In this document: positions 1-64,000 of the stretch, in pieces
Layout of the letters: every line of letters starts with the position of its first letter
How positions within the stretch are numbered: position 1 is the stretch's first letter
Assembly (NCBI GenBank): GCA_951406725.2
Contig: OX597842.1
Location: 20,088,001 to 20,152,000, forward strand
Source of the DNA: Octopus vulgaris
Lineage: Eukaryota
Reading direction: 5' to 3'
DNA length: 64,000 nucleotides
Notes under the pieces: generated by a model
The model's input: the letters and a program-made list of their open reading frames with translations, nothing else
Databases searched by the model: none
Told to the model about the DNA's origin: nothing
Program-made: the position numbers and the translations under genes

Positions 1-178
1 CTCCAAACATCGCTTGACAACCGTTGCTGGTTTGTCTACATCCCCGTTACTTAGTGGTTCGGCAAAAGAGAACTCATAGAATAAGTACAAAGAATAAATC
101 CTGGGGTTGATTTGCTCGACTAAAGGCGGTGCTCCAGCATGGCCACAGTCAAATGACTGAAACAAGTAAAAAGAGAAA
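1..178 (+). mobile_element. 3' part of abundant tRNA-headed SINE (called family S2 here)
   Basis: Tail ...ggcggtgctccagcatggccacagtcaaatgactgaaacaagtaaaaagag, which recurs at about 17200, 51170 and 61930 (+) and 13975, 32590, 46020 and 55457 (-). Confidence 0.8.
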
Positions 179-277
179 GATAATATAACCTCCACACACA
201 CACACCTTGGTATTGACCCCCTCATCCTTTGCCCTTGTGGCAAATAAAAGAAACCCTTATATACAACTATCAACTGA

Positions 278-789
278 GTCCATTGTGAAGATGGCCCCTC
301 TACTTTCCTTCAACCAGGAAGGGCAACCAGTTTTTATCTGCTCAGGGCCCATGGCAAAAGGGATCATATAGTGGACATGTCTGAAAGGGCTGAAGACCAG
401 CAACTGCCATTTTGTCAAAACCCTAATAAACTTTATCAGGTTTCACTTGAAGAGGAAAATCAGGGTGGAGAGGTAAGTGCTGGCTTCCAAGCAGTTTGTT
501 GAAAGGTGGGTGAGAGAGGTGAGCATTACCTGAGTGAATGGGCCTTCTCTTAGAGTGTACCTGTATATTGGAGAGGAAAGACTGGGAGAGGGTATCCACC
601 CTGGTGGTCAGGGAGACCTTGGATTTACTGGGCTTTCGTAACGCGTAGCCCTTGAAAGTCCCCCCACTATCAGGGATCTTACTTTGAATTTCTTTTATTC
701 TTTGTATGACTTTTTACATGCTAAAACCCACACTGGACCCTCCCGAATGTTTTGCTTTGTGTTAGCCCTCTGTGGTCAATAAAGAAATT
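278..789 (+). mobile_element. Tx1/L1-type LINE 3' end (decayed), intronic
   Basis: Translates to ...KGLKTSNCHFVKTLINFIRFHLKRKIRVER*VLASKQFVERW, homologous by eye to the ORF2 C-terminus at 33666-34620. Ends gtgttagccctctgtggtcaataaagaaat. Paralogous copies at 2899-3411 and 62087-62598. Confidence 0.65.
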
Positions 790-809
790 ATTATAAATCA
801 TTTCCTTAC

Positions 810-1058
810 TCTTTATCTCCAAATTAATGTCTGCAGCTTTAAGGTTGTCATCATTAAATCTCCAAGTCAAACAATTCTCAGTTACGTTTCTGATCCAAAG
901 CGTGGAGGTATCTCCACTATGTGTTACTTTATAGTCAGTGCCGTTAACGCATGTTCTGTCACATTCATATTTATAATTGTGGCACTTCCAAACCACCGGT
1001 CGTATCATGTTCGGTATTGTTATCGAAAGGGTGACGTTTCCATTGAGCACAGCAATTC
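810..1058 (-). CDS. Exon: atypical Ig-like (V-type pattern) domain, module 2 of left gene
   Basis: Acceptor tttctttatttcAG (1060-1059) and donor GTAAGG (809). 249 nt, phase 1/1, open: GIAVLNGNVTLSITIPNMIRPVVWKCHNYKYECDRTCVNGTDYKVTHSGDTSTLWIRNVTENCLTWRFNDDNLKAADINLEIK. Splice sites and length are identical in 3 paralogues. Confidence 0.85.
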
Positions 1059-1509
1059 CTGAAATAAAGAAATCAGTTAAGAAGTTTGCTTCCAAATCAT
1101 ACGGTCCTGGGTTCAGTCCCACTACACAGCACCTTGGGAAAGTGTCTTCTACTACAGCATCAACCTTGTGAGTGGATTTTCTAGATGGAAATTGAAAGAA
1201 GCCCATTGTATGTATATGTGTGTGTGTGTATGTGTGAGTGTGTGCGTGTGTATGTATGACTGGCAGTGTGAAGCGGCTGACCTCCCTTGTTCGAAGGTTA
1301 TAATGGACACAGTTTGTGTGTCAAATAGCTAGCTTGAGGCGATGGCCTCTTGGAACTAATCATCGACAGCTTTAGTCTTATATCTATAGGACTGCCATAT
1401 TAATATGGCGATAACAATTAATTTCCAGTAACGCTGCCGTAATCTCTTTTAGAGAGACTTAGTAATTTTAATATTTCTATATATATATATATATATATAT
1501 AAGAGCAAC

Positions 1510-2790
1510 TTACCAAGGAATGTTATGCCGAGTCTTGCAGGGAAACGGAGCTACAGATAAATTTGAAGTAAAAACAGGAGTTCGACAGGGCTGTATCCTT
1601 ACTCCCTTTTTATTTCTATTAGTTATAGATTGGATTATGAAGGAAACTACGATTGAAAGCCAAACAAGCATTGAATGGACGGATGTGGAAGCTGTAGAAG
1701 ATCTCGACTTTGCAGATGATATAGCGCTGCTTTCATAAACATAGCCAAATGCAAAATAAAATATCAAAATTAGAAGCAATAGCTGCCAAAGTAGGATTGA
1801 AAGTCAACCTCAAATCAATAATTATGCACGTTAATGAAGTAAACATTGAATGTATTCAACTAGAAACTGGTGAACTGAAGGATGTAGCCGAGTTTATGTA
1901 TTCAGGTAGTAAGATAACGTTTTCAGGTGGCACCGACGAAGATATTAAGGTGAGAATAAGTAAGGCAAGGACCGTTTTCACCTGTTAAAGAAAGTATGGA
2001 GCGCAAGTGTAATTTCAATAAAGAACAAAATAACCTCTCGAAAGAGCTGTTCTTCACTCCTGCTCCAGAGCGTCGGCTGCGGGGTCACTCCGAAAAGCTC
2101 TATCTGTGACGATTTCATCTCAATCGAAGGAGAGGGCCCTTCTCCATCCGGGTTGCGGTTCCCTGGAATAAGCTGCCGGACGAGATAATGAAGATGCCGA
2201 CGACCGCTCGGTTCAAAGTCTCCCTTGTCCACAAATGGCCTGAACTCTTTGCATGAACACCACCCTGTACATAACTCCATGTCCCCCTACATGGCCTTGC
2301 TTTTTTGCTTTTTGAGCCCAAAAATTAACTTAACTTAAGTTAAGAATTTTTAACACTAACGTAAAAGTGGTGTTATTGTATGGGGCTGAGACATGGCAAA
2401 CAACAGTCAAGTCAAATAAGCAAATACAACTATTCATCAACAGATGCTTGCGTAGTATACTTAAAATTAGATGGCCCAAACACATAAGCAATATGGAGCT
2501 ATGGCAAAGAACAAATCAAGTTTCGATTAGGGAGCAAATATTTAAGAAAAAGTGGAAGTGGATTGGTAGCACAATTAGAAAAGACACACTAAATGTAGCA
2601 AAAAGTGTTTAAAGTGGAAACCGGTTGGATGTAAAAAGAAAGGTAGGCCTAAGAACTCCGTGGCGTAGATCAACACAAAAGGAACTAGAGAAAGGGGGAC
2701 ATTCATGGCAGAGTATAAGTACAGACGCGAAATATTATGCAACATGGAATTCAATTATGAGTGGCCAATACTCTGCGTTGGAGGGTCAAA
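1510..2790 (+). mobile_element. Decayed RTE-clade LINE (RT C-terminal half)
   Basis: GVRQGCILTPFLF, DLDFADDIALLS and VLLYGAETW motifs across broken ORFs 1520-1738, 1749-1988 and 2367-2612. Confidence 0.85.
2034..2339 (+). mobile_element. CR1/L2-group LINE 3' end nested in the RTE
   Basis: Frame reads RLRGHSEKL..RRRGPFSIRVAVPWNKLPDEIMK..FKVSL and ends in a (TTAAC)n tail. It interrupts the RTE frame between KNK and LRIFNTNVK. Second copy at about 5210-5468. Confidence 0.75.
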
Positions 2791-2814
2791 GGTAGGAAAG
2801 AAGAATATATTTAC

Positions 2815-2853
2815 CACTTTGGGTGATGTTATACTTTTGTGTCCTTGAAAAAC
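2815..2853 (-). CDS. 39-nt microexon (A-strand/linker of Ig-like module 2)
   Basis: ttttcatcttttacAG|GT TTT TCA AGG ACA CAA AAG TAT AAC ATC ACC CAA AGT G|GTaaat. Phase 1/1, encodes (S)FSRTQKYNITQS(G). Paralogue of 5656-5694. Confidence 0.75.
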
Positions 2854-2898
2854 CTGTAAAAGATGAAAACAAAAATTTTGATTTTTGGAAAATTTTGA

Positions 2899-3411
2899 AG
2901 TCCATTGTGAAGATGGCCCCTCTACTTTCCCTCAACCAGGAAGGGCAACCAGTTTTTATCTGCTCGGGGCCCATGGCAAAGGGGATCATACAGTGGACAT
3001 GTCTGAAAGGGCTGAAGACCAGCAACTGCCATTTTGTCAAAACCCTAATAAACTTTTTCAGGTTTCACTTGAAGAGGAAAATCAGGGTGGAGAGGTAAGT
3101 GCTGGCTTCCAAGCAGTTTGTTGAAAGGTGGGTGAGAGAGGTGAGCATTACCTGAGTGAATGGGCCTTCTCTCAGAGTGTACCTGTATATTGGAGAGGAA
3201 AGACTGGGAGAGGGCATCAACCCTGGTGGCCAGGGAGACCTTGGATTTTGTGGGCTTTCTTTATGTGTGGCCCTTCAAAGTCCCCCCTCTATCAGGGGTT
3301 TTACTTTGAATTTCTTTTATTCTTTGTATGACTTTTTACATGCTAAAACCCACACTGGACCCTCCCGAATGTTTTCCTTTGTGTTAGCCCTCTGTGGTTA
3401 ATAAAGAAATT
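2899..3411 (+). mobile_element. Tx1/L1-type LINE 3' end, duplicate of 278-789
   Basis: Near-identical to 278-789. ORF 2823-3098 ends INFFRFHLKRKIRVER. Confidence 0.65.
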
Positions 3412-3431
3412 ATTATAAATCATTTCCTTAC

Positions 3432-3680
3432 TCTTTATCTCCAAATAAATGTCTGCAGCTTTAAGGTTGTAATCATCAAATCTCCAAGTCGAACATTTCT
3501 CAGTTACTTTTTTGATCCAAAGCGTGGAGGTATCTCCTAAATGAGTCACTTTATAGTCACGGCCATCAGCGCATGTCCTGTCACATTCATATTTATAATT
3601 CTGGCACTTCCAAACCACCGGTCGTTTCATATCAGGTATTGTTATCGAAAGGGTGAGGTTTCTATTGAGCACAGCAGGTC
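3432..3680 (-). CDS. Exon: atypical Ig-like domain, module 1 of left gene
   Basis: AG at 3682-3681 and GTAAGG at 3431. 249 nt, phase 1/1: GPAVLNRNLTLSITIPDMKRPVVWKCQNYKYECDRTCADGRDYKVTHLGDTSTLWIKKVTEKCSTWRFDDYNLKAADIYLEIK. Confidence 0.85.
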
Positions 3681-3958
3681 CTGAAATAACGAAATCAGTT
3701 AAGAAGTTTGCTTCCAAATCACATGGTCCTGGGTTCAGTCCCACTGCAGAGCACCTCGGGAAAGTGTCTTCTACTACAGCATCAGCCTTGTGAGTGGATT
3801 TTCTAGATGGAAATTGAAAGAAGCCCATTGTATGTATATGTGTGTGTATGTATATACATACACACTTGTGTGTTTCAAAGCCTTGTGAGTGGATTTGATA
3901 GATGGAAACTGAAAGAAGCCCATTGTTTATATATATGTATATATATATATATATATGT

Positions 3959-4338
3959 AAATAGAAAATTATTATTTCTAAGTCCCTGAATGAGAAACAT
4001 TCAGTAACATTACTCGAGAGTAAAGATTATTTGCCAGCATAATATGGCAGTCCTAGTTAGGATGATTGTTACTGTTATCTAGCCCTAGGAAACACTGCCT
4101 CCAGCTGGGTATATGACACGCTATCTATGTCCTATGGGATGCTAAACTCCCTTGTTTGAAAATATAAGGATGCAGCTAGTGCGTCATATAGCCTGCTGGA
4201 GACGATATTTCCTAGGGCTAAGGAACAGTAACAATCGTCCTAACCAGGACTGCCACATTATGTTGGCAAATAATCTCTACCCTAGAGTACTGTTACTCAA
4301 TGTCTTTTGTTCAGAGATTTAGAAATAATTTTCTATTT
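3959..4338. mobile_element. Long-TIR MITE/foldback element
   Basis: Imperfect inverted arms of about 160 bp (aaatagaaaattatt...gacacgcta / tagtgcgtcatatag...aataattttctattt). Copy at about 63155-63533; related fragment at 1260-1480. Confidence 0.65.
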
Positions 4339-4555
4339 GTTAGATCAGTGACTGTGTGTCACTTTGAAAAGTATATATTTTGGACAAGAGTTTAGTGGAG
4401 TCATCTGTAGCCGAGCAGTTATTCTGTGCTGATGAAGGGAAATAACCCAGAGACCATTGGTATGCAGATAGATGATGTTTCCTAAGACTAAATTTACAGT
4501 ATCATTCGTCCTAACCAAGACTGCCACATTATGTTGGCAAATATATATATATATA

Positions 4556-5040
4556 AGTTCAGCAAAAATTTAGATTCAAATGAATATGGTACTTAATTTA
4601 GATGCACCAGAATTTTGTATGGTGTTATCCATAGAAATCCGTGGGGTGATTATAATGAAAATAAGCAACAAGAATGACTCCAGTAATTTGGTACGATCGT
4701 TTCGTACTACATCATTTTATTAAATGTTGTAAGTATTACAACAGTTTTAAAATGCTGAACACTCATCAGCCAATTATAGAGGTTTTCTGTTAATACAAAA
4801 ATTTTCATATCACGTGGCAACATTATAGAGAAGGTAGATATATAGACAAAGATGTGGATTTTAATTTTAAGAACGTATGATGTAGTGGAACAACCAAATC
4901 TTAGTACCTCATATGTTCTTAAAATTTAAATCCACATCTTTGTCTATATATCTACCTTCTCTATAATGTTGCCACTTGATTTGATAACTTTTTTATTAAT
5001 GGAAAACCTCTATAATTGGCTGATGAGTACTCAGCATCTT
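4556..5040. mobile_element. Penelope-like inverted terminal-repeat remnant
   Basis: Inverted arms about 4750-4880/4908-5040. Minus strand carries CTGATGAG...CGAAACG. Related copies at 36549-36958 and 63750-64000. Confidence 0.5.
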
Positions 5041-5630
5041 ATAGAGGGATTAGGCTATTATCAGCTCCCGGAAAAGATTTTAACAGGATACTTTTAGAGA
5101 TGATGAGGACAGCAGTAAAGAAGAAGCTGGATTTAGGAAGAACCGTTCATGTGGAGATCAAACCGCCACTCTTTGTATCATTGTAGAGCAAAGCGCAGAG
5201 TGGAATGCACTCTATCTGCGACAATTTCATCTCAATCGAAGAAGAGGGGCCTTCTCCGTCCGGGTTGCGGATCCGTGGAATAAGCTGCCGGACGAGATAG
5301 TGAAGATGCTGACGACTGCTCGGTTCAAAGTCTCCCTTGACCACAAATGGCCTGAACTCTTTGCATGAACACCACCCTGTACATAACTCCATGTCCCCCT
5401 ACATGGCCTTGCTTTTTTGCTTTTTGAGCCCAAAAATTAACTTAACTTACCTTAACTTAGCTTAACTTGGATATAGAAAGAGAGGTAGGCCTAAGAACTA
5501 GTGGCGTAGATCAACACAAAAGGAACTAGAGAAAGGGGGACATTCATGGCAGAGTATAAGTACAGAGGTGAAAAATTATGCAACATGGAATTCAATTATG
5601 AGTGGCCTATACTCCATGTTGGAGGGTCAA
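5041..5630 (+). mobile_element. Deleted RTE + CR1 composite, paralogous to 1510-2790
   Basis: RGIRLLSAPGK..EAGFRKNRSCGDQ RT motif, fused to the same CR1 3' end and RTE tail as in the first module. Confidence 0.7.
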
Positions 5631-5655
5631 ATGTAGGAAAGAAGAATATATTTAC

Positions 5656-5694
5656 CACTTTGGGTGATATTATACTTTTGTGCCCTTGACAAAT
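5656..5694 (-). CDS. 39-nt microexon completing signal peptide and Ig A-strand
   Basis: ttttcatcttttacAG|AT TTG TCA AGG GCA CAA AAG TAT AAT ATC ACC CAA AGT G|GTaaat. Encodes (Y)LSRAQKYNITQS(G) and joins 8100-8145 to 3432-3680 in frame. Confidence 0.8.
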
Positions 5695-6244
5695 CTGTAA
5701 AAGATGAAAACAAAATTTTTTGATTTTAAGATGAAATAATTCAAAACAATGTGAATAAATGAACATTACATTTCACAGTAATTTGATTGCTAAAGGATTA
5801 AAGCAGCCATATCTGTTTTATGTTCTAAGTGGCTGGGTCCAGCCCCTCACACCTACCCTACAATGTCAGTCTAAAAATAAACAATCACATCGTCAAAACT
5901 ACAAGATAACGAATGATTAATTCAAAAACCAAGTCTAAATGAGCATTACATTAAACGAAATAAATTGATTGCTAACGAGTTAAAGTAGCCATACCTGACA
6001 CAAAGATTCTACCTGTTTCGTGTTTAAACTGGTAATGGGTCAGCCTTTTACACCTGTCTTACAATGTCATTCTAAAAATGAACAGACAAGGACTGCTATG
6101 TAAAGAAGTGCTGATCTTTAACTGCGGAGGCAATCTGTGGAAGAGGTGGACCCTGGAAGGTGCAGGACAAAACTGTGGAACATGAGGGCTTTGGATGTTG
6201 AGGCTGACATGTATTGATAAGTGACTGCAACTACCAAAAAAAAA

Positions 6245-6430
6245 CTCATATTGCTCAGAAACTGCCAAAAGACATTGATGAAAACATTTGTTCTGAAGGA
6301 GTGTAAAATGTTTGGGTTCTCCTAGAAAATATTGGAAACATAAATGAAATTCCCACGTATTTCGATAAACCAGGAAACACTACAGCAGACACAGAGGGAA
6401 ACGAAGCTGTTAAAGTAAAAACATCTGAGA
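6245..6430 (+). pseudogene. pogo/Tigger-like transposase fragment
   Basis: THIAQKLPKD...ENIGNINEIPTYFDKPGNTTADTEGNEAVKVKTSE resembles the pogo IGNMDETP.YFDMP motif. Confidence 0.55.
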
Positions 6431-6449
6431 ATTTATTAAATAATGACGG

Positions 6450-7530
6450 GTTGTGGTTAAGAAAACGAAGATCATGGCAACAGCAGCCACAACAAACATC
6501 AGCATCAAGATCGATAATGAAGAGATCGAAGTGGTTGATCATTTCATCTTCCTTGGCTCCAAAAGAAATCGAGATGGTGACTGCACTCCAGAAATAAGAC
6601 GGCGGATGGATGGAAGCACTCCGTCGGTTACGACGACGATGGTTCCGGTTGATCTGATCGACGGAAAAGCCTGCTCGTGAAATTAATGTGTAAGTGGCTG
6701 AACACTCCACAGACACGTGTACCCTTAACGTAGTTCTTGGGGATATTCAGCGTGACACTGAGAGTGACAAGGCCGGCCCTTTGAAATACAGGTACAACAG
6801 AAACAGGAAGTAAGAGTGAGAGAAAGTTGTGGTGAAAGAGTACAGCAGGGATCACCACCATCCCTGCCAGAGCCTCGTGGAGCTTTAGGTGTTTTCGCTC
6901 AATAAACACTCACAACGCCCGGTCTGGGAATCGAAACCGCGATCCTACAACCGCGAGTCCGCTGCCCTAACCACTGGACCATTGCGCCTCCACAAGACGG
7001 CGGATAGTACTAGGCAGAGAGGCAATGGTCAGCATGAGCAGGGTCTGGAAGAGTAGAGACATCAGACTCGCTACCAAATGCAGATTGGTGAATGCAATTG
7101 TCTTCCCAATAGCAACATATGGATGCGAGACCTGGACACTAAAGAAAGCTGACCAGAAGAGAATTAATGCATTCAAGCTTTGGTGTTGGAGAAGACTTTT
7201 ACGGATTCCATGGACAGCGAGGCTCACTAATGGAGAAGTTCTTAAGCAGATCAGGCCGAAACTGTCACTAGAAGCTAGGATCACCAAGCGTAGATTGGCA
7301 TATTTCGGTCATATTATGCGGAGAAAATCCCTGGAGAAGGACATCATGCTTGGAATGGTCAGTGGCAAGAGAGGAAGAGGCCGACCAAGAACCCACTGGC
7401 TTGACACCATCAAGAGTGATACCAGAATGGACATAGCCAATCTGAAAGAAGCGGCCCAGGATTGAACTGACTGGAGGACACTGATCCATCGAGTGACCGA
7501 GAGTCGACTTCGACTGAGCGGATAGAGAGA
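6450..7530 (+). mobile_element. RTE (BovB-like) LINE 3' portion, split by a SINE
   Basis: KKTKIM..EVVDHFIFLGS..DCTPEIRRR continues after the SINE as ..FPIATYGCETWTLKK..YFGHIMRR..GKRGRGRP. Confidence 0.85.
6608..6993 (-). mobile_element. tRNA-headed SINE family S1, tail type A
   Basis: Head gtggaggcgcaaTGGTCCAGTGG..GGTTTCGATTCC (A/B boxes). 12-bp TSD AAGACGGCGGAT at 6596-6607 and 6994-7005. Second copy at about 59607-59991. Confidence 0.85.
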
Positions 7531-8099
7531 TAGTGGTTTTGAAAGATAGTGGGTGATTCTCATACACAGTACCAAGATTAGTGTTGTATGGGGTGGGTGA
7601 TGGGTGTGAGGGCTCACTGTTAATTAACCAGGGTGGGGTATAGGGAATGTTTTGGGACCTGAGATTCTGTAAATAAGTTGTTAATGAGGCAGATAATTTA
7701 TAAAGTTAATCCAAACATGAAAGCACAAAAAAAACACAACAACACGAGGACATGGAACAAATATAGTATTATTGGATGCTCAGGAAAGAAGGAGGGTTTA
7801 ACGTTTCGAGCGGAGCTCTTCGTCGGAAACATATGAGAAGGAAAGATCCAGAGAAGGGAAGACAGAGAATTTATAAGTTGGATTGTGGTGGAAAATCATG
7901 AATTTTCGAAAATTTTCTTGCATAAAATGCATCATTTCTAAAGCTGTGGTGAAAACTAAATTGGGAAAATCCCTACCAAAACAAAGAAAATCCTCCTTAT
8001 GTGAGTGACCCCATTCCAGACCCCTGTGCACCTGAGTAAGTTTGCCTTAACAAAAATAAGTTATGGAAAGAAATTAAATAAAATATAAATAAAACTTAC

Positions 8100-8145
8100 A
8101 GACAAATGCTGCAAACAATAAGCAGAACAAGATCCATTTAGCCAT
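8100..8145 (-). CDS. First coding exon: signal peptide MAKWILFCLLFAAFV
   Basis: attttttcAG|ATC ATG GCT AAA TGG ATC TTG TTC TGC TTA TTG TTT GCA GCA TTT GTC T|GTAAGT. Phase-1 donor; basic N-region followed by a hydrophobic core. Confidence 0.8.
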
Positions 8146-8339
8146 GATCTGAAAAAATAATTTTGAAAAGCTGCAAAATAACAAAGTTTATAGCGCAGGG
8201 TCCGAGGCTAGTCAGGCTGAGAAAAACAAACAGTCACAATATCATCAGTCACTCTTTAATAGATTTGTGGTCGAGCCTGTGGCATTGGAGATCTTATTCT
8301 TAACTATTTCGAATACTACAGAACGCTGTACAGTAGAGA

Positions 8340-9114
8340 CAAGTGCAGTTTGAACCAGGTTGGTATCAAAAGGGTTAAGAATTGTTTCTCTATTATATAT
8401 TTGTCGAGATGTTCTGTGTTTCTTTCAATTAATTATAAATATAACAAAGATCTTAGAAAAATAACTTAGTTACCATTAAGCTAGTGTAAGTAACATAAAT
8501 TGCAACTAAGGTTTGGCGGAAGATTTTAATTCAAAACTTATGAAAACAAGACATTTGTACACAGAGCCAGAGCTGGTTTTAGTCAGGTTGGTAATGAAAG
8601 GGTTAAGAATTGTTTCTCTATTATATATTTTTAAGTCTTTTGTTACCATATTTCTGTCGAGATGCTCTGTGTTTCTTTCAATTATTTTAAATATAACAAA
8701 GACTTTAGAAAAAATAACTTAATTATCATTAAGCTAGTGTTAGGAACATAAATTGTGACTAATGTTTGGTGGAAAATTTTAATTCAAAGCTTATGAAAAC
8801 AAGACATTTGTACTAAAGAGCCAGAGCCGGTTTCAGCTGGGTTGGTAACAAAAGGGTTAAGAATTGTTTCTCTATTATATATTTTAAAGTCTTTTGTTAC
8901 CATATTTCTGTCGAGATGCTCTGTGTTTCTTTCAATTATTTTAAATATAACAAAGAATTTAGTAAAATAACTTAGTTATCATTAAGCTTGTGTAAGGAAC
9001 ATAAATTGTGACTAAGGTTTGGTGGAAGATTTTAATTCAAAACTTAAGAAAACAAGACATTTGTACTACAGAGCTAGAGGTGGTTTCGGTCGGGTTGGTA
9101 ACAAAAGGGTTAAT
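8340..9114. repeat. Tandem ~250-bp units of a piggyBac-type MITE
   Basis: Units end ggtaacaaaagggTTAA (about 8378, 8605, 8860, 9113). Their starts ..cttttgttacc are the inverted counterpart. Confidence 0.6.
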
Positions 9115-9614
9115 GTAAAATTTGAAGAGAGACAGATTTAAACTTTGCACTGTTTCTGCCCCCCCCCCCGCTTTTTTAGTTTTATCAATTACTATACAAC
9201 ACTAAAGCAACTGCATTTTTTGTCTCTTTCTTTCTTCTTGATGAGTGAAAACAAATACCAAATTACAGGTATTTGTATAATTGTGGCTTTCCAGGTAGAA
9301 TCCTGGTTTAAACAGCCCTTATAATTTCAGAAAATTTTTGCAACATACACAAATTAATATAATTATTGAAAAGACAGCATGGTGTTTCACTTTCTGGATC
9401 ATAAAATGAAATATCATCTTAATCATTAATTCAAGCGAATCAATGTCAGAAAATAGCATATCGATATATTACTGATGTTCACCTTAATTTTACGAAATAA
9501 TCTTTAATATATATCTTGTGTTTTTATTACAATACAATCCAATATTTACAACAGAATCTCTTCTATTTGGACAAACCTTATAGTTGTGGCTTGATGCAAT
9601 GGGAAGTTTCAAAA

Positions 9615-11098
9615 ACCAACTGGGAAATACAAACAACGAAAAGAACTTAGTTTCTGAAAGAAAAAAATAAAAGATATTTTTAGAATTTTACTGAAAATGT
9701 ACTGAATTTTTTAAAAATTCAAAAAGTAAAAAGGTTATGAGGGGTTATATGGGGTACTTAAACGAAAATTCCACCAAAAATCAAATTTTCAAACCAATTT
9801 GTTTTAACAGCATAAATGCTTTTATGGGGACAAAAATATTGAAAAACATGAATACATGTTAGAGCGAGGAAGAAACAAGAAAGGTGATTGTGGGATGTGT
9901 TAGAAACAACAGGCAGATCTCCCTTAAATCACACACCTTCCTTTACCCATAACTTTCTGACAAATGGATATTAATGGATATATCGGAATTTGATGTGAAA
10001 AAGTTTTCCGAGGGTGGAGTGAAAAGTTTTGGAAAATTCACATCAGTTGGCTTTATTTCCTCATAACTTTTGGAAAAATGGATATTTCTTTAGTGGAATT
10101 TTCTACAAATATCATTCGGATTGTGAAGGTGATGATTGAAAAACCATACATGTTAGAACCAACTTGGAAATACAAGCAAGAAAAGGAACTTAGTTTCTCT
10201 ACATAAGCTGAAATATAAAATTAAAAAACTATATTTTTGAATATTTCACTGGAAATGTACTGAATTTCGTTTAAATTCCAAAAAGTTAGAAAAGGTTATG
10301 AGGGGTCATATGGGGTTCTTAAACTAGAATTCCACCAAAAATCAAATTTTCAAACCAATTTGTTTTAATAGCATAAATGTTTTTATGGGGACGGCACATA
10401 AAAAGCACCATCCGATCGTGGCCGTTTGCCAGCCTCCCCTGGCACCTGTGCCGGTGACATGTAAAAAGCACCCACTACACTCATGGAGTGGTTGGTGTTA
10501 GGAAGGGCATCCAGCCGTAGAAACATTGCCAGATCAGACTGGGTCTGGTGCAGCCTTCTGGCTTCCCAGAGCCCAGTTGAACCGTCCAACCCATGCTAGC
10601 ATGGAAAGCGGACGCTAAACGATGATGATGATGATGAATACATGTTAGAACCAACTGGGAAATACAAGCAAGAAAAGGAACTTAGTTTCTGTACATAAGC
10701 TGAAATATAAAATTAAAAAACTATATTTTTGAATATTTCACTGAAAATGTGCTGAATTTATTTTTAAATTCCAAAAAGTTAAAAAAGGTTATGAGGGGTC
10801 ATATGGGGTACTTAAACCAGAATTCCACCAAAAATCAAATTTTAAAACCAATTTGTTTTAATAGCATAAATGTTTTTATGGGGATAAAAATATTGAAATA
10901 CAAGCAAGAAAAGGCACTTAGTTTCTCTACATAAGCTGAAATACAGAATTAAAAAACTATATTTTTGAATATTTCACTGAAAATGTACTGAATTTTTTTT
11001 GAATTCCAAAAAGCTAAAAAAGGTTATGAGGTGTCATATGGGGTACTTAAACCAGAATTCCACCAAAAATCAAATTTTCAAACCAATTTGTTTTTAAT
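9615..11098. repeat. Locally reiterated ~200-240 bp AT-rich unit (4 copies)
   Basis: gaaatacaagcaagaaaaggaacttagtttct...aaccaatttgttttaa at about 9615, 10155, 10650 and 10895. In addition, 9810-10135 recurs at 13500-13830. Confidence 0.7.
10395..10636 (+). mobile_element. SINE-like/RTE-tail element family S3 ending in (GAT)n
   Basis: aaaagcacccactacac..ggaagggcatccagc..ccatgctagcatggaaagcggacg..(gat)n. Other copies: 15790-16270 (-), 48413-48620 (+), 53443-53745 (-), 58143-58520 (-). Confidence 0.75.
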
Positions 11099-11489
11099 GG
11101 TAGAAATTGATCAGGCATGCAATATTATGATGTGTCGATCGTCAGTAGTTCTGACGATAAAAATTTGTTGTTATAATTGCATAATGCAGGATGTGAAAGA
11201 GGAAAAATGCATGAAGTTTTAAGGAGATATTTATTTCCCGTTAGAGAGAAAGGCATGTGTAGAGCATGAATGTGGCAGAGATAGCATGTGTGTGTGTATG
11301 AATCAAGTGTGTAGATGCATGCGCAAGGCTGTGAAGAAAGGTGCATGCATGTGTCTATGCAACAATACAAACATTTTCAAAGCGAACAAAAAAAAATGTA
11401 CATTCAAAATATGAATAATAATAATAAAGAACATTCAAAAAGATATGCACATGAATTTAGCTGTTTTAGTGAAACGAATCGTCGAATAA

Positions 11490-12532
11490 TTTGTGCAACG
11501 TGGAATGTGCTTCGTGGAATGTGTGCATCGCGGAATGTGCTTTGTGGAATATGTGCAACACAGAATGTGTGCATCATGGAATATGTGCATCATGGAATAT
11601 GTGCATCACAGAATGTGCTTTGTGGAATATGTGCATTGTGGAATGTGCTTCGTGGAATATGTGTAACGTGGAATGTGTGCATCGCGGAATGTGCTTTGTG
11701 GAATATGTGCAACACAGAATGTGTGCATCATGGAATATGTGCATCATGGAATATGTGCATCAGAGAATGTGCTTTGTGGAATATGTGCATTGTGGAATGT
11801 GATTCGTGGAATATGTGTAACGTGGAATGTGTGCATCGCGGAATGTGTGCATCATGGAATATGTGCATCACAGAATGTGCTTTGTGGAATATGTGCATTG
11901 TGGAATGTGCTTCGTGGAATATGTGTAACGTGGAATGTGTGCATCGCGGAATGTGCTTCATGGAATATGTGCAATGCAGAATGTGTGCAACACAGAATGT
12001 GTGCATTATGGAATATGTGCATCACAGGATGCACTTCATGGAAGATATGCATTGCAGAATGTGCTTTGTGGAATATGTGCAATGTGGAATATATGTATTG
12101 TAGAATATGTGCTTTGTGGAATATATGCAATGCAGAATGTGCTTCGTGGAATATGTGCATCGCGGAATATGTGCTTTGTGGAATATGTGCATCATGGAAT
12201 GCGCTTCGTGGAATATGTGCATTGTGGAATATATGTATTACGGAATATGTGCATCGCGAAATATGTGCATCAGGGGAATGTGCTTTGTGGAATATGTGCA
12301 TCGCAGAATGTGCTTCGTGGAATATGTGCATCGTGGAATATATGTATTGTGGAATATGTGCATCGGGAATGCGCTTCGTGGAATATATGCATCGCAGAAT
12401 GTGCTTCGTGGAATATGTGCATCGTGGAATATATGTATTGCGGAATATGTGCATCGCAGAGTGTGCTTCGTGGAATATGTGCTTCGTGGAATATGTGCAT
12501 ATCGGAATGTGTGCATCGTGGAATATGTGTAA
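11490..12532. repeat. Satellite of 14-18 bp GTGGAAT(A/G)TGTGCATC-type units
   Basis: About 1 kb of variant units, with a 154-bp higher-order period at the left (cgtggaatgtgtgcatcgcgg at 11513, 11667, 11821). Confidence 0.9.
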
Positions 12533-12915
12533 CTCGTAAACAAATGAAAGTGTGCAGTGCAAACAGAACAATAATAAAATAAGCAAAAATAACAAACTTA
12601 GCTGAAAATAGTGTCCTTTGTCTACAGCTGAAAGTGAATAGATGTGCATGCAAATGAAAAGAGTTGCTGAAAGTCTATGTGAGAGACTTACGTCCATGCA
12701 AAAGTTCACAAACCATGCAGGGTTTGTACATCAGGATGAGACGAAAAGCGTGTGTGTGCTGAAAAGGTTGCATGTGCGGGCTTCCATATTTTCTTCCAGT
12801 TAGTTTCTTGGCATGTAAGCGAATACCTTGTGCGTCGGCTGTGTTGCATCGCAGCGAAGTGCATCGTAGATTGCATTGCAGAATAGTGCTTCCTGTAGCA
12901 GATCGATGGATTCGA

Positions 12916-13141
12916 AAATCATTTGCTGCATCTAAAACTGAGACAACATCATACACACGGAAAGCGTGTGTATAGAATTATAAAATTATTTTGTTTGTTA
13001 ATTGTTTAAATCACTTTCCATTGCTTTCGGGTTTTTTTACACGCGTAACAATTAAATTAATTTAACAATTAAGAAAAAAAAAATTAGGGTTAGGGTTAGT
13101 TACAGGATGTTGTCTCAGTTTTAGACGCAGCAAATGATTTT
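12916..13141. mobile_element. MITE with ~35-bp TIRs
   Basis: aaaatcatttgctgcatctaaaactgagacaacatc ... gatgttgtctcagttttagacgcagcaaatgatttt. Confidence 0.7.
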
Positions 13142-13971
13142 AGTTGAATGGAGGTAATTGATTGGTTAAAATTGCCAAAATGCTCGGATTTTCAGACGAA
13201 ATATCTTACAAACTATAGAATTTTCTCAATAAAGCCAAGAAAAAATGATGTTTTATAAACACATTCTACCAGTATACGAAGTTTAAAAGTGTTTAGTTAC
13301 GTGGAAATTATTTTTAAAAAACTGCCGTTCAAACCGAAAAGATCCCAAATATCTTACAAACTATAGAATTTTCTCAATAAAGCCAAGAGAAAAAGATGTT
13401 TTATAAACACATTCTACCAGTATACGAAGTTTAAAAGTGTTTAGTTAACTAGAAATTGTGTTGACATCCACAGTTCATAAGGAAAAGATCCATTTTTTTT
13501 TAATAGCATAAATGCTTTTATGGGGACAAAAATATTGAAAAACATGAATACATGTTAGAGTGAGGAAGAAACAAGAAAGGTGGTTGTGGGATGTGTTAGA
13601 AACAACAGGCAGATCTCCCTTAAATCACACACCTTCCTTTACTCATAACTTTCTGACAAATGGATATTAAAGGATATATTGGAATTTGTTGTGAAAAAGT
13701 TTTCCGAGGGTGGGGTGAAAAGTTTTGGAAAATTCACATCAGTTGGTTTTATTTCCTCGTAACTTTTGGAAAAATGGATATTTCTTTAGTGGAATTTCCT
13801 ACAAATATCATTCGGATTGTGAAGGTAACGATTATCTCAGAATTTAATATGTAAACAAAATTTGTGGGCTCACACACATACATAATTACATACACATCGT
13901 GAATTGAAACTTGAAATTTTGATAGAAAAATGTTATCTGTCAGTATGTGTGTGTGTGTGCAAACCCATCTC

Positions 13972-14355
13972 TTTTTACTCTTTTACTTGTTTCAGTCATT
14001 TGACTGCGGCCATGCTGGAGCACCGCCTTTAATCAAGCAAATCGACCCCAGGACTTATTCTTTGTAAGCCCAGTACTTATTCTATCGGTCTCTTTTGCAG
14101 AACTGCTAAGTGATGGGAACGTAAACACACCAGCATCGGTTGTCAAGCAATGCTAGGGGGACAAACACAGACACACAAACACACACATATATACGACAGG
14201 CTTCTTTCAGTTTCCGTCTACCAAATCCACTCACAAGGCATTGGTCGGCCCGAGGCTATAGCAGAAGACACTTACCCAAGATGCCATGCAGTGGGACTGA
14301 ACCCGGAACCATGTGGTTGGTTAGCAAGCTACTTACCACACAGCCACTCCTGCGC
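13972..14355 (-). mobile_element. Full-length S2 SINE
   Basis: Head ggagTGGCTGTGTGG..GGTTCAGTCCC, internal (CA/TA)n and conserved tail. Confidence 0.85.
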
Positions 14356-14842
14356 TCATCAATTAGTTTTTTATTTTTTTAGAATAGGTTTCAATATAAT
14401 TGTAATCTACAACATCTGAAGCATATTTGTTGCAAATTTCGTTTAAAAGAATATTCATTTTTCTGGACGATATGAGGAAAGAAAGGTGTATGGACGTGGG
14501 GAGGGGGCACTTAAATATAATGAAATTATTGTATACAGTGCTCAGGTGCACCACAACTTGTGTAGATATGCCTTTACTTCTTTCAGCAATTTGACTGTGG
14601 CCATGCTGGAGCGTCATCTCAAAGCGATTTAGTCAAACAAATTGACCCCAGGACTTATTTTTAAGCCTAGAACTAATTGTATTGATATCTTTTTGCCGAA
14701 ACACTAAATTAGAGGGACCTTATCACATCAACACCTGCTGACAAGTGGGGACAGGATGATTAAAAAGAGACCAAAGATAAACACACACACACATAGAAAC
14801 TGAAAAGAGCCTATCGTGTAAATATATATATATATATATATA

Positions 14843-15130
14843 CTAGCAGTATCGCCTGGCGTTGCTCGGGTTTGTAAGGGAAATAACTATATAAGCATTT
14901 TTAGAGAGTTATAGCCAAAAAAATAGCCAAAAAATGCATTAAAATGGAAAAAAATGATGGTAAATTTTTTTTTAAATCATAGACGCGCACTAATACCCAG
15001 AAGGGCTTGATATGAATCATGACTATAAGATACCCGGTTTTGGTTAAACTGCACCGCAAAATGTGGGAGTAGTTAGGAATCTAAATCATAGGAGACAGAC
15101 AGCACACAACCTCTCTTTTATATATAAAGA
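14843..15130 (-). mobile_element. Non-autonomous Helitron
   Basis: Minus strand starts 5'-TCTTTATATATAAAAG, has the subterminal hairpin cccgagcaacgccagg and ends CTAG-3'. Inserted between A and T. Confidence 0.75.
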
Positions 15131-15304
15131 TATAGTACAAAGTGAGATAGGGGTTATGAGTGTAACCCACTATGGGATATCATTTATCCAATATACTGCC
15201 AGTAAAGTACCCAGAAAGGCTAATACATAAATGCTAAGAATTGCAATGCAATTCATTTATTGTATTATATGGGCGAAGGTAAAATGTTTTACCTCAAACT
15301 CATA

Positions 15305-15790
15305 ATACAAAATAAGAAAATGGAGGAATAGATTTCTTTCAATCATCAACTTTCAGATAATACCAATTCATATAATTTATTAACTAATTTATTAAATAGG
15401 ACCATCCAAATCCAACAGAATAAGACAGAATAAAACAATATACATCTATAAGTAAGATAATACCATAAAAATAATACACATAAAATGGATCTTAAAGCTG
15501 TTTCAGCCTAGGCCTTGAGATATATATATATAAGTAACTCATTTTTAACTGCATATTACCTCAATACATCTGACTAATATGGGCATAATGAGATACCCTT
15601 ATCTATAGGCTGAAACAGCTGTAAGATCCATTTTATATGTATTATTTTTATGGTATTATCTTATTGATGTATATTGTTTCATTCTGTTTTACTCTGTTGG
15701 ATTTGGATGTTCCTATTTAATTAGTTAATAAATTATATGAATTGGTATTATCTGTAAGATGATGATTCTAAGGAATCTATTCCTCCTCCT
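15305..15790. repeat. Long imperfect palindrome (arms ~200 bp), possibly Penelope-derived
   Basis: cagataataccaattcatataatttattaac..agctgtttcagccta / taggctgaaacagctg..gttaataaattatatgaattggtattatctg. Confidence 0.65.
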
Positions 15791-16704
15791 CATCATCATT
15801 TAGTGTCCGCTTTCCATGCTGGCATGGGTTGGACGGTGCAACTGGGGTCTGGGAAGCCAGAAGGCTGCACCAGGCCCAGTCTGATCTGGCAATGTTTCTA
15901 CAGCTGGATGCCCTTCCTAACACCAACCACTCCATGAGTGTAGTGGGTGCTTTTTACGTGCCACCGACACGGAGGCCAGGTGAGACTGGCAACGGCCACG
16001 ATCAGATGGTGCTTTTTACGTGCCACCAGCATGGAGGCCAGGCGAGGCTGGCAACGATCGGATGGTGCTTTTTACGTGCCACCAGCATGGAGGCCAGGCG
16101 AGGCTGGCAAACGGCCACGATCGGATGGTGCTTTTTACGTGCCACCAGCACGGAGGTCGGGACGGCGCTGGCAACAGCCACATTCGGATGGTTCTCTTAT
16201 GTGCCACCGGCACTGGTATCACATCTACAATTTCCATTCATGTTGATCGATTTTGATTTTTGATTTTGATTTTTCTTATTTTGTATATATCTATATATAT
16301 ATGTATATACACACATATACTCGTGACAGGCTTCTTTCATTTTCTTTCTACCAAATCCACTCACAAGGCTTTGAGTGCCCCATGGTTTTAGTAGCAAACA
16401 CCTGATCTAAGAGCCACGCAGTGTGACCGAACCAATGTGGCTGGAATGCAAACTTCTTACCACACAGCCATCCTAAATCGCTTAAAGAAATAAGCTGCAA
16501 AATAAACCTAATTAACAATCTTATTCTTAATTATTTCAAGCTGTTAAAATTAATGATGATGACTGATTGAAATAACGATAATGAAATACCATAAATATCT
16601 TTTATAAAACGTTTACATTACTTAATTGAAATAAGCTAATTAACAGTCTTATTCTTAATTATTTCAAGCGATCCATTCTAAATTAAAACTACATACACGA
16701 ATAG

Positions 16705-17024
16705 GCACAGGGGTGGCTGTGTGGTAAGTAGCTTGTTTACCAACCACATGGTTCCAGGTTCATTCCCACTGTGTGGCATCTTGGGCAAGTGTCTTCTACT
16801 ATAGCCTCGGGCCAACCAAAGCTTTGTGAGTGGATTTGGTAGACGGAAACTGAAAGAAGCCTGTCGTATATATGTAGGTGTAGGAGTGGCTGTGTGGTAA
16901 GTAGCTTGTTTACCAACCACATGGTTCCGGGTTCAGTCCCACTGTGTGACACCTTGGGCAAGTGGCCCCATGTTGACCAAAGCCTTGTGAGTGGATTTGG
17001 TAGACGGAAACTGAAAGAAGCCCG

Positions 17025-17064
<40 letters not shown>

Positions 17065-17275
17065 TTGTGTGTCTGTGTTTGTCCCCCCAACATAGCTTGA
17101 CAACCAATGCTGGTGTGTTTATGTTCCTGTAACTTAGTGGTTCAGCAAAAGAGACCGATAGAATAAGTACTGGGCTTACAAAGAATAAGTCCTGGGGTCG
17201 ATTTGCTCAACTGAAGGCGGTGCTCCAGCATGGCCTCAGTCAAATGACTGAAAGAAGTAAAAGAGTAAAAGAGAA
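16705..17275 (+). mobile_element. S2 SINE with duplicated head
   Basis: Two heads (about 16710 and 16882) followed by one tail. Confidence 0.8.
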
Positions 17276-17609
17276 TAGATAACATAATAATATTTGGCCA
17301 CAAGAATTTTTAGAAGGAAATCTTAGTGGAAAGTTAGCCTTAAGGTTGAGCGTACACAATGTGTGTATGTGTGTTTGTGTGTGCATGCATACATACATAA
17401 AAGCATGCGTATGTGAATTCTACACTCTATATTAAGTAGGTACAGTTCAAATGTCAAGTGGTATTATTTAGTTCTGGGAAATTTATGATGCTGAAGTGTT
17501 TAGACTTCTGACCTTCTTTTATGTCGAACAAAGTAAATAATCTTTTGGCGACTAGCTAGCACGGATGCGCGTGTGCGCCCGCACCGGGTCCAGTCTCCAC
17601 GACTAGTGC

Positions 17610-17743
17610 CTGCCTTTCATCCTTTCGGGGTCGATAAATTAAGTACCAGTCACGCACTGGGGTCGATGTAATCGACTTAATACCTATGTCTGTTCTTGTT
17701 TGTCCCCTCTATGTTTAGCCCCTTGTGGGTAATAAAGAAATAG
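17610..17743 (+). mobile_element. 5'-truncated SINE (family S4) with Tx1-like tail
   Basis: gcctttcatcctttcggggtcgataaattaagtaccag core, ending tgtcccctctatgtttagccccttgtgggtaataaagaaatag. Second copy at about 46868-47012. Confidence 0.7.
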
Positions 17744-17918
17744 ATATCATCTTAATTATAGACTAAATAGGTATCATCTTAATTATAGACTCAGCCGACA
17801 GCTGTACTCGTCCCAGATGCGATAACACGTATTCTGCGTAACTTATGAAGTCTGACAGCTGCCGACAATGTACAAAAGCGTGCTGGACGGTTTCATCGTC
17901 CAAGTAAGTAGTCGATCC

Positions 17919-18443
17919 ATTTCAGAGCGCAAAAGGAGAAAGAGGAAAAAAAGAAAAGACACGGAGTATGATGTGGCACCCCAGTCCAACCCCCATCGCA
18001 CCCAAGACTACTCAGACCCACCCTCCCCATACAGACACCAAACCCACCCGCCCCATTTCCCCTCAAGAAAAAAAGAAAAAGAAAGAACAGACACCACAAA
18101 ATTTAGAAGACCCCGCTCCCGGTGAAAAAGGTTATGTATGCATGACGGAGAGAATGTTATCATTATGTGACAGTGAAAAGGGAAAAAAGGATTGGACGAG
18201 AAGAGAAAAAGGACTCAGGACCCAGAGACAGCGAGTTGTGTTACTCAGTGTGGGGTGAGTAGCACACTCTTCATAATATCATTTTCAGATATCATTCATA
18301 TTATCATATTTTAATTTGTTCTTCATGTGCATTTTCATCCATTATATCATATTTTATTTTTTAATTGTTATATGTCCCCACATGTGTTGTAGTGTCCCCT
18401 CTGTGTATTTATTGCCTTTTTGGCAAATTTAATAAAATAAAGG
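17919..18443 (+). mobile_element. 525-bp retroposed insertion with 13-bp TSD
   Basis: TSD AAGTAGTCGATCC at 17906-17918 and 18444-18456. The 3' end tgtcccctctgtgt..aataaaataaagg resembles the Tx1-type tail. Confidence 0.65.
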
Positions 18444-18746
18444 AAGTAGTCGATCCTACATCGACCTGCGCGTATGCAAATGAGTTGATTTTACAAAATA
18501 AAATAAAAGAACTTTTTAAAGTAAGTAAATAAATTATTTCTTAGAACAATGAATATAATTTTTTTACACAAATCAAATAAAATGTGTGTGATATATTCTT
18601 TTAGTTTTCATATTCTTCAGTTTTTAATCATGTGTGGTGTGTGTATACGCACCCATACAAATAGATATTTTATATGTGTTTATGTGTGATATATTCTTTT
18701 ACTAGTTTTTAGTTTTTGGACAGCATCCATAGTAGATACATCATTC

Positions 18747-18798
<52 letters not shown>

Positions 18799-18844
18799 TG
18801 AGGGAGATAAATTAATATATATATATATATACACTGCAACATAA

Positions 18845-19128
18845 TTTCTTTTCCTCAACAGACCCTGCCCTATTTAATATTGTCCCGAGGGAGATCAAAG
18901 AGGAAAAGGATCCCATCAACTTTAAACGGAGTCTAGATAGATTCCTTCAAAGAATACCAGATAAGCCACCCATAATTGGATACAACTCACCCAACAAGAA
19001 CTTACTACTTGAACAAAACTTGACTCAAACAGGATTTAGATAATCCTATCAGGTGGTGCTATTAAGTTAGACATGGCCTGGACCAATCCTTGGTCGAAAC
19101 ATATCTAAGTTTTATCTAAGTTCTAAGT
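18845..19128 (+). mobile_element. CR1/L2-group LINE 3' end
   Basis: PALFNIVPREIK..FKRSLDRFLQRIPDKP. 3' stem-loop gaccaa-tcc-ttggtc and (tctaagt)n tail. Confidence 0.65.
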
Positions 19129-19603
19129 TTTATATCTCTTATTATAAAAGGCAGATTTTATCTGCCTCCCTTTGGGAGTTATACAAATCTACAATATAGG
19201 ATTTCTTCAATTACAATTTACCTAGCAATTTTAAGAGTACAATGCATCGCGTCATGCCAGGTCCAGTTTTTAAAATTTAAACTCCAATTAAGCAAAATTT
19301 ACAGAAAACTCACATTCTGGTGTGTGTGTCAAATGCTTTTCTTAGTCTGGTTTACACCACACGCAAACGCACACACACAGTGGGCAGCGAATAAAATGAA
19401 AGTAATTGACTTACTGTAGTGAGTGATTCTTTCACTCTGCCTCCCACTTCCTCTTTCAACACAGACACGCAAATATATAAATAAAATTGTAAGCTAACGT
19501 GCGTGTGTGTGAGTGGGTGTGTGTGGGTGTGCGCGCGTGTGTGTGTGTGAGGGTGCGTGAGTGTGTGACAGGAAAGTTTTTTACGACGAATATAAGTAGC
19601 AGA

Positions 19604-20080
19604 AAGATAAGACAGTAAGGTGTGATTTGAGGGAGATTTGGCTGCTATTTCTACCATGTCTAGCTGCCATGTAGGGGTCTCCCTCATAGGCTCATACATA
19701 CATATATACATAGATAAGACAGTAAGGTGTGATTTGGGGGAAATTTGGCTGCTATTTCTACCAGGTCTAGCTGCCATGTAGGGGTCTCCCTCATAGGCTC
19801 ATACATACATATATACATAGATAAGACAGTAAGGTGTGATTTGGGGGAAATTTGGCTGCTATTTCTACCAGGTCTAGCTGCCATGTAGGGGTCTCCCTCA
19901 TAGGCTCATACATACATATATACATAGATAAGACAGTAAGGTGTGATTTGGGGGAAATTTGGCTGCTATCTCTACCAGGTCTAGCTACCATGTAGAGGTC
20001 CCCCTCATTGGCTCATATATATATACATAAGACAGTAAGGTGTGATTTGAGGGAGATTTGGCTGCTGTTTCTACCAGGTC
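19604..20080. repeat. 107-bp minisatellite, ~4.5 copies
   Basis: agataagacagtaaggtgtgatttg..ggctcatacatacatatatacat repeated. Identical ORFs in the track are spaced 107 bp apart. Confidence 0.9.
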
Positions 20081-20428
20081 TGTTAGGCCTTCTCATGTAA
20101 ACTCAAGCTTTCTTATGCCTTGAACATAAGACCAAAGCAGAGAATGTATTCTTTTATTCTTCTGCTTTTTCCAGCCATTGGTCTGTGGCCATGCTGGGGC
20201 AATGCCTTGAAGAATTGTAGTTTAATGAATCAACTCCAGTTTTATTTTTGTAAGCATTGTACTTATTCTATCTGTTTCCTTTGTCAAACCACTAGGTGAC
20301 AGGGATGTAAACAAACCAACATTCGTTGTCAAGCAGTGGTGGAGGACAATCACAAGCACAGACACGCACACACACACACATACATGCATACATACATATA
20401 TATATATATGTGTGTATATATATATATA

Positions 20429-20687
20429 TTGCAGCGTGGAAGGTGTTTGTAAGCCATTTAAGAAACACACAAAAACCGTTACATTCACTTCAACATTTAA
20501 ATTTAATTTGCCAAAATATTTTCGTCGCTTTGAGACCGCGACCTGTTCACTGACAAAAATATCGTGCTAACAGGTCGCGGTCTCAAAGCGACGAAAATAT
20601 TTTGACAAATTAAATTTAAATGTTGAAGTGAATCTAACGGTTTTTGTGTGTTTCTTAAATGGCTTATAAACACCTTCAACGCTGCAA
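20429..20687. repeat. Near-perfect 119-bp-arm hairpin element
   Basis: Arms 20429-20547 and 20569-20687 with a 21-nt loop. Confidence 0.85.
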
Positions 20688-20833
20688 CTGTTTTCGTTCC
20701 AGCACACGATCTCAGATCAAGTCACTTGCTATGCAAGTACATCTCTGTAACTATATATATATATGTATATTGTTAAAAACAGTAAGATAACAAAAGAAAG
20801 AAAGAGACCTCAATATTATGTAAATAGAGGAAA

Positions 20834-21229
20834 TCTTTATATATAAAAGTGAGGTTGTGTGTCTGTCTCCTACGATTTAGATTCCTAACTACTCCCACAT
20901 TTTGCGGTGCAGTTTAACCAAAACCGGGTATCTTATAGTCGTGATTCATATCGAGACCGTCTGGGTATTAGCGCGCGTCTACGATGAGTCTACGATTTAA
21001 AAAAAAAATTACCATCAATTTTTCCCATTTTTAATCCATTTTTGACATATATAAGGGAAGTAACTCTCAAAAAATGTATTATTAAATCTCAGAACGTAAA
21101 AAGCTACAGTAACACCCCTCCCCCGTTGTGGTTAGCCATATTGAGATGGCTATTATACTTTACATCTCTAAAAATGCTTATATAATTATTTCCCTTACAA
21201 ACCCGAGCAACGCCGGGCGATACTGCTAG
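20834..21229 (+). mobile_element. Non-autonomous Helitron (same family as 14843-15130)
   Basis: A|TCTTTATATATAAAAG ... cccgagcaacgccggg cgatactgCTAG|T. Confidence 0.8.
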
Positions 21230-21377
21230 TATATATATAATTGCAAACATATAAGGCATGGCCATGATAGGACATCCGACTCACTAGAAAGAGCAGTTAA
21301 ACTCCAAACCACTAATAGTTGTAATTCTGAAATGGAAAGAGAAATAAAAGGTTAAACGTTTTGGCGATCTTTCGTCT

Positions 21378-22360
21378 CTAGTAGACATTTCCGTCGATTT
21401 CCGTAAAAAATTTTTGGTTAATATCTAGATCCGCACCCGGTGGGAAAAATGAGATCCGCACCCGGTGGGAAAAATGGAAACGAAAATGTGTAACAGTTGT
21501 AAGGCATCGTATATTGACGGAATAAGACGGGAAAAAAGCGCGCTGACAAACGGGGGGTGGGGGGCTCGGGAAATTCCCAGGATCAACCGTAGAGGATCCA
21601 CGCCCAGGTGGCAAAAATGGAAAAAAATATGTGTAACAGGTGTAAGGCATCGTATATTGAAGGAACTAACGCAGCGAAAATTTTGAAAAGTTCCCCCAGT
21701 TCTGAAAAAAATCGATAAATTCGACATGGGGTCGCGAATCAGAAACACAATGGTGAAAATTGATGGTAAATTTTTCTTTAAATCGTAGGCAATTTTCCAA
21801 GCCCCTCCCCCCCCCGTTTGTCAGCGCGCTTTTTTTTCGTCATATTCCTTCAATATACGATGCCTTACAACTGTTACACATTTTCGTTTCCATTTTTCCC
21901 ACCGGGTGCGGATCTCATTTTTCCCACCGGGTGCGGATCTAGATATTAACCAAATTTTTTTTTTTTTTACATATGGGCTTGCGGGAACTTTTGAAGTAAT
22001 GAGAGCGAAAGAGACTAAGAGAAAGCGATTGTATGACGAGGGAAGTTCTTTTGAAGTTACCGAAGCATTGATGTACATGTGTGTGTGTGTTTGATGGGGT
22101 GTGTGAGACAGACAGTATGTTGTGTAAGTGAAGTGCTTCTGTTAGCGTGTGCGAAGAGACAGAGAGAGTAATGTGTGAAAGAGAGATAACTGAATTTTTT
22201 TACTCGGTGGTATGTGTATATGTATGTATGCATGTATGTGTGTGTGTGTGTGTATGTATCTATGTATGTGTGTGTGTATGTATATTACTTCAAAAGTTCC
22301 CGCAAGCCCATATGTAAAAAAAAGAAGTTTTTTACGGAAATCGACGGAAAGGTCTACTAG
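21378..22360. mobile_element. MITE (TIR ctagtagac..ttccgtcgatttccgtaaaaa..tacatatgggcttgcggg) carrying a nested MITE
   Basis: The left TIR is split by the insertion at 21416-21951. The right TIR (22283-22360) is intact. Confidence 0.7.
21416..21951. mobile_element. Nested MITE with ~150-bp TIRs and 8-bp TSD
   Basis: ggttaatatctagatccgcacccgg.. / ..ccgggtgcggatctagatattaacc. TSD AAATTTTT at 21408-21415 and 21952-21959. Confidence 0.75.
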
Positions 22361-22496
22361 GCGATCTTACCCAAATCTTTTAAGAGCTTAGGGCCTCGAC
22401 GGCCCTGCCCAACATTGGAATTAAAAAACACTTACCCGAGAACAAGTATTCCAGTAACGACGACGTGGCATCTGCTGTCGAAGACTAAAAAGAGTG

Positions 22497-22711
22497 TGTG
22501 GTGTGGTGATGAGGGAGTGTGACAGAGAGTGAGGGAGCGGAAGTGGGTCTTGCAGGTCTCATGCGCCGGCGGAAGAGAACGACGCCAAGACGACAAGACG
22601 CTAGCAAGTTGGCTCAAGGCGAATCCGGCTTCATCTCTACAGGTAAGACCAAATTACACTTCTAATTCTTTTCCTTGTTCTGTTACGCTCCTTTTCACCA
22701 CATCTATCACA
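22497..22711 (+). repeat. 5' LTR (215 bp)
   Basis: tgtggtgtggtgatgagg...catctatcaca; matches the 3' LTR apart from three indels. Confidence 0.92.
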
Positions 22712-22723
22712 AGCTATTTCGGC
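22712..22723 (+). promoter_or_regulatory. Non-canonical primer-binding site, complementary to tRNA-Phe nt 1-12
   Basis: AGCTATTTCGGC directly abuts the LTR. Its reverse complement GCCGAAATAGCT is the 5' end of metazoan tRNA-Phe(GAA) as I recall it from human/Drosophila. There is no TGG start. Confidence 0.75.
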
Positions 22724-22764
22724 AAAATAATCACTCGGTTTCGTGAAAATAAAAAATAAAAATT

Positions 22765-23520
22765 ATGCAGACTGCTATGATTTCACGCGACCCTATAACA
22801 CCGTTTTGCGGCGACACCGACGTGGTCGCTTGGTTGAGGAGGGTGAAGTTGGTGGCGAAGCTACACGGCATAGCTGACCTGGCTAGTTTTATGCCGTTGT
22901 ATTTGGATGGCCCGGCGTTGGCGTTATATCTGGAGATGGAGGAAGCGGACCAACGCAGCGCGGACGAGGTGGAGATCCGACTTATGGAGGCCTTCGCGGA
23001 AGGAATGTTCGAAGCGTACACTCGACTGGGTAGGATGAGGTGGACAGGACAGCAGGTGGACGTGTTCGCCGGCGAGCTTAGAAGGTTGGCAAAACTTGCG
23101 GGATATGAGGGAGAGTCGCTAGAACGCACGGTCAGGTTAGCGTTCGTGACCGGCTTTCCCGACATCATGTCGGTCGAGCTACAGAAGCTCCCGAACGTGC
23201 GGTCGATGCCGATGGCCGAGATTATATCGCGGGCACGTGTACTGGTGTCGTGCAGCAGGTCGACGTCGGTAGCAGCGACTGCAACGTCGAAAAGTGGCCC
23301 AGCTAGGAGCAACGGAGAGGGGCTGGGGAAAGAACGTGTGCGGTCGTTTAAGGGACAGTGTTTCCGGTGCCAGGGCCCACACATGGTCCGTGACTGCGCG
23401 TCGCCCAAGCCCGAGGTGATTTGCTACCGGTGCCGAGAGCCGGGGCATGTGGCCAGCGAGTGTCTGCGGGGAAACGGACCGCGGGAGACTACTGCGCCGG
23501 TAGTTGTCCCTTTGGATTAG
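22765..23520 (+). CDS. gag: Gag with two CCHC zinc knuckles
   Basis: 251-aa ORF containing CFRCQGPHMVRDC and CYRCREPGHVASEC. Confidence 0.9.
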   Translation: MQTAMISRDPITPFCGDTDVVAWLRRVKLVAKLHGIADLASFMPLYLDGPALALYLEMEEADQRSADEVEIRLMEAFAEGMFEAYTRLGRMRWTGQQVDVFAGELRRLAKLAGYEGESLERTVRLAFVTGFPDIMSVELQKLPNVRSMPMAEIISRARVLVSCSRSTSVAATATSKSGPARSNGEGLGKERVRSFKGQCFRCQGPHMVRDCASPKPEVICYRCREPGHVASECLRGNGPRETTAPVVVPLD

Positions 23521-26379
23521 TAGCGGCGCGTTTCTCATCGTTACCTGTGGTCGACATTCTGGTGAAGGGGAAGATGTCGCGAGCCCTGGTGGACACGGGC
23601 TGTACGACGACCCTGATGACCACAGAAGTGGCAGAGACGTGGAGTGGAGGAAGCAGTGTCAGGGCAGTCGACGGAAGAGAAGTGCACTGCGAAGGGGTTA
23701 CGGATGCGCAGATCGTGGTGCAGGGACTGCAGCTGACGTTGCGAGCGATTGTGGTCGGTCACTTGGTGGACGAGATCGACGTGGTGATGGGGATGGATGC
23801 GATCACCCGTCTGGGAGGTGTTACCGTCAACGAGGCTGGCGTAACGTTTGGGCTAGCAGGGAAGCCGTGTAGGGCGACACCACGCACCGACGACGACCGT
23901 GAGGAAATGGATGCGGCGCACACCATTGAAGACCAGGATTTTCGGGCTGTCTTTGATGGCGAGAGGTGGACAGTGGAGTGGCACTGGAAGGGAGAGCCCC
24001 GATGTTAAAGAACAAAGTGGGCTGCTATCAGCATACTCTAAAAGGAGATGCCAGAAGTGAGTTCGAGGGGAGGTGGAGCGGTGGATTAAGGAGGGCATAC
24101 TGATCCCCTGGGAAAAAGAAGAGAGCGGAGTCCTGCCACTGATGGCGGTGATACAGCCCACAAAGCGTAAGGTCAGGCCAGTGCTCGACTTCCGAGAGCT
24201 GAATGACCACGTGTCGTGTCATACAGGCGGCGAGGCCACGGATGTCTGCGGAGACACCTTGCGAGAGTGGAGGCAGACGGCGGGGGCCTCCACGATTGTC
24301 GATTTGAAGTCGGCATACCTTCAGGTTCATGTGGCTGAGAAACTATGGAGGTACCAGCTCGTCAGGTATAGGGGCCGGACGTACTGTCTGACCAGGTTGG
24401 GATTCGGGCTGAATTCAGATCCGAAGATTATGGCAACAATTCTCAAGGCCGTCCTGGGGAAGGTGGACAGAGTAAAAAGGGCCACCAATTCATACATCGA
24501 CGACATTCTGGTGGATGAAACCGTGATACCAGCAACGGAGGTCATAGGCCACCTGAAGAGTTTTGGACTGATCGCCAAGCCGCCAGAGGCTATGGAGGGA
24601 GGTGCTGCACTGGGCCTCAAGCTATGGAGAGACAAAGCCGGCGCCTTGGTGTTCCGGCGAGGGAATGAGATCCCTGAACTGGGCGCCAGCATGAGTAGAC
24701 GGGAGCTGTTCTCTGTGTGTGGGAAGCTGGTGGGACACTACCCGATTGCAGGCTGGCTCCGGACAGCATGCAGCTTCATCAAGAGACGAGCCGAAGGAGT
24801 GAAGTGGAATGACAAAGTGGGGGAGAGGACGATCGACATGATGCAGGAAGTCCTGGTCAGAGTAAGAGCAGAGGACCCGGTGAGGGGCAGCTGGTACGTT
24901 CCCAAATCAAAGAGCGGGATCGTATGGTGTGACGCCAGTAGCATCGCAATAGGGATTGTCTTGGAAGTGGGAGGTGTCACGGTGGAAGATGCAGCCTGGC
25001 TCAGGAAGATGGATGACTGCAGTCACATCAACGTGGCGGAGTTGGAAGCCGTGCTGAAGGGGGTGAACCTAGCCTTGAAGTGGGGGTTGCACACCATAGA
25101 AATCAGGACTGATTCAGCCACTGTACTTGGTTGGGCGATGGCAGTCATCACCGATGAGCGGAGGGTGCGGACCAAAGGGGCTGCAGAGATGCTGGTAAAG
25201 CGTCGATTGGGGATACTGCGTGAACTGACCACTGAGTTCAATCTGAAGCTGAGCGTGATCTTTGTGCCTTCCGAGAAGAACAGGGCAGACGTCCTGACCA
25301 GGGTTAAGCGAGCCTGGTTGCAAGTGCCAGAGGACGCGAAGCAGGATCTAGCTGCAGTATGCCGTCTGAGCGACTCGGAGTTACGGAGACTACACACCAT
25401 GCATCACATGGGTGTGGACAGGACGTTGTTCCTGGCCAGAAAAGTCGACTCCGACGTAACAAGACAGAGCGTGCGGAGAGTGGTTAGCAGTTGCGACAGG
25501 TGCCAGTCCATCGACCCTGCTCCGGTCATGCATGAAGCGGGAAGTATTCCAGTGGACCAGGAATGGAGACGACTGGCGGTGGACATAACACACTACCGGC
25601 AGGGGACATACCTCTCAATGGTTGACTGCGGACCGGGGCGGTTCGCCATATGGAGGGAGATGAGGTCAGGAACCGCAGAAGAAATTGCGAAAGTGCTGAA
25701 CGAGATATTCCTGGAACGAGGCCCCGTGGATGAACTGCTTCTGGACAACGGCACTGCATTTCGCTCGGAGGCGCTGAGAGAAATGCTTGATGAGTGGAAG
25801 GTCAACCGCTTCTTCAGGGCGGCATACCGGCCAAGTGGAAACGGGGTGGTGGAAAGGCATCATCGTACCATCAAGGCCATGGCTGAGAGGGGTCACATTT
25901 CACCAGTCGAGGCCGTGTTTTGGTACAACATGTCGCCAAGATCAGGACAGGCCGAGGAGTCGGTGCCACACAGGGCAATATTCAGGTACGAGTGGAGACA
26001 TCCGTGTACTACATCAATGCGACCCGGGGCAGAGGAAGAGCACGCCTTCGTGCAGGTCGGGGAGGAAGTCTGGGTGAAACCCCCGAACGCACGGTGTACA
26101 TCGCAATGGGGAAAGGGGACAATAACCTCCGTAAATTCAAAGAACAACATCTCGGTAGATGGTATGCCACGCCACGTTTTGGACATACGGAGGATTGTCC
26201 ATGCCCCGGAGGATGGGACAAGCAACAGTGGGCAAGACGATAACAACAGACAGGATGACGAGGTCGGCAGCAACACGCCAGAAACAAGTCCTAGGGTCGC
26301 ACTGCGACTACAGAGGGAGCGGCACCCTCCTCCCTGGTTGGCTGACTACGAAACCAGTTTCAGGTGCGGGAGCGAGTGA
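23508..26379 (+). CDS. pol: Pol (protease, RT, RNase H, DDE integrase), with two 1-nt frameshifts near 24000 and 24070
   Basis: ALVDTGC; VDLKSAY, LGFGL, YIDDIL; WCDAS, HINVAEL, RTDS, NRADVL; H..HH..CDRC, AVDI, LDNG, NGVVER. In the -1 frame relative to gag, with the heptamer C CCT TTG at 23508-23514. Confidence 0.9.
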
Positions 26380-26415
26380 GGAAGCCGGTTCAGTGATCTA
26401 TAGATCATGGGGGCG

Positions 26416-26676
26416 TGTGGTGTGGTGATGAGGGAGGGAGCGGAAGTGGGTCTTGCAGGTCTCGCAGGGTGCATGCGCCGGCGGAAGCGGAAGTCAGCGA
26501 CAGAACGCACGTGCGGCATCGACGAGGGCAGTCAGACTCGAGAACGACGCCAAGACGACAAGACGCTAGCAAGTTGGCTCAAGGCGAATCCGGCTTCATC
26601 TCTACAGGTAAGACCAAATTACACTTCTAATTCTTTTCCTTGTTCTGTTACGCTCCTTTTCACCACATCTATCACA
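26416..26676 (+). repeat. 3' LTR (261 bp)
   Basis: Preceded only by TGGGGGCG and a 14-bp palindrome. Confidence 0.92.
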
Positions 26677-27221
26677 GAGTGCAAAGTTCTCCACCAATAG
26701 AATTAACCACTGCAGCTTCGACAGTCGGGATGTGTGGGCGAGAGGGTACTATGTTCAAAAATAAACATCATTTGGTCTATTACCGTCTCAATTGATTCTC
26801 GTATACATACGTATTATACATACGGACCCAAACAAGCCTATATATATATACAGAGGTGGGCAGAGTTAATCTAAAAGTTAACTTCGTTAATTCTTTGGAA
26901 AATCAACGGAAGTTACCGTTAAGGTTTATTGAACAAGAGGCATACCTACAGTTTAATACCCCACCGACTTTGTTGCCTCAAAACTTCCAAGAAGTTCATA
27001 CCTTTTAACGAAACTTTCACCAAAGGCGCATGAGTGGCTGTGTGGTAAGTAGCTTGCTTACCAATCACATGGTTCCGGGTTCATTCCCACTGCTTGACAC
27101 ATTGGGCAAGTGTCTTCCACGGGTCGACCAAAGCATTGTGAGTGGATTTGGTAGATAAAAACAGAACAGGCACACACACACACGAACAAGCACGCACACA
27201 CTATGGAAATTACACGGAATC

Positions 27222-28647
27222 GGATCTTTTCCTTTTGAACGGCAGTTTGTAACATAATTTCTAGGTAACTAAAAAGTTTTAAACTTCCTGTACTGGTAGA
27301 ATGTGTTTATAAAACATCTTTTTCTCTTGGCTTTATTGAGAAAATTCTATAGTTTGTAAGATATTTGGGATCTTTTCGGTTTGAACGGCAGTTTTTAAAA
27401 TAATTTCCACGTAACTAAACACTTTTAAACTTCGTATACTGGTAGAATGTGTTTATAAAACATCTTTTTCTCTTGGCTTTATTGAGAAAATTCTATACTT
27501 TGTAAGATATTTGGGATCTTTTCCGTTTGACCGGCAGTTTTTAAAAATAATTTCCACGTAACTAAACACTTTTAAACTTCGTATACTGGTAGAATGTGTT
27601 TATAAAACATCTTTTTCTCTTGGCTTTATTGAGAAAATTCTATAGGTTGTAAGATATTTCGTCTTTAATTTCTTGCATTTCGGCAATTTTAACCAATCAC
27701 TGGCGTCCATTTAGGTAAATAACATTCTGTACATTATGAATATGTCCCTTCTTTATGAAACAGATTGGGTTTATTTACATTTGTGAAGAAAAAAGATACC
27801 CTTCCCCCCACCCCTAACCCTAAATCTAAAATAGATTGAAATGCTAAGTTTTTTATAGCAGTGTCGTATGAAGTTGTCACCCATAATTATAACCCTAGTA
27901 TCGATCTATTGCATTTCAATCTATTTTAGATTTAGAGTTAGGGTTAGGGTTTGGGGTGGAGGAAGGGTATCTTTTTTCTTCACAAATGTAAATAAACCCA
28001 ATCTGTTTCTTAAACGAGGGACATATTCATTATGCACAGAATGTTGTTTACGTCAATGGAGGTAATTGATTGGTTAAAATTGCCGAAATGCAGGAAATTT
28101 TAGACGAAATATGTTACAATATTTATTACGAAATATGTTACAATGTTTCTTACCTCAATAGACGTCCATTGATTGGTTGAAATTGCGGAAATTGAAGAAA
28201 GAAAAACAACAAATGTCTTACAAACTATAGAATTTTCTCAATAAAGCCAAGAGAAAAAGATGTTTTATAAACACATTCTACCAGTATACGAAGTTTAAAA
28301 GTGTTTAGTTACGTGGAAATTATTTTAAAAAACTGCCGGTCAAACGGAAAAGATCCCAAATATCTTACAAACTATAGAATTTTCTCAATAAAGCCAAGGG
28401 AAAAGATGTTTTATAAACACATTCTACCAGTATACGAAGTTTAAAAGTGTTTAGTTAGTTGGAAATTATTTTAAAAAACTGCCGGTCAAACAGAAAAGAC
28501 CCAAATATCTTACAAATCATAGAATTTTCTCAATAAAGCCAAGAGAAAAAGATGTTTTATAAACACATTCTACCAGTATACGAAGTTTAAAAGTGTTTAG
28601 TTACGTGGAAATTATTTTAAAAAACTGCCGGTAAACGGAAAAGATCC
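27222..28647. mobile_element. 1.4-kb foldback made of two head-to-head MITE copies with triplicated ~146-bp termini
   Basis: TIR GGATCTTTTC(G/C)GTTTGA(A/C)CGGCAG at 27222, 27368 and 27514, and inverted ending about 28356, 28502 and 28646. Family also at 13150-13490, 39278-39470, 44850-45184, 45355-45657 and 47450-47640. Confidence 0.75.
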
Positions 28648-29106
28648 CCCCATTTTCCTAAAAGTTGATGGAAAAACTCGGATCTTGTGAATTTTCCCAA
28701 GTCCTCTCCCCACCCTCCCGTTGCGTAGCACGCATTTTGTTCCCTATTCGTTGCCTACACATTGTTTTACATCCATTTGAATATTTTTTCTTTTTCTTTT
28801 TTTTTTTTTTGATTTTCTGTTCCGGGTCAACCTATAAACATTAACCAACTCCTTTTTAAAAGTTTGATTGTCGAATGTTTTGTCATAAATAGGCAATCTT
28901 TTGTAATTACATTCCCAGTTACAAAATTATGCTCCACCCACCAAATTTATCTGTTCTAATTTCTGAAAAACAAAACGAAAATAAAAAGCCTTCTTCTATC
29001 ATACTCTCAATTTTGGTAACTTGCGCCGCAGGGTCTCGGAGGAGATGATGTTAGTTGAAGCCTACCAAACCTGCCACGCACAGACAACTTCAGCTTTATA
29101 TATATA

Positions 29107-29490
29107 CTAGCAGTATCGCCCGGGTTTGTTTCGACCCTTTAGAATTGGAATTTTTGAAAAGTAAAAAGTTTGCATTATGTAGCTTGTTATTCTCTTTAAG
29201 TGAACATTTTTCTGGTTGAAATACACCGAAAAGTGGCGACACAGCAGTGAAAAAATCGTAAAAAAATAGGGATTTTCATAGAAAAAAAGCACCTTTTTGA
29301 TGTAAATAATTTTTGGTGTTAACATGGTCCGATTTGAATTTTTTCTTCTGCGGAATGAAGAGCGAGCCTTCTTCTATCATACTCTCAATTTTGGTCAACT
29401 TGCGCCGCAGGGTCTCGGAGGAGATGGTGTTAGTTGAAGCCTACCAAACCTGCCACACACAGAGACAACTTCGGCTTTTTGTATATAGTT
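29107..29490 (-). mobile_element. Non-autonomous Helitron-like element
   Basis: CTAG end (ctagcagtatcgcccgg) shared with the other Helitrons. Its 5' part is duplicated at 28988-29105. Confidence 0.6.
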
Positions 29491-29772
29491 GGACTTTTAA
29501 ACACAACGGCACAAGGGAGACCACTCTGAATCTTAGCTGCCCTCGCTCTGTGATTTCTTTCATAAGCTAAGAATAGGAACTCGAACCCGCGGCTCTTACC
29601 TCGATCACTAAACGGTAAAACAAAGATATTTGTTCGTTATTTAAAGGAAAATTGCTTTAGATTGATCTTTTGTCTCCTGTCTGAGTAACTATTGAAGAGG
29701 CTAGAACATGCGTCTCGACCGAAATCAAAAGGAATTGAGAATGAAGTAAAATGCCACAATCAAATACACTTT

Positions 29773-29992
29773 GGTACTACTAGCGAACAGTGAGCCCGGG
29801 GCGCGCACTCACGCTAGCTAGTCGATCCTACGACTTTTTAAACCTAACCCTAACCTTAGTTTTGTTTATAAAAATCATTTATTTACTCAGTTTGAAGAAT
29901 TATTTACTTTGTTCGAAAAATATTATTTAATTTCCTTTGATATGTATTCAGCCTTGAAATACAAACATACGCGCAAGTTCGCTAGTAGTACC
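29773..29992. mobile_element. MITE with GGTACTACTAGCGAAC TIRs
   Basis: Perfect 16-bp inverted termini. Related ends at about 17550-17610, 35134-36009 and 45805-45872. Confidence 0.7.
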
Positions 29993-30359
29993 ATCTTTCT
30001 GAACACTTTGTAAATATGTTTGAGTTGACAAACTAGGGATTCGTGTAGAACAGTAAACCATTGGTCGAAACATACCACCACTGATACACCTCATTCCCTT
30101 TTTATGTTCGAATTTGGCTGCCCTTTCTAATACACCGATCGACCACAGACACTTTGATCTCGCATGGGCCGTAGCAGATACTGTTTACTACAAGAACACT
30201 CGTGGGAGAAGGAACGTATGGCTCATGAAAGTGAGGTAAGGTTTTAGTGATAGCGACTGTACGACATGCAATGGGTTTTGAAGATTTTCCCTGCTTCATT
30301 GTAAAAACTTAATTTCTGAGCATCTAACTAGCTATTACCTCCTTTCTGTAACTCTGGAT

Positions 30360-30640
30360 AGGGGCCATACCGGGTACTGTCAGCCGGAGCTAGCTGAGCC
30401 CGGGACTCGTGTCAGGCAGGGTCGTCACTGCCTGAAGTAGTGAAGAAAATCGCTACCATAGGCGGTTTAGTGTTTGACTCGACACTCTTCCGGCAGCTCC
30501 TGCAACGAAGCTGGTGCCAAACGTAATGCTCTGCACTCCTTTGGACTACGTCAGCAAGGTCGAGAGAGGAATCCTGACGATTGGGCTACCCAGGATTTTC
30601 TTACATCTAGCCCAGGCCTGCGCAAAACTGGAGAGGACAT
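30360..30640 (+). mobile_element. Probable RTE-type LINE 5' UTR fragment
   Basis: GC-rich gctggtgccaaacgta..aaggtcgagagagg..cccaggcctgcgc..ctggagagg string resembling RTE leaders. Recognised by eye only. Confidence 0.35.
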
Positions 30641-30979
30641 GAAATGTAAAAAACCAGACTGGATTAGTTTATGCTCAACTCCCATTGTCTCCCGAGACAA
30701 AAGGATGCCAACAACTTCTTCAAGGCATTCCTTCGATATAACTCGACAAAATCAAAACGTTTCCCTTCGGGTATTTCCGTGGGTTGTGGAGTATAGATAT
30801 AACGATGGAAGGATGTGATGAGAAAGGTGGGTGGCAGTAACCCAGCTTAATCATTGACGAAAGGAAAAGATCGTTGCCGGGCCTTATAGGGTGCCGGGTT
30901 CGATCCTTTAATCTTTTTATTCGTTTTCTTATGTGTTTTTTTGCTTTTTTTAAAGTTTTAGTCTAAGGTTAAATTAATT

Positions 30980-31107
30980 ACTTTTTTACTTGTTTCAGTT
31001 ATTTGACTGCGGCCATGCTGGAGCACCGCCTTTAATCGAGCAAATCGACTCCTGGACTTATTCGTTTGTAAGCCCAGTACTTATTCTATCTATATATATA
31101 TATATAA

Positions 31108-31144
<37 letters not shown>

Positions 31145-31897
31145 ATAATAATATTAGGGAATAAATCCAAACTTACAGGGAAAAATTAGATTTAGGATTA
31201 AATCCAATTTTATAGTATAAATATATACGACGGGCTTCTTTCAGTTTCCGTCTACCAAATCCACTCACAAGGCTTTGGTCGGCTAGGGGCTATAGTAGAA
31301 GACACTTGCCGAAGATGCCACGCAGTGGGACTGAACCCGGAACCATGTGGTTGGTAAATAAGCTACTTACCACACAGCCACTCCTTTGCCTATATACGAC
31401 AGGCTTCTTTCAGTTTCCGTCTACCAAATCCACTCACAAGGCTTTGGTCGGCTAGGGGCTATAGTAGAAGACACTTGCCGAAGATGCCACGCAGTGGAAC
31501 TGAACCCGGAACCATGTGGTTGGTAAATAAGCTACTTACCACACAGCCACTCCTTTGCCTATATACGACAGGCTTCTTTCAGTTTCCGTCTACCAAATCC
31601 ACTCACAAGGCTTTGGTCGGCCTGAGGCTATAGCAGAAGACACTTGCCGAAGATGCCACGCAGTGGGACTGAACCCGGAACCATGTGGTTGGTAAATAAG
31701 CTATTTACCACACAGCCACTCCTTTGCCTATATACGACAGGCTTCTTTCAGTTTCCGTCTACCAAATCCACTCACAAGGCTTTGGTCGGCTAGGGGCTAT
31801 AGTAGAAGACACTTGCCGAAGATGCCACGCAGTGGGACTGAACCCGGAACCATGTGGTTGGTAAATAAGCTACTTACCACACAGCCACTCCTGCACC
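30980..31897 (-). repeat. S2 SINE with four tandem heads (~168 bp)
   Basis: Heads repeat from about 31228, 31397, 31565 and 31734; single tail at 30980-31090. Confidence 0.85.
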
Positions 31898-32596
31898 TAT
31901 GGTGCATAAAATATATTTTAGTAAATTTTTAAATGATATCATACGAACTCATATAACACTTTTGTTTGTCCTGTGTTGTCGCATTCTGTATAAGATCGTT
32001 CTGATCATAATAAAGATTCCATTTTAAACCTGAAGAAAAAAAGCTTTGCATATTTCTTCTTAACCCATTTCGTTTGTGTCTGTAAAATCCGCAAATTTCC
32101 AAGAAGAAAACAGAATCGAACTGTCGTTTGCTTCCACGGAAATACCCGAAGTGAAATGTTTTGATTCTGTCGAGTTATATTGAAAGAATGCCAGAAATGC
32201 CTTGTGGTATTCTTTCCGGCTCTTTCGGAATTCAACCCTTGCGTTCCCCCGGGGGCTAATAAAATATCTGCCAAGTACTGGCAGACAAACGTAGTCATGT
32301 GCTTACAAATTAAGGAAACGGAGCCCCAATTTTGGCGATCTTTCGTTTTCAGTACAGTTTACATCACTTCTAAACCACGTAGGTTTGTTTATGTTTCTCC
32401 TGAACATGATCGGTGCTTTCCGTAAAAACTTTATTCTTTACGTACGTGGGAGGACAGGGGACTTTTCTTTTGAAGTCGGCGTAAAGCGAAAGAGAGAGAG
32501 GAATTGATGTGTGGGCGTGTGTTGATGGGGTGCACGAGGCAGAAAGTGTGGTGCGTATATGAAATTTGCACGTATGTTTATGCAACGAACGGTATA

Positions 32597-32956
32597 CTCT
32601 CTCTTTTACTTGTTTCAGTTATTTTGATGGCGGCCATGCTGGAGCAACGCCTTTAATCGAGCAACTCGACCCCGGGACTTATTTTTTTGTAAGTCCAGTA
32701 CTTATTCTATCGGTCTCTTTTGCCGAACCAAAGTGACGGGGACATAAACACACCAGCATCGGTTGTCAAGCAATGCTAGGGGGACAAACACACATATATA
32801 GATACGGCAGGCTTCTTTCAGTTCCCGTCTACCAAATCCACTCAGAAGGCATTGGTCGGCCCGGGGCTATAGCAGAAGACACCTGCCCAAGGTGCCACGC
32901 AGTGGGACCGAACCCGGAACCCTGAGGTTGGTTAGCAAGCTACTTACCACACAGCC
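32597..32956 (-). mobile_element. S2 SINE
   Basis: Head and tail match the family. Confidence 0.8.
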
Positions 32957-33220
32957 CTGGAGCAACTTTTAAAAAGTTCTAAAAGCTAACCCCACCACCG
33001 CCCTCCCCTATCCGAACTGATTTTCGTGGGGACTTACGCACTGGAGAAGCTTTCCGGTAAAAGAAAAAAGGAAATTCAAGCGAAAAGGTAGGATTTAAGG
33101 GCTGTTATTTGTAGGAAAAACCAGTACATTTAAAACTCTCCTTGAAGTCTACTCACAATAAGAAAAAGAAACATCGCAAATCGCCAAAAAAGCGGAATTA
33201 ACCTTCATGAGAATGTGGGT

Positions 33221-33236
33221 GGCCCTGAAAAGGACG
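33221..33236 (-). terminator. Histone 3' stem-loop of H2B (damaged)
   Basis: CGTCCTTTTCAGGGCC followed by ACCCA; two changes from GGCCCTTTTCAGGGCC. Confidence 0.8.
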
Positions 33237-33268
33237 GTTATTCTTCGATGAAGAGAAACGAAGCAGGT

Positions 33269-33646
33269 TTATTTGCTGCTAGTGTATTTGGTGACGGCCT
33301 TGGTACCCTCAGAGACGGCGTGTTTGGCCAACTCACCAGGAAGGAGAAGACGGACAGCAGTCTGCACCTCACGGCTACTGATGGTCGAACGTTTGTTGTA
33401 GTGAGCCAAGCGGCTGGATTCAGAAGCTATTCTTTCGAACAGATCGTTGACAAAACTGTTCATGATGGACATAGCTTTGCTGGAGATGCCAGTGTCCGGG
33501 TGGACTTGCTTCATCACTTTGTAGATGTAGATGGAGTAACTTTCCTTCCTCTTCTTCTTACGTTTCTTGTCCCCGTCAGGGCGAGAGGTCTTGGCCTTGG
33601 AGGCCTTCTTGGCTCCTTTCGAAGCAGTTGCTGGTGCTGGTGGCAT
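33269..33646 (-). CDS. H2B: Histone H2B (125 aa, intact ORF; promoter lost)
   Basis: [65 protein letters not shown]. Intronless, with a stem-loop downstream. Confidence 0.95.
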
Positions 33647-33665
33647 AATGTCACTTGCGAAAGCT

Positions 33666-34620
33666 ATTTCTTTATTATCCATAAGGATTAACACAGATGG
33701 GGACAATACAATGGTTTGGGGTCAAAACATGGAACTTTTTACAATGAAACCGGATGAGTTATGTACAGTGGTGTTATAATGAAATCGAAAAACAAACAAC
33801 AAGAAAGGACAATGAAGATAAAAGAACAGGGTAGCCGACCCCACGAGCCCTGTTATTTCAGCAGAGACTTTTGGTAAGTGATCATGCAGGGCCTTTCACA
33901 CCCAGCATTCGTGCTACATGCGTCCATCTTTTTTTGAATACAGACTTAGTCAGACACCTTTTCTCCAGCTCCACTTTTTACTTCAGATGGAATTTGAAGA
34001 AGTTTGTTAGGTCGGTGCCAGAGATCATGGTGTCTGACATTAAACCTTTCACTCTTGTCTTCCATATAACCTCTTTCGCAACTGCTACTGTCACGAGAAA
34101 GCAATGCTTACCTTCGTTCGTCATGAAACCAGGTGGGTCAATTTTAAGGATTGACTCAGACGACAGCTGTACTCTTCCCTCGTCCGACAACAGGTGTTCG
34201 GCATAAACCCACACTTCCGAAATCTCCGGACATTGAACGATGGCGTGCAGGACTGTTTCCACGTCCTGTCCGGCATTGCCCGAGTTGCGGAAGCGTACGA
34301 GAGCCTTTCGGCACTCCGAATACCACATATTTGATTTCAGTCTGCGACGAAACCAGGTTTCTCTACCACCAAAACTGGCAAAGCTGGGGAATGTTTGTCT
34401 TGCGAGCGGAGACCACACCCGTTCACCTTCCAGGTAGAGCCAAAGATGCCTGAGCCTCAGCGCATGTCTGCGCATCAACAGCCAAGGCATCCCTAACCCA
34501 CCCTTTAACGGTTGTTGACAACAGATAGAACGTCTCACAAGAGGTTTGGAGCCTTTCCACAAAAAGCGGAAGATTTGCCTCTCCAACTTGTTTACCCACG
34601 AATCCGGACAGGGGACGACG
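33666..34620 (-). mobile_element. 5'-truncated Tx1/L1-type LINE
   Basis: [43 protein letters not shown] (post-RT and zinc-binding region, CxxC apparently deleted). 3' UTR ends aataaagaaat about 20 nt upstream of the H2B ATG. Confidence 0.85.
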
Positions 34621-34894
34621 TAAGGGAAATTATGCCCAACGTGTCGGTGCCGGAGCCCCAGTCTACTTGGCCGCTGTAATGGAATATTTGGCTGCTGAGG
34701 TGTTGGAATTGGCAGGAAATGCTGCCAGAGATAACAAGAAATCGAGAATCATTCCCCGTCACTTGCAGTTGGCCATCCGTAACGACGAAGAATTGAACAA
34801 ACTTTTGTCCGGAGTGACCATCGCCCAGGGTGGTGTTCTTCCCAACATTCAGGCTGTTCTTCTGCCCAAGAAAACCCAGAAGGCTTCTAAGTAA
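34619..34894 (+). pseudogene. H2A: Histone H2A lacking the first ~35 codons
   Basis: [74 protein letters not shown]. The upstream sequence is LINE. Confidence 0.92.
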
Positions 34895-34932
34895 ATTAAT
34901 TCGGTGGCATTTTTTGCTTTATCCAAAACAAC

Positions 34933-34948
34933 GGCCCTTTTCAGGGCC
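34933..34948 (+). terminator. Histone 3' stem-loop of H2A
   Basis: GGCCCTTTTCAGGGCC, perfect consensus. Confidence 0.92.
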
Positions 34949-35133
34949 TCTCACACTTTGCGTATTTGTCTTCTCTCGACTTAATATTTGCGATTTATAA
35001 TCTGTCAAAACTATGTTATTTGGTATTGGTGCCGAATGAATGTTTTATTATTTATTCTTTCACCCGCATAATTTTCACTAGACGAAGAATACTCTTTTGT
35101 ATGGGGTCAGGAACCGCTGACCTCAAGGTGTGC

Positions 35134-36009
35134 GGTACTATTCAAGCAGAGTGGTCCCGGTGTGTTTGAGAATGTTTTTATGAGACACGGTTTTTTTTTT
35201 TTTTACTTATATTCCATACTTTATTTAAAAGCAGCAGAGGTTTAACAAAAGCTGTTACTCGGGGTTCCACGTTCCCGTTTGTCGGACAGTTTTGTTTGAA
35301 AAGAGGAGAGACTGTCCGGTGAGCGGAAGCGTAAAACTCCGAGTAACAGCTTTTAAATAAAACATATTACTCTATTTCTGGTATTTGAGTACTCTTTTCC
35401 ACCTTGTTTCGCATTTATGTTTACTCCGGTGTATATATATGTATGTGGAGGCGCAATGGCCCAGTGGTTAAGGCAGCGGAGTCGCGGTCGGTCGTAGGAT
35501 CGTGGTTTCGATTCCCAGACCGGGCGTTGTGAGTGTTTATTGAGTGAAAACACCAAAATGCTCAACGATGCTCCGGCAGGGTGTGGTGGTCCCGGCTGTA
35601 CTCTTTCTTCTGTTGGCCTGCTCGCTTAGCCAGCGGGGTGGCGTCGTTCGAAGGGTAAAACAATGGGAAGCGTATTGTAACCAGCGATGTGTGGCACCAT
35701 CTTATAGCCTGGTCGGTCACGTGATATATATTTGTGTATATATATATATATATATATATAGGCATTGTTTTGCACCTATTACACTTTTTTGTTTTTGTGC
35801 CAGGGTCAGACCCGAAAGATTCACGATGTGGATTTTCCGACTCCTCTCCCCCACCCCTCTTTCGCGAGCGCGCCTTTTTTTGCCATATTCGTTTAGAGGA
35901 AGTCGTTTTACACTATTTTTATATTTTGTTTTTCTGACCGGATCGAGCGCTTTGGTTTGGCTAGCTAGTGTGTGTGCACGCACCGGGACCACTCTTCATA
36001 AATAGTACC
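35134..36009. mobile_element. Mutator-like MITE with nested SINE and hairpin
   Basis: TIRs ggtactatt..agagtggtcccggtg / caccgggaccactct..aatagtacc. 9-bp TSD AAGGTGTGC/ATGGTGTGC (1 mismatch). Confidence 0.65.
35445..35725 (+). mobile_element. SINE family S1, tail type B
   Basis: Same head as 6608-6993 with a different tail (..gcttagccagcggggtggcg..ggtcggtcacgtgat). Second copy at 36966-37235. Confidence 0.8.
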
Positions 36010-36149
36010 ATGGTGTGCTGCAAGCCCCTTATTTTTGTTCGGGGAGAAAAGGGGTGGATGGGAAACTGGACTCACCACCAACATGGGATTTTCCTATTTA
36101 TATACATTTGGTGGTCAATGTGGAAACTAGGGATAAAAAGTGGTAGATG

Positions 36150-36440
36150 AGAGCTGTAGGGGCCATGCACAGGGATGCTGTCGGTGAGGTGAGGGTTGGC
36201 AACGAGTATAGTGGAGAATTCCAGGTAGAAGTAGGCTGTTCACCAAGGTTCAGTCCTCAGCCCACTCTTATTCATCATAGTCCTCTGGGCAATAGCAGGA
36301 ATTCATGACAAGCTGACCCTAGGGGCTCCTCTGTGTTGGTGACCTTCGCTTATAGCTGGGTCACTACCAAAGCTGAAGGAGAAATTTCAGGTGTGGTAGG
36401 CAAGGCTAGAATTGAAGGGCCTTTGGGAAAAGACCAAAGT
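36150..36440 (+). mobile_element. Decayed RTE RT fragment
   Basis: VRVGNEYSGEFQVEVG / VHQGSVLSPLLFIIVL. Confidence 0.65.
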
Positions 36441-38026
36441 CTTTATGTATACATATATATATATATATTATATGTACATGTAGAGGTAGGTACGTACATA
36501 TGTTTTATTTTATTTATTAATATATTATATATATATGTATATATACATAAGTTCAGCAAAAATTTAGATTCAAATGAATATGGTACTTATGCACCAGAAT
36601 TTTGTATGGTGTTATCCATAAAAATTTGCGGGGTGATTATAATCAAAAATAAGCAACAAGAATGACTCTGGTAATTTGGTACAATTGTTTCGCACTACAA
36701 CATTCTATTAAAAGTGGTTGGACTTCACCACCTCATATGTTCTTAAAATTTAAATCCACATCTTTGTATATCTACCTTCGCTATAATGTTGCCACTTGAT
36801 TTGAAAGCTTTTGTATTAATGGAAAACCTATATAATTGGCTGATGAGCACTCAGCATCTTAAATCTGTTGAAATACTTACAGCATTTAATAAAATGATGT
36901 AGTGCAAAGCACTTGTACCACATTACCGGAGTCATTCTTGTTGCTTATTTTGATTATATATATATGTGGAGGCGCAATGGCCTAGTGGACTCGCAGGATC
37001 GCGGTTTCGATTCCCAGACCGGGCGTTGTGAGTGTTTATTGAGCAAAAACACCTAAAAGCTCCACGAGGCTCTTGCAGGGGTGGGGGGTGATCCCTGCTG
37101 TACTCTTTCTCCCACTCTTCTGTCGGCCTGCTCGCTTAGCCAGCGGGGTGGCGTCCTTCGAAGGCTAAAACAATGCGAACACATTGTGACCAGCGATATG
37201 TAACTACATCTGATGGTTTGGTCGGTCACGTGATCACATATACACATATATATCTATATATATAGAGAGAGAGTTTACGAAAATAACCAAAAGACGAAGA
37301 CAGGTGGTGTACAAAACAAACAGTTGTATTAGTATAATGCTTAGGAATAGAAAAAGTCTTTTACGTTTCGAGCCTACGCTCTTCTACAGAAAAAACAAGG
37401 AGGGAAAAAGATGTGTGTAGTGGCTAACGATCTATCATGGGGACGGCCATATATATATACATACATACATACTTTTATTAAAGCTGCAAATTTATCACAA
37501 AACTGTTAATCTGAGTGTCAGGTTTGCATTCAAGAGACAGGTGTGATGGAAACATTTCATTCCAACTGTCCAACAGACAAGAACATGAAACTCTGAGAAA
37601 CAGTTTTGTAATAATTGGACAAACATTAATAGAATTTTTTATTCATTCAGAAATTATCTTAAATGGAATATATATATGAATATTATGAAAGAACAGCTTT
37701 TATTAAAAATATCAGAATTGATGAGGATATATAAAAATATAGTGTTAGTAAGTTGTTATAACATGCTGTTATATCTTCTTTATCATCTGGATATATTTAT
37801 TGTTATATAAGATATTCCTTTCAACAAATGACTTTTGATATTGATACAGTCACTCTTCTCTATGATGATAAAGATATCTGTAGTTAATTGTCTTTTTTCA
37901 GAGAAGGATATACCACAGAATCAGTTACATGGTTTCTCTTCCATATCAATGTGTGTCTGTGTTTATCTAAGAGATTTATTTGAGAGAACCATTCACCACA
38001 AATATCACAATGACATGGTTTCTCTC

Positions 38027-38713
38027 CTAATGAATGAGTCTGTGAGTGGTCAAGTGATCTATTTCAGAGAATGATTCACCACAGGTGTCACAATGATGTG
38101 ACTTCACCCCTGAATGAACACCTTTGTGTCTACTTAAATGTCCCTTTTGAGTGAATGATTTACTGCAGATATCACAGTGGTAAGGTTTCTCACCTGTATG
38201 GATAAATCTGTGAGTGGATAAGTCACCACTTTGAGAGAATGATTTATCACAGATATCACATTGATATGGCTTTTCACCTGTATGAGTACGTTTATGTACA
38301 ATTACACCACTTTTGTGAGTGAATGATTTACCACAGATATCACACTGAAATGGTTTCTCTCCTGTATGGATAACCTTGTGAGCAGCTAAGTTACCATCTC
38401 GAGAGAATGATTTACCACAGATATCACACTGAAATGGTTTCTCTCCTGTATGAATACGTTTATGTACAGTTACAGCACTTCTTCGAGCAAATGTTTTACT
38501 GCAGATATCACACTGATATGGTTTCTCCCCTGTGTTAGTAAGTCTGTGTGTATCCAAGTTAAATTTCATGGAGAATGATTTACCACAGATATCACAGTGA
38601 TATGGTTTCTCTCCTGTATGAGTAAGTTTGTGAGTAGCTATGTAACTCTTTAGAGAGAATGATTTACCACAGATATCACAGTCGTATACAGATTTTCCTC
38701 TTTCTTTTGGCAT
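38027..38713 (-). CDS. C2H2 zinc-finger protein, 8 fingers (paralogue A)
   Basis: ATG at 38713 (MPKERGK), with CDICGKSF..H..H TGEKP repeats. Finger 2 has H>N. Likely acceptor near 39128. Confidence 0.85.
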   Translation of the reverse strand: MPKERGKSVYDCDICGKSFSLKSYIATHKLTHTGEKPYHCDICGKSFSMKFNLDTHRLTNTGEKPYQCDICSKTFARRSAVTVHKRIHTGEKPFQCDICGKSFSRDGNLAAHKVIHTGEKPFQCDICGKSFTHKSGVIVHKRTHTGEKPYQCDICDKSFSQSGDLSTHRFIHTGEKPYHCDICSKSFTQKGHLSRHKGVHSGVKSHHCDTCGESFSEIDHLTTHRLIH

Positions 38714-40789
38714 CTCTGCAGCTAAAACTAACAAAACTCCAAGATTCTCACACAATTCCTCTTTCTGTAATTTTTTTCTTCAACAAAATGGTCTGGAAAT
38801 TTCATTTCTTCTTGTTTCTATATTTTATTCCTAACAAATGTTACAACTGCCATATTTTTATCAAATATAAGCTTTGCTGATATCTTAAGATGTTGCAAAT
38901 GTCTTTGTAAATTTATCCAAGTTTATTCAGAATCCAAATTTAGGTTTTACCCATTTCAGAGTGAATCCAAGAAATTTCACCAATAATGTCACTCAGAAGA
39001 AATATTTTACTGAAATTCACAGTTAATTTACATAAACAGGGTTCTTATATCCAGTTCTGTGTAACATCGTCTTCAAAATATGATAAATATTGATGACGCT
39101 TCTGCAGTAAATTTCCTCTGATATTCTGAAATAAGAGAGAAACAACAGTTTAACACAGAGTGTAGCTTTGGTTATGACAAAGGCTTGGTGTTCATTTATA
39201 TACGACATTTACTGCTACAATGATAAATCTCATTTAAGAAACAGATTGGGTTTATTTACATTTCTGAAGAGAAAAAGGGATCTTTTCGGTTTGACCGGCA
39301 GTTTTTTCTAGTGGTGTCATATGAAATTGTCACCCATAATTATGACCCTAGTATCAATCTATTGCATTTCAATCTGTTTTAGGGTTAGGAGTGGGGGGAA
39401 GGGTAATTTTCTTTTTTTTTCCACAAATGTAAATAAACCCAATCTATTTCTTAAACGAGGGACATATTCATACTGCCTTTAGGCAGTACAAAAACAACAA
39501 AAAAGTGGAAGGTGCAGTTATGACAAAAGAAAAGCAGGACAAAAACGATGCATGCAAATGGGTTGGCTGGAGGTAAATCTAGATGGAAAAGCATGATAAA
39601 TTTATGAGAACCCGCTGGGACATTAATATATATATAATTATAATAAAGGGTTATTTGCAACAAGTTGCTTAAACCACATACCGAAAATATTAGAAATAGC
39701 AGCCAAATAGGCTACTATTACTATTACTACAAAAATAAGTCTCCACAAACAACAGTATTTGCAACCCAAACAACAGTATTTGCAACCCGTATATGGTAAA
39801 AGGAATGAAGACAACGAAATCACACAGTCTACTTTATATATATATATATACACATGAGCAAAATACCCCCTCCTCCCGGCCGTCCAATGGAATGTGCTGA
39901 GTTGTCAAACATTTAAACCAAATTTTCTCAAGATAACTTGTCCGACCGCTCCATAGGCCTCCCCTTTGAGAAACACTGATTTAACCTAAATTAGGGACAC
40001 CAGCAAAAGAAGAAATAAAGATAGACTTTTTTTCTATTCCAAAGAAAAACGATTTTATTCACAAAAATATGCAACCGAAGAGTTTAAAGTACCAGTAATT
40101 ATAAGGCTGTTGACTGGGAGAACACAAACATGGTTTAAACAGTAAGCTTGGCAGGAAAGAAACGTGCCTTTAAGCAGGACAAAAACAACAAAAAATGGAA
40201 GGTACAGTTATGTACAGGTTGACGGAAGAAAACCAGGACAAAAACGGCTTTATTGATCGCATTCTCACCTGGAATATATTATTGTAATTTTTTCTCACCT
40301 GGAAACGATTTTTGTAATTTTTTCAAAGACTAATACACGCCCTGATACAGTCGGTATCTACAAATCAAATTTAAGTGCAATCGGATGGAGGATGCCTGAA
40401 ATCCAAGAAGACACACAGACAGAACGGATTTTATATAAGAGATTATGAAAAACAGCTTTTATTAAAAATATCAGAATGGTAGATATTGATGAGTATAAAT
40501 AAAAAATATAGTGTTTTGTTATAACATGCTGTTATATCTCCTTTATCAGCTGGATATATTTATTGTTATATAAGATATTCCTTTCAACAAATGACTTTTG
40601 ATATTGATACAGTCACTCTTCTCTATGATGAGAAATATATCTGTAGTTAATTGTCTTTTTTCAGAGAAGGATATACCACAGAATCAGTTAGATGGTTTCT
40701 CTTCTATATCAATGTGTGTCTGTGTTTATCTAAGAGATTTATTTGAGAGAACCATTCACCACAGATATCACAATGACATGGTTTCTCTC

Positions 40790-42901
40790 CTAATGAATGA
40801 GTCTGTGAGTGGTCCAGTGATCTATTTCAGAGAATGATTCACCACAGATATCACAGTGATATGGCTTTTCACCTGTATGAGTAAGTTTGTGATTAGTTAA
40901 TTTAGCTTTTACAGAGAATGATTCACCACAGGTGTCACAATGATGTGATTTCATTCCTGAATGAACACCTTTGTGTCTACTTAAATGTCCCTTTTGAATG
41001 AATGATTTACTGCAGATATCACAGTGATATGGCTTTTCACCTGTATGAGTACGTTTGTGATTAGTTAATTTAGCTTTTACAGAGAATGATTCACCACAGG
41101 TGTCACAATGATGTGACTTCACCCCTGAATGAATACCTTTGTGTCTACTTAATTGTCCCTTTTGAATGAATGATTTACTGCAGATATCACAGTGATATGG
41201 TTTCTCACCTGTATGAGTACGTTTGTGTTTAGTTAAGACAACCTTTAGAGTGAATGATTTCCCACAGATATCACAGTGGTAAGGTTTCTCACCTGTATGG
41301 ATAAACCTGTGAGTGGATAAGTCACCACTTTGAGAGAATGATTTATCACAGATATCACATTGATATGGTTTCTCACCTGTATGAGTACGTTTGTGTACAG
41401 TTACAGCACTTCTGTGAGTGAATGATTTACCACAGATATCACAGGAATATGGCTTTTCTCCTGTATGAGTAAATTTGTGAGTAGCTAAGTCACTATTTCG
41501 AGAGAAGGATTTACCACAGATATCACACTGGTAAGGTTTCTCCCCTGTATGAGTAAGTCTGTGCTTACTTAAATTACATTGCAAGGAGAATGATTTACCA
41601 CAGATATCACACTGATGGGGTTTCTCGCCAGTGTGAGTATGTTTGTGTTTAGCTAAGTCACCATTTCGAGAGAATGATTTACCACAGATATCACACTGGT
41701 AAGGTTTGTCGCCTGTATGAGTAAGTTTGTGCGTAACTAAGTAACCGCATCGAGAGAATGATTTACTACAGATATCACAGTGATATGGTTTTTCTCCTGT
41801 ATGAATACGTTTATGTATAGTTACAGTACTTCTTTGAGTGAATGATTTACCACAGATATCACACTGATAAGGTTTCTCCCCTGTATGAATAACTTTGTGT
41901 GTCACTAAGTTAACTCTCACAGAGAATGATTTACCACAGATATCACACTGATAAGGTTTCTCACCTGTATGAATAAGTTTGTGTGTAGTTAAGTTACCTT
42001 TCAAAGAAAATAATTTACCACAGATATCACACTGATAAGGTTTCTTGCCTGTATGAGTATGTCTGTGTTTAGCTAAGGCACCATTTCGAGAGAATGATTT
42101 ACCGCAGATATCACACTGATATGGTTTCTCCCCAGTGTGAGTAAGTTTGTGTGTATCCAAGTTAAATTTCATGGAGAATGATTTACCACAGATATCACAG
42201 TGATATGGTTTCTCTCCTGTATGAATACGTCTGTGACATGTTAAACCACTACAATTAGAAAATGATTTACCACAAATATCACAATGATATGGTTTATCGC
42301 CTGTATGAATACGTTTATGTACAGTTACAGCACTTCTTCGAGCGAATGATTTATCACAAATATCACACTGATAAGGTTTCTCACCTGTATGAGTAAGTTT
42401 GTGTTTAGCTAAGTTAACTCTCATGGAGAATGATTTACCACAGATATCACAATGATATGGTTTCTCTCCTGTGTGAGTAAGTGTCTAGTCAAAAGACCAC
42501 TTTGAGAGAATGATTTACCACAGATATCACACTGATATGGTTTCTCACCTGTATGAATATGTTTATGTACAGTTACAGCACTTCTGCGAATTAATGATTT
42601 ACTGCAGATATCACAATGATATGGTTTCTCTCGTGTATGAGTAAGTTTGTGTTTAGTTATGTGACAGTTTTGAGAGAATGATTTACCACAGATATCATAC
42701 TGATATAGTTTTTGCTCTGTGTGAATATTTCTGTTAATAGTTAGATTAAGTTTATTTTTAATATGATTTACCACAGATATCACAATGATGTGGCTTCTCT
42801 CCTGTATGAGTAAATTTGTGAGTAGCTAAGTTAACTTTCACAGAGAATGATTTACCACAGATATCACAGTCATATACAGATTTTCCTCTTTCTTTTGGCA
42901 T
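40790..42901 (-). pseudogene. C2H2 zinc-finger paralogue B, ~25 fingers; two 5' frameshifts, then a 544-aa ORF with 19 full fingers
   Basis: Same leader, N-terminus and 3' UTR as paralogue A. Frame breaks near 42760 and 42480. ORF 40790-42424 is intact. Confidence 0.8.
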
Positions 42902-43422
42902 CTCTGCAGCTAAAACTAACAAAACTCCAAGATTCTCACACAATTCCTCTTTCTGTAATTTTTTTCTTCAACAAAATGGTCTGGAAATGTCCTTTCTTCT
43001 TGTTTCTATATTTTATTCCTAACAAATGTTACAACTGCCATATTTTTATCAAATATAAGCTTTGCTGATATCTTCAGATGTTGCAAATGCCTTTGTAAAT
43101 TCATCCAAGTTTATTCGGAATACAAATTTAGATTTTACCCATTTCAGAGTGAATCCAAGAAATTTCACCAATAATGTCACCCAGAAGAAATATTTTACTG
43201 TAATTCACAGTTAATTTACATAAACAGGGTTCTTATATCCAGTTCTGTGTAACATCATCTTCAAAATATGATAAACATTGATGACGCTTCTGCAGTAAAA
43301 TTCCTCTAATGCCAATGTCCTCTGATATTCTGAAATAATAGAGAAACAACAGTTTAAGACAGAGTGTAGCTTTGGTTATGACAAAGGCTTGGGGTTCATT
43401 TATATACAACATTTATTGCCAC

Positions 43423-43780
43423 TGTTGTATTTAGGAATGGTCATTTTGCCAGTTTAGCCAATAAAAACACACGCACTATATATTTGGTGTTATTTTGCTT
43501 CAGTGTTATTTATTTTTTACATTAATCTTAATCTTATTTCGGCCAGAGTTCTTTCGTCACACTCATCAGCTGACGGTTAGTAAGGAGAGACACACAAATA
43601 AGAAAGAAGAAAGCAAAGGACCACTGATGCGGTCACAGGAGTGTGATGAAAGAACTCTGGCCGAAAAAAGATTAGGATTAATGTAAAAAATAAATAACGT
43701 TGAAGCAAAGTAACACCAAATATATAGTGCGTGTGTTTTTATTGGCTAAACTGGCAAAATGACCATTCCGAAATACAACA
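43423..43780. repeat. Hairpin element with hammerhead-like core (Penelope-type)
   Basis: Arms about 43423-43543/43639-43780. CTGATGCG-GTCACA-GGAG-TGTGAT-GAAA at 43624-43651. Confidence 0.65.
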
Positions 43781-43979
43781 ATGTCTGTTTCAACACACAA
43801 TTTCACATCAAAAATCTGGCAAAAGGCTTCAGAAAATACAGACTCAATCTTATATGAACATTGTATTTGAGAGGAGTACAAGGCCTTAAACAGATAACAT
43901 TGTGTAACAAGATTTTGGGCCTTGGGTAGCAATTGTTATTTCCTACATGCTTACCCCTAGAAAGTGGAGGCGCAATGGC

Positions 43980-44790
43980 CCAGTGGAGTCAACAGATGAT
44001 CAAGCAGCTTTGTATCGCCTTGAAAAGAGTCTAAAAACGGCCAGAGTTGGAAGAATCTCTCAATCATTTCGTAAGTACTGGACCAACAGGATTTATTTCT
44101 TTGTATAAGGTTTGTTTGTTCCTTCTCGAGCCATGCCTGGCTCATAAGGGCCGGTTTCCCAGCTTCCTTGGCGAATAGGTTCCCCACCTGGACGGGACAC
44201 CGGTCCGTCGCAGGTGAGCGGGTGAGAGAAAGATGTGGCGAAAGAGTGAGTAGAAGTTTCACCATTACCTTCTGCTGGAGCCGCGTGGAGCTTAGGTGTT
44301 TCGCTCATAAATACACACATCGCCCAGACTGATATTTGAACCCATGATCCCTCGACCGCGAGTCCACTACTCTAACCATGTGCCTCCACATATATATTTA
44401 TATATATTCTTTGTCCCTTCTCGAGCCATGCCTGGCTCATAAGGGCCGGTTTCCTAGGCGTATAGGTTCCCCACCTGGAACCTATACGCAGGTGAGCTGC
44501 AAGATGCAGGAGGAAAGAATAAGAGAAAGTTGTGGCGAAAGAGTCAGCAGAAGTTCGCCATTACCTTCTGCCGGAGCTTAGGTGTTTCGCTCATAAACAC
44601 ACACATCGGCCAGTCTGAGATTTGAACCCGCGATCCCTCAACTGCAAGTCTGCTGCTCTAACCACCAGGCCATGTGCCTCCACTTTTGTATAAGGTGTAA
44701 AGGTGTTTTTTCCCCAAAGTTTACCCACAAGTTTTAATGATTTTAGCTTGTCCATCAATATATTAATTTTATCAAGCAGAACTTTCTGCC
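43980..44790 (-). pseudogene. hAT-like transposase remnant split by an S1 SINE dimer (tail type D, 44112-44684)
   Basis: LLDKINILMDKLKSLKLVGKL..IQRNKSCWSSTYEMIERFFQL (TRWSST-like). TSD TTTGTATAAGGT at 44100-44111 and 44685-44696. Confidence 0.6.
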
Positions 44791-46222
44791 TGTCGAGATG
44801 AGCAGAAACAGCTAGATTGAATTAATGAGAGGCACATCCAATCAATGTTATTGATTGGTTGAAATTGCCAAAAATTAACAAATTAAACGACAAATATCTT
44901 ACAAATTATAGAATTTTCTCAATAAAGCCAAGAGAAAAAGATGTTTTATAAACACATTCTACCAGTATACGAAGTTTAAAAGTGTTTAGTTACGTGGAAA
45001 TTATTTTAAAAAACTGCCGGTCAAACCGAAAAGATCCCAAATATCTTACAAACTATAGAATTTTCTCAATAAAGCCAAGAGAAAAAGATGTTTTATAAAC
45101 ACATTCTACCAGTATACGAAGTTTAAAAGTGTTTAGTTACGTGGAAATTATTTTAAAAAACTGCCGGTCAAACGGAAAAGATCCAGACATGTATTCCCTT
45201 ACGGCTGATGTAGTTTAACTCTCTTTTTTTCAAGGCTTGAGCACCAATTGAAGAATTCAAATTTGATGGCAAAGAATCCAAATTAAATTGAAAACGTCTG
45301 TGGCTGTGTGGTAAGTAGCTTGTTTACCAACAACATGGTTCCGGGTTCAGTCTCTTGGTTTTATTGAGAAAATTCTAGAGTTTGTAAGATATTTGTTGTT
45401 TTTTTCTTCAATTTCTGCAATTTCAACCAATCAATGACGTCTATTGAGGTGAAACCATTCTGTGCCGTATGAATATGTCCCTCGTTTAAGAAACAGATTG
45501 GGTTTATTTACATTTCTAAAGAAAAAAAGATGCCCTTTCCCCCAACCCTAACCCTAAATTAGATTGAAATGCAATAGATCGATACTAGGGTCATAATTAT
45601 GGGTGACAATTTCATATGACACCGTTAGAAAAAACTGCCGTTCAAACCGAAAGATCCAACAGATTAAATAAGAACAACACACAGTACCTGTTTTTGGTAA
45701 ACCCCCCCCCCCCCCATCATACACTTAAAACATCGTTTTACGTTCTTCTAAAAACTTTCAACCGAATTTTTATGAACATTTGTTATAGGATAGGTAGTCG
45801 TTTTAGGATCGACTAGTCACGACTAACTTGTGCGAGTGCGCGCACCGGGACCACTCTTCTTAAATAGTACCAACATCTTAGTTATTCCAATTTTTAAATT
45901 CGCATTTACATTGTGCGAGACCCTTCCGTGTATGGATTAAAACAATTATTTTCCTCCTTCAGTTTCTTTCCGATAATTTACTGAACACACAAAAAAAAAG
46001 TTCAAGTGAATAATACTCTCTCTTTACCCTTTTACTTGTTTCAGTCATTTGACTGCGGCCACGCAGGAGCACAGCCTTTAATCGAGCAACTCGACCCCGG
46101 GACTTATTGTTTTTGTAAGCCCAGTACTTATTCTATCGGTCACTTATGCCGAACCGCTAAGTAACGGGGACATAAACACACCAGCAATTCTCAAGCAATG
46201 TTAGGGGGACAAACACACACGC

Positions 46223-46274
<52 letters not shown>

Positions 46275-47639
46275 GACGGGCTTCTTTTCAGTTTCTGTCT
46301 ACCAAATCCACTGACAAGGCTATAGTAGAAGACACTTGCTCAAGGTGCCACGCAGTGGGACTGAACCCGAAACCATGTGGTTTGGTGGGGACAAACAGAC
46401 ACACAAACACATATATATACACCAGCATCGGTTGTCAAGCAATGCTAGAGGGACAAACACAGTCACACACATATATATATACACATCTATACGACAGGCT
46501 TCTTTCAGTTTCCGTCTACCAAATCCACTCACAAGGATTTGGTTGGCTCGAGGCTATAGTAGAAGACACTTGCCCAAGGTGCCACGCAGTGGGACTGAAC
46601 CCGGAACCATGTGGTTGGTAAGCAAGCTACTTACCACACGGCCACTCCTGCGCAATACTGACACATTAATGATAAATCTAAAGAGAGATGCCCAGCCAAG
46701 GTAGACAATGACAGAATAAATATAACACTTACGTATTATATAATAGACCCAGTGTAGAGGAGGAAGATATCACACTAAATCCAAGGTGGACAATGACAGT
46801 AAGCAGGTAACATAGAGATCCAGCAAGGAACAAGTCGCAGTACGTTCAAGCAAGTCAGAAATTAAACCGAGGTCGACTTTGCATTTCGTCCTTTCGGGGT
46901 CGATTAAATAAGTACCAGTTACGTACTGGTGTCGATATAATCGACTTAATCTGTCTGTCTGTCCTTGTTTGTCCCCTCTGTGTTTAGCCCCTGGTGGGTA
47001 GCAAAGAAATAGGTATATAGGATCCGGCAACGAAGTCGCAGAACGTTGAGGCAGTCAGAACTTTAGCCAAGGAAGCGAATGATGGCTTCGTAAGAAATTC
47101 TAGGTTTTACCATGAATGCTGATTTATATTTTTAAGATCAACGTAGTAAAGAATGCAGGAGATAAATGATTGATATTGTTAATTAGCAATCACGTCTATT
47201 AAATTAAATGTTGGCTAATTATCTGTTAAACGAACGAGACAAGTAATAATGTAGGCGAGGGTCCATCAACGGCAGGGAGTGAAAAATATTGCGGGAAAAC
47301 GTACAATGGGGAAGTAACTCTGCATTTAGAGAATTCTTTAATTCACACCTGGGGTTATTTCGAACTCAGTTAAAATATCCGTTACACGTGGTAGTCCTGG
47401 GACTTTTTTTTGGGGGGGTATTGCCCACAAGGGGCTAAATATAGAGGTTCGGATCTTTTCGGTTTGAACGGCAGTTTTTTCCTAGCGGTGTCATATGAAA
47501 TTGTCACCCACAATTATGAGCCTAGTATCGATGTAATGCATTTCACTTTTTTGTTAGGGTTAGGGTTAGGGGTGGGGGAAGGGTATCTTTTTTTCTTCAG
47601 AAATGTAAATAAACCCAATCTGTTTCTTAAACGAGGGAC

Positions 47640-47754
47640 ATATGTATATATACATATACATATATATATACATATATACTGGGATAATTGCTTAGTATAC
47701 ATATATATATATACATGTACATACACACACACACACATATATATATATACACAC

Positions 47755-47789
<35 letters not shown>

Positions 47790-47898
47790 TATATATATAT
47801 ATACACACATATATATATATACATGTATATATATATACATATATATATATACACACATATATATATATATATATTTACATATACACATATATATATAC

Positions 47899-47929
<31 letters not shown>

Positions 47930-48281
47930 CATATATGCATACATATATATATATATATACGTACATATATGTATACATATATATATATACATATACTTAT
48001 ATATGTATACATATATGCATACATATATATATATGTACATATATGTATACATATATATATATACATATACATATACTTACATATATATGTATACATATAT
48101 ATATATACATATATATATACATACATATATATGTATACATATACATATATATATATATATACATATACATACATATATATATACATACATATATATGTAT
48201 ACATATACATATATATATATATATACATATACATACATATATATATATACATACATATGTATACATACATATGTTTACATG

Positions 48282-48335
<54 letters not shown>

Positions 48336-48364
48336 CATATATATGTATACATGTATATATATAC

Positions 48365-48412
<48 letters not shown>
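47640..48412. repeat. Compound (TA)n/(CATATA)n microsatellite
   Basis: About 770 bp of alternating purine-pyrimidine sequence. Confidence 0.95.
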
Positions 48413-48416
<4 letters not shown>

Positions 48417-49184
48417 CGTTTGCCAGCGTCGTGTGGCATGTAAAAAGCACCCACTACACTCATGGAGTGGTTGGCATTAGGAAGGGCATCCAGCCATAGA
48501 AACATTGCCAAATCAGACTGGGCCTGGTGCAGCCTTCTGGCTTCCCAGACCCCAGTTGCACCATCCAACCCATGCTAGCATGGAAAGCGGACGCTAAATG
48601 ATGATGATGATGATGATGATATATATATATATATATATATATGTAATAAATGTATATCTGAACCACACTGTTCCAACATGGCCTGGCAGAGGTGTTCAGG
48701 TTTTTTACTTTTACCCAGGAGCAGATAGGTCAATTACATCAGACACCATTGTTCAATTAGTAATTATTTCATTGATCCCCGAAAGATGGAAGGCAAAGTC
48801 GACCTTGGCAGGATATGAACCCAGAATGTAAAGACAGATGAAATTCCGATATTTGATGAGATATCCGACCTCTGCGAATTTCTTAAGATCCCCCCCACCC
48901 TCCACACAAACGCACGCAAACACATATTTTCTACATTGTGGTTTTGAGACTTTTTTAATACTGATTAGAGATCAATAACTGTTTTATGTTGTCGAGTAAA
49001 TCAGAATTTGTTGTCTGAAGACATAGAAATAAAATCGAACAAAATATTCAGCAAAAACAAAATCCTGGTGTCTGAAATCGAATGAGATATTTCTGTTTCT
49101 GAAAGTGAAAGTAATTCAGACAATAACTCAGTGACAAAGAAAACGAACTTGTATCTGACTGTAACAAATGTTTGAATACTGTTT

Positions 49185-51217
49185 AGGAGCGGCTGTGTGG
49201 TAAGTAGCTTGTTTACCAAACACATGGTTCCAGGTTCAGTCCCACTGCATGGCACCTTGGGCAAGTGTCTTATACTATAGCCTCGGGCCAACCAAAGCCT
49301 TGTGAGTGGATTTGGTAGACGGAAACTGAAAGAAGCCCATTGTATGTATATATATATATATAGGTGTAGGAGCGGCTGTGTGGTAAGTAGCTTGGTTACC
49401 AACCACATGGTTCCGGGTTCAGTCCCACTGCGTGGCACCTTGGACAAATATCTTCTACTATAGCCTCGGGCCGACCAAATCCTTGTGAGTGGATTTGGTA
49501 GACGGAAACTGAAAGAAGCCCATCGTATGTATATATATATATAGGTGTAGGAGCGGCTGTGTGGTAAGTAGCTTGGTTACCAACCACATGGTTCCGGGTT
49601 CAGTCCCACTGCATGGCACCTTGGGCAAGTGTCTTCTACTATAGCCTCGGGACGACCAAAGCCTTGTGAGTTGATTTGGTAGACGGAAACTGAAAGAAGC
49701 CCATCGTATGTATATATATATAGGTGTAGGAGCGGCTGTGTGGTAAGTAGCTTGGTTACCAACCACATGGTTCCGGGTTCAGTCCCACTGCATGGCACCT
49801 TGGGCAAGTGTCTTCTACTATAGCCTCGGGACGACCAAAGCCTTGTGAGTGGATTTGGTAGACGGAAACTGAAAGAAGCCCATCGTATGTATATATATAT
49901 ATAGGTGTAGGAGCGGCTGTGTGGTAAGTAGCTTGGTTACCAACCACATGGTTCCGGGTTCAGTCCCACTGCATGGCACCTTGGGCAAGTGTCTTCTACT
50001 ATAGCCTCGGGACGACCAAAGCCTTGTGAGTGGATTTGGTAGACGGAAACTGAAAGAAGCCCATCGTATGTATATATATATATATAGGTGTTGGAGCGGC
50101 TGTGTGGTAAGTAGCTTGTTTACCAACCACATGGTTCCGGGTTCAGTCCCACTGCATGGCACCTTGGGCAAGTGTCTTCTAGTATAGCCTCGGGACGACC
50201 AAAGCCTTGTGAGTGGATTTGGTAGACGGAAACTGAAAGAAGCCCATCATATGTATATATATATATAGGTGTAGGAGCGGCTGTGTGGTAAGTAGCTTGG
50301 TTACCAACCACATGGTTCCGGGTTCAGTCCCACTGCATGGCACCTTGGGCAAGTGTCTTCTACTATAGCCTGGGGACGACCAAAGCCTTGTGAGTGGATT
50401 TGGTAGACGGAAACTGAAAGAAGCCCATCGTATGTATATATATATATATAGGTGTTGGAGCGGCTGTGTGGTAAGTAGCTTGTTTACCAACCACATGGTT
50501 CCGGGTTCAGTCCCACTGCATGGCACCTTGGGCAAGTGTCTTCTAGTATAGCCTCGGGACGACCAAAGCCTTGTGAGTGGATTTGGTAGACGGAAACTGA
50601 AAGAAGCCCATCGTATGTATATATATATATATATAGGTGTAGGAGTGGCTGTGTGGTAAGTAGCTTGGTTACCAACCACATGGTTCCGGGTTCAGTCCCA
50701 CTGCATGGCTCCTTGGGCAAGTGTCTTCTACTATAGCCTCGGGACGACCAAAGCCTTGTGAGTGGATTTGGTAGACGGAAACTGAAAGAAGCCCATCGTA
50801 TGTATATATATATATATAGGTGTAGGAGAGGCTGTGTGGTAAGTAGCTTGGTTACCAACCACATGGTTCCGGGTTCAGTCCCACTGCATGGCACCTTGGG
50901 CAAGTGTCTTATACTATAGCCTCGGGACGACCAAAGCCTTGTGTGTGCATTTGGTAGACGGAAACTGAAAGAAGCCTGTTGTATATATGTATATATATAT
51001 ATATGTATGTGTGTGTTTGTGTTTATCCCCCTAGCATTGCTTGACAACCGATGCTGGTGTGTTTATGTCCCCGTGACTTAGCGGTTCGGTAAAAGAGACC
51101 GATAGAATAAGTACTGGGCTTACAAAGAATAAGTCCCAGGGTCGAGTTGCTCGATTAAAGGCAGTGCTCCAGCATGGCCGCAGTCAAATGACTGAAACAA
51201 GTAAAAAGAGAAAAGAG
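49185..51217 (+). repeat. S2 SINE with 10 tandem heads (~179-185 bp) and one tail
   Basis: Heads at about 49186, 49369, 49550, 49729, 49910, 50093, 50274, 50457, 50642 and 50825, separated by variable (TA)n. Confidence 0.9.
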
Positions 51218-53771
51218 ATTGGACCTAGTCACAGCGATTTCCAGGAGACAAAACCATTTGACATTCTTTTATTTTTTCCCTCCTAGTTTGTTGGAAGCGA
51301 TTACTGTGCAGAACCATTGCTACACAGAATATAAGCAATGTGGTAGAAAGGGCCATTTCTGACCTCCCACATGCTTAGATGAAATCTGAGCATTTTCTGC
51401 TATAAATATAATAATGAGAATAAGCAAGTTACCCAGAATAGCAAACGATTGGAGCAGCAAAGAAGCTTTTGGAGACCTGCATGTTTCCAGTATCAAGATA
51501 GAGACAGGATTTTTAAAACTGTCACAATACCTACACTGAAGACACTAGTAGTGGGCCAGTAGGTGGAGAACCAAACTGGTCCCTTATTTAAAATAAGACC
51601 TTCATCATAATGCTTATAAATGAGTCTCTAACCATAAGATACTTTTATCTTGTTTCACTTTCATTTTCAAAGAGTACTCATTTGTTTTTGTTTATATGTT
51701 AATATAATAGTTTTAGCCATTATTTTCTATACTTTTTATGTGTTCTTAAGCAATACTATTACCAAAAACCATATTCTGATATTCCCTCATAAATGCCTAT
51801 CCATCTATGAGGGTAGGGTGAGGTACAAAGGCAGAGTATGTTTCCCACAGTACATGCTTGGCAAAATAGCAAATGGGGGATCAAAGTTTGCAAGATCTGT
51901 GAAGTCAATGCTGTATACTGCTGTGGGTTCAAATTCTAAAGAGGGAAAAGGGGACACTACTGTAAGCTAAATGGCCCTTAAAACATGCACCAATTTTGTT
52001 TCTTTACTTGTATAATCACAATCGTACGATTATGCAAAAAAAAATATTCCTAAAAATATAGAAGTTACGAGAAGTTATATGCTGAGCTTAAAGCAAACTT
52101 TTGCCATATTTTCTCTGCAAAACTACTTAAAAATGTCTTCCAATGGCTTTATGATAAAATATTAACCCACTGGTGGGGTAGTTCTGTATTTTTTCATGAT
52201 TAATGCAGTGGGGTATGGAGAACCCCATTAATAGTTTTAGCCATTTTTTTTAGTACTTTTTATGACTTTAGATGTGTTCCTAAGCAATAATATTACCAAA
52301 AACTGTATTCTAGAAGCAATGTTATAAATCCTAATTCATTCCCAGAAAAATATTTTACCTCTAAAATTTATAAAACTTGTAAATAAATGACATCACAGTG
52401 TCTCTTAGGAGATAGTGTTAGTTGAAGGCTGCAAAACCTGCATCACACACACGGACAACTTCAGCTTTATATATATAGATATATCGTGCAATGCCACTCC
52501 CTGTAAGAAGCATTTGTGCCAGTTCATGTAAAAAGCACACATGCTGATCCATGTGGTTATTGAACTTACTCCTTCCCCTGAAATTGCTGGCCTTGTGCCA
52601 AAATAATGTCAGATACAATAATGCCTTGATATATGAGTTAATTTCTTCCTGGAGATTGCTCCTGAAGGGAAAACTCATAAAGCAAAGCAATAATTTCCCA
52701 TAGAAGCAATGTTATAAATTGTAATTCATTCCCAGAAAAATATTTTACCAATAAAATTTATAATACTTGTAAATAAATGACAATAAAACAACAGTAGAAT
52801 GTAAAGAATATTTTATGTAAAGTCAAAAACAATGTCAAGATCATTTAGAATAGACAAAAAATATATAATTGTTTTCTGAATCACTTTGAAAAGACTCAGG
52901 GACACCATCATTTGTAGACGTGACCACTGATTCACAAGCAAAGAAACTTGCAAAGTTCTCTGCAAAACTATTTAAAAATGTCTTCCAATGGCTTTATGAT
53001 GAACCATCTTAACCCACTGGTGGGGTAGTTCTGTATTTTTTATCATTGGTGTGGTTGGGGTATGGAGAACCCCATTAATAGTTTTAGCTTGTTTTTTAGT
53101 ATTTTCTATGACTTTAGATGTGTTCCTAAGCAATAATATTACCAAAAACCATATTCTGATATAATGTGTTTAACATGTAAACAAAAACAAGCGAGTACTC
53201 TTTGAAAATGAAAGTGAAACTAGATAAAAGTATCTTATGGAGGGGAGAGTGGTCCTTTCATATTCACTGTTTACTCATTGTTTGCACTCTCATCCTCATC
53301 ACTCTGAGCAAAGCAGTCGATGCAAATGTGCATCGCATGTTGCAAGCAGATTGGCTTGGAGAACTTTTGGAAGAAATTTCTTGTTTTGTGATCTTTTGAC
53401 CTGGGGCATAATGACCATCTTTGTATGAAATCTTCATGATAACATCATCATCATCGTCGTTTAACGTCCGCTTTCCATGCTAGCATGGGTTGGACGGTTC
53501 AACTGGGGTCTGGGAAGCCAGAAGGCTGCGCCAGGCCCAGTCTGATGTGGCAGTGTTTCTACGGCTGGATGCCCTTCCTAACGCCAACCACTCCATGAGT
53601 GTAGTGGGTGCTTTTTACCTGTCACTGGCACAGGTGCCAGAGGAGGCTGGCAAACAGCCATGATCGGATGGTGCTTTTTACGTGCCACCGGCACAGAGAC
53701 CAGATGAAGCTGGCAACGGCCACGATTGGTGGGTGCTTTTTACATCCCATCTTGGAGGTAATTCTTTAGAT

Positions 53772-53972
53772 CAGTGCTTTTCAAACTTTTTGCTGGAGCG
53801 GAACTCCAAGGAAACATTCCACTGTCTCGAGGAACCCCTGTGCAATAATTTAATAGTCTTATGCACACATATCTGCACAGGAGAGTTAAAAATTACTGCT
53901 GATTTTAGCAGTTTTGTAACTTCTTGCGGAACCCCTAGACTGTACTGGTGGAACACTGGTTGAAAACCACTG
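53772..53972. mobile_element. hAT (Charlie-like) MITE
   Basis: CAGTGCTTTTCAA..TTGAAAACCACTG termini. 8-bp TSD CTTTAGAT at 53764-53771 and 53973-53980. Confidence 0.85.
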
Positions 53973-54618
53973 CTTTAGATGCTGAGAAATGTCGAATCTT
54001 CCTTTTCGTGTCTTTCCTCAAATATGGATGGGTTTTGTCTTGCAATGATGAATTTGGTCCTCCACCAACTTCAGTCCCAATTCTCTCAGAATCTTTCAGA
54101 CCCTGATAGCTGTTTGAGGGTTTGCCATGAACATATTGTATACATTTATTCCTGCAACATTGAGTATGGTGAAGAAAACTGTAACTGGCCAACATCGAGT
54201 ATTTCTGGAAACATTGTACATGGAACACAATTGATCCACCATGGGGCCTACCCCTCCTTTAGTACTGTTGTAGAAGGTTCTAATCTCTGGTTTTCTTTTT
54301 TCTTTCGTACTTACATCAATTGCAGCATCATGATGCATTGTACTCCATAGGACGACATTTTTACCTTTCGTGGGAACACATGGGGTCAATGTAACATCCT
54401 TCTGGAAACCAAACAAGCTTGTATATTCAGTTCTGCCTCTTGTGGCAACAAACTGAGGGGGAAGTTCTATCTTGTTCTTTCTGAAAGGGTCAACAAATGT
54501 TAATCTATAATTCTTCAAGAGATTAACTCTAAATCCATAACTTGTAAACCAATTATCCATGAAAATATTTCTTCCAGACCCTTTTATAAGAGACCCCAAC
54601 CATTTTACCACTGCTGCT

Positions 54619-54986
54619 GTTGCTGTTGAGTGTAGTGATCTTCATCCTAGTGGGAGAAGTCCGAAACGTGGTCCTTTGCTATTTGTAAGACCCGCAGGAG
54701 AGAAAGCAGGTCAACCCCCGACACTGAGAGCATCGACGGATGGATGAATGCGCATCCAGGCTCAGTGGTTGCGTAAGAAGTCGGGGACAAGAAACAGGAA
54801 GAAAGAGTGAGAGAAAGTTGGGGCGAAAGAGTACAACAGGGGTCGTCACCATCCCCTGCCGGAACCTTGTGTAGCTTTAGGTGTTTTTCGCTCAATAAAC
54901 ACATACAACGCCTGGTCTGGAAATCAAAACCGCGATCCTCTGACCACGAGTCCGCTGCCCTGACCATTGGGCCATTGCGCCTGCAC
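54619..54986 (-). mobile_element. SINE family S1, tail type C
   Basis: S1 head with a distinct tail ending (cag/caa)n. TSD TACCACTGCTGCT at 54606-54618 and 54987-54999. Confidence 0.8.
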
Positions 54987-55456
54987 TACCACTGCTGCTC
55001 CTGAATTACCTATAGAAGGGCCTTCTGCTTGTTTCCCCAAGTAGACCTTCATATATGATGCATAGAAAGTTTTAGCATCGGCCAAAAGAAAAAATTTTTA
55101 TGCCATATTTTGCTGGTTTAAAATGGATAGTTCTCTGTAAAGGCAGCCAACATTTCATCTACTGTCGCATACACTGAGACATTATAATTCAAGATACACT
55201 TAGCCATAAATTTCTCAAAGGACTTTCTAAAAGGTGCAATCTTATCCTCTCGCCTCCTTTCAGCTCAGGTATGGATGTCATCGAACCTCAGAGACCCCAG
55301 CGAGAAATGAAACTTCTGCAAAGATATAGTTGCTGGAAAAATTTTAATTCCTGTACCGTCCGTTGCCCAAACATCTTCCATATTCGTTCGGTTGCCTGTA
55401 AAACTCCCAACAGATAAAGAAGTCCTATTGTAGCTTTCATCTCCCTTTCATTAATC

Positions 55457-57916
55457 TTTTACTTGTTTCAGTCATTTGACTGCGGCCATGCTGGAGCACC
55501 GCCTTTTAGTCGAGCAAATCGACCCCAAGACTTATTCTTTGTAAGCCTCGTACTTATTCTATCGGTCTCTTTTCCCGAACTGCTAAGTTACGGGGATGTA
55601 ATCACACCAGCATCGGTTGTCAAGTGATGTTGGGGGCACAAACATAGACACACAAACACACACGTTTGTATACATATATACGACGGGCTTCTTTCAGTTT
55701 CCGTCTATCAAATCCACTCACAAGGCTTTGGTTGGCCTGAGGCTATAGTAGAAGACACTTGCCCAAGATGCCACGCAGTGGGACTGAACCCAGAACTATG
55801 TGGTTGGTAAGCAAGCTACTTACCACACAGCCACTACTACGCCTACATATATACGACGGGCTTCTTTCAGTTTCCGTCTACAAAATCCACTCACAAGGCT
55901 TTGGTTGGCCTGAGGCTATAGTAGAAGACACTTGCCCAAGATGCCACGCAGTGGGACTGAACCCAGAACCATGTGGTTGGTAAGGAAGCTACTTACCACA
56001 CAGCCACTCCTACACCTACATATATACGACGGGCTTCTTTCAGTTTCCGTCTATCAAATCCACTCACAAGGCTTTGGTTGGCCTGAGGCTATAGTAGAAG
56101 ACACTTTCCTAAGATGCCACGCAGTGGGACTGAACCCGGAACCATGTGGTTGGTAAGCAAGCTACTTACCACACAGCCACTCCTACGCCTACATATATAC
56201 GACGGGCTTCTTTCAGTTTCCGTCTATCAAATCCACTCACAAGGCTTTGGTTGGCCTGAGGCTATAGTAGAAGACACTTGCCCAAGATGCCACGCAGTGG
56301 GACTGAACCCAGAACTATGTGGTTGGTAAGCAAGCTACTTACCACACAGCCACTCCTATGCCTACATATATACGACGGGCTTCTTTCAGTTTCCGTCTAT
56401 CAAATCCACTCACAAGGCTTTGGTTGGCCTGAGGCTATAGTAGAAGACACTTGCCCAAGATGCCACGCAGTGGGACTGAACCCAGAACCATGTGGTTGGT
56501 AAGCAAGCTACTTACCACACAGCCACTCCTACACCTACATATATACGACGGGCTTCTTTCAGTTTCCGTCTATCAAATCCACTCACAAGGCTTTGGTTGG
56601 CCTGAGGCTATAGTAGAAGACACTTTCCTAAGATGCCACGCAGTGGGACTGAACCCGGAACCATGTGGTTGGTAAGCAAGCTACTTACCACACAGCCACT
56701 CCTACGCCTACATATATACGACGGGCTTCTTTCAGTTTCCGTCTATCAAATCCACTCACAAGGCTTTGGTTGGCCTGAGGCTATAGTAGAAGACACTTGC
56801 CCAAGATGCCACGCAGTGGGACTGAACCCAGAACTATGTGGTTGGTAAGCAAGCTACTTACCACACAGCCACTACTACGCCTACATATATACGACGGGCT
56901 TCTTTCAGTTTCCGTCTACAAAATCCACTCACAAGGCTTTGGTTGGCCTGAGGCTATAGTAGAAGACACTTGCCCAAGATGCCACGCAGTGGGACTGAAC
57001 CCAGAACTATGTGGTTGGTAAGCAAGCTACTTACCACACAGCCACTCCTACACCTACATATATACGACGGGCTTCTTTCAGTTTCCGTCTATCAAATCCA
57101 CTCACAAGGCTTTGGTTGGCCTGAGGCTATAGTAGAAGACACTTTCCTAAGATGCCACGCAGTGAGACTGAACCCGGAACCATGTGGTTGGTAAGCAAGC
57201 TACTTACCACACAGCCACTCCTACGCCTACATATATACGACGGGCTTCTTTCAGTTTCCGTCTATCAAATCCACTCACAAGGCTTTGGTTGGCCTGAGGC
57301 TATAGTAGAAGACACTTGCCCAAGATGCCACGCAGTGGGACTGAACCCGGAACCATGTGGTTGGTAAGCAAGCTACTTACCACACAGCCACTCCTATGCC
57401 TACATATATACGACGGGCTTCTTTCAGTTTACGTCTATCAAATCCACTCACAAGGCTTTGGTTGGCCCCAGTCTATAGTAGAAGAAACTCGCCCAAGATG
57501 CCACGCAGTGGGACTGAACCCGGAACCATGTGGTTGGTAAGCAAGCTACTTACCACACAGCCACTCCTATGCCTACATATATACGACGGGCTTCTTTCAG
57601 TTTACGTCTATCAAATCCACTCACAAGGCTTTGGTTGGCCCCAGGCTATAGTAGAAGACACTCGCCCAAGATGCCACACAGTGTGACTGAACCCAGAACT
57701 ATGTGGTTGGTAAGCAAGCTACTTACCACACAGCCACTCCTACGCCTACATATATACGACGGGCTTCTTTCAGTTTCCGTCTACCAAATCCACTCACAAG
57801 GCTTTGGTCGGCCTGAGGCTATAGTAGAAGACACTTGCCCAAGATGCCACGCAGTGGGACTGAACCCGGAACCATGTGGTTGGTAAGCAAGCTACTTACC
57901 ACACAGCCACTCCTGC
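55457..57916 (-). repeat. S2 SINE with 13 tandem 173-bp heads and one tail
   Basis: cgacgggcttctttcag recurs every 173 bp from 55681 to 57757. Variants recur with a 519-bp period. Confidence 0.92.
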
Positions 57917-58854
57917 ACCTAAGTGTCTCTTTTTACCTATCTTCATATTTTCGTTGTTTATTGTCAATGTAGATATTACTGCAAGCTTCGAATTCATTCA
58001 GAAGTTCTTGTCTGAGAAACAAAGACCTTTACAGCAGACACAGGTTTTGCTGCTCCTCTTGGGTCCTGGGGAATCCTGGTAATTGTTCTGTGCACGTGTA
58101 TGCCGTGGAAGGCATGGGGGAATTCCTTTCCAGAAAGTTCCATTATCATCATCATCATCGTTTAACGTCTGTTTTCCATGCTAGCATGGGTTGGACGGTT
58201 CAACTGGGGTCTGGGAAGCCAGGGGCTGCACCAGGCTCCAGTCTGATCTAGCAGTGTTTCTACAGCTGGATGCCCTTCCTAACGCCAACCACTCCGTGGG
58301 TGTAGTAGGTGCTTTTAATGTGTCACCGGCACAGAAGCCAGTCAAGGCAGCGCTGACATCGGCTATGTTTGAATGGTGCTTTTCATGTGCCACCACCATG
58401 GAGGCCAGTCAGGGCGGCGCTGGCTACGGCCACGTTCGGATGGTTCCCTTATGTGCCACCGACACTGGTATCACAGCTACAAATTCCATTGATGTTGATC
58501 GATTGCAATTTTGATTTTGATTTGCCCCAAAAATGTTTTTCTCTGTTCCTGGAAGTCTGCTGTTCATCTTCATCATCAGCTTCTTCCTTTCCTTCTAAAG
58601 AATCATCTGGTGAAGTCTGCAACATGCCATCTGCTTCAGTTCCTCCCTCATCATCTCTTATTTCTTCCTCAGCTTTACTCTCTTCTTTTGGAAGCAATTT
58701 CTTGTCTTACGATCTTTTGACCTGGGGCACAACGAGCATCTTTTTATGGAATCTTCATGATAACATCTTGGAGGTACCAGGTTCAATTCTCTTCAGATTC
58801 CTCTTCATTTGGTTCTTCGTCAAGAAATGATTCTCATTCTTCTATGTCTAATTC

Positions 58855-59556
58855 AAGTCTTCAAGTTTTCTACTCTATGGCTCAGAAACCTGGATGTTAT
58901 CAAAGAAGCTTGAGAGGCGGTTGGATGGAACCTACACTCGCCTCCTTATGAGAGCTCAAAATCTCTTGTGGAAGCGTCATCCAACCAAAGTACATATATA
59001 TGGGAAACTACCACCCGTGTCATCTCTTGTAAAAGGTAGAAGAGTCCAGTTTCCTGGACATTGTTGTAGAGCTGAAAACGAGGTAATTTCTGCTCTTCTC
59101 CTCTGGAAGCCATCTACTCATAATACCAGAGGGTGCACACTCTCCTACCCTGATGTAATCTCCAGGGATACAGGCATCCAGCAACAGGACCTCTGTAATG
59201 CCATGATGGACCGTGAAGTCTGGTGTAGCATGGTAAATTCCATTGTCTCGACCACAGTCGCGATACCAGAGGGGACACACTCTCCTACCCTGATGTAATC
59301 TCTAGGGATACAGGCATCCAGCAACAGGACCTCTGTAATGCTATGATGGACCGTGAAGTCTGGCGTAGCATGGTAAATTCCATTGTCTCGACCACGGTCG
59401 CGATACCAGAGGGCGCACACTCTCCTACTCTGATGTAATCTCCAGGGATACAGGCATCCAGCAACAGGACCTCCGTAATGCTATGATGGACTGTGAAGTC
59501 TGGCGTAGCATGGTAAATTCCATTGTCTTGACCACGGTCAAACAATGATGATGATG
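58855..59556 (+). mobile_element. 5'-truncated RTE-type LINE with triplicated 125-bp 3' end
   Basis: LYGSETWML..LDGTYTRLLMRA..VQFPGHCCR. (GAT)n tail; TSD ATGTCTAATTC at 58844-58854 and 59557-59567. Confidence 0.85.
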
Positions 59557-60169
59557 ATGTCTAATTCTCTCCCAATTTTGCCATTTGTCTGTCGTAGTTC
59601 ACTGTGGTGGAAGCACTCCATCGGTTACGACGACGAGGCTTCCGATTGATCCAAATCAACGGAACAGCCTGCTCGTGAAATTAACGTGTAAGTGGCTGAG
59701 CACTCCACAGACACGTGCACCCTTAAGGTAGTCCTCGGGGATATTCAGCATGACACAGAGAGTGACAAGGCCGGCCCTTTGAAATACAGGTACAACAGAA
59801 ACAGGAAGTAAGAGTGAGAGAAAGTTGTGGTGAAAGAGTACAGCAGGGATCACCACCATCCCTGCCGGAGCCTTGTGGAGCTTTAGGTGTTTTCGCTCAA
59901 TAAACACTCACAACGCCCGGTCTAGGAATCGAAACTGCGATCCTACGACTGCGAGTCCGCTGCCCTAACCACTGGGCCATTGCACCTCCACAGTTCGCTG
60001 TGAACCTGGAAGGAAAGATTTCGCAACTTTTATGGCATTCACAACCATCCAATAACACAAAAAAACGTTGGACACTTGACAATAATTTATAATTTTATGC
60101 AAGAAATAATCAGCGTTTCAGATATAAAAATAAATAAACAATTATACAGAAAAGGAAATAAAATCGCAA

Positions 60170-60352
60170 AAGGTCCTTGACTTGCTTAAAGAAAACAACT
60201 TCCAGGACAGATTCCTGAAGCAGTAGGAATTGTGGGGCCAGTGTATTGCTGTGAAAGGTGAGTATTTCACAGGAGATGTTGTTAAAACTTTGGTAAATTA
60301 GTAATTTTTATGAAACATAGCTTGTCCGAGAACTTTTTGATACCATCTCGTA
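60170..60352 (+). mobile_element. mariner 3' end
   Basis: ..WGQCIAVKGEYFTGD followed by TIR-like ccgagaactttttgataccatctcg-TA. Confidence 0.65.
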
Positions 60353-61396
60353 TTTTTCTTGCAAATTCTGTAAAGAGTTTTTATTTTTTTTAATAAGTAA
60401 ATATTTTGATTTTGTTGGCTTATTTTTCTGTTGTTTTTATCTTATATAACATGTCTTTACATGATACACATATAATACAATACCACATTAAAATACAAAT
60501 CCTAAACCAAAAGAAACACAAACAGGAGGTGCAGCAAGTACCCTTATAGGGATCACCGAACCATTCTGTAAGGCGAGGCGCCAACAATGGTAAGAACTTC
60601 ACTGTGGCAAATGTCAAAGGTGGAAGAAATGGGTCACACTTCATTTCCTATGCTTAAGGATTTTGTTCTCGTTGGCTACGGAAGCAGTGACCCTTTGATT
60701 ATAATTGAAGATATTTATGCTAAAGCAATGGGTATACATATGCAAATGTACCCCACCGACTTTGTTTCTTCATAACTTCTGGAAAAATGGGTATTTTTAA
60801 ATGAAAATTTTCAGAAATACCTTTAAGAAAGTGTAGATTGCAATTATATTGGAATAGCACACGTTGGTGGGACACCACACACACACATACACATCACATT
60901 CTTTTGCATTCTAAGATTCAGTCAAAATTTTCAAATTTGGAATATTCATGTAATTTTCCATGCTGAATCTGCTACCGCTCACTTTTTCTGGAAAGAATAT
61001 TTTAAAAAGTGGACCTTTTCTGTTTGTGTTTTTCCCTTCAGCTCCTTCGGTTTCAAATTTATTGATTTCAAGTTTAGTGTATTGATGTAGTTTTGTCTGT
61101 TAATTATATAAATGAAATTAGTTGTTGTCCTAAATTGATAAATATACAGTTAATAGCTTTTAAGATTTTTAAATTCCCAGTAAAAGACGGAGCAGAGTTT
61201 TGGAAAAAATATTGCTAAAATATGGATATAATTTATTTAAAAAACCAACTATGCCAATGCAGTCAGTGAAAGTCTTAATCTGATAAATAGAATTATTTTT
61301 TCCTTTTAGAGGATAAATATAGATAAAAAAACACAAATTGTAGCGTTCTTATACAAATGTTTATTTCTTAAAATATTTGCAGCAGAAGAAAGAGAG

Positions 61397-61494
61397 TCAG
61401 ACAAGGATTGCAGCAAGGATGAGTATGCCAAGAATGATTTCGACAATCTCGAGTGTTCTGAGGGGTCTTGATCCACTAAGTTCAGGTTTCGGAT
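61397..61494 (-). CDS. Terminal exon: GPI-anchor-signal-like C-terminus
   Basis: ttgtttgtcaattgcAG|AT CCG AAA CCT... Phase 1; encodes (N)PKPELSGSRPLRTLEIVEIILGILILAAILV-stop. Small-residue S-G-S site, spacer, then a hydrophobic end with no cytoplasmic tail. Confidence 0.75.
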
Positions 61495-61789
61495 CTGCAA
61501 TTGACAAACAATAAAATATATACCTTTTGTTTTTAATAAAAAATAGTAATATCTCCCAAGTTTGACCATTTTCATACTAAACTATTAAAAAATACTTTCG
61601 TTTCTGTTATACAAATTCCATTTCAAAGTGATATAAAAGGAAAAGTCCCCATCAAAATTTCCAGTAACACTATGTTGCACACATGAGCTTGGTTATATAA
61701 AGCCTTGTGAGTGGATTTGGTAGACGGAAACTGAAAGAATCCCATCGTATATATGATTATATATATGTGTGTTTGTGTGTCTGTTTGTC

Positions 61790-64000
61790 CTCCCAGTACT
61801 GCTTGATAACCGATGCTGGTGTGTCTACGTCCACGTTAATTAGCGGTTTGGCAAAAGAGAACCGATAGAATAAGTACTAGGCTTACAAAGAATAAATCCT
61901 GGGGTCGATTTGCTCGACAAAAGGCGGTGCTCCAGCATGGCCACAGTCAAATGACTGAAACAAGTAAAAAGAGAAAGAGAAAGAGAATATAACCCCCCCA
62001 CACACACACACCTTGGTATTGACCCCCTCATCCTTTGCCCTTGTGGCAAATAAAAGAAACCCTTATTATATACAACTATCACCTGAGTCCATTGTGAAGA
62101 TGGCCCCTCTACTTTCCTTCAACCAAGAAGGGCAACCAGTATTTATCTGCTCGGGGCCCATGGCAAAGGGGATCATATAGTGGACATGTCTGAAAGGGCT
62201 GAAGACCAGCAATTGCCATTTTGTCAAAACCCTAATAAACTTTGTCAGGTTTCACTTGAAGAGGAAAATCAAGGTGGAGAGGTAAGTGCTGGCTTCCAAG
62301 CAGTTTGTTGAAAGGTGGGTGAGAGGGGTGAGCATTACCTGAGTGAATGGGCCTTCTCTCAGAGTGTACCTGTATATTGGAGAGGAAAGACCAGGAGAGG
62401 GCATCCACCCTGGTGGTCAGGGAGACCATGGATTTTGTGGGCTTTCTTTACGTGTGGCCCTTCAAAGTCCCCAAACTATCAGGGATGTTACTTTGAATTT
62501 CTTTTATTCTTTGTATGACTTTTTACATGCTAAAACCCACACTGGACCCTCCCGAATGTTTTGCTTTGAGTTAGCCCTCTGTGGTTAATAAAGAAATTAC
62601 TATAAATCATTTCCTTACTCTTTATCTCCAAATCAATTCTTCCAATATTAAGGTTGTCATCTTCAAATTTCCAAGTCAAACATTTCTCAGTTACTTTTTT
62701 GATCCAAAGCGTGGAGGTATCTCTTAAATGAGTCACTTTATAGTCAGGGCCATCAGCGCATGTCCTGTCACATTCATATTTATAATTCTGGCACTTCCAA
62801 ACCACCGGTCGTTTCATATTAGGTATTGTTATCGAAAGGGTGAGGTTTCTATTGAGCACAGCAGGTCCTGAAATAACGAAATCAGTTAAGAAGTTTGCTT
62901 CCAAATCATATGGTCCTGGGTTCAGTCCCACTACACAGCACCTTGGGAAAGTGTCTTCTACTACAGCATCAGCCTTGTGAGTGGATTTGGTAGATGGAAA
63001 TTGAAAGAAGCCCATTGTATGTATATGTGTGTGTGTTTGTGTATGTATATGTGTGTGTATATATATACATACACACTTGTGTGTTTCAAAGCCTTGTGAG
63101 TGTATTTGATAGATGGAAACTGAAAGAAGCCCATTATTTATATATATGTAAATAGAAATAGAAAATTATTATTTCTAAGTCACTGAACAAGAAACATTCA
63201 GTAACATTAATCGAGAGTAAAGATTACTTGCCAACATAATATGGCAGTCCTAGCTAGGATGATTGTTACTGTTATTTAGCCCCAGGAAACACTGCCTCCA
63301 GCTGGGTATATGACACGCTATCTATGTCTTATGGGATGCTAAACTCCCTTGTTTGAAAATATAAGGATGCAGCTAGTGCGTCATATAGCCAGCTGGAGAC
63401 GATGTTTACTAGGGCTAAAGAACAGTAACAATCGTCCTAACCAGGACCGCCACATTATGTTGGCGAATAATCTTTACCCTAGAGTACTGTTACTCAATGT
63501 CTTGTTCAGAGATTTAGAAATAATTTTCTATTTGTTAGATCAGTGACTGTGTGTCACTTTGAAAAGTATATATTTTGGACTAGAGTTTAGTGGAGTCATC
63601 TCTAGCTGAGCAGTTATTCTGTGCTGATGAAGGGAAATAACCCAGAGACCATTGGTATGCAGATAGATGATGTTTCCTAAGACTAAATTTACAGTATCAT
63701 TCGTCCTAACCAAGACTGCCACATTATGTTGGCAAATATATATATATATAAGTTCAGCAAAAATTTAGATTCAAATGAATATGGTACTTAATTTAGATGC
63801 ACCAGAATTTTGTATGGTGTTATCCATAGAAATCCGTGGGGTGATTATAATGAAAATAAGCAACAAGAATGACTCCAGTAATTTGGTACGATCGTTTCGT
63901 ACTACATCATTTTATTAAATTTTGTAAGTATTACAACAGTTTTAAAATACTGAGCACTCATCAGCCAATTATAGAGGTTTTCTGTTAATACAAAAATTTT
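61790..64000. repeat. Segmental duplication of the window start
   Basis: 61790-63015 matches 1-1206 (and 2899-3828). 63015-64000 matches 3828-4805. Confidence 0.9.
62619..62867 (-). CDS. Exon: atypical Ig-like domain of right-hand paralogue
   Basis: AG at 62869-62868 and GT at 62618. 249 nt, phase 1/1: GPAVLNRNLTLSITIPNMKRPVVWKCQNYKYECDRTCADGPDYKVTHLRDTSTLWIKKVTEKCLTWKFEDDNLNIGRIDLEIK. Confidence 0.85.

Follow-up and report, generated by a model that had tools for sequence, protein, structure and literature searches.

The question raised by this locus is whether the short minus-strand exons scattered over the window (the whole 64-kb stretch of Octopus vulgaris DNA analysed here) encode small surface proteins with unorthodox immunoglobulin (Ig)-like domains, as had been proposed from the DNA sequence, and what such proteins would do. 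In the copy at the left end (gene A), each of the five exons expected to join in phase 1 has an AG acceptor and a GT donor, and the joined frame of 208 codons contains 0 stops, as predicted (Table 1). The signal peptide was judged by eye. Gene A also reaches past 8148, where the original prediction had ended it: a further upstream exon matches the sequence preceding the start Met in the gene models P0004, P0010, P0015 and P0016, and is likely 5′ untranslated. The Ig-like exons are readily told from chance, as a scan of the whole 64-kb minus strand for segments of 249 nt that are AG..GT-bounded, pyrimidine-rich and stop-free in phase 1 returned three, namely the three Ig-like exons (Ig1 and Ig2 of gene A, and IgB of the upstream paralogue, gene B), and no others. 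The second cassette of gene A was gained via a junction at ∼2890, on one side of which 2899-4805 matches 62086-64000 and on the other 2625-2885 matches 5467-5727. The signal and linker exons of gene B fall outside the window.

Table 1. Positions of the exons and of the rearrangement junction in the window.
Feature	Position	Strand	Remarks
Upstream exon, gene A	9577..9653	-	77 nt; AG..GT splice sites seen
Signal-peptide exon, gene A	8100..8148	-	ATG at 8145; hydrophobic core; phase-1 end
39-nt cassette exon 1 (linker), gene A	5656..5694	-	Signal-peptide end and Ig-domain A strand
249-nt Ig-like exon 1 (Ig1), gene A	3432..3680	-	Strands A' to G
Duplication/deletion junction	2885..2899	-	Post-Ig intron fused ∼31 nt upstream of the cassette exon 2 acceptor
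39-nt cassette exon 2, gene A	2815..2853	-	4 differences from cassette exon 1
249-nt Ig-like exon 2 (Ig2), gene A	810..1058	-	Three N-glycosylation sequons
Ig-like exon of gene B (IgB)	62619..62867	-	AG..GT, stop-free; passes the chance control
Last exon of gene B	61361..61494	-	Transmembrane-type; premature TGA at 61399-61397
Possible alternative last exon	43211..43329	-	Lacks a hydrophobic stretch; lies 19 kb downstream of IgB

Evidence for splicing comes from contigs of four runs that are likely RNA, with 15 of 73 joints listed. The predicted junctions 8100>5694 (signal to linker; CT..AC) and 5656>3680 (linker to Ig1) were recovered in all four runs; 3432>2853 and 2815>1058, which would complete the two-domain chain, are absent among the 15 joints listed. 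A joint from the first linker to Ig2 (1057/5655) appears in two of the four runs, and among 31-mers sampled from 780-1080 a fraction of 0.53 is present in two runs. At 8109 and 8111 the contigs of all four runs disagree with the window at full depth, and they depart from it at several sites in Ig1 as well, so that they show splicing of the family and not expression of the gene A copy; the signal-to-linker and linker-to-Ig1 joints come partly from paralogues.

How the products are held at the membrane differs from what had been predicted. The tail exon of gene A was expected ∼300 bp before the first base and extrapolates to ∼295 bp, since 12-1257 aligns with 61801-63066 at 91.5% identity. The O. 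vulgaris model P0015 is identical to gene A over the signal, linker and Ig1 and closes with a complete transmembrane helix and a short basic tail; the description of the gene at 810-8148 as secreted or GPI-linked is thus not borne out, and an intact transmembrane tail is the most likely ending of gene A. In gene B, the supposed GPI-signal-like exon is indeed hydrophobic, but it proves to be the family transmembrane exon cut by a TGA, which replaces a Gly of the paralogues and beyond which the old frame continues for 11 codons that match their cytoplasmic tail. Intact homologous tails occur in P0004, P0006 and P0015, and in another O. vulgaris model, P0016, the stop falls at the same residue as in gene B. 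Judged by eye, the C-terminus left by the stop (S-G-S, a 7-residue spacer and a 16-residue hydrophobic end with one Glu, hydropathy 2.6) could act as a GPI signal, and conversion of a transmembrane anchor into such a signal by the nonsense codon is slightly the more probable outcome. GPI-type tails are otherwise found mainly in other paralogues, encoded by a different exon. The possible alternative last exon matches that of O. sinensis LOC115225115 isoform X4 at 87.8% and has a phase-compatible acceptor.

By its AlphaFold model (pLDDT 94.9 for Ig1), the domain belongs to the Ig fold in a V/I frame, a Greek-key β-sandwich with strands A/A', B, C, C', D, E, F and G, as the original prediction had anticipated. 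Foldseek returned 163 matches at E ≤ 0.001, all Foldseek and VIA matches listed are Ig-domain entries, and the structural neighbours include the adhesion molecules KIRREL3, nectin-3, Dpr1 and sDscam. The proposed V-type assignment holds insofar as V domains tie with the best match, Ig5 of KIRREL3 (Z 11.0, rmsd 2.0, 86 residues aligned), but the frame is short (55 residues from B to F) and has no clear C'' strand, DSSP finding isolated bridges only near 45-47. A single domain has no match in Pfam, which is why the family would be missed in gene-family surveys; for multi-domain members the best Pfam family is I-set, by summed score only. The nearest proteins by language model are Thy-1 (0.93), V-set proteins (0.91) and, as a lead only, CD48 (0.88), on a scale on which 4-10 out of 100 Atlas searches with shuffled proteins already attain 0.9.

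The core of the fold is conserved across 65 family domains, with Trp32 of strand C in 64, Leu62 of strand E in 59 and Trp74 in 63; the first two were equated, by strand order and motifs, with Trp41 and Leu89 in the numbering of PMC9546547. The replacement of the B- and F-strand cysteines extends to the entire set: positions 21 (Ile/Thr/Val/Ala) and 76 (mostly Phe), Ile and Phe in the window, are Cys in none of the 65 domains, which rules out the canonical V-set Cys23-Cys104 disulfide. In the predicted model, Ile21 and Phe76 would instead pack around Trp32. Four other cysteines had been called invariant, and among the three window copies they are; across the family, Cys41 (64/65) and Cys45 (63/65) persist, but Cys34 and Cys71 occur in 41 and 40 domains, so that in these sequences the CxxxC pair is alone near-invariant. 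Cys34 and Cys71 are both present in 38 domains, both absent in 22 and single in five, a covariation drawn from few clades. The Arg75-Asp98 salt bridge and Tyr102 corner of canonical V-set domains are likewise ruled out, as the window clade has Asp50, Cys71 and Trp74. One supported sister clade of 13 domains carries Asp at position 71, with Lys or Arg at position 50 in six of them; none of the 40 Cys71 domains has Lys or Arg there. Cys41-Cys45 may close the C' hairpin, and Cys34-Cys71 may staple the EF loop, at the site of the canonical salt-bridge Asp, to the end of strand C. A salt-bridge position appears to have been turned into a disulfide in one Ig clade.

These genes are not hidden, as had been thought, being present in RefSeq/GenBank as uncharacterised proteins of three Octopus species and Argonauta. 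The view of small surface proteins encoded by a tandem family that is restricted to one lineage is sustained: strong named matches come only from Octopus and Argonauta, and single contigs carry 13 O. sinensis loci (21.3 Mb) and five O. bimaculoides loci (12.0 Mb). The common architecture is a signal exon, n repeats of a 39-nt linker exon plus a 249-nt Ig exon, and a tail exon, all in phase 1, so that the gain, loss or skipping of any cassette preserves the frame. Tails are transmembrane, GPI-type or truncated-transmembrane, with a single domain and a GPI-type tail in P0021-P0024. At two O. sinensis loci, 26 isoform models combine several signal exons with 10 domains (counted by a four-cysteine pattern) and with tails of the transmembrane, the GPI or another type. 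Isoform models laid over near-identical tandem paralogues can be chimeras of mis-mapped short reads. The dispersed octopod relatives P0045, P0047, P0035 and P0018 carry, after the family domain, another Ig domain and then a hydrophobic tail. The Argonauta relative, P0045, is predicted as two Ig domains and a helix, and its model matches butyrophilin, CD200R, nectin and B7-family ectodomains with Z 12-13 at 8-18% sequence identity (CD200RLa: Z 12.9, rmsd 3.4, 164 aligned).

Read from their sequences, the copies are mosaics, and within the gene models signal, cassette and tail exons occur in mixed combinations. Variable sites are clustered by copy (35 runs versus 49.4 expected, p 0.0002), and of the 351 informative pairs of sites that 20 young domains provide, 244 do not pass the four-gamete test. 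Divergence was tested on only three Ig exon sequences, with several tests run: non-synonymous exon divergence is 1.8-3.1 times that of the flanking introns in the three pairs (Fisher p 0.0013, 0.063 and 0.00006). Ig1 and IgB differ by ∼15 non-synonymous and <1 synonymous change (p 0.047). Both pairs with Ig2 give dN/dS near 1 (0.95 and 1.18), with pS 0.11-0.12 against 0.04-0.05 in introns; this raised synonymous divergence fits an imported older exon (conversion) or relaxed constraint equally well as positive selection. Despite 15-33 substitutions, all three window exons remain full length and stop-free, with intact splice sites and four cysteines. Such patchwork, fast-changing sequences suggest products that likely act as recognition receptors or decoys; the pattern is compatible with recognition and makes no choice among immune, self/non-self and neural roles.

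The anatomy and fold of the family are very probably as described here. Its function we regard as an evenly balanced matter, in which our leading reading has the young octopod Ig surface glycoproteins as diversified receptors that bind non-self (microbes or parasites), together with shed decoys, evolved independently in the manner of mammalian CEACAMs. The family would have been built by tandem amplification of frame-compatible exon cassettes, with unequal crossing-over and gene conversion continuing to reshuffle the surface loops. Gene A would yield a type-I membrane protein of one or two domains, and the predicted products are likely anchored either by a helix in the membrane or by lipid (GPI). 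As the tails, of ∼7 residues, would have no evident signalling module, the proteins would bind, trap, be shed or signal via a partner. Literature searches found no described diversified Ig receptor family in cephalopods, and in this cluster the octopus has a concrete candidate for recognition, immune or self/non-self, that can be put to the test.

The strongest competitor, possible although clearly less probable, is that the proteins form a code of self-identity or adhesion, in which like-to-like or matched-pair binding and combinatorial splicing provide cell- or individual-specific sets for nerve wiring or skin self-recognition. Arthropod Dscam shows like-to-like binding of variants. The uniform phase of the cassettes would permit such use, the adhesion molecules among the structural neighbours are in keeping with it, and Dscam-type exon choice is hinted at by the joining of the first linker to Ig1 in all runs and to Ig2 in two, by P0015 (linker-1, Ig1, tail) and by the mixed RefSeq isoforms. 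Both kinds of evidence may be paralogue artefacts, however, since the 1057/5655 joint may stem from a one-domain paralogue and the mixed models may be chimeras from an annotation that also fuses histone H2B to P0015. A repertoire of tens of domains, not thousands, and the labile copy number of the young clade between close species are less like a wiring code. A precedent exists in Alr of Hydractinia, a clustered family without canonical cysteines that shows variant-specific homophilic binding (PMC9546547).

The family lies in a region prone to duplication, among histone and zinc-finger genes, where the neighbouring H2A is broken and P0015 and P0069 (both O. vulgaris) carry H2B sequence upstream. 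This setting counts against recognition receptors in that amplification may be passive: one or a few functional ancestral Ig genes would have hitchhiked in segmental duplications, leaving the extra copies, second cassette and truncated tail to drift or decay. The dN/dS values near 1, the nonsense codon in gene B and a second cassette that retains only ∼31 nt of the original acceptor region and whose junctions are not among the joints listed agree with this account, which we nevertheless consider unlikely, given the intact Ig exons, the spliced family transcripts, the retention of the family in three Octopus species and Argonauta, and a tail stop that, being common to P0016, has persisted through duplication or is polymorphic.

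A little less likely again is that the family is the octopus counterpart of squid Sgp-1, in which case it would supply an Ig protein abundant on the neural or glial surface, GPI-anchored, with a role in rafts or in modulating adhesion and a diversity that is incidental. Sgp-1 is reportedly a small, purified Thy-1-like neural glycoprotein (1988), GPI-anchored, ∼84 residues long and without the standard disulfide. The one-domain paralogues P0021-P0024 score 0.93 with Thy-1 clusters, but shuffled proteins come close to this value, gene A is likely transmembrane, and no squid or cuttlefish protein is among the named matches listed. On a par with it in improbability is a full molecular identity system in which spliced signal exons, skippable cassettes and switchable tails, together with gene conversion, generate cell- or individual-specific codes read by variant-specific binding, perhaps from the gene family behind the squid glycoprotein. 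An octopus does not seize its own skin with its suckers; such a system, if true, would be a candidate for this behaviour and would stand with Dscam, protocadherins and Alr as a solution that cephalopods reached independently.

Clusters of Ig genes without the canonical cysteines are already known (Alr, CEACAM), and these octopus genes were already annotated as models. A relative named beyond Octopus and Argonauta is abalone (Haliotis) LOC124119024, with five repeats carrying CxxxC and a D-x-G-x-W F strand; its profile match reaches E 2e-12 summed, although per domain the link is weak (HHalign probability 31%, 25% identity over 59 columns). Compared by architecture only, the family resembles the six SP-Ig-TM genes (signal peptide, Ig, transmembrane) of the PTC2 parasite-resistance cluster of the snail Biomphalaria (PMC13712769). 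With the V+C receptors B7, butyrophilin, CD200R and nectin, the four dispersed octopod relatives share a layout of V plus second Ig domain, but the resemblance is one of fold, and in the clustered genes the second domain has been lost and the first is repeated. Several octopus paralogues recall Thy-1/CD90 and Sgp-1 in having a single small Ig domain, a signal peptide, N-glycans and a GPI-type tail; Thy-1 itself, which vertebrates have as a single-copy gene, carries the canonical disulfide, and similarity to it is limited to the language-model score, with no Pfam, PDB-sequence or database match.

The clustered Alr genes encode V- and I-set domains without B/F cysteines that Pfam misses and that have novel disulfides, arranged as V, I and FN3-like domains with six invariant cysteines, and an Arg-Asp salt bridge is present in 26 of 29 first domains (PMC9546547). 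Against that description, the octopus family has no FN3 domain, keeps the Trp and has exchanged the Asp for Cys in the young clade. Membership in the Alr family is rejected on architecture (repeated V-like, or V plus second Ig plus tail, never V, I-set and FN3-like), and no homology was detected.

The CEACAM N domain, too, is not known to have a B-F disulfide. CEACAM forms a species-specific tandem Ig cluster under birth-and-death evolution, with transmembrane, GPI and secreted forms, conversion among the binding domains, and GPI signals that arose from stop codons in transmembrane exons (PMC2832619). The octopus cluster is similarly tandem, has transmembrane and GPI-type tails and mosaic copies, and approaches CEACAM1 (Z 10.2) and CEACAM6 (Z 9.8) in fold only, with no sequence match among PDB chains at E ≤ 10. 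It differs in that the V-like domain is itself repeated and bears CxxxC and Cys34/Cys71, and in that the window clade has no long ITIM/ITAM tails. The possible transmembrane-to-GPI switch by one nonsense codon in gene B would parallel primate CEACAMs.

The octopod IgSF cluster is real, spliced and annotated, with a distinct cysteine pattern and a modular exon design. Five minus-strand exons with AG/GT ends join without a stop codon into a signal peptide, a linker, Ig1, a second linker and Ig2 (gene A), as the original prediction had stated, and the third Ig exon and hydrophobic last exon that it placed at the opposite end of the window (gene B) are likewise present. The 39-nt exon codes for both the end of the signal peptide and the A strand. 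In a control over the whole window, the three Ig exons were the sole minus-strand segments with the same length, phase, splice sites and open frame; on the strength of this control and the spliced joints, chance or transposon-derived open reading frames were rejected as a reading. Partial copies of a further upstream exon of gene A, located at 10156-10197, 10648-10692 and 10895-10926, are possibly alternative 5' exons.

Features of the window and their coordinates
Feature	Position	Strand	Remark
Gene A, upstream exon	9653-9577	minus	extra exon; four database models have a matching stretch ahead of the start codon
Gene A, signal exon	8148-8100	minus	
Gene A, linker	5694-5656	minus	
Gene A, Ig1	3680-3432	minus	
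Gene A, linker 2	2853-2815	minus	
Gene A, Ig2	1058-810	minus	
Gene B, Ig exon (IgB)	62867-62619	minus	
Gene B, last exon	from 61494	minus	hydrophobic
LTR-retrotransposon-like element	about 22700-26300		GC-rich; aspartyl-protease match
H2B	33646-33272	minus	intact; half of a divergent histone pair (33272-34891)
H2A	about 34620-34891	plus	lacks 5' part; other half of the pair
C2H2 zinc-finger reading frames	38779-38030, 42484-40793, 42825-42424	minus	within 37900-42900; themselves duplicated
DDE transposase fragment	54099-54641		PF13843, E 1.7e-16

Transcript evidence was sought in contigs from four runs of three studies, none of the runs recorded as RNA, placed at 85% likeness. Intron-skipping joints with CT..AC ends were observed at 5694/8100 and 3679/5655 in all four runs and at 1057/5655 in two of the four. 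The predicted signal-to-linker and linker-to-Ig1 junctions are borne out, and the two-domain junctions are absent among the 15 joints listed of 73. At positions 8109 and 8111, the entire contig depth in all four runs carries letters other than those of the window, so paralogues or alleles account for much of the splice signal. The joints thus support the exon structure of the family, not expression of the gene A copy or of the two-domain form. An exon at 43211-43329, with a second partial copy at 39121-39026, matches an alternative terminal exon, that of isoform X4 of O. sinensis LOC115225115, and would encode an anchorless form.

The AlphaFold model of the domain (34-sequence alignment) is all-beta with a pLDDT of 94.9. 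Foldseek and VIA match it to V and I domains of the Ig type; the top score, shared by many near-equal matches, is Z 11.0 with an rmsd of 2.0 across 86 residues. Compared by a protein language model, a one-domain paralogue comes closest to Thy-1 (0.93) and V-set proteins. Pfam returned no Ig match for single domains; an XLF identity (E 0.04) was rejected as below the cut-off, and a haemagglutinin chain, the sole PDB sequence match (E 0.65-0.96), was rejected as chance. Eight V-frame residues are listed in the Hydractinia Alr description (PMC9546547). Mapped onto these by us from strand order and motifs, the octopus domains keep the Trp and Leu, whereas the Tyr is replaced by Trp and both cysteines by hydrophobic residues; the Gly is found in 26 of 64 domains. 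An Argonauta relative was modelled as two Ig domains and a helix (pLDDT 82.0, 7-sequence alignment) that match butyrophilin, CD200R, nectin and B7-type ectodomains, and this match suggests a V+C ancestor.

Cysteines were counted over 65 domains, leaving out ten long or repetitive matches as repeat-summed noise (P0044, which is named bacterial, P0048, P0049, P0051, P0054 and P0056-P0060); these, and additionally P0055, were left out of the counts by clade. Cys41 (64/65) and Cys45 (63/65) are near-invariant. Cys34 and Cys71 occur together in 38 domains, are both missing from 22 and are found one without the other in 5, a covariation that rests on few events in the domain tree. In V domains, the residue two past the core Trp sits beside the EF-loop Asp, which makes Cys34-Cys71 a plausible disulfide in place of this polar contact. 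Thirteen domains that group in a supported clade carry Asn34 and Asp71; 6 of the 13 have Lys or Arg, the canonical salt-bridge partner, at position 50, and in 9 the FG hairpin holds another pair of cysteines. The models with Asn34/Asp71 and FG-hairpin cysteines (P0043, P0063-P0067, P0028, P0030, P0031 and P0050) form a subfamily in which this domain would have a third arrangement of disulfides.

In the protein models P0004, P0006, P0008 and P0015, the homologue of the exon at 61494 is the transmembrane exon; at 61494, TGA stands in place of a Gly codon and the former tail frame is still readable beyond it. A purpose-built GPI exon was rejected because of this homology. By eye, the truncated end of gene B resembles a GPI signal in its general layout, and P0016, which bears a different Ig domain, ends at the same place. 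A separate GPI-type end exon occurs in many paralogues (P0017, P0021-P0024, P0026, P0084 and P0093). Colinearity places the tail of gene A some 295 bp ahead of base 1; P0015 supplies it with an intact helix and a tail of about 7 residues. The tails of P0004, P0006, P0008, P0011 and P0015 keep G-Y-x-x-hydrophobic just past the helix, which we take to resemble an endocytic or lysosomal sorting motif, though nearer the membrane than usual.

P0015, a named O. vulgaris model, is identical to the window over the signal, linker and Ig1, and over 33646-33338 its H2B portion likewise agrees at 100%, which makes O. vulgaris the most likely source of the window. The histone-Ig fusion protein that it implies was judged an annotation artefact: H2B keeps its own frame and stop, 24 kb away. 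H2B or zinc-finger pieces are fused to Ig genes in P0004, P0015 and P0069, all O. vulgaris models, suggesting that histone, zinc-finger and Ig genes form a repeated unit. The broken H2A is abutted by a minus-strand retrotransposon-like fragment without a Pfam match, presumably L1/Tx1-like, and the histone-inserted element could be target-specific.

Protein searches returned 15, 9 and 9 proteins, and a further profile search 41 representatives. Those relatives that carry a name comprise uncharacterised proteins from O. vulgaris, O. sinensis, O. bimaculoides and Argonauta hians, together with one Haliotis rufescens repeat protein. The Haliotis match is weak per domain (probability 31%), yet it has the CxxxC and the Trp of strand F in common; mollusc clusters without a name also have feature scores of 0.90-0.92. 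One 21.3-Mb contig of O. sinensis holds thirteen loci and one 12.0-Mb contig of O. bimaculoides five; wherever a contig is stated for relatives bearing a second Ig domain of a different kind, it is another one. The domain type probably predates octopods, and the cluster is probably younger. No squid or cuttlefish protein is among the named matches, which does not imply absence because searches seeded by words have low sensitivity and several representatives are unnamed. The cluster is apparently so far unstudied: no description of the family was found in the titles and abstract starts searched (most subscription papers fell outside the search), six of its locus IDs were found in none of the main texts searched, and family locus IDs are absent from the supplementary files searched for the octopus brain atlas (PMC9712504).

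At about 2885-2899, post-Ig intron sequence runs into sequence that begins about 31 nt ahead of linker exon 2, a junction expected from unequal crossing-over between two tandem genes. Variable sites cluster by copy among the three Ig copies (35 runs versus 49.4, p 0.0002). Over the first 143 exon bases, 2 sites separate Ig1 from IgB, and IgB then diverges at 221-230. In a set of 20 young domains drawn from two species, the four-gamete test fails for 244 of the 351 informative site pairs, a count that recurrent mutation could also inflate. Non-synonymous divergence is 1.8-3.1 fold higher than that of the flanking introns, with dN/dS about 1 in both pairs involving Ig2 and a marginal excess only between Ig1 and IgB (p 0.047); this pattern fits diversifying selection, conversion or relaxation. 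In O. sinensis, 26 isoform models, real or chimeric, combine signal exons, ten domains and several tails. A 173-183 bp repeat forms head-to-tail arrays at 49181-51000 and 55671-57921 and also occurs singly just upstream of the acceptor of each Ig exon (1078-1217 and 3700-3839).

By analogy with CEACAMs and the snail PTC2 Ig genes, we see about an even chance that the family is a set of receptors that bind non-self, together with shed decoys. A self-identity code seems unlikely, and passive amplification of the genes more so. A neural protein like Thy-1 or the squid Sgp-1 is the least probable reading. As non-self-binding receptors, the octopod proteins would resemble a CEACAM- or PTC2-like panel: clustered, copy-labile and mosaic, with mixed anchors and minimal tails. 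The snail PTC2 resistance cluster (PMC13712769) offers a comparison system for the proposed receptors, and in CEACAMs, stop codons in the transmembrane exon are proposed to have given rise to GPI anchors several times (PMC2832619).

Follow-up and report, generated by a model that had tools for sequence, protein, structure and literature searches.

Results

Ig exons of two genes in the window

We analyzed a 64,000-nucleotide stretch of Octopus vulgaris DNA (the window), in which three immunoglobulin (Ig) exons, designated A, B and C, belong to two genes (Table 1). All three have an open reading on the minus strand only, AG/GT borders and phase 1 at both ends, and tblastn located no additional Ig exons of the family in the 64-kb window. 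Each 83-codon exon encodes part of an Ig domain, with strand A encoded on a separate 39-nt micro-exon, giving a full domain of 96 residues. Mapping of family proteins onto the window yields an A–C gene that runs from the probable 5' untranslated exon through the signal-peptide exon, the first micro-exon, A and the second micro-exon to C, and domain A is found without any change in the O. vulgaris protein P0017. Exon B ends the series of Ig exons in a separate gene, whose 5' exons fall past the window end; its micro-exon is expected near 64843–64881. Because the downstream context is common to C and B, the tail exon of C should lie about 315 nt beyond the start of the window. Positions 61801–63066, around B, are 91% identical to 12–1257, around C. 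As the last part of the signal peptide and strand A are both carried by the micro-exon, the internal linkers are recycled leader ends. All exon borders that we checked are in phase 1, and the 39-nt and 249-nt exons can therefore duplicate or splice in frame as units. A transmembrane-like match at 14899–14919 was discarded as a chance resemblance.

Table 1. Positions of the Ig exons and associated features in the window
Feature	Position	Strand	Description
Ig exon B (focal)	62619..62867	-	249 nt, phase 1-1; strands A' to G of predicted V/I-type Ig domain
Ig exon A	3432..3680	-	supported as mosaic: B-like codons 1–61, C-like codons 66–76; switch between 3496 and 3482
Ig exon C	810..1058	-	second domain of A gene; AAD-type G strand; two extra sequons
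Codons 73–78 of B (NIGRID)	62632..62649	-	end of FG loop and strand G
Micro-exon, domain A	5656..5694	-	39 nt, phase 1-1; signal peptide end and strand A
Micro-exon, domain C	2815..2853	-	39 nt, phase 1-1; interdomain linker and strand A; duplicate of 5656..5694
Signal-peptide exon, A–C gene	8100..8148	-	phase 1 at end
Probable 5' untranslated exon, A–C gene	9577..9653	-	translated in several public models
Tail exon of B gene	61361..61494	-	homologue of family transmembrane exon with in-frame TGA (ending at 61397)
Duplicated segment around B	62086..64000		94% identity to 2899–4805 (around A)

An intact divergent histone H2B lies at 33269–33721 (minus strand), and an H2A at 34529–34894 (plus strand) has its N-terminal part replaced by a reverse-transcriptase-like insertion (33978–34748, minus strand). 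The public model P0017 splices the histone H2B onto Ig gene A, a fusion that is probably an annotation artefact. Two related C2H2 zinc-finger arrays (38027–38779 and 40790–42825, minus strand) stand among the Ig genes and are the same neighbors in public models of other copies, which suggests joint duplication of Ig and zinc-finger genes. An LTR retrotransposon at about 22528–26677 (plus strand), with long gag and pol frames, is a recent insertion, since its terminal repeats are identical at 137/137 bases. Tandem arrays at 49181–51007 and 55671–57921, with units of ~181 bp and ~173 bp in opposite orientation, both derive from a dispersed SINE-like repeat that is also present just upstream of each Ig exon (e.g. 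62887–63026). The open frame at 54096–54641 (minus strand) appears to resemble a fragment of a piggyBac-type transposase.

The tail of the B gene

In the tail exon of the B gene the TGA occupies a conserved glycine within the transmembrane (TM) segment and leaves a 32-residue tail that is hydrophobic at its end; the exon also carries a Gly-to-Glu change, and past the TGA the former TM end and a short cytoplasmic tail are still legible. In GPI signals, small residues are combined with a polar spacer and a hydrophobic end. The remnant tail of B shows all three features and has no cytoplasmic part, from which we infer a GPI-type signal. The family contains both TM tails and separate GPI-type tails, and the O. 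vulgaris protein P0015 stops at the same residue as B. It is also conceivable that the B gene is decaying, the stop in the TM exon being disabling and B or A accumulating replacements unconstrained, as the TGA, the Gly-to-Glu change and a region rich in broken mobile elements with a 5'-disrupted histone H2A might suggest. We consider this improbable: splice sites and frame are intact, B equals domain 1 of the O. sinensis protein P0005 at 79/82 residues (20/20 at the end), the truncated tail recurs in P0015, the remnant fits a GPI signal, and other members have GPI-type tails.

An octopod family of tandem Ig domains

A protein search with B retrieved 18 proteins (34 candidates), all named as Octopus "uncharacterized" or "hypothetical" proteins. 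Profile searches kept 39/5308 and 28/7144 candidates, of which all the named ones are from Octopus or Argonauta, and an index-free search gave 31 representatives at E<=0.001, with P0034, P0037, P0038 and P0041 excluded as long or unrelated low-score matches. Every named member carries an "uncharacterized" or "hypothetical" label, and named loci occur in three Octopus species and in Argonauta; P0017 and P0048 lie on the O. vulgaris contig. The proteins consist of a signal peptide, one to six tandem 96-residue domains and a TM segment or a hydrophobic GPI-type C-terminus. In the clade closest to the window genes only a few residues follow the TM segment, with no signaling motif visible and no ITIM or ITAM. 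Members with tandem domains lie mostly on one contig per species, and a few on small unplaced scaffolds. Relatives with one V-like and one C-type Ig domain (P0018, P0028, P0032, P0035, P0039, P0060 and P0061) are found on a different, much larger chromosome, and in Argonauta too; this form is likely the ancestral, nectin/CD200R-like state that gave rise to the tandem cluster.

The exon encodes a V/I-type Ig fold with variable F and G strands

The AlphaFold model of a B-like domain (P0005 domain 1) has a pLDDT of 95.4 and, by DSSP, the strand order A, A', B, C, C', D, E, F, G, with only two bridge residues at the C'' position. The Foldseek matches listed are antibody V domains and titin/obscurin-type I-set domains. 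The best VIA match has a Z of 10.9 (rmsd 2.3 over 88 residues), and matches to V and I sets are tied at Z ~10–11. The initial annotation had called these exons Ig from their letters, and the model confirms the predicted domain as a V/I-type Ig fold, a two-sheet beta-sandwich. This assignment rests on structure, because the single-exon Pfam search matched an Ig family in 0/3 cases, the single-exon PDB sequence search gave no Ig match, and the family profile gave 0 matches to the PDB at E<=1, CEACAM1 N domain included. A Pfam I-set match at E<=0.1 was obtained for 8/31 family members; the multi-domain proteins P0001–P0003 exceed the I-set profile cut-off only through summed repeats. The ESM Atlas returned unnamed mollusc clusters at 0.92–0.93 and V-set clusters at 0.87–0.89, which serve as leads only. 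CEACAM N domains were absent among the 50 VIA matches listed for either model, which is not an exclusion, and a homodimer prediction for the B-like domain scored 0.00 ("no answer") and is uninformative either way.

The canonical B–F disulfide is missing: cysteine occurs at the B position in 0/65 and at the F position in 1/65 domains, with Leu and Phe instead. The C-strand Trp is invariant in the 31-row alignment, and an aromatic residue is kept at the tyrosine-corner position. Two other cysteine pairs stand out. Cys25 and Cys62 are co-present or co-absent in 60/65 domains, which are not independent of one another, and the 31-row alignment shows no variation at Cys32 or Cys36; in the 19- and 65-domain sets, extracted by a Cys-x3-Cys anchor and freed of domains truncated at the protein end or with indels near the anchor, the invariance of Cys32 and Cys36 is by construction. 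Two non-canonical disulfides, C25–C62 and C32–C36, are thus probable.

Where do the variable residues lie? In DSSP order, the A–B differences fall in BC (16), C''–D (40), DE (48), EF (63), strand F (66, 68), the five-residue FG loop (70, 73) and strand G (74, 75, 76, 78). Over strands F and G of the 19 close domains, invariant hydrophobics at 65, 67, 77, 79 and 81 alternate with variable neighbors at 66, 68, 74, 76, 78 and 80, and the variable side chains therefore most likely point outward on the front sheet. In these domains 39/82 positions are invariant, as is the core, and strands C and C' are nearly so. The variable end had been described as the FG, or CDR3-equivalent, surface; the F–G end is indeed variable, but only codons 70 and 73 belong to the FG loop, and the rest lie mostly on strands F and G, i.e. 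on the sheet face and not at the loop tip. Across the family, positions 1, 16, 26, 40 and 47 are highly variable as well.

Exon A is a mosaic of B-like and C-like segments

A and B differ by 15 nucleotides in 12/82 codons (16, 40, 48, 63, 66, 68, 70, 73, 74, 75, 76 and 78), with synonymous codons = 0, and 9/12 of the changed codons fall in 63–78, i.e. within the last 21; our recount thus reproduces the initial tally. Equally, A and C differ at 17 residues as first reported, by 27 nucleotides, and C has sequons at 38 and 57 besides the one at 7, which is the only one in A and B. The further statement that all differences between the exons change the amino acid holds for the A–B pair only: A–C includes 4 synonymous codons, and B–C (33 nucleotides, 20 residue changes) includes 5. 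The clustering of A–B differences exceeds chance, with scan-corrected p=0.00015 for a 16-codon window and 0.0025 for a 21-codon window. At exon nt 221–230 of A and B (62647–62638), 7/10 bases differ; part of this stretch also admits an alignment with a one-base insertion and a one-base deletion, and some of the apparent substitutions may therefore stem from one complex event.

We compared A and B with C as the third sequence in an informative-site test. Up to nt 185 of the exon, 21/22 informative sites group A with B, and after nt 185, 9/10 group A with C; in a max-chi permutation test 0/20000 permutations reached this contrast at the nucleotide level, and p=0.00035 at the codon level. A and B diverge by 3.0% in the upstream intron and by 1.6% over the first 185 nt of the exon, then by 18.8% over its last 64 nt and by 4.1% further downstream. 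In the set of 65 domains, the nearest to A is B over codons 1–62 (59/62) and C, which lies 2.6 kb away, over codons 63–82 (16/20). Because A is nearest B and then C, while B matches P0005 domain 1 throughout, A is the recombinant. These comparisons support A as a mosaic, and recombination as the main source of the A–B clustering. A single clean crossover is not fully supported, as the intron downstream of A is mixed (12 sites group A with C, 12 group A with B) and not cleanly C-like.

The mosaicism extends beyond these exons. In a PHI-like test on 19 distinct close domains with 33 informative columns, 0/20000 permutations were as low, and G-strand forms recur on different backgrounds: NIGRID in 7/19, AAD types in 5/19 and VGKI types in 3/19 of these domains. 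AAD is found in 8/65 domains, three of which belong to a subfamily only 36–43/62 identical elsewhere, and this divergent AAD-bearing subfamily is a plausible older source. O. vulgaris and O. sinensis have each kept several G-strand forms. Segment trees agree with mosaicism, those built on 20 residues having little support and being illustrative only. The patchwork gene conversion first suggested for the locus hence survives, with its direction reversed: NIGRID is the commonest form, which rules it out as a novel patch in B, and the shuffled patch is the AAD-type 3' end of A, with C as its closest match over codons 63–82.

Could the mosaic be a product of the assembly, with A and B being alleles or else repeats collapsed into a chimeric consensus? 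Repeats are very abundant at the locus and public models do fuse neighboring genes, as P0017 does with H2B and A. Yet the A–B introns differ by 3–4%, the downstream context differs, A has private changes at codons 63, 70 and 78, and the same mosaic patterns recur in the assemblies of two species, which makes an assembly artefact very improbable.

Possible selection on codons 63–82

For A–B, the absence of synonymous change gives p=0.012–0.025 per nucleotide and 0.029–0.053 per codon in counting tests, or 0.036–0.16 when allowing for the choice among three pairs; a GY94 likelihood ratio test (LRT) on A–B alone gives p=0.0045. With only three nucleotide sequences entering these tests, whole-exon omega is 1.56 for the three copies (p=0.33), 0.90 for A–C and 1.25 for B–C. 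By region, three-copy omega is 0.79 for codons 1–62 and at its upper bound for codons 63–82 (GY94 LRT p=0.0045). All 11/11 codon changes in 63–82 are non-synonymous, compared with 15/20 in 1–62 (5 synonymous); the chance of 11/11 is 0.047–0.10, codon-level p values for the window span 0.047–0.15, and p ranges from 0.005 to 0.1 across tests, for a window that was picked post hoc, holds ~11 synonymous sites and includes multi-nucleotide codons. Mean entropy in the 19 close domains is 0.60 in 63–82 and 0.45 in 1–62, a modest excess. The diversifying selection proposed in the initial annotation is thus suggestive for codons 63–82 and does not extend to the whole exon, nor to the A–C and B–C pairs, where omega is near 1.

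Exon divergence exceeds that of the flanking introns, at 10.8% for A–C and 13.3% for B–C versus 4.2–4.5% (p=3e-4 and 1e-5, respectively), and A–C synonymous divergence is also higher than that of the intron (6/55 versus 29/683, p=0.04). Since both exon and synonymous divergence exceed intron divergence, the exon segments are older than their flanks, which fits selective retention amid homogenization as well as import from older donors without positive selection. Selective retention amid homogenization is an MHC-like pattern.

A neutral or relaxed patchwork would offer another account, in which a short tract is converted from a diverged donor into a recently duplicated, weakly constrained gene and the lack of synonymous change is due to chance, the tract being poor in synonymous sites. 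The near-unity omega of A–C and B–C, the codon-level p of 0.05–0.15 for codons 63–82, the sharing of AAD with a divergent subfamily and the picking of A–B from three pairs are all compatible with it. We nevertheless regard it as rather unlikely, though a serious contender, in view of the 39/82 invariant positions, the alternation of variable ones on F and G, the persistence of several G-strand forms in O. vulgaris and O. sinensis, and the likelihood test for codons 63–82 (p=0.0045).

Discussion

The explanation that we find best, and to which we give a reasonable though not strong degree of belief, is that of shuffled Ig cassettes with a diversified F–G face and a CEACAM-like role. Exon B is one cassette within a cluster of octopod cell-surface proteins of the Ig superfamily, and the apparent burst of replacements between A and B would be mostly one exchange, via conversion or unequal crossing-over, that juxtaposed two old G-strand forms. 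All differences between these two forms change the residue and lie on the face of strands F and G that most likely points outward. That alternative F–G faces are kept by diversifying selection on a putative binding face seems to us slightly better than an even proposition.

What might such proteins do? By analogy, and with somewhat less than even confidence, we propose adhesion or recognition proteins on the host cell surface, the front face of which would be bound by microbes or parasites. Tail-less TM, GPI-anchored or sheddable versions could then act as decoys, and reshuffling could renew the repertoire. With its predicted fold, defined variable positions and natural TM-to-GPI-type switch, the family is a concrete candidate for immune or self recognition in the octopus, and a CEACAM-like role, if true, would mean that a mollusc has converged closely on the strategy of the CEACAMs.

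The same evolutionary mechanism may alternatively serve self/non-self or cell-identity recognition, through homophilic or heterophilic F–G binding specific to each isoform, as in Hydractinia Alr1/Alr2, and combinatorial splicing of leaders, cassettes and tails. In O. sinensis RefSeq models (P0002–P0007, P0050 and P0052; LOC115225115, LOC115225116 and LOC115225109), identical domains are reused with different leaders, neighbors and tails, even across gene identifiers: domain D7 occurs with a GPI-type tail and also with D3-D4-D6-TM, D8 has two leaders, and D2 and D9 are skipped in some isoforms. Such reuse possibly reflects cassette splicing, or else a mapping artefact among near-identical paralogues. 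Identity recognition would agree with this reuse, with the uniform phase 1 of the exon borders checked, with the interspersed C2H2 zinc-finger genes, and with the clustered V/I-set Alr genes, which likewise have no B–F disulfide and have alternative tails (PMC9546547, in part). However, automated isoforms among 90–95% identical paralogues can reflect mis-mapped reads, the tails of the closest members are a few residues long with no signaling motif visible, and profile searches gave no sequence link to Alr, and we accordingly think this function unlikely. Equally doubtful in our estimate, though attractive, is a full octopod combinatorial Ig recognition locus, in which phase-1 cassettes with alternative leaders and TM or GPI tails would combine germ-line shuffling of sub-exon F–G segments with somatic cassette splicing across neighboring "genes". 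If true, it would provide a large pathogen or self/non-self repertoire and an independently evolved cephalopod counterpart of Dscam, Alr and CEACAM.

We found no literature on this family, either by 12 locus identifiers or prefixes or by topic, nor any description of a diversified cephalopod Ig receptor cluster in the literature covered. The main text of a skin-mucus proteome paper, as far as covered, names none of the loci (PMC11431876), and the word "immunoglobulin" is absent from the main text of the chromosomal cephalopod genome paper, which in the parts covered discusses protocadherin, C2H2, S-crystallin and other clusters (PMC9068888). The family and its convergence on CEACAM features therefore appear new, and the mechanism, conversion plus selection on an IgV face, is already known.

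Comparison with known systems

Within molluscs, the Biomphalaria FREPs and polymorphic transmembrane clusters are, in the source excerpts covered, diversified recognition genes in clusters like the octopus family; unlike FREPs, the octopus proteins have no fibrinogen or lectin domain, and no such proteins were among the homology matches. Chelicerate shortened Dscam and vertebrate clustered protocadherins have tandem variable cassettes with their own leaders, joinable to shared tails. In comparison to these, the putative cassette splicing in the octopus comes from automated gene models. Cephalopod protocadherins themselves diversify through whole-gene duplication (PMC9068888, in part). In fold, the two-domain model of P0035 matches CD200RLa, butyrophilin (BTN) and nectin-3 at Z 13.4–13.6, with identities of 9–19% that indicate a shared fold only. 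CD2/CD58, CD200R, nectin and butyrophilin have V–C ectodomains, whereas in the octopus window genes the C-type domain is lost and the V-like domain repeated. These four groups of proteins bind through the AGFCC' face.

Hydractinia Alr1 and Alr2, allorecognition genes whose homophilic binding is allele-specific and governs fusion or rejection, offer an invertebrate parallel. Similar to the octopus genes, the Alr genes form a V/I-set cluster without canonical cysteines, which has alternative TM/tail exons and in which conversion is suspected (PMC9546547, in part). In contrast to Alr, the octopus domain keeps the C-strand Trp and the tyrosine-corner aromatic, its tails are tiny, and no homology was detected. 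The Alr ectodomain also combines V-set, I-set and Fn3-like ECS parts, while the octopus proteins either carry the 96-residue domain in tandem or pair a single copy of it with a C-type Ig domain, without a Fn3-like ECS.

The CEACAM V domain, like that of the octopus, lacks the B–F disulfide. Strands C and C' of CEACAM are variable and part of the same face, whereas they are nearly invariant in the octopus. No sequence homology between the two was detected and the octopus family is not a CEACAM member; mosaicism among its Ig domains is a behavior that it has in common with CEACAM and not proof of membership. The octopus proteins carry one to six V-like domains in tandem, where CEACAMs have a single N domain with C2 domains, and each octopus domain is split over a micro-exon and a 249-nt exon and has the probable C25–C62 and C32–C36 disulfides. 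CEACAMs, to which microbial adhesins bind, include paired ITIM/ITAM receptors; no ITIM or ITAM was seen in the close octopus clade. What the two share is the pattern of diversification. CEACAM/PSG genes, with their IgV-type N domain, are as the octopus family a clustered, lineage-specific expansion of the Ig superfamily with conversion among ligand-binding domains (PMC8860441 and PMC2832619, each in part), and the binding domains of primate CEACAMs evolve by selection together with gene conversion (PMC8860441, in part). Mammalian GPI-anchored CEACAMs arose repeatedly via stops in the TM exon (PMC2832619, in part), an arrangement to which the predicted GPI-type tail of the B gene can be compared. 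Finally, CEACAMs combine selection on the binding surface with TM, GPI-anchored and secreted forms (PMC8860441 and PMC2832619, in part), and in the octopus family TM and predicted GPI-type tails occur together with suggestive evidence of selection.
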